Shown in pieces: positions 1 to 64,000 of a stretch of DNA of 64,000 nt. The stretch's first letter is position 1. The number at the start of each line of letters is the position of its first letter. A program made the position numbers and the translations under genes. The notes beneath the pieces are model-generated. The model saw only the letters and a list, made by a program, of their open reading frames with translations. It ran no database searches and was not told the origin of the DNA. Source of the DNA: Eledone cirrhosa (Eukaryota); assembly GCA_964016885.1 (NCBI GenBank), contig OZ024740.1, positions 82,150,001-82,214,000 of the forward strand. The letters are read 5' to 3'.

Positions 1-43
1 CTTTGCGGAGTTCACGATAATACGATTTCCTACGTAGGTCGCC

Positions 44-76
<33 letters not shown>

Positions 77-123
77 CAATGACTGAGATTCAAGGAATAA
101 CAATGATAATAATAATAATAATA
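44..123 (+). repeat. (TAA)n microsatellite containing a ~20-bp 3' tip of a Dong element (77-95)
   Basis: caatgactgagattcaagg matches the 3' terminus of the longer copies (e.g. 53869-53887) and has TAA repeats on both sides. Confidence 0.8.
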
Positions 124-672
124 GTAAACAATTTACCACATTCTGAGAAGTGGTATGAGCATAAGGCAGAGTCGGTGATAGAAAGCGATCAGGTGAAGGT
201 GCTGTGGGATTTTAGGGTACAGACGGACAAGAAACTGGAACACAATAGACCTGACCTGGTGGTTTTGGACAAAAAAAAAAGATCGTGCCTGATTGTGGAT
301 GTGGCCTGCGCATTCGACACAAGAGTGCAAGAGAAGGAGAGGGAAAAAATTAACCGATACCAGGAATTAAAGTGGGAGGTAAAAAGGATATGGAACTGCC
401 ATGAAGTCAAAGTGGCCCCGATTGTCATAGGCGCAATAGGTACTATCTCAAAAATGTTTCCAGGGAGGGTTAAAGAAAATTGGCCCCACCATGCTTTTTG
501 GAATGCTTCAAAAGGCATGCTTGCTGGGAACAGCAAGAACCCTCCGATACGTCCTGAATATCTGAGGCTGCAGGTAATGGCTTGATATTCATTTCAACAA
601 ACTTTCCAGTTAACTAACATCAATGACTGAGACTCAAAGAACAACAATAATAATAATAATAATAATAATAAT
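124..672 (+). mobile_element. 5'-truncated R4/Dong-clade non-LTR retrotransposon (family A): RLE domain, 3' UTR, (TAA)n tail
   Basis: ORF 79-585 VLWDF..HNRPDLVV..IVDVA..EKEREKINRYQEL is a PD-(D/E)xK restriction-like endonuclease; shared 3' UTR then TAA tail. Confidence 0.9.
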
Positions 673-675
673 ATG

Positions 676-1114
676 TGTGCTATGGGATTTTAGGATACAG
701 AAGGACAAGAAACTGGAACACAATAGGCCTGACCTGGTGGTTTTGGACAAGGAAAAAAGATTGTGCCTGATTGTAGATGTAGCCTTCCCATTTGACACAA
801 AGTGCAAGAAAAGGAGAGGGAGAAAATTAACCGATACCAGGACTTAAAGTGGGAGGTAAAAAGGATTTGGAATTGCCATGAAGTCAAAGTTGCCCCAATT
901 GTCATAGGCGCACTAGGTACTATCTCAAAAAGTTTCCAAGGATGGTTAAAGAAAATTAGTCCAGCCTCGCTTTTTGGAACACTTCAAAAGGCATGCTTTC
1001 TGGGAACAGCAGAAAACCTCCGATACGTCCTGAATATCTTAGGCTGCAGGTAACGGCTTGATATTCATTTCAACAAACTTTCCAGTTAAATAACATCAAT
1101 GACTGAGACTCAAA

Positions 1115-1160
<46 letters not shown>

Positions 1161-1183
1161 TATAATAATAATATTAATAATAA
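676..1183 (+). mobile_element. Second 5'-truncated Dong family A copy with (TAA)n tail
   Basis: Same RLE C-terminus (IVIGALGTISK..LQKACFLGTA) and 3' UTR; TAA run 1116-1183. Confidence 0.9.
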
Positions 1184-1435
1184 TGATTTCTTTATTAACC
1201 ACAAGGGTTTACATAAAGTAGACATTAAGGACAGTGCAGGACAATACAGGACGGTACAAATGGGCATTTCTGCGTGTAAAAACCAAAAACAGAGGATGTA
1301 ACAAAAAAATAACAATGAAAAATTCCCCAATAGGGGGGAGACTTCCGAGGGACATTTGTGGAGAAAGCCCATTAAAAGGCCACGGTAACCCTGACCACTA
1401 GAGCAAGTGCCCTCTCCCAGTTTTCCACCTTTAAT

Positions 1436-4400
1436 TTACAGACAGATACTCAGAGTAGGCCCATTCACTCGGGCCATACTTGCTTCTCTCACCCATCTTT
1501 CAAAAAAATGCTGGGAAGAGAGCACATCCCTCTCTACCCTGATTTTCCTTTTCAAATGAAATTTGAAAAAGTTAATCAGGGCATCACCGAAAAGGTAAGT
1601 GCTCGTCTTCAGCCCTTTCAAACGTGTCCACCATACTATCTCTTTCGCCATGGCTACCAGACAGATAAAAACTGCCTACCCTTCCCGGCTAAAGGAAGAA
1701 GGCGGGGCAATCCTCACGATGGACTCCGCTCATAGCTGGATCCCTCCTACACGTGACAGCAGGTGTTCGAAATAAACCCACAAGTCAGCAATTTTCGGAC
1801 ACTGGACGAGTGCGTGCAGGACGGCTTCGTCGCCCTGCGCGCATCTCGGACATGCCCGGCTGACGCCACCTCCATGCCTGTAGAGTTTATCCCGAACTGG
1901 CAAAGCTCCTCGGTAGCACTGCCAGGCCAGGGATTTCTGGAAGTTGTCCATAGGCCCCGGCCCGAAAGTTCTTCCGAAGAGATTGGCTAGTTGATTTTCG
2001 TCGACGCCTAGAGTTTCCCCAAGCATGTCGTCGCTCTTCCCCTCCACTAGTCATCTATAGAACGCCGAGGTCGAGTTTCCATCGATCACATTGCCCGATT
2101 GGTCGAGGGCTGTGAGCGCCTGAAAACATTCAAGTCTCCAAGCACTCCCTCTCGGTCTTCGCTTGACCCAGGACTGCAGCTCCGTCAAGGAGACGAGCTG
2201 GAGAAAGACGTGTCTAGAAAACGACGACCACACCTGATCACCGTCGAGGAAGAGGTGGAGATGTCGTAGCCTGAGCGCGTGTCTGTGCATCATCAGCCAC
2301 GGCATGCCCAGTCCTCCACGTAGCGGGTGTTGACAGCAGATGGACCGCCTGACCATCGGAGCGCGTCCCTTCCACAAAAAGCGAAAGAGCAAACGCTCCA
2401 GCGCAGTCAGGAGGGGCTTAGGACAAGGTACGACGATCAGGCGGTAGTAGATGGCGGACGCGATGTAGGCGTTAGCCACCACCGTACGACCTTTCAGGGA
2501 TAGCTTCCTCTCCACCCATTTCTGCGTGAGAGAAGCAATCCTGCTTGTTACCTCGTCCCTGTTTTTGTCCGTCTGGAGGTCCAGACCGAGCCAAAACCCT
2601 AGCAATTTAACCGTTCCGTCCGTCCAGCGCCCGATGACGCTCTTGAACGGCATGGAACTGCCTCTACAGGCGTGGAGCTTCAGGCCCACTGACTTTTCCT
2701 GGTTGATCATTGCTCCTGTCACCGCTTCGTATTCTCTTAGCGTAGTGTCGATCGCCTAGATGTGTTTGGCGTTCGACACCACTACGGGGACATCGTCCGC
2801 ATCTGCTGACACGGATCTTCCGCATCCTGGTTCGCGAGGGACCACATCAACGTCTCCAGTTTGTGCAGTAATGGCTCGAGAGTCAATACGTACAAGAGGG
2901 ACGAGAGGGGACATCCTAGCGCCACCGAGCGCATGATGTTGAACGGTTCCGAAAGGTGACCGTTCACTCTCACCACAGAGCAGATGTCGCTGTGCATGGC
3001 AGCGATCCCGCCTCCCAAGACAGGCCCAAAGCCAGCCGACCTCAGGACTGCCGCTAGGTAACGATGGTCGACCCTATCGAAAGCTTTCGACTGATTTAAA
3101 TTGATCAAAACCCCTCCCCGTGCCAGGTTCCCTAGCTACACTCTCTACGATGTCTCGCATAAGGTGGAGGTTTTCGTGGATGGATCTGTTGGGAATGGCG
3201 CATATCTGCGTCTCTCCCACCAGACCACCAACGACAAGCGCCAACCTCTTTCATAGCACATTGGCCAAAATCTTGAACTTTGTGTTTAGCAGAGTTATGG
3301 GCCTGAAATTATCTATGTTATCCCCCTTGTTCGGATCCTTTCTCAGCAGCGCCACCGCTCACCGGCTCACAGAGCTGGGAATTCTCCCGTTCTGTTGCCA
3401 GTTGCACTAGACGCCCACTAAGAGGCCTCCGAACAAGCCTGTCATCTGTACGTAAAGTGCATAGGACAGATCATCCAAACCAGGCGATTTACCACTTGTG
3501 CAGCCAGTCATTGCCTCCCGTACTTCAGCGGCTGTTATCGGCTTTTCGCAACACTCCGCCTCAGTGGCCGAGAGCCGAGGGAGTCCGTCGAGGTAGACAC
3601 TAAAGTCCATCCCTCGATCCGGCCCGCCGCTGCACCCGAACAGCTAAGCGAAGTGTTGCTGAAAAGCTTCACACATTTGCCTTGGATTGCCTTGGATTGA
3701 GTAGCATGCGCCCGTCGTGGTCCACCAAAGACCGGATCGTGGCTTTGTTGCCACAACGAGATTCTGCCACTCGGGCCCATTGAACGGCTTTTGGGACCTC
3801 GTGTCTGAGAGCTACGCATCCTAGCTCTGACAACTCAGCCTTCGTACTTTGCATTGAAGAAATGTTGAAGTGCCAATTTCGCCGCAAGTACGTCAGTCGC
3901 GATGCCCTTGCTAAGCGCCTCGTCTAATGTTCTAACTAGTTCTCCCTGTGCTCTATTTTTCTCTATAGCTAAAGCCTTACTAAATCTAATGAACTCTATT
4001 CTAATCGCTCTTTTCAGAGCAAATCACCACTTGTTGTTGACGATGGCCCGGTCGACGCTCGCTTAACTAGTTCGCTAATCCGGTCTCTGTAGGCATTGTG
4101 CGCTGGTAAGGACGCGTTTAGCTTCCAGTAGCCGGGTCCTCGTCTATGAAGCCTATATAACACAAGCACACAGATCACGATTTGTGGTCCGTGTAGCTGA
4201 CTATCTTCAATTGTGGACAGCCTATACTAGACCTATCTATTTCCCTACAAAATACTCTATCTAGATATGATCTGGATGACCCGATGCGGTTTGTCCAAAT
4301 CCATATTGGCACATACGGGAAATCCAATCGGTACCTGTCAGACAGTTCAAAAAGTCTGAGCATGTTGGCGAGGCTCTTGCACCCTCCTCCCCTATCCGCT

Positions 4401-4860
4401 AATCCCACACAGTCCCAGCGTGCATCTAAGATCTCGTTCCAGTCGCCCACTAACACTAAAGAGCGGGACGTTCCTAGAAAGGTCTCCAGACGCTGGAAGA
4501 AATCAGGCCGCCCTGCTCCTGTCGGGGCATAAATGGCCACTAGCCTGAAAGCTTGCCCTTCTCCGCTGGTCACGTCTAGCACCACCAATTTACGTTCTGG
4601 GTCCAGGAAGATGGCCCGTATGGCGAGATCCGAACCTCCCCGAAAATAACAGCAACTCCAACCCCGATCCAGGACGGCTGGGAGATGCGTACGCGCGTAC
4701 ACATCGTAGCCGCCGAGGATAGTTGCGAAGGCCCGTGGTTCGGAGATTCGGGTCTCGCTGATGGCCATTGCATCTATGTTTAGTGACCTGAGGTCGTTGA
4801 GCAGGTGGCCCTGCTTCCATGACGACCCCAAGCCACGCGCATTATTCTGAGTGAGGTTAT
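1436..4860 (-). pseudogene. Tx1-like ORF2 (AP endonuclease, reverse transcriptase, zinc finger), frameshifted
   Basis: ORF pieces 4175-4894, 3407-3610, 2782-3108, 2051-2722, 1730-2047 and 1436-1651 are in the expected domain order. Confidence 0.88.
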
Positions 4861-4894
4861 GTTGAAATGGAGTAGAAAAGATGGGAAATACCAC

Positions 4895-7007
4895 TTACCT
4901 TACTTCTCGTAGAGAAAGGATGGTTTCTCCATGCTTCTCACAGCTTGCGACCTGCTCCGGAAGGATGTCCTTATAAATCCTCCTAGAGAGTGCTTGTGGG
5001 AAGCCTCCGATGTCTTTGGGGAATTTTTGTTTTAGTGTCGTGTACGTTTTCTGTGTGATGCGAGTGATTAGTATGTGTGGTGTTGGTGTGAACTTTTGGT
5101 GTGTTCTGTAGTATTTTTCTGTGATGCTGGTGTTGTGTTGGATGTGGTGTAATAGTTGGTTGTTGTTCAAATTTAATGCTGTGTAGTGTGTATCGTTTTG
5201 GTTGTTTTATTTTGTCTGTGTTTGTTGTGGGTTTGTTTCTGTTTCGCTTTTTTGTGACTTTTGTGGTGTTGGTGATGGTGTTTGTGTTTGTGGTGATGGG
5301 GCTGGAGTGGTGGTGTGGGTGGCGATATAGCTGTCTTAACTTTTTTGTTAGTTTGTTTGTTTCGCCCTGCATTTTGTTTTTGGAGGGCGAAGGAAGAGGA
5401 TTTTTTTCTTTTTTTGTTTCTTTTTTTCTTTTTTCCAGTTACTGTTTCCCACTCCTCCTCGTCGTCACAATCTGTCTCCAGTTGCGATAGGTCGGGGAGT
5501 GGAAAATCCTCCACAGGCGTTGGTTTAAGTTGTCGCGTGGTGGATGGTGGAGGCGTTGGTGCTAATTCTGGCGCTGTGGATGGTGGTGGAGTTGGTTTTG
5601 CTACTGTTGCTGCTACAGTTGTTGGGGTTGTTGCTACTACAGTTGCTTCTGTTGGTGGTGCTACAGTTGTTGCTGCCATTTCTGCTGCTGGTTTTGATGG
5701 TTGAGTCACTGGGGTGGGTAGGAGAGGTGGCCTCAACATTTTAGCCTGAGGTCCGAAAGACTTTAGGTGGGTTCCTTTGCCACAAACGACACACCTAGGC
5801 ATTCTAGCCTTAATGATTACGGTAAGGTGGCTGCCTTCATTGAGGTCTATCCCCAGTGGAATTTCCTGTATGTATTTTCGGTTCGCTTGGATCAGGAGCT
5901 CCATCGCACATCCGGACCAGTTCCCCGGCTTTACTTTTATCACCTCAATTACTTTAGCCTCGGCCTCGATGTCGGCGAGGACGGCAGCCATTAGCCAGAG
6001 GTTTCAATGTCCGGCGGAACCTGCGTCACCCTGATCCTTACCAGCCTCTGACCACAATAGTTTGGGACGATGTGAACTCGTCACTTTTTAATGGGGCCAT
6101 GGAGTGCCCTCTCGCTTCCCGAGGGGTTCCATAGAACATGCCCACGGTTCCATATTTTTGTCCACGTCTCATATGGGTTTTTTGAGCCCACATATGTCCC
6201 AAAGCTTTTTGTATCTGGGACTCGGATGCCCGTTCCACTCAGCGCGTTTTAATATCTATCGTCCGATATGACACGGTGCATAGGTGCCGATGCTCCATGG
6301 TATTAGATGGGGGTAGGGGAGGGGGAGGCTGACCCTGTAACCGTATTTTTTTACCATTCGCTTGGCTTCATTCAATTCTTAACTGGCTTACCTCAACCGT
6401 TTCATTTTTGTTTGCCGCTTTAGCAAATGACACATTTGGTTTTGCGCTGGTGTTGATGTTGTTGTTATTCTTATTGTTGCTGTTGTTGTTATTGTTATCT
6501 TTGTTATTATTATTTTAGTGTCAGTTGTGGTGGTGGTGGTGTCTTCGGCGGGGAAGAGTTGATTTTCGGAGAATCCATTTCGATATCACGAGAAAATAGT
6601 TTATTTTTTTATTCAGTTGTCGCTTTGGTGGTGGTGGTGGTATCAGTGTTGTTGGTTGTTCTTTTTGACATTGTGGTGGTGGGGATGGCGGCTTTAATAC
6701 CTGTAGACATTGGTAATGTTGGAAAATCCATGTCTGTATGTGACAAATCTAAATAATTGCCATTGCTATTACTTATATTTTCAGTGTTGGCATTTTTTTC
6801 TGTTGTCTGTATTTTTGTTGTCGCTGTTATTGTTGTATTTGGTGTGGTAATTTTTGTAAAAATTATTGTTCTCAGTGTTGTTGTCTTTGTTCACGTTCTT
6901 TTGGTGGTGCTTGCTGTGTGAATTTCTGTAGCCCTCCTCTCAACTTTTACGCCGTTGTCACACGACAACAGACACATTGCTGGGGGGCGTGGCTCAGCCA
7001 TATTCAT
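4895..7007 (-). pseudogene. Tx1-like ORF1 (Thr/Asn-rich N-terminus, zinc-knuckle-like motif, Pro/Thr and Lys-rich tail), disrupted
   Basis: ORFs 6038-6238, 5173-5991 (RCVVCGKGTHLKSF), 4895-5170; homologous to 17085-17600 and 45800-47017. Confidence 0.75.
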
Positions 7008-7206
7008 TTTTAATTTTTAAAAGTAAAATGTTCAAATATTAATAAAATATTTAGGCCAAAAGGCCCAAATATTATACTTTCCTCTTTATAGGACAAAGTC
7101 CAAGGGCTTATATCCCTTACACAACAAGAACATTTAAACAAAAAATAATTATAACCGGTAAATAAAGCGACTTACTGGCAGCGAGCAAAATGACGCCCGA
7201 ATAGAC

Positions 7207-7372
7207 TAATAATAATAATTGTTTCTACTTTTGGCACAAGGCCAGACATTACCCAGTACATTACTGGTACTTCATTTTATCGACCCGTAAGGATGAAAGG
7301 CAAAGTTAACCTCGGCGGGATTTGAACTCAGCCCACAAAGGGCCGTAACTTTTTGCTGCAAATCCACCGCCC
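7207..7372 (-). mobile_element. tRNA-derived SINE (Meta/MESC-like core) whose (ATT)n tail abuts the Tx1 5' end
   Basis: Minus strand: B-box gagttcaaatccc, core gccgaggttaactttgcctttcatccttacgggtcgataaaatgaagtaccag, end ggccttgtgccaaaagtagaaacaattattatt. Confidence 0.85.
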
Positions 7373-7389
7373 AATAATAATAAGAAGAA

Positions 7390-10300
7390 GAAGAGAGACC
7401 TGAGGAAGCAATCGAAGCAGACAATGATCTGAATGCTGGAATAAATAACATCTGAAACAAAGAGACGGCCATTAAGGAAATGAATGCTGACGGGCTAGAG
7501 CAAGATTTGGTTGATATTCTAAACTTAGTGCTAGATGAAATGAACAATGATAGTGGAGAGTCTATGAACCTAAAATTTGTAGACAGGAAAAAGTTAAAAG
7601 AAACAACGCTATGGTAAACAAGGTCATCCCATACCTTGAGACGAGGAACCTTCACCAATGCAACAATTTCCTCAAAGCATCCGCAAATGTGGTGGAAAAA
7701 TTACTTGGTATATAAACGAGAGGAAACAACAAACAAGAAAGATCAGAACCTTGGTGGAAAAAATGACTGAATGGTCGAATCAAGGAAATGAGAAAAGACA
7801 TTGGAAAACTTGATTCTTTACTAAACGTGACATTACAAAACATAGACACTGAAGATAGATTGAAAATAAGATACAAAACTAAGGGAAACGAGCTAAGTGT
7901 TATCATAGAGGAAGGGAAGCAACGCATTGAGGCAAAAGGTACAACGATTAGGCGGTATGAGAACAGAGTTAATAAGTATAGACAGAACCGCATGTTTTAC
8001 AACAACCAGAAGATGTTGTTTGAACAGATTGAAGAGAAAGAAAGAGTTAACGACTTGATCCATCCCTGTGGCAGAACAGGCTAAGACATTCTGGAGTAGA
8101 ATATAGGAGCAGGATGTTGAACATAATAGTCAGGCAGTGTGGATTGAGACAGTTCAAAATGAAATTAGTGAACCAAGAACCTAATTTGAGTTTCACGGCT
8201 GAAAGGGTTGACCAAAAAACTAAACAACTGGAAATCACCTGGCCCAGATGGTGTGCAAGGATATTGGATACAATATATAACATCGTTCCACCCAAAACTG
8301 ACAGCCGTGTTCAATTACTGCTTCATGCCGGGTGAAGTTCCAGAATGGTTGACAAAGGGTACCACAGTTCTGGTAATGAAAGACCGAATCAAGGGTAATG
8401 AGATTACCAACTATAGACCTATCACATGTCTGGCCATAATGTGGAAACTGTTAACAAGCATTGTGTCTAAGGAAATATACTATCACCTCCACATAAACAA
8501 CTTGGTACCGAACGAACAGAAAGGATGCCGAAAGAAGTCTCGTGGTACAAAGGACCAGTTACTTATTGATAAGATGGAAAAGATAAATTGCAAGAGGAAG
8601 CATACTGGTCTTGCCATGGGATGGATAGATTAAAAAAAGGCATTCGACATGGTACCTCATTCTTGAATAAGCAAACGCCTAGAGATCTTCAAGGTTGCAG
8701 ACAACATCAGACAGCTATTAAGTAAAAGTATGAAGTCCTGGGAAACAGCGTGTAGATCAAGAGTGGCATCTTCCAAGGAGATAGTTTGTCCTCTTTGTTG
8801 TTTTTCCTTTCCCTCATAACATTGTCCCTCATATTGCGAAGAGTGAGAGCAGGATACAAGCTGGGAAGAAGGGTGCTTACCATCAAACACCTCCTCTTCA
8901 TGGACGATCTAAAACTCTTAATGGCAAAGTGAGAAGGAGGTGGTTGTACCTGTTGACACTGTCCGTATTTTCAGCAGTAATATATGTATGGAATTTGCTG
9001 TTAATAAGTGTGCAATCCTAGTGATGAAGGGGCTTAAATTGAACAGAAGCAACGGAATTCAGGTACCAAGAGGTGAGACCATAAAGGAAATTGACACTGA
9101 AGTGAGATACAATTATTTGGGTGTTCTGGAGGCAGATGGAATCAATAACAAAAAATGAAGGAACTGATAAGATCTGAATACATAAGGAGAGTAAGGATCA
9201 TATAAAATCACATCTAAGTAGTAGGAATGTCATAAGTGCAGTAAATTCACGATCTGTGTCTATTATTAGGTACAATGTGGGAATTCTGAAATGGAATGAT
9301 ACTGACCAAAAACAAATGGATAGGAAGACTAGGAAGCCTATGACTACCTACAAGCATGTTCCACAAGAGGAGTGATGTCGATAGACTCTACTTAAAGAGA
9401 TCTGAAGGTGGAATAGGTCTTATCAGAATAGAGGACTCTGTTCAGATGGAGAAAAACAGTCTGCACACATATGTGTCTGCCAGTAGGGAGCCAAAGTTCA
9501 GAGTTGTACTGAAGGGGAAGACAATTGACAAGGGGATGTCCGAGGAGGAAATAACAACAAGGAAGATGAGCAACCTTCATCGAAAATTCCTTCATAGCAC
9601 TTTCTTTGAGAAAACGGAATTCAGAGATCCACAGACATGGAACTGGTTAAAAAAGGGGACATTAAAAAAGCTACAGAAGGAATGCTAATGGCTGCGCAAG
9701 AGCAGGCCTTCAAAACGATGTGGGTGAAACACCATATTCACAAGAAGGAGGCTAGCACACTGTATAGGATCTGTGGAGAGAGAGAGGAGACTGTGGCTCA
9801 CATTGTATCCGAGTGTAATCACCTAACGCAGACTCACTATAAGGGCTGGAGACATGATGAGCAGGGTGATCCACTGGCACCTACGCAATGTAAACAATTT
9901 ACCACATTCTGAGAAGTGGTATGAGCATAAGCCAGAGTAGGTGATAGAAAACTATCAGGTGAAGGTGCTATGGGATTTCAGGATACAGGCGCACAAGAAA
10001 TTAGAACACAATAGGCCTGACCTGGTGGTTTTGGAAAAGTAAAAAAGATCATGCCTGATCGTAACCTGCCCATTTGAGAGTGAAAGAAAAGGAGAGGGAG
10101 AAAATTAACCGATATCACGAATTAAAGTGGGAGGTAAAAACGATTTGGAACTGCCATGAAATCAAGGTCGTCCCGATTGTCATAGGCGCACTAGGTACTA
10201 TCTCAAAAAGTTTCCAAGGATGGTTAAAGAAGATTAGTCCACTGGAATACTTCAAAAGGCATACTTGTTGGGAACAGCAAGAACCTCCGATATGTCTTGA

Positions 10301-10407
10301 ATATCTGTGGCTGCAGGTAGTGGCTTGATATTCATTTCAACAAACTTTCCAGTTAAATAACATCAATGACTGAGACTCAAAGAACAATAATAATAATAAA
10401 TTATAAT
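7390..10407 (+). mobile_element. Dong family A copy, 5'-truncated and decayed (RT + RLE)
   Basis: NWKSPGPDGVQ, NYRPITCL, EQKGCR, RICGEREETVAHIVSEC, RHD; TAA repeats on both sides. Confidence 0.9.
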
Positions 10408-10680
10408 GCTTTCTTTATTAACCACAAGTGTTTACACAAAGTAAGACATTAAGGACAGTACCGGACAATAGAGGACGGTACAAATTGGCATTTCTGCGTT
10501 TATAAAACAAAAACAGAGAATGTAACAAAAATAAACAATGAAAAATTCCCCAATAGGGGGGGGGGGGGACTTACGAGGGACCCTCGTGGAGAAAGCCCAT
10601 TAAAAAAAGGCACGGTGACCCTGACAACTAGGGAAAGTGCACTCTCCCAGTTTTCCACCTTTAATTTACAGGCACATACT
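10408..10680 (-). mobile_element. 3' fragment of the Tx1-like family, tail-to-tail with Dong
   Basis: Matches 1184-1450 (tttctttattaaccacaag...ttttccacctttaatttacag). Confidence 0.9.
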
Positions 10681-10682
10681 AC

Positions 10683-10890
10683 TAATAATAATGGTTTCAT
10701 TTATTGGTCTCAATGGCCGAAATATAGGGAACAATCTAATAGACGGGGAATGTTGGGATTTTACAGAAGTATCGAGTTAAATAATAGGAAAAAAATAACA
10801 ATTAACAAGAAAAATACAAGGGAAATACCCTAATACGACCACATGTAAGTGGCCATAGATTATAATCATAAGAAGGATAAATACAAACAG
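10683..10890 (-). mobile_element. 3' end of another (ATT)n-tailed LINE family
   Basis: Minus strand ends aataaatgaaacc(att)n; T-rich 3' UTR similar in style to the Tx1 end. Confidence 0.5.
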
Positions 10891-10958
10891 GTAGGATATT
10901 ATATAAGTATAGATAATATATATATATAAATACAGATAATATATATATATGTATATAT

Positions 10959-12392
<1,434 letters not shown>

Positions 12393-12412
12393 GCGCAAAG
12401 TCACGTAAGCTC

Positions 12413-12501
12413 GCATATCTGACGAGATGTCGCAAAAGAGTCGGTCCCCTTCACCTTGGTTGTACCCTGAGCTGATCGATATTGAAACAATTGTTATATG
12501 C
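12413..12501 (+). ncRNA. Type I hammerhead ribozyme (PLE-type), apparently intact
   Basis: Stem I GCAUAU/AUAUGC; CUGACGA; stem II GAUGUCG/CGAUAUU; GAAAC-AAUU-GUU with palindromic stem III; AATAAA follows at 12503. Confidence 0.8.
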
Positions 12502-13849
12502 CAATAAACATTTATCCATTGTATTCATTGAACGAAGATTTCAAAACTATATTCTCCCATTTTATTCAACGTAATATGAATGTGGGATCACTTTAATCTT
12601 TGTACACTTTCTCTTTATAGATGACCCACTTAATCTCTTCGATAATATCTTGATATTTTTATCATGTTGTGCGACAAAATAGATTTGATGGTAAATTAAC
12701 TATGTGATTGTAATGAGGGATTATATAGACGTATCGATTATATTGAAAACTTTCTTTGCTAACATTTTACCATTTGATATTCTAAGAATCAACCGAATTC
12801 TAAATGTCACTTTGAATTTTGTTTTTTTTCATTCATGTGTTGCTGGTTTAGTTTCTTCGTACTGATCATAGTTTTAGATCGATTTCTGAGTTTCAGTTTA
12901 GAAAATAATTAAATAAAATATAATTAATTAATTGTATGTTTCTCTTTATTATATTTTGGTTGATAGGTTTCAATGAAAAACTAATCTTAATTTGTAATTA
13001 AAAGTATTTTTTTATTTCATTCGTTTTCTAGATTGATCTGTTCTTCTATTTTCAGATTCCATGCAATGTTAGTATTCCCTGCAGGTTATTTCCCATGCAC
13101 ATACATTTAATGCTGCTGCTAGGGATGATATATGAAGTTAGTTATATGATTGGTGGTAATGTTGAGAAAAATTAGAAGCATTACCATCACGTTTATTAAG
13201 TTAGATAGAAATTGTGTTTGCACTGATGTTGCTGCTTTATTAATGATGGGGTATTCATGGAGCTTCGTTCTGCATTGAAAGGAATTTGGCGGGTGGGATT
13301 AATTCACCTGACAATATTTTAGCAGAGTAGAAAATGTGTAGAGTAATAATTAAATTTCCAGTTATCCCTAAAAATACCTGGGCGCGAAGATTATTCAATA
13401 CGAATTGTTTTAATTGGTGTTGGATTCTTTTTGTTGCTCATAGTGCATTATATACAGTGTACGAATAAAATAAATATAAATCATCTTGTAAAAATATGTT
13501 ATTTAGAAACGTTTTTCTATAAGTTTATTTAAAGTACGGGCGTGAAATGCAACAATATTTATTACGGAAGATCCGGTGAAAGAGCCACTAAGAAGAACAA
13601 CACCAACACTATGAAGGCAAAAACATGAACAATATCATCATCAGCTGCCGTGACCGCATAATAATCAGTAAGGAACACAAGACAAAGTCCTCAATAATGG
13701 CAAAATAAACTAGCGTTAACATTAGAATGACAGCAGAACAGACTAAACAAAATATAAAAGACCATCTTCTAAAGCAAATCCAGTAGACAATTCCATGACC
13801 ATAGAACTTCTCAAACCGGTGGAAATACGATGACGTTTCCACGCGATTG

Positions 13850-15600
13850 GGCAAAACGATCGGGGGAAATTCCAATATATTGTTCTATATAGGTGCAGGG
13901 ATGGGCATGTGAGACACCCTTCTCAAACTCTTATGCTTTTCCCAGTCTTCTCCTACGGAATTTCTGCCTGGGGACAAAGGACGAATCCCCCCGCCCCACA
14001 AGAAAAAAACATTGTTGTGGAAAACAATTGAGTCGAAATGAATAACCATCCATGCACGAAAATGCCGACTGATGAGCTTGACCATCATGTGCGCAGAGCG
14101 ATGAAACCGTTCTGAACGCACCGTATCCATGCATCGCCGACATGTCTATAGGTTTCTCAACCGTGCCGATGTGGATACTGACAAACGGAATCGGCTATGT
14201 AGATGAGATATTCTGGAGCGAATTGCATAAGGTAAACAAAGGTTGTTGATAATTTAAAGTACAACTACAAATTCTAATAATTTGTAATCAGAATCTAAAT
14301 ACAGAGCATTCATAGACAGAGACCCGGTTACAAAGAGATGAACGCTTTTTTTAGCGCCTTGTAAAGTTAACAGTAACTGGATCTGTGAATTAGTGCAGCG
14401 GACGTTGATGGGAGGAAATCGAACAGATTGTTGTTTGCACAGGAGAGGTTGATTAGAGATGAACAGTTGTATTTAGTAGTGGAGTTACGATAGACAAACC
14501 TAAATTAAAGTGTTAGTTTGTTACAAAAACAGAACATACATTTAGGAAAAAAATTGCAGCCGGTGTGCCTGCGGTGAGATAAAGTCAACAATCCATAACT
14601 TTAGGCTGTCCACAAAACATTCGGCTTCGATCCTGTCTTCAGAGGCGGGATGGCTGCAATTCGCAGAAGCTTTTTCTCGGTAGTCAATGTAAATGACCCC
14701 TTTTTGGAATATTCCAGATCACACACTCAGTCGGTCATAGATGCTTTCACTACTGTCATCTATACGTACTGACGTGCTCGCCACTACTGTGGAAGCTAGA
14801 TATTTTATAAGGACAAACCGCTCGAACCAGGACTTGGAAAGGCCTTGTCGGTATATGCCGGTAAGATCAGTGATAGTGTCGCAAACTTAGGAAATCTAGA
14901 TGGTTGGCATCTTCTTAGCGGAAAAGCATTTGGGGTTACAGCTTGAGACCTGGAGAGGCAAATCCATGCCGAACTGCAGAAAAGTATATCCGAAAGTTCA
15001 CACAGAGTTGGTGAACTAGTAAATCCCTTCTATTGTCGCCTGAGCATAGTGTCCTGCATCAATCGGAGACTCACCAAATGGAAGCGCATGCTCTTCAACT
15101 TCTCTGGGATATGTTCCACCTTTAAAGCTGTTATTCTGATGCGGAAGGGTGGGAATGCCGTCGCTGATGATGCGCAATCATTCGCTGAGACCATGATATC
15201 TGATATTTCTAAACGATACACAGGTGTGGTTGCCTTTTGTCGAACAGTTCTTTCCAGAGCCCATCAATTTGATTGAGCTGCATTCCGATCAAGCAAAGAC
15301 CGAGATTTGGCACACGGTATCTGAACAGCTGTGAGGCGCTCACAACCATTAGCCAACACGGCAATGCAAGCAGTGGACATTCCTCTCTAGAATTCAATAG
15401 AAACCTAGTGTGTTGGCAAGAGCGATGATGTTCTTGGAGAAACTCTGCATGTTGAATAAATATAAATAGCCAGCTCATCCGGAGAAAGTTCTTGCTGGGT
15501 TCCATGGACAATTTCCTGTACTTCTTGGCTTCAATGTGCAACCGAGGATCACAACCAGTTTCAGACGAACATATTATTATGTACCTATATAGGTTTCCTC
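13850..15600 (+). pseudogene. Old, heavily decayed Tx1-like ORF2 remnant
   Basis: VPMWILTNGIG (~14160), FGFDPVFRGGMAAI (~14620) and GKSDDVLGETL..GSMDNF..CNRGSQPV (15415-15570) align with the 1.4-4.9 kb ORF2; boundaries approximate. Confidence 0.7.
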
Positions 15601-16387
15601 TAAACATTACTTATTCAGATAGATATGGTTTGGGAAATTTAATATTCCAACAATACTTTTTTTTGATAAACAACAATTATTGTTTATTTTGTTAGACAAT
15701 ATTTATTTCTTAATGACATTGTCAAAATACGGAGGAATGGCAACGGAAATTGTAAGCCCGGCTTTCTGAAAAATAAGAAAAGAAGCGTAACATTGAACAC
15801 AATTTAATTCCCAAAGAAAAAAAAAGGATTTCGATTTAACTACACAGCAAGATACTAATATTGAACAGGAAAAGAAAGTGAAAAAGAATATTTTAACAAA
15901 TATACCGATTTGTATGCCTCGGGTGAAAACAGTATTGACACGCTTTCCAAAACAAAAATATTTAGGCTAATTCACATGCCAATGGCACTTGTTTAGTAGA
16001 GCAATTGACGCGGAATATTTGAAATTGTGTATCTTCTCGGAGAGAGAGAGAATCATTGAAGGGGAAAAATGTCGCAAAAATATTGTCCGACTACTAGAGC
16101 AGGAAATTGGCTAGCACAGTTATCTCTGTTTAATCGAAATGGGGCAGAGAATTACAAGATGTGATGGTCAGTGGATATGGCAACGCGGTTGTTCTCTCGC
16201 CTATTGTCACATTCTCCCCATAATATGGACAGCGTTTCAGTGAAAATGCTGATATGTGTTCGGGGCGGGCTGTTAGAATCGACTGACAAGCATTATGACG
16301 CCCTTCCTCCAAAATTTAAATAGCTATATAGTTGGTGAATAAAAGCTCAAGTGAATGCGGTGCATATTATTATTATTATTATTATTA

Positions 16388-17720
16388 TCGTATTGAGTCA
16401 ATCGAGGCGTGTGTAACTACGACGGCGTAAGTCAATTGATAGTTTATGTGTTAATAAAACTACGATAGAGAATATATGTCTATCACCCTTAAGGGTTGAA
16501 TTCGTGTTTATTTACTGCCACACCCCTCAATTCTTTTTGAAAAAAAAATGGTGGACGGGATAAATTGTCTGCAGTGAAGTACAGCGGATTGTTCAGAAAG
16601 TGTAACAGCCAATTTGGTCCAATCACATGGCATAAGCAAACAAAAAAAGAGAAGCAGCAGCAGCCTGATCAACAGTGGCAGCAACAACGCCACCAGTAAG
16701 GAATTTAACATTATCGCCAGCGGCAGCAGTAACTACACAGCGCCAGATTATTTAGATAATTTCCCGTTGGTAGACACCAACAATTACAAAGACGACTTTA
16801 ACACCAGCGCCATAACAACAAGAGGAGCAGCAGCAACCGCAAAACTTCCAAACAACAAAAATTGTAACAACAGCAACACAGAAGGAAAAACTAACAATAC
16901 CACCAAGCTACATCATTCGCGAAGGCTGCCAAAAATGTTGAACGTGTACGCGTCAGAACATGTAAGGAGATGAGGCAAGCCAAGGTGTTCGTAAAAAAAA
17001 AGACAAAGAGTAAGTCTCACGCACCCACCGACGTTTGTGTATGGTCTCTTATCGTACACTTTGACTGAAATCGTGACAGATGGAACGGGTATCTGAGTTG
17101 CATGTCCAAAGCGCTATGCGTGCCGTCTAGGCACAGAAAACCTACATAGCCTGATGATAGAACTATGGCACAGTGCATGTTCTCTCCGCTACACCCGAAG
17201 AAGCCAGAGCAGACACTATTACGCCACTCCGCAGTGACTAAATGGTGATGGTGCCCACATATTGCGGCAAAACAGTCGTGAGGGTCCGAATGAACCAGGT
17301 TCCGCCCTTAGTGGAGATCACTTGGCTGATGGCGGCCGTCCTCCCTGACGTTGAGGAGTCAACATCAAACCTAGACGTCATGCGAATAAGACAGGAAAAC
17401 TGGTCAGGCTCGAGAATGGAGCTAATTATCCAATCGGACCATGAGAGGATAAAGGCCATCCCCGATGTTATCGATCTGGATGACGGCAGCCACTTACCCA
17501 TGACTGTCAAATGTAGGCGCTCAAGGTGACACAGGTGCGGTGACAAGATACACCTTAAGGCCTTCTGGCCCAAACTCACCAAGGCGGGCACATACCCTCT
17601 CCCCCATCTCCCTACACCGTACTCCGCCTCGACTGGAGTGGCCAAACCACTCCATTACCGCAGTGGCCGAAAAACTACCAGTACTAACAACAAAAACACT
17701 ATCTCCTCCACCACAAATAT
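16388..17720 (+). mobile_element. Tx1-like 5' part (5' UTR + decayed ORF1), starting right after an (ATT)n tract
   Basis: WLMAAVL..ENWSGSRMELIIQ..IPDVIDLDDGSHL homologous to ORF 5173-5991; (ATT)n at 16365-16388. Confidence 0.8.
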
Positions 17721-17831
17721 TGATTTTGATTTTCTTGCGTTACGTAGTTCCACTTAAAGAGTCGTAATGCTTTTGTTCCCTTTGCAATTTTAAGGATTTT
17801 GGAAATATTGTTTTTAAAGTAGTTAGTACAA

Positions 17832-18012
17832 CATTGTGGATTGGCAGTATCGGTAGAGGGTCGGACGCCATGCTTTCCATCATAGTTACGTCCCTTTACG
17901 GTCTGCGTTCAAATCCCGCCGAGGTTAACTTTGCCTTTCATCCTTACGGGGTTGATAAAATAAAGTACTGGGTAATTGATGGCCTTGTGCCAAAAGTAGA
18001 AACAATTATATA
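17832..18012 (+). mobile_element. tRNA-derived SINE, same family as 7207-7372
   Basis: A-box tggcagtatcgg, B-box gttcaaatccc, core and gtagaaacaatta end. Confidence 0.88.
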
Positions 18013-20242
18013 TATATAAATAACTTAAAATCCGTAGTATACATTTTAAATATTCCGAGGTCAGTAGAATAGCTTTGAATGGCAAGAGATAGATGTGCGT
18101 GAGTAAGGACTATAAAAACAACATCTGCTAACATTCAATTAACAGGAACTGAAAGAATTTCATACAGCTTCTTGCATCGAACCAGATTTTTTAAATGTTC
18201 GCCAATTTCGTTTCTTTTATATTTTTTGTAGGCTTATCTATTTGCATATTTCTCACACGTCATTGATGTGTAGCTTGTAGTTGTCATTTAATACACGTGA
18301 GGTTTCACCAGTTGTCTGTTTGTGTGGGAGTAACATTTATAATTTTGATTCGATGGTGCCTGAAAATAGTTTTGCTTTTACATTATCCTACAGCAAGTTA
18401 CTAAAAGTGTATAACTTTATTTCATATAATTATTATCATTGTTACTACTATCCCTAAATTTGGTGGGGATTCAACTCAATTTATATACTATCTTAAATTG
18501 TATTTATTTAGTCGGTCTAAACTATGTCATGCTTGCTTATTCCTAATTTGAAACCTATATATATGCAAACGAATACCAATCCAATCTCTGCCATACCGTT
18601 CAGCACAGGCGATCATGCCTCTTTGTCTTACATGTTTCTAGCCACCTGAAATATGACTTTTGGCTTGCATGGCCAAAAATCCCAACCGATTAATTTGTTT
18701 TGATATTTTGCCTGGCTCCACACATTTTCCAAGTAATCTTTCCTGGCAAACAAAGTGATTTTCTAAGTGCAACAATGAAATATGGAGAAATATATCTCAA
18801 TCTTCAGCAAGGATCATTGGTGTTGACATATCTAGTTTTACGGTAAGACTAGATCCATTCGCCTTATGCAAAGTAATTTAGATATTGCAAATAAATGGGG
18901 TTCACAAAGATGTTTATATATGATATGCACTATACGCATACATTCGTAAGATTTTGTCACGATATATTAATATAAGTTACATCTCTGTATTCTTCTTCCA
19001 TTTTCATAAAATATTAATATAAGTAACACTTCTTGTATTTTTCTATATTTTTAAACTCTTCTAAATCCAGTCGAAATTAAAACATGTATCTTATGCTACG
19101 CAAGATTCAAGATAATGTGTACAATATTCTCTTTCGTAATATATAAAGCGAATATCAATTTATTATTTGTAAGCGATATATGAATACTAAATACATTTGA
19201 AAACTACCAGTTAGTGCGCATGACTAAAGAAAATATTTGTTGGATAAGAAAGCTGAAATATGGGAGTAGTTTCTACTAGTACGTAATACAAGACGAAGCT
19301 ATGGATAATTTACAAACTAGCAATTTTCTATGAAGAAATATGTATTTATCTGATGATCAATCATATATACAGAGGCATTAATCTGCGTAGACATCCATCA
19401 ATTAAAATTATTAAATACATTAACAAATTATGCCTGATGAAATATATAATATATTGCTAATACTTAGAAAAGCTGATATTCTTGAACGAATGAATAATCA
19501 CTCTCTCTTCCTCTCTCTCGACGTGGATATATGTGAATACAATAACAGGAGAAATTGCACAGAATTACTTTGATAAACTGTTTCCGTTTGTTTCACCAGA
19601 GCATCCTCGATCTCCCTATTGATCTTTCTCACTATCCCTCACTCTCTGTTTATCTCTCTCTCTGCTTCCTTATCCTCTCGTAAGTCTACTAATTCAACTT
19701 ACTTCATGTTGTCCGGCCATTCATTCGGACTTTAAGCCGGTAGACCTGTTAAGAAGCGGACATAATTTCTTCGCTTCCTATGTCATATAAAAGACATAAA
19801 AATTTCCTTGTGTTGCATGTTTACCGGCACAGTCTGTTGTCCTTTTATTTCTGCTTGTAAATTTTCACGTATCTGCTTCGGTAGGAATACCACGCATAAA
19901 TGTTTCCTGTCTATGCCTTAATTTGTTATCGTCTCACATGCACCATACCAACAGCGTGAACTCCAATCATTTTGTTAAACTGTTAATACCATTAGAGTAC
20001 TACATTAATGCGAGAAACGTCACTGTCAGTAAGGCCGCTGACGAGGTAACGAGGCATGTGTCTGTTCATTTTATGTTACCGTGTGTATTGTGTCCTGTCA
20101 CTATATATAAATCAGCATTAAACCAGTTTTAAACCAGTCAGACCATTATTATCAGAGCACTCGATACTTGGGACAGCAGAGTGTGACTATATAAAGAACA
20201 GTTGGGGTACTACGGCTGAGCAAGGTCATCGGGCTACGACCA

Positions 20243-20301
<59 letters not shown>

Positions 20302-20303
<2 letters not shown>

Positions 20304-20381
20304 TGGTTACACAACCATTAGTTCACCATACCGACTGACTGCTCTACCACTACTGATATTACCTTCCAGTGTTCCACCACT
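20302..20381. mobile_element. 80-bp internally deleted version of the AGTGG...CCACT element in (TA)n
   Basis: Both ends match the ends of 34244-34651. Confidence 0.6.
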
Positions 20382-20410
20382 ATATATATCTCTCTCTCTC
20401 TCTATATATA

Positions 20411-20458
<48 letters not shown>

Positions 20459-20566
20459 GAGGGTCTTTGGAATATAGTCCTCAATCAGGCCATCCGTTGG
20501 GTTCTCTCTGTATCAACCGTCTCCATTACATTATGTTACACTATCTCCATTATATTATATTACACG

Positions 20567-20764
20567 TATTGGCAGTATCAGTAAGGGGTACGACACCATG
20601 CTTTACAGCATAGAATTACGGCCCTTCATGATCTGAGTTCAAATGCCGCCGAGGTCAACTTTGCCTTTCATCCTTACGTGGTCGATAGAATAAAGTACCA
20701 GTCACGCACTGGTGTCGATTTAATTGACTTTCCCCCCTCCCCCAAAATTGCTGGCCTTGTGCCT
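20567..20764 (+). mobile_element. tRNA-derived SINE (longer variant of the same family)
   Basis: tggcagtatcag..gagttcaaatgccgccgaggtcaactttgcctttcatcc..ggccttgtgcc. Confidence 0.88.
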
Positions 20765-22145
20765 ATATATGTTACACTAAGTAACCTTCCACATAGATAT
20801 TTCAGAATGTTGTTAAGAGACTAGTGCTAATCCCCTTAAGGTTTCAAAAAGCCGAGGGTGTTTTCCTTCACCGTCTATATTTGAACGCTTTTAGAACTGT
20901 TTGGGTAAAGGGAATACATTGAGAGTATAATTAACAAGAATGTTCAGTGTGTTATATGTAGAGCAGTCATTATAGATCGCGATTTTCCGTGCGTGTATTG
21001 CTCATATAATCATCATGCGTGAGAGAAGGCGGAAAGCACCGATCTGAGACATTGGTTAAAATCCGTAAGATAACGTGTAAAAGGAATTAGCTTTCGTTTC
21101 GTTCAGAGATGCCATCATATCTGTAGGATTCATTGAGAAATCCATTGTGGTTTCCCAAGGAGCCTTACAAGAATCTCGGTGTTAAGTAAACACAATCCTC
21201 ATTGGGAGCCGGAATGCCGTGCAGATAAGATCCAACATCTCAAGATATTTGGTCATTAGACTTAATGTTTGTGATGCGAAAGTGGGTAGGGTAGGATCTG
21301 CTATGCAGCAAACTGCTCCCGTTGTGTTAGGCAGGCAGTAAATATGCTACCTGGGACATTAATAAAATCTGCTGTATTTGTGTGTATTCAGAGAGCCCAA
21401 TGGGAGATAGCATTTGATTTCTTAAGTAAATGGTACAGGTTTGTATGTGGATTTGTATTTGAGGTTTGAGATAAGGCAGTGCTCAGATGAAGCAAGATTT
21501 CCTATTATATTTTTAGTGTACTAAATGTTGCGATTTGTATGTATGCATGAATACATGTATGCGAACATTAAACGGAATCAATGAAGCAAACAATACAATA
21601 AAATGAACAAATGTATTAAATTAACACGTAATATAGAAAGAAGGTAGGTGGAGACTAGTTTTTATCAGAAGATACGATGAACAATGAAAGATGAAATGGA
21701 ATGTTAGAGAGGGGGAAGGAGAATGAACTCAATTTGTGTATGTCCAGTCAGCCATTCTAGTATATGTATATATATATATATATACCCACACACACACAGA
21801 CACACCCACACACATCTATATATATATATATATATATAATATACTACATAGAAATATACACAGAGAGAAGTGTGTTTAGAATTACAAGGGTTGATAAACC
21901 ACTCGGGTGAAATGCATATAATCTATGAACAAACGGAAAATAAATAACAACCGGAAAATTTGAATTGAAATGTATAACCATTTCAATAACTATGGAACTC
22001 CTGAACTAACTACAGACATAGTTTGTCTCGCCATAAATTTGTGTCCGTTCATATATATATATATAGATATAGATATATATATATAAAGTATTAAAAAAAT
22101 AATGAATAAAACAATGAAACAGTTCCATATATTAAACAAAAAAAG

Positions 22146-22298
22146 TTCATTATTTAACGATCGTTTCTAGGACATATATGTGTTAGAATTGGCATGCATA
22201 TTCAACAGATCTATGTACAAAATTATACAAAATTATACAAACTATCAAATATAATATACATACCAACACATACATATGCCGTCTTCAGAAATAATGAA
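22146..22298 (-). ncRNA. Type I hammerhead ribozyme with very long stem II
   Basis: Perfect 10-bp stem I UUCAUUAUUU/AAAUAAUGAA; CUGAAGA; ~16-bp imperfect stem II with ~80-nt loop; GAAAC-GAUC-GUU. Confidence 0.75.
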
Positions 22299-22539
22299 AT
22301 ATATTTATTGATAATCACAACGATTCAAAATGACAGGTCTGTTTGGGAACAGAGTTCAAATTGACCAATGAAATACACAAAAATATATCAAGAAAATACA
22401 GTTAGGTGTGTGTATATATGTAAGTAACTTCGTTCACAGATATGCATAAAAATATATGTTCACATGCATACGCATGCCGAAAAAATGTATGTAAATACAA
22501 AAATTCAGGGCTAATGTCTCTGTATGTTTATAATCTACA

Positions 22540-22900
22540 GATAAAATACACATACGTATATAAACATATATACATTCATATATACACACATATACATACA
22601 TTCACACACACACACGCATATACACATAAACATACACATACCCACGAACATACACACACACACACACACACACATATGTATATATTATTATTATAACTAT
22701 ATGGATATTAAGGCGCACACATAAACACTGCCACACATATATTTACATCTAGATGCAGAAGTAGGTAAAGGGGGTCAGTAATTATTAAGGGTGTCAGACA
22801 ACTGCCTATTTATAAAATGTATCTATAATTTTAGAAATAAAAAGAAATATATTTAAAAAAAATATAAACAAGTAAAATATATACTCATACATAGAATACA

Positions 22901-22984
<84 letters not shown>

Positions 22985-23346
22985 CACATATATATAGAGA
23001 GACACATACATATACATATATAAATACATAGACACATATACATACACACAATATATATACATATATTCACAACACACATATATATATACACATATATGTA
23101 CATACACATACACACATACATACAAATACATATATACATACACACACATATATATACACACACACACACATACATATACGTATATATACACACACATATC
23201 CATGTATGTATATACACATACAACCACACGCTCACACAACTCAGACATACATAAATAAAGAGATATACATACACAAATATACATATATATATATATAGAT
23301 ATATACATACACATAAATATATATACACACACACACACATATACAT

Positions 23347-23399
<53 letters not shown>

Positions 23400-23720
23400 A
23401 ATAAATAAATAAATAAATAAATACACACAGTCAGACAATTATGCACACATATATATATATATATATACATACACACATCTCTACAAATATATATACACAC
23501 ATACACACGCACACATACATATATACATACACACATATATATATAGACACACATATACACATATATATACACATATATATACATATATATACATACACAT
23601 ATATATATATATACAATCATACATACTTATTTACATGCGCACATATGTATTTTTATACTCACATACAAACACCCAAACATACATATCTACTTACATACAC
23701 ATACATACATCCATGCTTAC
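22540..23720. repeat. Degenerate (TA)/(CA) low-complexity tract
   Basis: Seen directly; the ORFs here are YI/VC repeats. Confidence 0.95.
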
Positions 23721-23879
23721 AAATACAAATAATTATAGGGGGGGAGGGGATTAAAATTATTAGTGGGAAATAGTAAATATAGTTTTCAAGGAACATAGAA
23801 TATTAATCTGCATTTAGATTATAATATGTGTTTACATAGTAGTTTCAGTATTAGGAAATGTAAGAAAGAAGGCAAAATT

Positions 23880-24800
23880 ATACATTATAATATAAGTAGA
23901 CTATTAATTATAGGTTAACTGAATTAAAAATAGTTAATATATTGATTTCTAAGGTGTATACTACTTAGGTTTATAATATTTGAAGCGGAATTTTGAAGTT
24001 AAACAGTAGTAGAGTATTAATTATAGCATAACTAAATTAAAAATATTAACATTATGGTATCAATATTAGGAAATGAATTTAGTAATAGGGAAAACCAAAT
24101 CAAGTATTTCATCGGTAGTAGAATATAAATTATAGGTTAAATAAATTAAAAATTATCTATTAATTTCTATAGTATTTTTTAATTAGGTTTATAATAATTA
24201 AAGCAGATTTTGTATTTTATCTATAGTAGAATATAATTATAGGTTAACAAAAATTAAAATTAATATATATATATATATATTTAATTGTAAAGAATATATC
24301 AATTAGGTATATATTTAAATATGTATCTCAGTTTATGATTACATGATATTCTGCAATCCATCTGTATTAGAATTTTAAATTGTAAGCTAATTAAATTAAA
24401 ATTATAGGTTAACTAAATTAAAATTAATTTATAAATAAATTTCTAAATTGTACATTAATTAGGTTTATAATATTAAAAAATATTTCTCTGTTATTGATTA
24501 CACGATATTTTGTTATATTTCATCTGTAAAGGAATTTTAATAAAAGGTTAAATAAACTAAAATTAATCTATAAATTAATTTACAAAGTATATATTAATTA
24601 TGTTAATAATATTTAAAAGTTTTTCACAATTTATGATTACACAATATTTTATAATCTCATCTGTAGTAGAATTTTAATTAAATTAAATTTATAGGTTAAC
24701 TACATTTAAATTAAATTATATATTAATTTCTAAAATATATATTATTAATTAGGTTTATAATATTTAAATGTTTTTCTCAGTTTATGATTACACGATATAA
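23880..24800. repeat. Degenerate AT-rich tandem repeat, ~140-165-bp units
   Basis: tgattacaygatat-like motif recurs at ~24336, 24495, 24635, 24785; ataggttaactaaattaaaa recurs. Confidence 0.7.
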
Positions 24801-25175
24801 TTAATTCCTGTCGCTTATTTAATAGGATATCCTTAGATTTCATTATTTCAAATAGTTCTTGGGAACATAATCTACATTCATTTCTATTATTTTGATAAGG
24901 GGTGGCTCTTTTGAGCACACTCCAGGTCATATCATATTCTATATTCTTATTTCTATAACTATTAATTTTTTCTGCTAGAGATGTTGTATTAGCCAGTGCG
25001 GCATTTTAAAAAAACTATGTTTGTGGGTATTAAACCTTACCTTAAAATTGTTAGAAGTAGCTCCTATATATGAGCAAATAGAATCTTTAGTTTTAACTTT
25101 ACATTTATAAACTATGTTGTTAACAAGACAATTTCCTTTTAATGGGCAGTTTGCTTTGTTTCTACAGTTACAACC
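24745..25175 (-). pseudogene. GIY-YIG endonuclease C-terminal remnant (Naiad-type PLE)
   Basis: CNCRNKANCPLKGNCL..IVYKC..YIGATSNNFKVRFNTHK..WSVLKRATPY..CRLCSQE..LLNKRQE..CNH. Confidence 0.8.
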
Positions 25176-25294
25176 TTTCGTTAATTCTGTATTTGAGGAG
25201 ATATTATGGTTAGTTTGATGAGTTCTTCATACGGATTGGACACTACCGTAAACTCTTGGTAGATTTATCTACATGATATATATATATATATATT

Positions 25295-25512
25295 TTTTTT
25301 TTAATCGATCGACTTTCATCGACTTTCATCGATCGACTTTCCGTTGGTCTTTCGAATTGCTAATACTATCTATCGGTCGCAACTCCAGGTAGAAGGAGCA
25401 ACATGAAGTAAGGTGTCTTGCTCAGAGACATAACGCATCGCCTGGTCCAGGAATCGAACTCACAACCTTACGATTGCGAATCCAATTCTCTAACCACTCA
25501 GTCACACGCCTT
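25295..25512 (-). mobile_element. tRNA-derived SINE of a second family (CORE-like domain)
   Basis: Minus strand: tgactgagtggttag (A box), gagttcgattcc (B box), gcgttatgtctctgagcaagacacct, aaagtcgat repeats, poly(A). Confidence 0.75.
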
Positions 25513-26496
25513 AGATATATATACTGAATATATATACTGAATATATATACAGAGAAAGTGCGAAACATTCCAATTTAATTAATTGTAGAACCGCGTTTAG
25601 AGTGACTAAACTCTACATAAAGGTTGAAGTATGATGTGTATGTATATTTTAGAGGAATAGCCTATTGGGTTTGCGTATTATTTAGAGGTTATGCATGGAT
25701 TCCTGCTAAATCGAAGTATACGCATGTTAGAGAAGTGGGGAAAACATTTGCTATAAAGCATAGTTCTGTTACATACCACCATGCGTTCTTATAAAGGGTA
25801 GCGCTCCCTGAAATTGTCATGAAACGCTCCTTATTTGTGATCAATTCAAACACAATTGTCATTTTTTTACATATCTAAATGATTTAAGAAATGCATTTTA
25901 AAATTTCTGAAACAAAGTATGAAGTAAGGCCATTTCCCTAGACGGAAAATTATAATACACACATGAACCACTTTCAATTAAGTTCCCCATTATATTTTTA
26001 CAGCAACTTGTACTAACAGCTTCTTATTTTCCAAACCATGTTTACCATTACTTTATTTCACATATTAATTAATTTTAGTTTCCAATCCGAGTTTTAAAAA
26101 TGTATTTTCTAACCTTATTTCGAGCAAATATTTCTTTTCGCATTCACATTTGGACTCTTTTCGTTCTCTTTCGAAACTGCCATCATTTACTGATAAATCC
26201 TTGGACTAATGTCAATTCAGTGAAATATTCAGTATGAACCGAAACGTTTGCTTGCTGAAAGCAATTCTATCCATAAATATTTCACCTCAGCTGAACATAT
26301 TTCGAGTTGTTGCTATTGATTTTTGGTTATTCAGTACTTACGAAGTTAAATATTTAAATACACATATACACGCCAATATCTATCCATTTATCTTTCCCTC
26401 GTTCGTTTGTATATGTAGACACAGACACACTCACAGACACACACAGAGACACAGACATACACACCCACACCCACACCCACATACACACACACACAT

Positions 26497-26558
<62 letters not shown>

Positions 26559-27593
26559 TTATATAACCTCGTATACAGCCATAGATTTTAATACCGGAAA
26601 CTGTATGAACGTGTGTTGGATGAGTGTAGTGTAATTGAAGGATGCAGCCCTGCTGGACTGACACGCTGATACGACTTCAGATTTACATTATGAGTACATA
26701 CTAATTCAATCTGTAGGTTATTCAATTCCTCAGAAATTGACGCCTGTTCGTCGTTCTTGACTTTAGAGTCCATCCTTCATAATGTGTTTGCTTTAAGTAT
26801 GTATACGAACTTACAGATTTTGAATCAGTCATACGATAAAATAGTTTAATGTAAAAATATTCTGGTTCTTAGATCATTCTAAATACCACGAAACGCATTC
26901 TTCTGGTTTCTAAACAGATTTAATAAACTTTTAACAATTCCTCGTAGATATGTCTTTTGACGGTGTTGTTTGAATTGTATAGACTTCATCCATGTTTATC
27001 TCATCGCATTGATAGTCGTTATATCTATCATAGAATTTGTTATTCAAATTGTTCTTACTGAGATGGAACTGGTCTGCGTGCTATTTCCAACAGATTTATT
27101 GATGAAATAGTTCCTTCTTTGTTGGCTTGTAATTTTAATGTTATATCACTAAGGGAAATTGCTTATGTTATTTAGGTGGGATAGGTTAAATTTATTAGAA
27201 ACGTTTGAACAATTTTACCTTTTTATGTAGCATTTGTGCGGACAAAATTCTATGCATATAGTTTTAGGACGTAGTATTGACAACTCGGATGTAAGAAAGC
27301 TAAAGTTATGTAAATATTACACACTATTAAATTAATTAAATTCTGTAACTTCACCGCCTGGGTGCATATATGCTCGCAAATGCATAGGTTAAAATTCACC
27401 AAATACGATAACTTATATGGAATATATAACAAGTAATTAAAAGGCGTATATCAAATAATAGAAAAGCAGAGATACACATATTCATGTTACACACACATAT
27501 ACAAACATACACACACACACACAAACTCAGACACATATGCGCACACACACTAATTTATATGTATATATATATATATATATAAAGAGATGAAGT

Positions 27594-27595
<2 letters not shown>

Positions 27596-27668
<73 letters not shown>
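27596..27668. repeat. (GA)n microsatellite
   Basis: Seen directly. Confidence 0.97.
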
Positions 27669-27669
<1 letters not shown>

Positions 27670-28715
27670 ATATTTATCGTTGCTTCTGTCCATATATAAA
27701 TACAAGTTCATGCGAAATAGATACTGAAAAGTGAATTATTTACTTGTAATATTGCTGCTTTTAGTTTGTAATCACTTTCAATTCATCGGAACCATATCTG
27801 TTTATGGACCTGAAGACTGAGAGAAATTAGTAAATAATGGACTGCACTGAAAGGGGAATCGAAAAAAGTGAATCCAAACGTGGTCGTGTCACCTTTCTCC
27901 TATAACTGATTTCCAGCTAGTTCAATAGATTATTGTTTTTCGTTGAAGGGATGGCAAATATTACTCTCTGCTACTACATTGAAAAACGTTAGAACTGAGG
28001 AAATCACAGGAGTCTTGAATAATATACAATTTGCTATGAAAATAATGAGAAGAGAGAAATCCGTTTGAAAAAAAAAAGACGACATTGCCTGTCACATATT
28101 TGAATCTAAGTACTCAATATACAGCGTGTGTACGGGAATATATAAAAGAGTCATACCGAATGATTCCTCTCTTTTCTCTTAGAGCTGCACACTGTGGCGG
28201 ACGTCGTTCTATGTCTGCCCATGCAGGCTTCTTTTTACTTCTTTCCACGTTGTATTTCTTTATAGATTCTGTAATTGTCTTCAAAACTCTAGTCCCGAGT
28301 GTTCTATATTCGTATCACAACCGTCCAATCCATTATAATATACCATGTATATATTTTCAATGTCCGAATCCGCCCAACTTATAGGTTTGTCCATCTGTCC
28401 GTCTCCAGTACTTCTACTCAATCTCTCGTGCTTTTCATCTGTTTTAAACGAAAACTTCCTAATTTACAAACGCTGCCGTGGTAGGTAGAAATTTCCGTTT
28501 GCCGGAAAACACTGCCTAATGAAAGACAGTGTGTTTAGATGAGTCCGTGGAGGAGAGGAATTTTTTTCTTGTGCACGTTATGTCAGTCAAATTCTTCACT
28601 TTTCTTTCGCCTATTTCTGCATTGTCTTGCCTCTTTGTATTATCTCGTACTGGTTTTGAATTTGGTTTATCATAGATTTTCAAAGCATCTATTACTCATC
28701 TCTCGAATTTTGATT

Positions 28716-28758
<43 letters not shown>

Positions 28759-28849
28759 TACTCTATATATATGCGTGTGTGTGTAAGTGTGTGCATGTGT
28801 GTGTTTTGTGTGTATGTTGTACGTGTGTGAGAGTTATATAATGAGTCCC

Positions 28850-28895
28850 CTCCCCATGCATTGAGTATGCCCATGGGTACTCAATGCATGGGGAG
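28850..28895. repeat. Near-perfect palindrome with 18-bp arms
   Basis: ctccccatgcattgagta-tgcccatggg-tactcaatgcatggggag. Confidence 0.9.
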
Positions 28896-29026
28896 ATGCA
28901 GAGATATGGCTATAGAGATATGTAAAACCCTCATTGTAGCACCAAGCGGATTTGGCATACCCGTGAAAAGGCTTCCTGAGCACACAAGGTGAAACTGCTT
29001 GAAACCGCGGAATGGATTTTTCATAT

Positions 29027-31720
<2,694 letters not shown>

Positions 31721-31914
31721 ATATATATATATATATAGTAAGAGAAGCAAAAAATTGCTTATTGTGATCCAGTTTTTGGTTAAGAAAGCCAGTTTCATGG
31801 ATGGTTTCAACGTACGGTTGGATAAAATCCTTCTCTTAATGCTTACGTCTGTTTTCTCTTTTATATATATATATATATATCTATTATTGTTTTTTTTTCT
31901 TTTTAGGAGCAATT

Positions 31915-32915
31915 TTGGAACAGAATAGAAAGAACTAGGAATAATGCTAATAGAATAAACTCATGGTATGATAGCAATAAATACCAGAGTGTAATGTTCA
32001 TCGATACAACCCCTAGAGGTGAATTAGCTTACACATTTAGAAGGGCCCTAGATAAACATAAACTCAATATTAAGATAGTAGAAAGACCAGGTACCTCCAT
32101 AAAAACACTTATTAGCAAGACATACCCTTTTCAAAGACCTCCCTGTATAGATAAAAATGTATAATCTGTAAATTAAGCCCCCATATTAACTGTAAAACTA
32201 GAAATGTAGTATATAGCATAAGATGTACTGAAGGACAATGTAGAGATACAAATATAGTGTACATAGGTGATACAGCTCGTAGTATAGAGGAACGGATAAA
32301 TGAACACTTGCGAGACCTTCAAGATAGTAAAGAATCATCTGTACTCTACCAACATGCTAAAATAGAACATAAGGGTAAATTAGAGAACATAGAAATAAAA
32401 ATAGAATCTACACGCAGAAAAGACGCAATGTTTAGACAAATCACAGAGGCAATAAACATGAATGAATTACAACCAAAATTAAATAGAAACTATGAGTGGA
32501 ACAGCAACATCACAACTTACAATTAAGGACAGAATGAAAACACACACGTACATAAAACAAACAACCAGCCAGTAACATGTAAATAAACAAATAAATAATA
32601 ATATAAACACACACAGACACCCGGATGTAACACATGCGCAAACTAAGCACACAACACACACACAAAAACAAGATGGCGTAGGACAGAACAAAGGAGAGGC
32701 ACAAAAAACAAAGAAAAGAATCCCGAGTCACTGAAGAGGTCACATAATGTGTGACGAAAGAACTTTGAGAACATATAAACAACCATCTGGTTGTGTAACC
32801 AACCAACCGACCGGAAATTTATAAATTCCTAAATTTATAAGTTTATTATAATAAATTGAAGTGAAAGCGACTGGTGCGTGTGTTTCTTATTGGCAACATG
32901 ACCCTCCCAAAGTAT

Positions 32916-32920
<5 letters not shown>
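31915..32920 (+). mobile_element. 3' part of a second Penelope-like family (Neptune-like: Cys-rich linker + GIY-YIG) with hammerhead core at 32731-32759
   Basis: KIVERPGTSIKTLISK..CKTRNVVYSIRC..VYIGDTARSIEERINEH..YQHAKIEH..RQITEAI..PKLNRNYEW; ends in (TA)n. Confidence 0.8.
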
Positions 32921-32984
<64 letters not shown>

Positions 32985-33457
32985 TATAAAGAAAAAAGAT
33001 TGTTTCAGTAGAAAATGTTGAAGAGATTTTTATCAATGAGATATAAAAACATTAATTTATTTACAGTACCGGTTTCAGCATTAAATGCATTGTCAATTGC
33101 GGATATGCAGAATATTGTTAAATTGCATATTTGTACAAATAGTGATAATAATAATAATAATTAAAAAAATCAAAATAAAAAGGGGAAGAAAAAATTAGTT
33201 TTCTAATCCATGTTCATTCAGAGAAGAGAGGTCATTTCTCTGTCCATTCTACTCTGCTTTTAACTTGGTTGTGGCTGGTAGTAGTAGGGGGTAGAGGGAG
33301 GTTGGGGAGGAGGAGAGGAAGGAGGAGTGTTGGCAGGCTGCTGCGAGAAGCCCTTTGAGAAATGAACCAAGTTCCACGTGAAAGGAGTAAGGAGTATGAC
33401 TTTGTAGATATATTTATCTTCGAACGAGTATTTTTAAGAACAGTTGAAAATACCTGG

Positions 33458-33564
<107 letters not shown>

Positions 33565-33576
33565 CCTATATACATA

Positions 33577-33945
33577 TGTAGAGGTTATATTTAATTTGTT
33601 GGGATACAACAAGCAAAATATTTTTATAACTGATATAAGCACTCAACAAATTATTGGAGTAAATATACAATATGTTAACAAATGGAAACGATATTTATAA
33701 AACCATATTTATTTCATTATACATATTTCAAGGGCCACCAAGGCAAATTATGGTGTGCTTTCATCAGATAAAATATAATATAGTTTAGTTTTATAAATAA
33801 ATATTGACATACCCTGAAAAAATGCAACATTCAGGGTTGGATTCTCCTGGATGAAAGCGCACCATAATTTAGCTTGGTGGCCCTTGAAATATGTATAATG
33901 AAATAAATATTGTTTTATAAATATAGTTTCCATTTGTTAATATAT
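33577..33945. mobile_element. Minimal foldback PLE insertion (inverted pLTR + pLTR tip only), same family as 29217-31720
   Basis: 33577-33812 ~ 29217-29450; 33851-33943 is the inverse of 33668-33764; (TA)n on both sides. Confidence 0.8.
33712..33773 (-). ncRNA. Minimal type I hammerhead ribozyme
   Basis: UUUUAU-CUGAUGA-AAG.CACCA..UGGUG.CUU-GAAA-UAUGU-AUA-AUGAAA; stem I pairs with one G-U. Confidence 0.7.
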
Positions 33946-33951
33946 TATATA

Positions 33952-34025
<74 letters not shown>

Positions 34026-34184
34026 CGAAACATAAGTCAATTGCAAGAACTCATAATCCTTTATTTACTGCTATATATATATTTCGATGATAATCCATTG
34101 AATGGCTATTACCTCATCAGGAATTTAGTCAGTTCTTAGATATGCCAGCTCTGTGTTTATAGTGTTGATGATATCAGAGCCTTG

Positions 34185-34237
<53 letters not shown>

Positions 34238-34243
34238 TATAGA

Positions 34244-34647
34244 AGTGGTCGCACAACAGTTAGTTCACAGTACCGAGAACACTTGTTTCACTTTAGCGGA
34301 TCCTCTGCTCGTAATGGACATGATTATACGGAACAGGAAGGACAACCGTACGAATGCGCATGCGCAGAAACGATCACTCCACACAGGCAATACTAAAGGC
34401 GTGCAAGAGGTGTAAGGGAAATAACTGCGAAAGTCCGAAAAAATGTCTAGTTGATAAGAAAATTAGGATGTTGTTGTAATTCAATCCGAAGCTTTGTAAT
34501 TACGTAAGAGGTGTTTCGAGACATGTGGACAACGTGTGAATAATTCATTTCTCATGTTTAGGCAATCGCTATTGCATAATCACTTTAGAAAGTCGTCCCA
34601 TGGACTGAGTGCTCTACCACTACGGATATTACCTTCCACTGTCCTAC

Positions 34648-34651
<4 letters not shown>
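34244..34651. mobile_element. ~410-bp non-coding element with short AGTGG...CCACT inverted termini in (TA)n
   Basis: Both termini shared with 20302-20381; TA tracts on both sides. Confidence 0.6.
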
Positions 34652-34705
<54 letters not shown>

Positions 34706-34726
34706 TTATATATATATATATATATA

Positions 34727-34797
<71 letters not shown>

Positions 34798-34811
34798 ATT
34801 TATATATGAAA

Positions 34812-34925
34812 AGATTCAGACCCCGACGGCTGAGCTCTGGCCGTCTCTACAGCTAGATCCGAACTCCGACAGTTAGAATCTAGCTGTCGAAACGGCTGGA
34901 GCTCAGCCGTTGCGGTCCTGAATCT
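34812..34925. repeat. GC-rich 114-nt imperfect foldback (MITE-like hairpin)
   Basis: agattcagaccccgacggctgagctctggccgtctctacagctagat.. pairs with ..atctagctgtcgaaacggctggagctcagccgttgcggtcctgaatct. Confidence 0.8.
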
Positions 34926-35044
34926 GTTCATGTTACCCACTCAACTACCCCACCTATCGAATACTCTGGTGGGATATGGTCTACCTGGTATCTTACCACA
35001 CCCATTCTGATACACACATACACACACACACACACAGACACACA

Positions 35045-35103
<59 letters not shown>

Positions 35104-35113
35104 ACACACACAG

Positions 35114-35195
<82 letters not shown>

Positions 35196-36176
35196 ATGTG
35201 TAGATGGATGGATCAGTGATATATTGTAAATTACTATTAAACATGGCAAATAGGTGAAGGCTCCTGCTAAGAATCAAAACCTGCAAATCAGGTGAGGTCC
35301 GAATACGTTTTCTGTTGTTTCATAGTTCAACCAGTTTTCATTTACATGTTTATCACTAGCGCAAAATCTATAAACTTGTTTTTTTTTTTGTTTTTCTTAT
35401 GTCAGAACCGCTTTATCATTGAATTTAACACTGCCATTATTCCGAGAGAGCTGATGTAAGATCGTTTGCAAAAACCATTGCTCAATTCGTCTGTCTTCAA
35501 CGCTCTTAGTTTGGTTTTCACAATTACTTTTTGTAGGGATCAACAATTCTTAACATCTAATTCGGAACGATCGTATTTCAAATTTTTAATTTTCCTTATA
35601 AATCTTTCGTCACAGCTTTCTTTGAACTACTTGCTACGGGCTTAAAATATGCTAAAATCATAACATTAGTCTTTCATACTCTACTCTGATATTGGAAAAA
35701 TCCGAATTTCTATATTTTGCAGCACTGTTGCTTATTTCGTTGCATTTCCCTGTCTTTTTTCTCAATTATTTCAAATATTTACATTATATAAAGTTTAAAT
35801 ATATATGTTTATATTATGAGTATGTGAATTTGGAACTAATATTAATATGCTGAATGCAACTGAAATCTTAACAGGAATACCTGTATGTATAAATCAAGTT
35901 ATATACAAATTATATTCAAATTATGACAATATTCTATAACCTAACGTAATATATATCATTATAACGATTATTTATACTGTAATTTTACAATTGATATCAA
36001 CGTACACAGAATATGTTCTAATATTAATGGTTGGGTGACTTTTCCACATTAGAATGTCTTCTGTATTGAAGTGTTGATAAATGTTAGGAATGCAATTATT
36101 GGTCATGCAAGATATAATGAACGACATTTTAAGTAGTCTTCAGAAATAATTCTTTGAGGTATGAGTTACACAATAC

Positions 36177-36268
36177 GTAACTCGTGTTCGATAAATTGAT
36201 TGAATAATGGAAGGTGTTGCATGTGGAAGTGGACACAAATGATCGGGGTCAATTTCGCTGACGATAAC
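36177..36268 (-). CDS. Candidate host exon (VIVSEIDPDHLCPLPHATPSIIQSIYRTR); 3' end uncertain
   Basis: ctaat..tgtcattgtcAG acceptor, open frame, phase 0 compatible with the exon at 37190. Confidence 0.3.
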
Positions 36269-36732
36269 CTGACAATGACAGATTAGAGTAATTATAAAGT
36301 AATCTAAAAGCCATTTAATTATGTGCCTATGATGTCTACTATGTATAATTAAAAACAACGGAAAACTGTTTTTCTGTTTCGTGGTAAGGAATAGACGTTG
36401 CTTGTTGCATTTTGAAAAGAAAAATGAAGTGTATAGTTAAAATGAGGGGTTGTGTTTTATAATCGAACATTGCACAATGAATTCCTTGATAGTCATTACA
36501 AACTGTAGGGTATATTGATGCAGACTAGAACCTGAATAATCAAATCTAGCTTACGTGAATAATTGTATACAAATATATATGTACTACAGTGCAATATACG
36601 CTTCATGGTTCAAATAACTCTGTAGTTTAGTAGAATAATCTTTATGAGATAAAATGATATATGATAAATTATCGTCTCGTGAAAAAGTGATATTGATATT
36701 TGCATACTGACAAACACACTGACACACCACAG

Positions 36733-36778
<46 letters not shown>

Positions 36779-36781
<3 letters not shown>

Positions 36782-36876
36782 TTGTTTCTACTTTAGGCAC
36801 AAGGCCAGCAATTACCCAGTACACTATTGGTACTTTATTTTATCGACCCCGTAAGGATGAAAGGCAAAGTTAACCT
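36779..36876 (-). mobile_element. 5'-truncated SINE (Meta-like family)
   Basis: Matches 7219-7312. Confidence 0.85.
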
Positions 36877-36924
36877 TACATGAGACTACCATTATATATA
36901 CATATAATGGTAATCTCATGTAAG
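36875..36924. repeat. Near-perfect palindrome at the SINE truncation point
   Basis: 23-bp arms with one mismatch, 4-nt loop. Confidence 0.9.
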
Positions 36925-37189
36925 AAATAAATTGAAATCTAGGTAGCAACATTATAAATAATAAAAAAAGAAATTACATAATACAAAATCCACTCTTAAA
37001 GAAAGACTTTCATAAAACAATATTACCAATACGAGTGGCATACGGTGTCGGATTTAGACCTTGGGGTGTTTGGAGCACTCAGGTTTGGGAGCGCCTCATT
37101 CAAAAAACATAGAATACACAGCAAACCGTCAATTTTACATATCAATGTCAGCTTGTCACTATGAATTGGAATTGAAAAGTTATACATAC

Positions 37190-37326
37190 AGGTATTAAAT
37201 TAAAAAAATCTGCCCATCCTAAAACTAAAACAGCCAGCAGAGAGCCCAAATAAATTGCGATGGCCGTCGCTGATATGGACCTCCAATACAGAATGCCTTC
37301 TGTGCTCCCCATTAAATCCAGCTTAG
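37190..37326 (-). CDS. Candidate host exon encoding a transmembrane segment
   Basis: LDLMGSTEGILYWRSISATAIAIYLGSLLAVLVLGWADFFNLIP followed by GTATGT donor; GC-richer than flanks; acceptor weak. Confidence 0.35.
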
Positions 37327-38043
37327 CTTGCACATAACGAACAAAACATATTTGATGATTAAAAGTAATATAATACACAATTGGAGATGCTAGTTCGAGC
37401 ATTATTTTAGACAGTGGATATACGTTCTATTTGAATTCGATTCCTATCTATACTTAGAATTTCCTGTCATTTATGGCAGAAACAGCTTTAATTTATCACA
37501 AGTCTATTTATGCGATTAGCTTATTATTATAACAAATGAAGAACTCTTTAGTAAGTATAACACTGTTGTACAACTTAAATTCGACAGAATTTGTATCTTG
37601 AGCAGTTGCTTGCTAACTGTGTTGTTATGCCTGGATGAGAAAAGTCATATGACAAACATACGGGGCCATTTGAAAACCAAATAATTGGAGTGTAGCTATG
37701 AAGAAGGTGTATTATAATCTATCTCTTCTGTTTCTCTATAGTACCATGTTTTTAAAATAAAAAAAAAAAGATTTTAATATATTTAAAATTTGTTAATACT
37801 GTTAGCATTTATATGCTCATAGTTTTCATATGTTTCTTCCGCCTTTGCTATCTTTTCTCATATAAATGTTGATACTTATGCTCACTTCCATATGTATCAT
37901 CCTAATGTTCTTATGACAAACTTCTGATATTATATTTGTGTTTTAATCTTTATTTATATTCCGATAAATCCGGCCTTGTTCTAGGACGAAACGATCGTAA
38001 TTGATTAAATGCTTTAAACAATCTTTGATTGTTATTTATAAAG

Positions 38044-38107
<64 letters not shown>

Positions 38108-39493
38108 TAAATTAGCGAGAATCGTATTTCGGCTATTGGAAATTAGCGAAAAACAAGTTCCGAGATGTGGAGCAAGCGCTCCATAGAAGCTAATGAACTA
38201 GAGCTACAACATAAGTTAAAAGGCCAAACACACTTAGACGATGGTTAAACCATTATCCGCACAGCCATAGAATCGACCAAGTAATTCGGATCAAGCAAAC
38301 ACAATATGATTGAAAAATTATGATTGAAAAAAAATATATATATATATATAACTATATAACTATATATATATATAACTATATTAAGATAGAGAAATATCTT
38401 GTATTTGCTTATTTCAACATTCATCGTAAGTAACTTCTTACCCATTATAACCATTATCCCCTTTAACATCCTCGTGATCGTAATTATCGTGTATATATGT
38501 GACGTTGTATTTGGATTATTTCACTGTAAAGCAGGCTGATATAATAAATCATGTAGTAATTGTAGTGTTGCCTATATATACTGGACGATAAATATAGTTA
38601 ACGTCTATTGATCCATTCTGTTCCCAACAAATATCGCACTACGTTGGCTGAGACCATTTCCATCTTAAACGAAAATGCCGCTGCAAATCCTTTTCTAAAG
38701 GCTCCTCACAATGCCAATTCTAAGGGTACAACAGAGAAATCGACTCGCGTAGGTGATGATTACGTTCTATATTGAAAAAATGGAAGGGAAGCAATTGAGA
38801 CATTGAGTTAAACTGTATTCCACATGACATTGTATTGCTTTAAACAATGTAAGAAATGGAATATTAAGTAGAAAAAAGAAACACTAAATACAATTGCTTT
38901 TCCTCTTTAATATCTGATTACACAGTTAATTAAAATAATATAGTACACAGGAGAGTTGCCGTGACATGTTAGAATAATTCTCTTTTTAATATGTACATAT
39001 TTTACCGTCCTTATAATATGGAAAATGTACTATAATACGAAAAGACAACAACATTTAATTACACACTGTAATTATAACAAACCAATTAATTCTACTCATG
39101 AATTTTTAAAGAATGTTAAAACCAACATCAGCAATATTTGAAAAAGGAATAACATCAATTCTAGCCAACAATGAAAGAAAATACAGAATTGGGATGATTT
39201 CTGTAATTAAAATAGAGCCTCTCTAATCCTACTATTATTTACTATCGATGGAATCTTGTGCAATAATAATAAAATGGGCAAAGTATAGTTTTGAATATTT
39301 CAGAAAACTACAATTTGTGCCGAAACACGGATTGTTAGTTGATATAAATTGTTACACTAAATTACATTAGATAAAACGAATTATAGATTATTCTCTTCTC
39401 TCTCACCGTCTATCTCTCCTCCCTCTCTCTATCAATCCCTTGTTTCCTATTGTCTGCTACCTCTCAACTCATTATTCCATTGTCTTCTAAGTA

Positions 39494-39541
39494 TCTCTTC
39501 CGAGCAGTTAATACATTAATGTATTAACTGCTCGGAAGAGA
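39494..39541. repeat. Perfect 48-bp palindrome with no spacer
   Basis: tctcttccgagcagttaatacatt|aatgtattaactgctcggaagaga. Confidence 0.95.
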
Positions 39542-40074
39542 CCCTTCCTGGAGCTTAATTATTGTAAATGACTGAGAGTTTATTCTCAAAATATAATATA
39601 ATGTATTGCTCCTTTATTGTATGAGCTGATCCTTAATCCTGCATAAGCGGCTGTTATTTCTAGCACCGTGAATGTGGGATAGCTAGTTTTGGCCTGCCTA
39701 CCCACGTGTAGTCAGTCCTGAAAAATTGTTGATGTGTGATAAACTAATCTTACTGGATTCCTGTTGATAAGCACAGACGATTTGTGTATTTCACTCTTTT
39801 ATTTCTATTCCATTTCGATTCTCTTTATTTTTCAATTCACATTCCACCGTTGCGAAACTTATTTGGGTTTCGAGGTTCAAATTCGTCTACAGACCAGGTT
39901 TGAATTTTGAAATTTAAATATGTCCAGGAATCATGGCTGTTGCCAATATAATATTGTCTTTATTGACTTATATCGAGACAGACAAATTGTATTCACTTTT
40001 ATTAGTTTATTTCATTAATAGCTAACTTTGTCTGTTGCAATGTAAACACATTTCGTGTTTATCGTACACTTTAA

Positions 40075-40133
<59 letters not shown>

Positions 40134-40317
40134 GGTTATAGAGTTAGTTTTGTTACTCTTTATTTATCTCCATGTTATAAACAGACAAATCACCAGAGTA
40201 GCAAGACTCACTCTTTAACCTCAATAAAATGAATATTAACATTTTACTTCGGGATTGAGTACACTTTTCCCTCAGACTTCAACGATATACGGATACACAC
40301 AGACACACTTACATAAT

Positions 40318-40349
<32 letters not shown>

Positions 40350-40369
40350 GTACATATATATGTATGTGT

Positions 40370-40985
40370 GTGTCCGTGTATGAGTTTCCGAAGAACCCGT
40401 TAATGGTGAAAGCAGCGGTTCTTTGCTTAAACTTTAATTTGTTATTTTAATATATATATATATATATTTATAAAAATAATATATAAATATATATTATTTT
40501 AATAAATAAATATATATATATATGTATATATATAAATGGAAAAAATTAAATTTCATTTCTCACTCTTAGTACGGCGGATACTTAAATATAAGCATGTATA
40601 CGTACATACATATATGTATACAGACGTACAGTAGTATGTATATACATACATACATGCATATATATATATATATCTGTGCATGTATGTATGTATATACATA
40701 CTACTGTACGTCTGTATACATATATATGTATGTACGTATACATACTTATATTTGTATATATATATCTATGTATATATTAAAATAACAGATATGTCAATAT
40801 TTATAAAACAAACTTTGTATTTTATCTGATGAGGGCATACCAAAGTTTAGTACACTTCAAATATATATAATATCATTGTTTATAGATATATATATATTTA
40901 TTTATTAAAATAACAGACTACAGTTTAAGCAAAGAATCGCTGCTTTCACCCTTAACGGCATCTTCTGAAACTGACACACATACAG
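40370..40985. repeat. Nested inverted repeats with hammerhead-like remnants (PLE ends)
   Basis: 40375-40455 is the inverse of 40900-40980; ~160-bp foldback 40590-40748; ctgatga remnant at 40826. Confidence 0.7.
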
Positions 40986-41009
40986 AAGATCCAGTTAATG
41001 GTGAAAGAA

Positions 41010-41110
41010 GCTGCGACCGCGAGATAGTATTAGCAATTGGGAAAACCAACGGAAACATTGTTTCCTCTATCTGATTTGACGAAAGTCGATCGACAGATTA
41101 AATTGTTATT
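41010..41110 (+). mobile_element. 3' fragment of the CORE-like SINE family
   Basis: tgcgaccgcgagatagtattagcaatt..accaacggaaa..gaaagtcgatcga matches the inverse of 25305-25385. Confidence 0.7.
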
Positions 41111-41259
41111 ATTATATAAATATATATATATTAAAATAACAGATTAAAATTATTTTAATAAATGTTTGCTCTATGGTTCTTATATATTTGATATATATTT
41201 ATCCTTTCGATCCCTTTTTGGATTTTTGTCTTCACATTTATTATTATTACTATATATAT

Positions 41260-41310
<51 letters not shown>

Positions 41311-41311
41311 T

Positions 41312-44164
41312 TACTATAGAAATTTTAACAAACTATAAAGTAGGTGAACATTTTAAACAAACTAAACTTAGAAAATTGTAAAAAAAAGTACAGTATAAAA
41401 TCAACATGCGACATAGACATGCTGATAGAAATAATCAAGCAAAAAGTGTCGGACAAAGCTGCTCGTATAAGGCGCTTTGAAAAATGATCTAGATTCTATA
41501 AGGACAATAATATGTTCAAAACCAAAGAAACTTCTACAGAAAAATTGGTAAGTCAACAATAACTGCTAAATCAATACCACCCAAGGAGGAAGTGCAAGAA
41601 TTCTGGGAAAAGATCTGGGCCGAAGAAAAAGTTCATAACATACATGCCCCAGGGATAGACGGACAGATGAAAGATACAGCTCACCTTGAGGAACAAATAT
41701 GGGAAAATATAACAGTTGAACAGTGGCGCTTGGCTCTAAGAAAAACCAGCAAATGGAAATCCCCAGGAAAAGACAAAATACAAAACTTTTGGATAAATGC
41801 CTTCACAGAGTCTCATGAGCTGTTAGCCCAACTTTACAATGAAATAGTTAAGGAGCCAGAAAAGATACCATCATGGCTAGTTAACGGCATTACATTCCTG
41901 CTTCCGAAGAATGATGAGACAAACAATCCCAAAAATTACAGACCGATAACTTGCTTGACCACAATGTATAACATTTTAACATCAGTCCATACTGAATACA
42001 CATATGACCACCTGATAACAAATGACCTATTTCCCATTGAGCAGAAAGGGTGTCAATGAGGATCATATGGCTGTAAGGATCAGCTTCTGGTTAACAATAT
42101 GATACTGGAAGATTGTCATAATAGACACAACAATCTATCGATTGTTTGGATAGATTATAAAAAAGCATTCGATAGTTTGCCACACAGTTGGATTGAAAAA
42201 TGTTTAGAGATTTTCAAAATATCCCCCGTTGTCAGGAGGTTTTTGTCATTCAGTATGAAGACATGGAAAACGACACTCCTTTTGAATAGTGAAACAAAAT
42301 CACTGGAAGCTGGAGAAGTTAATATTAATTGTGGAATGTTTCAGGGTGACTCTTTATCAGCGCTTTTATTGTGCATCGCACTTATACCATTAAGTAAAAT
42401 GCTCAATGAAACAAAACATGGATATAAAGTTTATGACAAAACCATTAATCACCTGTTCTACATGGATGACCTGAAACTATTTGCAAAAAATGATGAACAA
42501 TTGCAAGGGCTATTATCCACTGTGGAGCAGTTCAGTGATGACATTAAAATGGAGTTTGGACTAGATAAATGCGCCAAAGCAACGTTCACCAGAGGAAAGC
42601 TACTGAAGAGTTTAGACATTAATCTTGATCGGGGGAATGTGATAAGAGAACTTGATCAAGAAAAAACTTACAAATATCTAGGTGTTTGTGAAGGAGACGG
42701 AATCAAGCACTCGACAATGAGGGAAAGGATAAGGAAGGAATGTTACCGCAGAGTAAGAGCAATCTTAAGAACGGAATTGAATGCAAGGAATAGGATCGAT
42801 GCCATAAACACGCTTGCCATACCAGTAGTAAACTACAGTCACAATGTCATCAACTGGTCAAGCACAGAGATCCGTAGGCTCGATACAAAAATTCGAAAAT
42901 TCTTAACCATGCAGAGAATGCATGACCCTAAGGCAGATATAGATAGAATATATCTCCCTAGGAAAGAAGGAGGACGTGGGTTAGTCCAGTTAGACATTGC
43001 GTTGAAAACTGCAACAATTGGATTATCTACATATCTAAGGGAATCACATGATTGGATGATCAAACTCGTTTTGAAACACGAAAGCATCAAAAGATCATAT
43101 TCCATTACAAAAGATGCACAATGATGCAGTAATGGACTACAAATTTCAGAAGTCCCATTTACTGCTGAAATGGAAAACACAGAAAAAGCAAAGCAGGTAA
43201 AAGTAACTGCAAAGAAAGAACTGCTACAGAAACTGGCTAAGAAATGGCAAGAAAAGCCTCTGTATGGAAAATACCCAGAGCGAGCTAACAATCCTGATGT
43301 TGACAAAACTTTAACCCATCAGTGGTTGGCATCCTCTGGACTGAAATCGGAGACTGAAGGACTGATTATATCAGCACAAGATCAGTGTCTGCCAACAACA
43401 AATTACCAAGCCAACATAATAAAAAATGGATGCAGCCCATTATGCCGTGTATGCAAAAAACAACCAGAGACCATTGACCATATAATTTCAATGTGCAGAC
43501 CTATAGCTCCAACCGAATACCTAAACAGGCATGACAGAGCTGCACAATACATACATTGGATAATGTGTAAGCATTTTGACCTGCCCCATCAAAAGAATTG
43601 GTGGGATCATCAACCACCTCCCATACTTGAAAAAGATCACATCTCAATCTTGTAGAACTTTAGCATCCAAACAGACCGAAAAATAGATGCAAATAGACCT
43701 GATATAACATTGAAGGACTTTAAAAAGAGGGTATGCCTGCTAATTGATATGTCCGTTCCAATAGACAAGAATGTATCTATAAAAACATTTGAAAAATTGA
43801 GCAAGTATAAGGACCTGGAGATAGAAATTGGAAACATGTGGAAATTGAGAACTAAAACAATACCAGTGGTTGTAGGCGCTCTGGGAATGATACCTAAGGG
43901 GTCTATTGATTACTTATCGCAAATCCCAGGAAACCCGCGTATAGGAGAAATACAAAAGATAGTACTAATGGGAACTGCCCATATACTAAGGAAGATTCTG
44001 TCAATATAAGTACATCACAAGTCTAAACACTAAAGATGCATGTGTCAGTATGTATGTTCTTTCTTGAACATGGCGGACCTTGTTGTCTCTTGAGGTCACT
44101 GGTTGTGACTTGGTGATAACTCGTATGAACATAAAGCCATATAAATGCAACTGTAATAATAATA
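41312..44164 (+). mobile_element. R4/Dong-clade retrotransposon family B (distinct from A), 5'-truncated
   Basis: WKSPGKD, NYRPITCL, DYKKAFDSLPH, FQGDSLS, HLFYMDDLKL, CRVC..HIISMC, RHD, RPD..LIDMSVP; (AAT)n 41264-41310 upstream and TAA tail. Confidence 0.92.
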
Positions 44165-47100
44165 GCGCCACCCTCTTTGCTAGCACCTTGGGCAAAATCT
44201 TGAACTCTGTGTTTATCAGAGTTATGGGCCTAAAATTATCTATGTTATCCCCCTTGTTCGGATCCTTTCTCAGCAGCACCACCGCTCCTCGGCTCACAGA
44301 GCTAGGAATTCTCCCGTTCTATTGCCAGTTGCAGTAGACGTCCGCCAAGACGCCTCCGAACCAGTCTGGCATTTGTACGTAAAGTTCATAGGGTAGGCCA
44401 TCCAAACCAGGCGATTTACCCCTTGTGCAGCCAGTCATTGCCTGCCGTACTTCAGCGGCTGTTATCGGCTTTTCGCAACAGCGTCAGTGGCCGAAAGCCG
44501 CGGCAGTCCGTCGAGGTAGACACTAAAGTCCATCCCTCGATCCGTCCCGCGCTGCCCCCGAACAGTTGAGCGTAGTGTCGCTGAAAAGCTTCACACATTT
44601 GCCCGGGATCGAGTAGCATGCGCCCATCGTGGTCCACCAAAGACCGGATCGTGGATTTGTTGCCACGACACGCCTCCGCCACTCGGACCCATTGAACGGA
44701 TTTCGTCCCCTCGTGTCTGAGAGCACCCACCCTTGCTCTGACAACGCAGCCTTCGTGCTTTGCATTTATAAATTGGTGAAGGGGCAATTTCGCTGAAAGT
44801 ACGTCGGTCGCGATGGCTTTGCTAAGCGCCTCGTCTAATGTTCTAACTAATTCTCCCTCTGCTCTATTTTTCTCTATTGCTAAAGCCTTACTAAATCTAA
44901 TGGACTCTATTCTAATTTCTCTTTTCAGAGCAAACAACCACTTGTTGTTGACGATGGCCCCCGTCAACGCCCGCTTAACTAGTTCGCTAGTCCGGTCTAT
45001 GTAGGCCTTGCGCGCTGGTAAGGACGCGTTTAGCTTCCAGTAGCCGGTCCTCGTCTATGAAGCCTATCTAATTCAAGGACACAGATCACGAATTTGTGGT
45101 CCGTGTAGCTGACTATCTTGAATTCTGGACAGCCTATGCTAGACCTATCTATTTCCCTACAAAATACTCTATATCGATATGATCTGGATGACCCTATGCG
45201 ATTTGTCCAAGTCCACATCGGCACATTCGGGAAATCCAATCGGTATCTGTCAGGCAGTTCAAAACGCCTGAGCAGGTTGGGGAGGCTCTTGCAAGCTCCT
45301 CCCCTATCCGCTGATCCCATACAGTCCCAGCGTGTATCTAAGATCCCGTTCCAGTCGCCCACTAACACTAAAGAGCGGAACGTTCCAAGAAAGGTCTCCA
45401 GACGCCGGAAGAAATCAGGCCGTCCTGCTCCTGTCGGGGCATAGACGGCCACTCGCCTGAAAGCTTGCCCGTCTCCGCTGGTCAGGTCCAGCACCACCAA
45501 CTTACGTTCTGGGTCCAGGAAGATGGCCCGTATGGCTAGATCCAATTCTCTCCGAAAAAGCACAGCAATCCCTTTCCCCCGATCCCGGAAGGGTGGGAGA
45601 TGCGTACACATCATATTCTCCGAAGGTCGGTGCGAAGGCCCGTGCTTCGGAGATTCTGGTCTCGGTGATGGCCACATCATCTATGTTTAGTGACCTGAGG
45701 TCGTTGAGCAGGTGGCCCTGCTTCCATGACGACCCCAAGCCACGCGCATTTATGCTGCCTATTCTGAGTGAGGTCATGTTGAAATGGAGTAGAAAAGATG
45801 GGAAAGACCACTTACCGTACTTTTTTCGTAGAGGAAGGATGGTTTCGGCATCCCTTTTCACTTGATCGTCCGGTGAAGGGACCGTTGAATCGTGCCTTCG
45901 GCTGGTCGTCGGCTCTTCTATGAGTATGTCCGAATATACTCTCCGGTTGAGAGTCTCTCCTCGGTCTCCGAAATCACCAACTGCGTTGGGGAATTTCGTG
46001 TTAATGTTTGTATATTGTTTCTGTGCTATTCTTACCACTCTTATGTTCGTTGGTGTGTTGATTGGTGCTGGTATTATGTAGTCGTGCTGTGAAATGTCTG
46101 TGTGTTCAATTATGTAAGTCATTAGTTTCTTGTGTGTATATATTGCCGTGCATTTGTTTTTCTGGGGGTGGGGTGTGGTTCTGCTATTTTCTTGTCGTTG
46201 TTGCTGGGTGTGTGTGTTCTGTTGTTGTGTTTGCGATGTTGGTGCTTGTGGTGGAGGTGTTGAAGGTGTTGTTGTTGTTGGCGGTGGGGTTGTCGCCGGT
46301 GGTGATGGTGGTGCTAGTGTGGGTGGTGATGGTGTTGGTGGTGTTGCTGCTGTGAGTCTCTTTGTAGTAGCCTTTACCCTTTTTTCCTTTCTTTCCTCCC
46401 TTTTCGAAGGCGACGATGCGCTGCTTCTGCGTTTGTGCTTTCTTGCGACCTTTTGCCATCCTTCTCCCACCTAACACTCCATGTCTGATTCTGTGAGGTC
46501 GGGGAGGGGTACCAGCTCCACTCTTTCACTAGTTGTTGTTGATGATGTTTGCAGTGGTGTCTCTGTTGCAGCTGCAGTTGGTATTACTGTTGTTGTTGTT
46601 GTTAATACTTCCACAGCTGCTGTCGTTCTTGTTTTCCGTGGCGTGGGTATGGATGCCACGGGCCTATCGTTCCTGGTTTCCGCTTGTCCTGTTGCTGGTA
46701 GCCGTGGAGCCGGTTTCGGAAGGAGGGGTTTTCTCCTATCTCAGGGTCTTCTCGTTGCAGAAGGCCCTGAGTTGAGTCTTCGATCCACAGCGAAAGGATT
46801 TCGGGCGTTTGCCCTCAGCACTTATGGTCAGTTGAGTGCCGTTATCGAAGTCTATCACATCCGGGATAGCTTCGATGCACTCCTGGTTGGTTTGGATTAA
46901 CATCTCAATGGAGGTGCCGACCCAATCTTCTCGTACTTTTTTCTGTATTTGCAGTAGTGATGTTTTGTCCTCGATTACGACGAGGACAGACGCGGCCAGC
47001 CAAGAGAGGGCCATCAAAGGGGACGTGGATCAGTTTGACCCTCACAATTTTTTGTCCGCAGTAGGAGAGCACCAAACACCGTTTCCTCGTTCCTTAGGTT

Positions 47101-47550
47101 CACCTTTTCCCGCACACCTTTTTCGGCGTTGTCGTCGTCGTCGTGGAGAAATGTTCCATGTTTTGCACGTGATTTTGGAAACAATTTTTCTTTACTGGCG
47201 TCGTTTGTGAAAGAGAAGGGAGGGAGAGATACACATTTAGAGAAGGGAGGGAGAGAGACAATCTTCTCTCTGCTGTAGTGACGATTGAGGAAGAAGAAGA
47301 CGGAATGAGTGTGAAAATTCTTTTTTGTAGCCATGTTTTTTTTGGGGTTTAAAATAAATATTGGGCACAGAACCCCAATAAGCGGTTATTTAACCACGAA
47401 CGTCCAAATAACGGGCAGAAAGACCACTCTCACGAGGAGGAGGGTGTTTTTCTCTACAGTTTGGTTAAAGTTTTAAACAATTTACAATTGTTATAGCGGT
47501 CAAAATTTACAATACCTTACAGACTCGAGCCTCCGTCAACCATGGCATTT
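44165..47550 (-). mobile_element. Tx1-like LINE, 5' half only (5' UTR, ORF1, APE, start of RT)
   Basis: MTSLRIGSINARGL, VAVYAPT, LVGDWN, YTDHK, DNFRPITLINTEFKIL; ORF2 closely similar to copy 1; breaks at the Dong B tail. Confidence 0.9.
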
Positions 47551-47554
47551 TTAG

Positions 47555-49060
47555 GATATCAACCAAATCTTGTCCTAGCCCGTCAGCATTGATCTCCTCA
47601 GTGGCCGTATCTCTGTTCCAGGTATTAATTATCTCAGTATTCAGATCATTGTCTGCTTCGGGTGGTTCCTCCGTTCTCTCGACCTCTTTACCTTCATTTC
47701 CCACTGGCTCGTTTGCCTGGCATACTCCACCCTCCATCTCCAAGCTAATCTCTCTGCTCAGTTCCTGCAGTTACAGCTCGCTTATCCACCCATTAGCTCT
47801 TATTACGCGAGCCTGCCCGGCCAATTTTTGTTCATCTAATTTAAATAGACCAATCTCGTTCCAGATGTTATGCATCCGTTTCCTATAGCCCTTGGAGTTA
47901 CTTTTCAGGTAACATTGCATAACAGTTCTATTCAATTCTTTCGTCCAGTTGGTTCTGGTCCCTTTCCTTCTTCTTCTTCCTCCGACACCAGCAGTATTTG
48001 GTTGACAGCCAGGTCCCTGCTGTTGAGCCAGGGAGCACCTGTTGGGTGAGAGTCTGTCACATGACGTTCAAGTCTCCATTTCACCGTTATTCGAACTGTT
48101 TAGGTTCGACATTTAAACACACTTATCGAGGATTGGCGAATGTATAGTTACATAACCACCGGTGGATTCACCGCCTCCGGTGGTTGCGTCACTCCACGTG
48201 GCTCTTGTGTGGCATTATCACGCTGTAGACGAACACAAATAAACAAACAAACAAACAGGCAGAAAAAACCCCAAAAAAGAATAAGCATTACAAGTTTCAT
48301 TGTAATGTAGTGTTCGAATGTCTGACTTAGTTTTTCCCTTCCTTTCTCTGTCCGTTCGTTTCTTTCTCTCTTCATTCTTATTTTCTTTACGTTTTTTGTT
48401 TTTTGTTGTTGTTGTTGTTGCTTTGATTTTGATTTTTGTTTTTTCTTTTGAGTCTATTTATATATTTTGATGCCTTCCTCTTTTTTAGTAGGAATTCTAC
48501 AATGTGGTGGCGGTGCTGTGCTAGCAGCAACTAGCAGGAGGTAGTGGGAGAGAATAGCGGCGGTAGCGATACTGAGGCAGTGGTGGTGGTGGTGATGTGG
48601 TCGTATTAATGTAGTGATGGTGTCCTCTTTTAGTAGGAATTCTACAATGTGGTAGTGGTGCTGTGCTAGCAGCAACTAGCAGGAGGTAGTGGGAGATAAT
48701 AGCGGCGGTAGCGATACTGAGGCAGTGGTGGTGGTTATGTGGTCGTATTACTGTAGTGATGGTGTTGTAGTTGGGGTATAAATTTGAGTCGATTTGATCA
48801 GAGTTTTCATCGTGGTAGTGGTGGTGGTATTGGTGGTGAAATAATAATCTTTAGTCGTTTAGTAGTGGTGGTGATGTGGTCGTATTACTGTAGTGATGGT
48901 GTTGTAGTTGGGGTATAAATTTGAGTCGATTTGACCAGAGTTTTCATCGTGGTAGTGGTGGTGGTATTGGTGGTGAAATAATAATCTGTAGTCGTTTAGT
49001 CATTTTACCATTTTCGACTCCAACATTCCTGATGAAAAATTAAATATTAATCTTGTTTAT
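47555..49060 (-). mobile_element. 5' part of Dong family A including the long leader (with internal ~130-bp duplications)
   Basis: 47555-48500 is the inverse of 50005-50962; 48190-49060 is the inverse of 54050-54610. Confidence 0.85.
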
Positions 49061-49670
49061 CAATAGTGTCTAGTGATATCGCCATCCTCCCCTTTCGTAA
49101 GTTAACAAAAGGTAGTGGGGGGATAGTGGTGGTAGCAATGAAGGAGTGGTGGCGGCGGTGATGGGATAGTGGTAGTAATGATGGATGGGCGGTGACTCTA
49201 GTGATGGCGTTGTCGTTACTGATGTCCGTTCGGTGAATCTATGGGGTTAGTCACGTACATGTGTTGACATAAATTCCCTTAATGTTGGAATTAAACATTT
49301 TGTTCAAACTTGGGACAATAATAATAGTAATTATTATTATCATTATTATGTTGAGATTGGCTGTGGTGGTGGTGAAATTGCCGTTATCTGGCTGTTGTGT
49401 TTAGTGTACACAGAGGGGTGATATGGTAGGTGGTGTATCTAGTTTCTGGTATTGGTGAAATTGCTGTTGTTTGGCTGTTCTATATAGTGTAATCAGTGGA
49501 GGGGGGGGTTCTTCTTCTTCCATTTATAGCCATTTTCTTTTTTGAATATACAATGTATAATACAAAGTTGAATATTTGAGCCTTATAACATTATATTTTG
49601 GGTCCGAATATTTACGTAACATTTGTACTAAGAATTGTTATTTCACAAATGATTTAAATATGTTAAAAAT
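49060..49670 (-). mobile_element. Tx1-like 5' UTR / ORF1-start fragment
   Basis: ggctcaaatatt..aaaatggct..gaacccccccctcc resembles the Tx1 5' regions at ~7000 and ~47340. Confidence 0.5.
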
Positions 49671-49675
49671 TCAAA

Positions 49676-49941
49676 GAGCAGCCTTCAGGAAAAATCACTT
49701 CATAGTACCTTCTTTGAGAAAACTGAATTTAGAGATCCACAGACATAGAACTGGTTGAAAAGAGGAGACCTTAAAAAGGCTACAGAAGGAATGTTAATGG
49801 CTGCGCAGGAGCAGGCCCTCAAAACGAAGTGGTTGAAACACCATATTTACAAGGAGGAGGCTGCAGGTAGTGGCTTGATATTCATTCCAACAAACTTTCC
49901 AGTTAACTAACATCAATGACTGAGAGTCAAGGAGTAATAAC

Positions 49942-49990
<49 letters not shown>

Positions 49991-50000
49991 TATAATATAA
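49676..50000 (+). mobile_element. Dong A 3' fragment with an internal deletion and (TAA)n tail
   Basis: Matches 53051-53232 joined at the gaggct microhomology to 53812-53887. Confidence 0.85.
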
Positions 50001-50003
50001 TTA

Positions 50004-53000
50004 TGTAGAATTCTCACTAAAAGAGGAAGGCCTCAAAATATATAAATAGACTGAAATTATGACCCGGTCAAAATAAAAAAAAACAAAAATTAAAATCAAA
50101 GCAGCACAGCAACAACGAAAAACGCAAAGGAAATAAAAATGAAGAGAAAAACAAACGGACGGAGAGAGAAGGGAAGGGAAAAACTATGTCAGACATTGAA
50201 ACACTACATTACAATGAAACCTATGCTTATTCATTTTTTGGGTTTTTTCTGCCTGTTTGTTTGTTTGTTTATTTGGGTTCGTCTAAGCGGGATACTGCCA
50301 CACAAAAGTCACGTGGAGTAACGAAACCACGGGAGACAAGTAATTCACCGGTGGTTATGTAACCATACATTCGCCAATCCCCGATAAGAGTGTTTAAATC
50401 TCGAACCTAAACAGTTCGAATAACGGTGAAATGGAGACTAGAATGTCATATGACAGACTCTAACCAAACAGGTGCTCCCTGGCTCAGCAGCAGGACCTGG
50501 CTGTCAACCAAATACTTCTGGTGTCGGAGGAAGAAGAAGAAGAAAAGGGACCAGAACCAACTGGATGAAAGAATTGAATAGAACTGTTATGCAATGTTAC
50601 CTGAAGAGTAACACCAAGGAGAAAGGCTATAGGAAAAGGATGCATAACATCTGGAACGAGATTGGTCCATTTAATTAGATGAACAAAAAACTGGCCGGGC
50701 ACGCTCGGGTAATAAGAACTAATGGGTGGATAAGCGGGCTGGAACTGGAGGAACTGAGCAGAGAGATTAGCTTGGAGATGGAGGGTGGAGTATGCCAGGC
50801 AAACGAGCCAGTGGGAAATGAAGGTGACGAGGTCGAGAGAACGGAGGGACCACCCGAAGCAGACAATGATCTGAATGCTGAGATAAATAATACTTGGAAC
50901 AGAGATACGGCCACTAAGGAGATGAATGCTGACGGGCTAGTACAAGATTTGGTAGATATCCTAAACGTAGTGGTAGATGAATTGAACAATGATAGTGGGA
51001 GACCTATGAACCTAAGATTTGTAAACAGGAAAAAGTTAAAAGAAACAACAGCTAAGGTAAACAAAGTCATCCCATACCTTGAGGCCAGGAGCCTTCACCA
51101 GTGCAACAATATCCTCAAAGCAACAGCAAATACGGTGAGGAAACTAGTTGGTATAAAAGCGAGAGGAAACAACAGACAAGAAAGAGCAGAACCTTGGTGG
51201 AAGAAACGACTGAGTGGTCAAATCAGGGAAATGAGAAATGACATTGGAAAGCTTGAGTCCCTACTGAATGGGACACTAAAAAACATAGACACTAAAAATA
51301 GACTGGAAATACAGTACAAAACTAGGAGGAAAAAGCTAAATATTATCATAGAGGAACTGAAGCAACGCATTGTAGCAAAGAGTGCAAAAATCAGGCGGTA
51401 CGAGAACAGAGTCAGTCAGTATAGACAGAACCGCATGTTCTACAACAATCAGAAGATGCTGTTTGGACAGCTTGAACGGAAAGAAAGAGGCAACGACTTG
51501 ATCCCTGAGGCGGAACAAACTAAAACATTCTGAAGAGGAATATGGGTACAGGATGTTAAACATAATGACCAGGCAGTGTGGATTGAGACAGTACAGAAGG
51601 AGATCAGTGAACAGGCACACCAACAAACTGATTTGAGTATCACAGTTGAAACTCTTAAGGGGCAGGCAAAAAAACTAACCAACTGGAAATCACCTGGACC
51701 AGATGGTGTGCAGGGGTATTGGATTAAAAACATAACATCCCTCCACTCGAAACTGACAACCATGTTCAATGACTGCTTGATGTCAGGTGAGGTACCAGAG
51801 TGGTTGACAAAAGGTACCACAGTTCTGATAATGAAAGACCGAATCAAGGGTAATGATGTTACCAACTATAGACCTGTCACATGTCTGTCCGTAATGTGGA
51901 AACTGTTGACAAGCATTATATCTGAGGAAATCTACCATCACCTCCACACAAACAACTTGTTACCGGACGAACAGAAAGGATGCGAAAGATGTCACGTGGT
52001 ACAAAGGACCAGTTACTTATTGATAAGATGGTAATGAGGAATTGCAAGAGGAGACACACTGGTCTTGCCATGGGATGGATAGACTACAAAAAGGCATTTG
52101 ACATGGTGCCTCATTCTTGGATCACCAAAAGCCTGGAGATCTTCAAGGTGGCAGATAACATCAGACAGTTGTTGGGCAAGAGTATGAGGCCCTGGGAAAC
52201 AGAGTTGATCTCAACTGGAGAATCCTTGGGAAGCGTGAAGAACAAGAGAGGTAACTTCCAGGGAGATAGCCTATCCCCTCTGTTGTTTGTCCTTGCCCTG
52301 ATGCCCCTGACCAGTGTACTGCGAAAAGTGAAAGCAGGATGCAAGTTGGGAAAGGGAGAGATTACCATCAATCACCTCCTCTTCATGGACTATCTTAAGC
52401 TCTTCGGGAAGAGTGAGAAGGAGTTGGATGTGCTTGCTGACACTGTCCGTATTTTCAGCAGTGATATATGTATGCAGTTTGGTTTTAGTAAGTGTGGAGT
52501 CATTGTGATGAGGAGGGGTAGGTTGAGCAGAAGTAACGGAATCCAGTTACCAACAGGTGAGATGATAAAGGAAATTGACTCTGAGGAAGGATACAAGTAT
52601 TTGGGCGTTCTGGAGGCTGATGGCATAAAGAACAAAAAAATGAAGGAATTGTTAAGAACTGAATACATTCGGAGAGTAAGGAGCGTATTGAAGTCACATC
52701 TGAACAGCAGAAATGCCATAAGCGCAGTAAATTCCCGAGCTGTGTCTATTATTAGGTACAGTGCGGGAATTCTGAGATGGAATGTTGCTGAACAAAAAGA
52801 AATGGATAGGAAGACTAGGAAGCTATTGACTATCTACATGTTCCACAAGAGGAGTGATGTCGATAGACTCTACCTAAGGAGATCTGAAGGTGGAAGAGGT
52901 CTTATCAGCATAGAGGACTGTGTTCCGATGGAGAAAATCAACCTACACAAATACGTGGCTGATAGTAAGGAGCCAATGCTCAGAACTGTACTGAAGGAGG

Positions 53001-53886
53001 GGGCAATAGGCCAGTAGATGTCCAAGGAGGAAATGACATCAAGGAGAAAGAGCAGCCTTCAGGAAAAATCCCTTCATAGTACCTTCTTTGAGAAAACTGA
53101 ATTTAGAGATCCACAGACATGGAACTGGTTCAGAAGAGGAGACCTTAAAAAGAAGGAATGTTAATAATGGCTGCGCATGAGCAGGCCCTCAAAACGAAGT
53201 GGTTGGAACACCATATTTACAAGGAGGAGGCTAGCCCACTGTGCAGGATCTGCGGAGAGAGAGAGGAGACTGTGGCTCACATTGTATCCGAGTGTAAACA
53301 CCTAGCCCAGACCCACTATAAGGACTGGAGACACGATGTGATGGGCAGGGTGATCCACTGGCACCTGTGCAAAGTAAACAATTTACCACATTCTGAGAAA
53401 TGGTATGAGCATAAGCCAGAGACGGTGATGGAGAACGATCAGGTGAAGGTGCTGTGGGATTTTAGGATACAAACGGACAAGAAACTGGAACACAATAGAC
53501 CTGACCTGGTGGTTGTGGACAAAGAAAAAAGATCGTGTCTGATTGTGGATGTGGCCGGCCCATTCGACACGAGAGTGCGAGAGAAGGAGAGGGAGAAATT
53601 AACCGATACCAGGACTTAAAGTGGGAGGTAAAAAGGATTTGCAACTGCCATGAAGACAAAGTGATCCCGATTGTCATAGGCGCACTGGGGACTATCTCCA
53701 AAAGATTCCAGGGATGGTTAAAGAAAATCGGCCCCTTCACGCTTTTTGGAACGCTTCAAAAGGCATGCTTGCTGGGAACAGCAAGAACCCTCCGATACGT
53801 CCTGAATATCTGAGGCTGCAGGTAGTGGCTTGATATTCATTCCAACGGACTATCCAGTTAACTAACATCAATGACTGAGATTCAAG

Positions 53887-53917
<31 letters not shown>
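50004..53917 (+). mobile_element. Near full-length Dong family A element
   Basis: Leader, single disrupted ORF, 3' UTR, (TAA)n 53888-53917. Confidence 0.93.
50398..53813 (+). pseudogene. Dong A single ORF (N-terminal domain, RT, CCHC knuckle, RLE) with stops and frameshifts
   Basis: ORF pieces 50472-50678, 50679-51533, 51576-52034, 51980-53017, 53158-53619, 53535-53813; start inferred from MLNINSSNNGE at 58018. Confidence 0.9.
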
Positions 53918-56900
53918 CGCTCCCGTAAGTATTTGATTTTTACTTATTTAAAACAACTGTGATAGAATAATTCTTATTACAAATGACGTATAAGATTACA
54001 TTTTAACGCTCAGCAAGCCATAACGCATCACTTTAAGGCATAAGGCCCCAATATTTAATATTTAATTTTGGATCAGAAATGTTATAGTCGAAAAAGGGGA
54101 AAATGGCAATATGGCTAAATAGGTAAATGGCTAAGTGGACAGACAGACAAATAATTTCACCACCAACACTACCACCGCCACCATCACCACTACCACGCCA
54201 AAAACTGAGTCAAGCTACCTCAACTTCTATTTCTACTTCAACTACAACTACAGTACTACGATAACATCACCACCACCACTGCCTCATTATCACTACCGCC
54301 GCTATTCTCTCCCACTACCTCCTGCTAATACATGCATCGTAGTGTCCCCACTAAAAGAGGAAGGCATCAAAATATATAAATAGACTGATTTGATGACACG
54401 GTAAAAAAATCGAAAAACCAAAAATCAAAATCAAAATCTAAACAGCACGGACAAAAGAAAAACAGACAAACGGACAGAGAAGAAAAAAAAAACTAAGTCA
54501 GACATTCAAACATTACATTACAATGAAACTTATGCTTATTCTTTTTGTTTTTTTTCACCTATTTGTGTGTTTATTTATGTTCGTCTACAGCGTGATAGTG
54601 CCACACTAAAATCACCGGGGGTGATGAATTCACCGGTGGTTATGTAACCATACATTCACCAATCCTCGATAAGAGTGTTTAAATGTCGAACCTAAACAGT
54701 TCTAATAACGGTGAAGTGGAGACTGGAATATCATGTGGCAGACTATCACCCAACAGGTGCTCCCTGGTTCAGCAGCAAGGACCTGGCTGTCAACCAAATA
54801 CTGCTGGTGTCGGAGGAAGAAGATGAAGGAAAGGGATCAGAACCAACTGGACGAAAGAATTGAATAGAACTGTTATGCAATGTTACCTGAAGAGTAACCC
54901 CAAGGAGAAAGGCTATAGGAAACGGATGCATAACATCTGGAACGAGGTTGGTCAATTTAAATTGGCCGGACAGGCTCGGGAAATAAGATCTAATGGGTGG
55001 ATAAGCGAGCTGGAACTGGAGGAACTGAGCAGAGAGATTAAGTTGGAAATGGAGGGTGGAGTATGCCAGGCAAACGAGCCAGTGGGAAATGATGGTGAAG
55101 AGGTTCAGAGAACAGAGGAGACATCCGAAGCAGACAATGATCTGAATGCTGAATAAATAATACCTGGAACAAAGATTCGGCCATTGAGGAGATCAATGCT
55201 AACGGGCTAGGACAAGATTTGGTTGATATCCTAAACTTAGTGGTAGTTGAATTGAACAATGATAGTGGGAAACCTATGAACCTAAGATTTGTAGACAGCA
55301 AAAAGTTAAATGAAACAACAGCTATGGTAAACAAAGTCATCCCATACCTTGAGGCGAGGAGCCTTCACCAGTGCAACAATATCCTCAAAGCAACAGCAAA
55401 TGTGGTGAGAAAATTACTAGGCATAAAAGCGAGAGGAAACGACAAACAAGAAAAATCAGAACATTGGTGGAAGAAACGACTGAATGGTCAAATTAGGGAA
55501 ATGAGAAATGACGTTGGAAAGCTTCAGTCCCTACTGAATGGGTCACTAAAAAACATAGACACTAAAAATAGATAGGAAATAAAGTACAAAACTAGGAGGA
55601 AAAAGCTAAATATTATCATAGAGGAACTGAAGAAACGCATTGTAGCAAAGAGTGCAAAAATTAGGCGATACGAGAGCAGAGTCAGTCAGTATAGACAGAA
55701 CCGCATGTTTGACAACAACCAGAAGATGCTGTTTGGACAACTTGAAGGGAGAGAAAGAGGCAACAACTTGATCCCTAAGACATTCTGGAGTGGAATATGG
55801 GAGCAGGATGTTAAACACAATGACCAGGCAGTGTGAATTGAGACAGTACAAAAGGATATTAGTGAACAGGCACACCAACAAACTGATTTGAGTATCACAG
55901 TTGAAACTCTTAAGGGGCAGGCAAAAAAACTAACCAACTGGAAATCACCAGGCCCAGATGGTGTGCAGGAGTATTGGATTAAAAATATAACATCCCTCCA
56001 CCCGAAACTGACAACCATGTTCAATGACAGCTTGATGTCAGGAGAAGTACCAGAGTGGTTGACAAAAGGTACCACAATTATGGTAATGAAAGTTCGAATC
56101 AAGGGTGATGATGTTACCAACTATAGACCTATCACATGTCTGTCCGTAATGTGGAAACTGTTTAAAAGCATTATGTCTGAGGAAATCTACCATCACCTCC
56201 ACACCAACAACTTGTTACCGGACGAATAGAAAGGATGCCCAAAGAAGTCACGTGGTACAAAGGACCAGTTACTTATTGATAAGATGTTAATGAAGAATTG
56301 CAAGAGGAGACCCACTGGTCTTGCCATGGGATGGATAGACTACAAAAAGGCATTTGACATGGTGCCTCATTCTTGGATCACCAAAAGCCTATAGATCTGC
56401 AAGGTGGCTGATAACATCAGACAATATTTGGGCAAAAGTATGAAGTCCTGGAAAACAGAGTTAACATCAGCTGAATAATCCTTGGGAAGCGTGAAGATCA
56501 AGAGAGGTATCTTCCAGGGAGATAATCTGTCCCCTCTGTTGTTTGTCCTTGCCCTGATGCCCCTGACCATTATACTGCGACAAGTGAGGGCAGGATACAA
56601 GTTGGGAAAGGGAGAGCTTACCATCAATCACCTCCTTTTCATGGACGATCTTAAGCTCTTCGGGAAGAGTGAGAATGAGTTGGATGTGCTTGTTGACACT
56701 GTCCGTATTTTCAGCAATGATATATGTATGTAATTTGGTATTAGTAAGTGGGGAGTCCTTGTGATGAAGAGGGTAATTCTAGCAGAAGCAACGGAATCCA
56801 GGTAACAACAGGTGAGATTATAAAGGAAATTGACACTGAAGAAGGATACAAGTATCTGGGTGTTCTGGAGGCTGATTACATCAAGAACAATAAAATGAAG

Positions 56901-57947
56901 GAATTGATAAGATCTGAATACATTCGGAGAAGAAGGAGCGTATTAAAGTCACATCTGAACAGTAGGAATGCCATAAGTGCATTAAATTCCCGAGCTGTGT
57001 TTATTATTAGGTACAGTGCGGGAAATCTGAGATGGTATGTTGCTGAACAAAAAGAAATGGATAGGAAAACTGGGAAGCAATTGATTATCTACAACATGTT
57101 CCACAAGAGGAGTGATGTCTATAGACTCTACTTAAGGAGATCTGAAGGTGGAAGAGGTCTTATCAGCATAGAGGACTGTGTTCAGATGGAGAAAAACAAC
57201 CTACACAAATACGTGACTGATAGTAAGTAGCCAATGCTCAGAATTGTACTGAAGAAGAGGACAATAAACCAGGGGATGTCCAAGGAGGAAATAACAACAA
57301 GGAGAAAGAGCAGCTACCATGAAAAATTCCTTCATAGTACCTTCTTTGAGAAAACTGAATTTAGAGATCCACAGACATGGAACTGGTTGAAAAGAGGAGA
57401 CCTTAAAAAGGCTACAGAAGGAATGATAATGGCTGCGCAAGAGCAGGACCTCAAAACGAAGTGGTTGAAACACCATATTTACAAGGAGGAGGCTAGCCCA
57501 CTGTGCAGGATCTGTGGAGAGAGAGATAAGACTGTGGCTCACATTGTATCCGCGTATAAACACCTAGCCCAGACTCACTATAAGGGCTGGAGACATGATG
57601 GCTGGAGACATGAGTGCAAGAGAAAGAGAGGGAGAAAATTAACCGATACCAGGAATTAAAGTGGGAGGTTAAAAGGATTTGGGACTGCCATAAAGTCAAA
57701 GTGGTCCCAATTGTCATAAGCGCAATAGGTACTATCTCAAAAGGTTTCCAGGGATGGTTAAACAAAATTGGCACCGCCACGGTTTTCTAACGCTTCAAAA
57801 TGCATGCTTGCTGGGAACAGCAAGAAGCCCCCGACACGTCCTGAATATCTGAGGCTGCAGGTAGTGGCTTGATATTCATTTCAACAAACTTTCCAGTTAA
57901 CTAACATCAATGACTGAGGCTCAAAGAACAATAATAATAATAATAAT
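53918..57947 (+). mobile_element. Dong A element with the longest leader, head-to-tail with the previous copy
   Basis: HLLFMDDLKL RT motif; deletion in the RLE near 57600; TAA tail. Confidence 0.92.
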
Positions 57948-58985
57948 CACCGGAGGTGATGGGATCACCGGTTGTTATGTAACCATACATTCACCAATCC
58001 TCGATAAGAGTGTTTAAATGTTGAACATAAACAGTTCGAATAACGGTGAAGTTGAGACTGGAATATCATGTGACAGACTGTCACCCTGCAGGTGCTCCCT
58101 GGCTCAGCAGCAGGGACCTGGCTGTCAACCAAATACTGCTGGTGTCGGAGGAAGAAGAAGGAAAGGGACCAGAACCAACTGGTCAAAAGAATTGAATAGA
58201 ACTGTTATGCAATGTTACCTGAAGTGTAACTCCAAGGAGAAAGGCTATAGGAAACGGATGCATAACATCTGGAACGAGATTGGTATATTTAAATTAGCTG
58301 GTCAAAAATTGGCCGGGCGGGCTCGGGTAATAAGAATTAATTGGTGGATAAGCGAGCTGGAAATAGTGGAACTGAGCAGAGAGATCATGTTGGAAATAGA
58401 GGGTGGAGTATGCCAGGCAAACAAGCCAGTGGGAAATGAAGGTGAAGAGGTTCTCCGAAGCAGACAATGATCTGAATGCTGAACTAAATAATACCTGGAA
58501 CAAAGATAGGGCCATTGAGGAGATCAATGCTGACGGGCTAGGACAAGATTTGGTTGATATCCTAAACTTAGTAGTAGATGAAATGAACAATGATAGTGGG
58601 AAACCTATGAACCTCATATTTGTAGACATGAAAAGGTTAAAAGAAACAACAGCTAAGGCAAACAAAATCATCCCATACCTTGTGGCTAGGAGCCTTCACC
58701 AGTGCAACAATATCCTCAAAGCAACAGCAAATGCGCTGAGAAAATTACTTGGCATAAAAGCGAGAGGAAACAACAAACAAGATCAGAACCTTGGTGGAAG
58801 AAACGACTGAATGGCCAAATCAGGAAATGAAAAATGACATTGGAAAGCTTGAGTTCCTACTGAATGGGACACTAAAACCCATAGACACTAAAAATAGACT
58901 GGAAATAAAGTACAAAACTAGGAGGAAAAGACTAAATATTGTCATAGAGGAATGAAGCAACAAATTGTCGCAAAGAGTGCAAACG
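57948..58985 (+). mobile_element. Dong A 5' portion, 3'-truncated
   Basis: Starts caccggagg directly after TAA; ORFs 58018-58470 and 58403-58810. Confidence 0.9.
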
Positions 58986-59571
58986 CTTCAGTTCAAGGAA
59001 ATATATATATTCTAAAAAAAAAAAGATTTCTATCGCGACGATACTCTATTTACCATACTGATCCTTAACAACAGAAAGTTAAAAATGACGAAAAATAAAC
59101 CAATCAATTTTTTTAAGACCATATGACTGGAAGTCGAAATAGATAAGAATAGAAAAATAGGAACCTTCCAAGATGTTATGCGGCCACTACCTTTATCGGA
59201 AGCCAAAAGACAACCTAAAGTACGTTAATGGAAATTCGAACCAATCAATGTCGGTTTCGAGAGCCATCATAAATAGCGTCTGTCCGAGAATTTCCCATCT
59301 ATCAGCTAAAGAGAAAAATTCGTCAACTACGCAGATTATTACAATAGCGCCCTGACCAACGCCGGCTATATACATATCCAGGGAAAAGGAGACGGTGAAA
59401 GCGAATAACATAAAACATGGATACATTAGGAAACACACAGTCGGAACATAGACCATTGCTTCACGACCCACCATAGTCTAGACAACGCAGCCTCCTGACG
59501 GTCACATGGATGGAAAAAAACTCTAACAGAAAAATAAAGAAAACAGGAAAATACAAAATTCAAAACCTTTA

Positions 59572-62500
59572 TCAAGCTTCTGGGTAAACAACATTGTATG
59601 TTTTCTGTTTTGGTGCATAGACAAATAAATATTGTAAACTACCCACACTGGAGCAACCAACATAAAGTTGACCATGAGAATAGCAAGGCTCAATTACGTG
59701 CAAGCCAATGGATTTCAAAATCTGACCTTGAGATTTATTAATAGACATTGCGAAGCACAGTCGTACTGTGCATTGTGCTCCTTTGAACTCAAATGGCATG
59801 TATGTTGGTTTGATTGGAATTCTTGGAATGAAAACATCTTTCCCTCAGGCACATCCAGTGATGATGGTAGTTTCTATCACATTAGCTAATAATGTCTTCA
59901 CAATCAACCTTGTGCTATTGCATAATTTAAACTACTTACAGGCATTATTGACACTCTACCACCCGGAAATATTTATGTGAGGTGTTCCAGGTGGCTCAAG
60001 AGAATTAAGGAACTATGTTGGGGAGTGCGCGGCTTGATTTTCATCAAGGATTGAATCAACTGATATGTACTCCTTAATTCATGTTTAATCCTTGTTACTG
60101 TTTCATCTTTTTTAACAAAAATTGCCCTTTCACTCAACCATTGATGTGAATTATGATTATTACTTATGTCTGGAAATACCCTGTTCTTCATTTCATCTGG
60201 GATATTCAATATGGTAGCAATATGAGCCAAATTAGCGCCACTATTTCCAACAATTGGTACTTTCCCATTTCTTAATTGGATGATTCTGGTTGAAAACTGT
60301 TCTGCACATTGGTCCCCATGTAATAAAGCTCGCATGTTAGTATTGAAGGGGAATTTATGTACTTTATTCAATAGGTGCGAAGACTTAATGCATGCTTTTA
60401 TTTCAGCAGCTCTCGGAATGACTGGTAATGTCTGTCTGACGTCTCTTGATAAAACTAATGTCACTCATCCCACCTATTTATTGTTGCTACAGCAACTGCT
60501 ATTCTTTTTTGTTGGCTTACCTTGGTTAGAATCAAGTGTTACACATGTTTAACCTGTGCCACCTGGAGCATCAAGGAAGAGAATTCCTTCGCTTTTTTCT
60601 CTTACTGACGAAATCATTTTATCATATGCACAGCATTGTTCTGGGAGAAGTTTAGGTTCATGTTCATCACAAATGCAGCGAAAGTCTGTGATGTCATAAT
60701 CTGTCCCTCTTGCTATGTCTCTTGAAGTTAAAGCAGAAATTTGACAGTTTGTGTTTGGCAGTCCAGAACCAGATTCTTGTAAATGTTTGCCTCCCATCAC
60801 TAAAAACCTGAACCTCAATTTCCATCAGTGCTTGGTTTCAATTTCAGAGGGCTGAATATTGATATCTGGGTTTGCCTGTTGAACTGCATAATTTAAGCCC
60901 TCAGCCATATCCTTGCGATGTTTCATCCAAAGCTGTAGAGGACTGACAAGTAGTCATATGTTCAGCATAATTGCAAAAAAGTTAGGGAGTCTCCTTGGAG
61001 AATCTGACACTGATGCTTCAGTCAATGCAAAGTCCCAATGCTCATCATTCTCTAAAACACCTTGTTGATAGCATGCATCCCTATAAGTTTCACACATGCG
61101 ACCGTTTACGCTCCTCAAATCATGGAATGATTTGGGACCACGTACTTCATGTAAAAGGAGTCGTAAGTAGTAGCATTATGCTTGGCTTGTGTGGGCAATG
61201 TAAACTATTGCAAGAGCATCAGCACGAGTAATATTTGGGTAATTCTAGGTAAAGGAGTTTTCTTGTATATTTTCTTGATACAACTTAAAAAAGGCAATTA
61301 CTTTGGGTGAAAGTGCTTATGGCAAGGCTGTTTTTTTGTAAATATAACCCTTTCACCATTCTCTAGATGGACACTTAGATAACTGATGACTTGGTGTCTC
61401 TCATGAATAGGAAAATTAAAGATGCGCCAAAAAGCCTAAATGCTACTGATACAGTATATCTTCCTCACTCATACTGTACAACTTCGTCAATTTTATTTAT
61501 CTGCTGACTGCCATTCTGCATACGGATGTATGTTGCAACATCTAAATCTTTGTTTATATATTTGTAAATATGCTTAATAGACTTAACAGAGTTGCAGAAT
61601 TCAACATTGATATGGGCTTTGAAAGATTTTGTAAGAAGAAGACAGTAAGGTACAACCCACCGATTGTCAATGATGAATTCTTGTAGATCAAAGATTAACT
61701 CTTCTTTCAAATTTGGAAGGTTAAATGACCGTTGCAAAGCCTGCTCCTCGCAATTTGCCACAAAATATAGCCGTAATAACTGAGGATTTTTGCCTTGAGT
61801 TGGCAACAAAGGTCCAACAGGATGGTATACTTTACCTTGAACCTTAAAAATTGGCTTCATATTCTTCTCTCTTATAATATTGCTACCAAAGGAGGATATT
61901 TGGAAAGCAGAATTATAATTCCTAACGTTTTTCAAGAAGTACATACTCCCTGATGTGTTTCCCAAAATCAATGCCTTCAAAGTATCTAGGAGTGTACCAA
62001 AGGTCGGAAAAACAACCGTTCTTCCACCACAACACATAGAGGTGGTTTCTCTTACCCATTTATTTCTTTTGCAAACACTGCACTCTTTCCACATTGCCAC
62101 AACATCAATCAATTTCTGTGTAGAATAATCATGTTTTGGGATTATAATTGAAAGCTGCTCTTGAATGATACAACTCTTCTGTCAAAAGTATTCAGCACTA
62201 TCTTGATGAAGATGTTTACGTCTTTCTTCTGAAGATTGGTGAAGTCTTGCAACAACTGTTTGCTCCAGGTTTTTTCTTTGACTAATCACTCACTAACCTA
62301 TTAGCTCATTGTCAATTCTTGCAGTTTTCTTTGTCTTGCATCCTTTAAACACTTTTCTCTTTCCTTGTTTGACTCTAGACTGCTGCGAATTGCATTTTGT
62401 TGACGTAATTGTTCTAACCATTTTTCCCTTGCCTCTTGTAACTCATTAGCCCTGCGTGCAGCAGCGCTCCTCCAGTCGCAGGCATGTCTTTGCTGTCGTT

Positions 62501-62606
62501 GTACGGGGGACTCTAGTGACCTTGTTCTGGCTACCTGTTCTCGACTTTTCTTCGCGGTAGAAAAGTGATCATATACCCCATCTCCTTTTATAGAGACTGA
62601 AAGCAT
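59572..62606 (-). mobile_element. Decayed, internally deleted Helitron Rep-PIF1 helicase; termini not located
   Basis: Charged N-terminal repeats; MCCGG, YNSAFQ, IDNRWVVPY, AHINVEFCNSVKSIKHIYKYINK; FLDAPGGTG; DVRQTLPVIPR; FAMSINKSQGQ, SHGQLYVGCS. Confidence 0.9.
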
Positions 62607-64000
62607 TTTTCTCGGAAACTTTTTTGAAAATTAAAATGGGGATTAAATGAAAATATAAGTGAAACTTACGTGAATATCTTCACAAAAGTGATTGAAATAA
62701 ATGGCGATTGTGGAACGCCGCACGCACACACACACACGCACGGAAATGCACACGCACACACGTACACACACACGTACATGCTCGTACATGTTGATAGTTT
62801 TTACTTTCTGTGGAAAGCCACACGCGCACACACATATATACCACACACACACGCACGCATACAGGTACACACACACAAATATTATTAGTTATTTCTTTCC
62901 TTCCCCTCTTATTTCCACACACACATCACACACGCATGTATCTACACTGACACATACAGTATAACACATCCAGCGTCTCTCCCGCTTTCCTACTCTCTTT
63001 CAAATTCTCATATAGAAACTTGTTTTTCTCTCTGTTTCTTTCTCTCTTTTATCTGTCTTTCTCTCGCTCACAAATATTCTCTCTCCCTCTATAACACTTC
63101 ATCTCTTTTAGTCTAGGTCTGTTTCTCTCTCTCTCTCCCTCTCTTTCTCTATCTATCTATCTCTCTTTTTCTAATTTATTCACACACTCTCACTATTTAC
63201 ATTTCTCCCTGTATCGAAAGACGTTGTGATGAATGAGCTGATGGAGCAGGAGATGAAAAGAGTTACTTCCTCACTTTGCCCCTCTGTTTCTTTCCCTCCC
63301 CACTCTCTCCCTCAATGGAATTATGCACAGACATATGTTAATATACACATATATAGAGAGATTATTGTTATTAGACATATCGTGGTGATATTTCGTTTTA
63401 GTGTTCTTTTATTGCCATATTATATGATATAATATTATGCGACCTTACCTCATTTATATTACTAGCAGAAAAACCACCCTTATATGCATGTAGATATGAT
63501 ACATCAAATAAAATCGTAATTGACAATATACACAGACTTTGAACGAAGACTCTGTTAATCTTTCTAATGTAATCAGTAACGTAATCCATGTTGCATTAAC
63601 AAAATTATATATCTGCTAGCATGTGTAGTGTGTATATCGCACTAACCAGAGGTATATGATTTTAAAGCGATGGAATACCAATGAAGGTTGGAAGATCACT
63701 GATGAAGGACTAACTTTATTCATATGTAACACAATTGCAACCACGCAGCACGTTTGTTTTCATATTCACACATATATTTTCCTCCGCTGTGACCTGTCTA
63801 TTTCGTTCTTACTGCTTCCTTTTTCTCTGTATCTTTCACCTCCCTTTACCCTCTTTAACAGTCACTCTCTCTGTTAGCCTCTTCCTCACCCTTCACTCAC
63901 TCACTCTCTGCTACTACCTCTCCTACTTCCTCCCGTTTGACCTGTGCGTAATTCTTTTCTCGCGCACGCTTGACCAGGCTGGTTGTTCCTTTTTTCTCTC

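Follow-up and report, generated by a model that had tools for sequence, protein, structure and literature searches.

The window, a 64,000-nt stretch of the Eledone cirrhosa genome (assembly GCA_964016885.1, contig OZ024740.1, positions 82,150,001 to 82,214,000 of the forward strand), holds stacks of LINEs with (AAT)n tracts between them. The copy under study is a Dong A element whose body, a decayed single ORF encoding a reverse transcriptase (RT) and a restriction-like endonuclease (RLE), lies at 54683..57948 on the plus strand, ends in an AAT tract and is 90% identical to 50277-53338, a part of another plus-strand Dong A copy (50004..53887) that is 5′-truncated within its leader. In that upstream copy the RT spans 51926-53014 (RVT_1 domain, E 1e-14), followed by CCHC and RLE motifs at 53149-53619, and in the RLE region we read the motifs CRIC..H..SEC, RHD, RPD and D-V-A. 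A further Dong A copy on the minus strand (47550..49675) has a long leader that starts just past the donor, and its body breaks at 47550 beside a Tx1-type 5′ end; the sequence-only reading had this copy at 48190-49060, where it is indeed present, but its extent was underestimated, as it reaches 49675. The long leader consists of two modules, each ending in an ATG, and corresponds to a B-type front fused to a short A leader. We also observed a 137-nt tandem duplication and more internal repeats within it, at 48487-49000. A second family, Dong B, is represented by a 5′-truncated body at 41316..44153 on the plus strand, and its full-length copies elsewhere carry the same leader.

Dong A has a single ORF in which the RT is followed by a CCHC knuckle and then by the RLE, and it inserts into (TAA)n, both of which are found in R4/Dong elements. 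A Dong homolog (P0002) is a single ORF of 1,158 amino acids, and its top PDB matches are R2 proteins. The RT homologs among the 120 matches listed are unnamed or uncharacterized, and the Dong/R4 label is one that we presume from architecture and target.

The other LINEs are Tx1-type elements with an apurinic endonuclease (APE). One occupies 1187..7206 on the minus strand, with a 5′ UTR (Tx1a) that matches the Dong leader, and is itself a 5′ chimera; the 5′ part of another, whose UTR (Tx1b) is weakly like the leader, lies at 44164..47549 on the minus strand, and a further 5′ part begins at 16387 on the plus strand. These elements follow (ATT)n and have two ORFs, with APE (PF03372) and RT (PF00078) in ORF2, as at locus L082, where an ORF2 of 1,152 amino acids has ORF1 upstream. 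A protein of Argonauta hians aligns with one Tx1-type ORF2 of this genome, the query, over 40% of its length and at 70% identity. "Tx1" was the label of the sequence-only reading, and we take it over as an assumption, no named Tx1 reference being among the 120 matches listed.

Two smaller repeats were also seen. A short repeat of ~150-190 nt, often in tandem (7215-7362, 17836-18017, 20568-20712 and 36765-36876), inserts in AAT tracts and within Dong leaders (L038, L132) and is likely a SINE, and a fragment resembling a PIF1-like helicase (59973-60464, minus strand, E 7e-8) is possibly a Helitron remnant.

Structure of the leader in the window copy

The window copy is inserted in an (AAT)10 tract (53888..53917) that forms the tail of the upstream Dong A copy. 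Based on an alignment of 29 copies and on the distances of 5′ ends, 53916..53924 are the last 9 nt of an "exon 1" of ~47 nt, directly followed by a GTAAGT donor (53925-53930, as read in the sequence). The copy is 5′-truncated and misses the first ~40 nt of its leader, because full-length copies begin 44-50 nt ahead of the donor. Positions 53918..54106 make up a Tx1-like module, so called for its similarity to Tx1a and Tx1c, composed of exon 1, the donor, a T-rich stretch, CCCAATATTT (54047-54056), an A-run and ATGG. The CCCAATATTT motif stands upstream of AAAATGG, with its ATG at 54103, and 54082..54105 is the equivalent of the short-intron acceptor, an AG before AAAATGG, that is used in Dong B copies. 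The next part, 54107..54405, is non-coding, ACC/ACT-rich, of low complexity and variable length, and partly common with Dong B. The Thr-rich ORF start that had been proposed in the leader does not hold, as the frame is not open; the 54107..54405 stretch is likely a decayed ORF1 start. The remainder (54406..54682) is a 5′ UTR specific to Dong A, with a T-rich tract and a CTACAG that ends at 54590; the Dong ATG at 54683 is 92 nt further on.

Both the GTAAGT near the leader start and the CTACAG ~90 nt before the Dong ATG were therefore where the sequence-only reading had put them, and the Tx1 motifs that it named in the leader were recovered, with counterparts in Tx1-type 5′ ends near 7000-7060 and 47330-47365. 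Its claim that three Dong A copies have a leader in common agrees with matches within the window of 79% (54247-54898 against 48615-47897) and 81% (54349-54898 against 50015-50612). The leader is shared as claimed, but the discrete joint with Dong proposed at ~54610 was not seen; in consensus sequences judged by eye, likeness to the Dong B leader stops near 54405. Leader length varies widely among Dong A copies, with Dong A consensus leaders of 841, 1,181 and 1,525 nt, against 1,137 nt for Dong B, and each leader contains 11-19 upstream ATGs, the majority of them outside the short intron described below.

Genome-wide distribution of the leader

Found genome-wide, the leader forms the regular 5′ end of a Dong/R4-type LINE that is present in many copies. 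Exact matches to exon 1 followed by GTAAG number 874 + 883 = 1,757, while the control gave 0. Among 75 copies with intact motifs, 50 have their 5′ end 44-50 nt before the donor and 71 have an AAT or AAG tract no more than 110 nt upstream of it (63 behind AAT, 8 behind AAG, 4 behind neither). Judged by eye, the copies preceded by (AAG)n include L002, L071, L072, L073 and L075, and thus three of the four intronless copies considered below.

A 781-nt stretch of the leader compared with its own genome (3.0 Gb) gave 1,994 candidates, 40 of which were scored, and the long-leader subfamily of the minus-strand copy gave 2,448, again with 40 scored; the loci fetched were the best-scoring matches and not a random sample. 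The Dong A ORF continues from the leader in 29 of the 30 fetched loci, the window copy among them, with differing flanks, so the association of leader and Dong A goes beyond a one-off nesting, as had been claimed. Local duplication as the source of the shared leader is ruled out, as flanks differ across genomic loci. In an older Dong A subfamily the leader is present in 2 of 19 loci, the two that reach so far, and no leaderless Dong family, the ancestral state, was found in this subfamily, in which most of the 19 loci are truncated or interrupted.

Contigs of run X5 (organism B) match locus L056 at 436-511, 850-1045 and 1422-1682, that is, at exon 1 with the donor, in mid-leader and from the A-specific UTR into the ORF start, as separate pieces. 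The leader likely exists in a related species.

Exchange of the leader between Dong families

The RTs of Dong A and Dong B are 45% identical, and blastn finds no match between the two bodies. At L077 a leader that is 75% identical stands in front of a Dong B body, and this Dong B form is multi-copy. Consensus A and B leaders are 80-88% identical, the long A leader aligns with the B leader over ~700 nt at 82%, and the leaders of L113 (Dong B) and L125 (Dong A) are identical at 228 of 229 nt, the B form of L113 recurring in L137 and L142. When 20 copies of exon 1 were sampled from the first 100 listed, 15 led into Dong A and 4 into Dong B, and 1 had no assignable body.

We built a tree from 99 leader starts, of which 85 had an assigned body and 83 (61 A and 22 B) entered the tree. 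The A and B labels change five times on it, well-supported branches require three of these changes, and no tree among 200 bootstrap replicates is compatible with a single change. By this phylogenetic measure the leader is shown to have switched bodies at least three to five times, and recently, and it can be regarded as a mobile module traded across Dong A and Dong B. Both its presence on Dong B and this movement had escaped the sequence-only reading.

We also looked for ribozymes in these 5′ ends. No Rfam ribozyme was found at E<=1 in five loci, where an insensitive test gave AT-repeat noise alone, and a home-made descriptor scan, likewise insensitive and run without a positive control, gave 0 matches in three consensus UTRs. 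In the UTR specific to Dong B we observed a G+C-rich stretch with nested complementary segments and no Rfam match (minus strand of L077, ~120-210 nt upstream of the Dong B ATG), which suggests a pseudoknot and might serve in internal initiation or as a ribozyme.

Intronless copies and the use of the donor

Genomic copies that lack an intron were sought with a probe for exon 1 without the next GT, which gave 6 matches when the next base was not G and 12 when it was G followed by a base other than T; the reverse-complement pattern of the non-G probe returned the same 6. Two of these six keep the intron with an altered donor, and the other four (L072-L075) are without ~160-167 nt. The 12 matches with G then non-T were rejected as spliced copies, since 11 retain the intron with an altered donor and L132 enters the short repeat. 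A probe that tolerated every gap length of 0-30 nt gave 6 matches, namely L072-L075 and 2 that are non-Dong by their matched letters, against 20 for the reversed control, and no imprecise deletion of intron type was seen with it.

In all four intronless copies the break falls exactly at the GT donor. L074 and L075 rejoin at the base after the AG that precedes AAAATGG, with no microhomology, and L072 and L073 rejoin 5 nt upstream of that AG, after AA. The intron losses represent three independent events, because L073 and L074 are each closest to a different unspliced copy (98.1% and 96.7% identical) and L072 is a local duplicate of L073; on a tree built from 21 B leaders, these events do not form one clade that excludes unspliced copies. 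The chance of a donor offset of 0 three times within the probed gap range is estimated at ~2e-4 (31/496 combinations, cubed). Set against at least 1,775 copies with the motif, three events amount to a rate of ~0.2% or less, and all three are in B-type leaders; a spliced copy of the short-leader subfamily of the window was not found. We therefore see precise and independent GT-AG losses in copies with full-length 5′ ends at the target, as in SpIREs (spliced copies of human L1), with L074 and L075 exact at both ends and L073 exact at the donor only. Taken as genomic traces of RNA processing, these copies show that the GTAAGT donor is usable, if rarely. The intron that they back is ~165 nt long and ends before the Tx1-like ATG, not at 54590.

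The sequence-only reading had proposed a longer retained intron, 53925-54590, whose removal would clear upstream ATGs. In its strongest form this intron would be regularly spliced from the mRNA while unspliced RNA serves as the template for transposition, and spliced mRNA might template poorly and leave no DNA copies. The acceptor does look strong, with a T-rich tract of ~50 nt and CAG in 70 of the 75 main copies, and 11-19 upstream ATGs per leader would give its removal a purpose. However, the short intron does leave DNA copies, whereas no copy with exon 1 joined to 54591 was found on either strand of the genome, and none of the five copies in which the AG of CTACAG is changed is joined to the donor. 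Moreover, the acceptor reads CAA in 4 of 6 copies of the older subfamily, and the Dong B leader has the same donor yet shows no alignment over 54590. The long intron is thus unsupported, and we consider its regular splicing quite improbable. Contigs from five runs (X1, X2, X4, X5 and X6; kind unrecorded), compared with one short-leader and one mid-leader copy, are nowhere joined at the donor or at one of the two acceptors, and in X4 and X5 they run through the donor unspliced; as rare forms are lost from contigs, this weighs neither for nor against splicing.

Similarity of the leader to Tx1-type 5′ UTRs

We compared the leader with four Tx1-type 5′ UTRs (Tx1a to Tx1d), three of them consensus sequences of 3, 9 and 9 copies and one a single copy. 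In all four UTRs a donor-like GTAAG or GTTTG comes 30-44 nt after the 5′ end and an ATG follows at 165-218 nt; the Dong leaders have the donor at 47-50 nt and the ATG at 221-232 nt, and over 210-230 nt the two groups agree in length and in the order of motifs. Against dinucleotide shuffles, the short A leader has a local z of 9.9 with Tx1c and 7.5 with Tx1a (0 of 300 shuffles as high in each case), against shuffles within 10-nt windows z is 5.2 and 6.4, respectively, and none of 692 AT-rich genomic tiles reaches these scores. For two of the four UTRs, the alignment with the leader is therefore significant, above three null models. The UTRs of Tx1a and Tx1c give a z of 11 with each other, so the Dong module is roughly as close to each as they are mutually. 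The match to Tx1b is weak and that to Tx1d absent (local z 0-3.6; in local mode, 21-470 of the 692 tiles reach the same score). Likewise in local mode, the similarity of the Dong B leader to Tx1c is weak (z 2.5, a score reached by 13 of the 692 tiles). The likeness as a whole is distant and gapped, with modest identity.

Such modest identity, together with the poor match of two of the four Tx1 types and the presence of the leader in all Dong subfamilies sampled, could reflect convergence on a generic grammar of promoter and splice donor in AT-rich DNA, with a leader native to the Dong lineage. Yet leader scores with Tx1a exceed position-preserving shuffles and all 692 tiles, and those with Tx1c do so in all comparisons but one; the agreement in length and motif order also extends over 210-230 nt, and convergence without exchange would not account for leaders that are nearly identical on bodies whose RTs are 45% identical. 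We therefore find convergence hard to credit.

The claim of a cross-clade capture finds support for the first ~220 nt of the leader, which are colinear with Tx1a and Tx1c, but a close Tx1 donor was not found: none of 20 sampled exon-1 carriers was a Tx1 element bearing the Dong exon 1. The comparison supports a cross-clade origin of these ~220 nt at the level of sequence. Beyond the ATG, DNA similarity between Dong and Tx1 gives z values of 0.8-4.4 in low-complexity sequence, and an HMM profile from the four Tx1 types found no ORF1 remnant in Dong leaders (best E 0.68). The AG acceptor beside the ATG is not conserved in Tx1b, Tx1c or Tx1d, and one Tx1b probe found no spliced Tx1b copy, its single match being a one-base deletion.

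Likeness among the Tx1 UTRs does not track ORF1, as Tx1a and Tx1c have the closest UTRs and ORF1s only 30-33% identical. In the chimeric Tx1 element of the window (1187-7206), the first 412 nt belong to the L083 family (75%) and the remainder to the L078 family (87%), so Tx1-type elements would appear, from this one instance, to trade fronts too. Both points, like the missing close Tx1 donor and the resemblance of a short exon, GT donor and ATG to the start of a host gene, agree with a module that came from a host promoter, first exon and intron, or from another common source, entered the Tx1-type and the Dong elements separately and now circulates among all residents of AAT tracts without a direction from Tx1 to Dong. 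The ATG, however, is in use for ORF1 in Tx1, similar low-complexity sequence follows it in both groups, and no host source was identified among genome-wide matches swamped by Dong copies. We hold a host or common source to be unlikely.

Three further observations concern the Tx1-type elements. L078 and L085 have ORF2 sequences that are 94% alike and different UTRs and ORF1s. The last ~97 nt (1187-1283, minus strand, in the window; also L078, L083 and L085) are 98-99% alike, although the bodies are 73-76% alike, which suggests tail exchange or strong constraint. Dong and Tx1-type 5′ ends often stand head-to-head across one AAT/ATT tract (L003, L006, L007, L013, L014, L019, L020, L021, L024, L028 and L030), where the putative promoters would face apart.

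Discussion

We propose, as the probable reading of these genomic sequences, that the Dong leader is a Pol II promoter module of likely Tx1 origin that is traded between Dong families and whose promoter-proximal donor stays, for the most part, in the RNA that is copied. The leader is the sharply defined normal 5′ end of both Dong A and Dong B, abutting (AAT)n, and has changed bodies several times in the recent past; in this proposal, it would owe its first ~220 nt, statistically colinear with Tx1-type 5′ UTRs, to a Tx1-type element. The direction from Tx1 to Dong is suggested because the terminal ATG opens ORF1 in Tx1 and a dead frame in Dong. Capture may have taken place by an RT template switch or by insertion of Dong into an AAT/AAC-rich run inside a Tx1 ORF1, one of which would be needed because Dong and Tx1 groups are otherwise antiparallel in the tracts.

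The rare and precise GT-AG loss of the ~165-nt intron, seen in DNA, would imply spliceosomal processing of a Pol II transcript, and the intronless copies are likely dead ends similar to SpIREs. The donor could have been kept as a promoter or U1-binding element, and not for clearing upstream ATGs. Because most of the upstream ATGs lie outside the short intron, translation of the Dong ORF would have to begin internally or by re-initiation.

Known systems provide precedents for parts of this proposal. The Dong element of Bombyx mori, according to the available part of one account, self-cleaves from a co-transcript by a 5′ HDV-like ribozyme, and the RLE elements studied there (R2, R4 and Dong) are excised from co-transcripts by 5′ ribozymes (PMC3774820). 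The elements of Eledone resemble Bombyx Dong and Ascaris R4, of the R4 clade, in their single RT-RLE ORF, (TAA)n target and tandem stacking, but instead of the 5′ ribozyme described there, which our insensitive tests did not find, they have a leader of 840-1,525 nt with a splice donor and a Tx1-like front (PMC3774820). In mammalian L1, 5′ UTRs are described as repeatedly acquired and exchanged, with 11 replacements in the mouse and template switching as one proposed route (PMC3600994). The Dong leader is similar in its repeated acquisition and exchange, but the L1 exchanges described are within L1 or from unknown sources, whereas here they are between RLE families and the source is likely of the APE clade (PMC3600994). 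Recruitment of 5′ UTRs is well known within L1; exact-word searches of the open literature, with partial coverage, found no report of a 5′ UTR transfer from APE to RLE elements.

Human L1 SpIREs, as far as they are described in the part of the source available, offer the closest parallel for the donor: a conserved 5′ UTR donor, rare genomic copies with precise splicing that are regarded as dead ends, and persistence of the donor owing to its part in the promoter. Mutation of that donor cut promoter output to ~18% (PMC5860796). SpIREs make up ~2% of full-length L1, against ~0.2% or less here, and unlike in L1, the element is of the RLE type and its intron stops directly ahead of the Tx1-like ATG (PMC5860796). 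The Tx1 families Kibi and Koshi are microsatellite-specific APE LINEs, as are the Tx1-type elements here, but with (TC)n, (TTC)n, (TTCC)n or (TTTC)n as targets instead of the (ATT)n followed here, and the available part of their account makes no mention of 5′ sharing with RLE elements (PMC4494074).

A broader scenario, which we put forward tentatively and rate somewhat below an even chance, is that this ~220-nt cassette of promoter, exon and donor is a plug-in that circulates among unrelated LINEs of AAT microsatellites. It would have passed from the APE clade (Tx1) to the RLE clade (Dong), replaced read-through that depends on a ribozyme with autonomous Pol II transcription, and still be traded between Dong families, and it may underlie the expansion of Dong-R4 in octopods.

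The intronless copies provide evidence of splicing at the level of DNA, and the near-identical leaders on bodies with 45% RT identity provide a dated series of 5′ exchanges. If a Dong element with a borrowed promoter is confirmed, the change from host-dependent to autonomous transcription would be achievable by capture across LINE clades. In Octopus vulgaris, Dong-R4 and L1-Tx1 families are both reported as recently active (PMC13282606), and a borrowed promoter would offer an explanation, open to test, of why Dong-R4 has recently been so active in octopus (PMC13282606).
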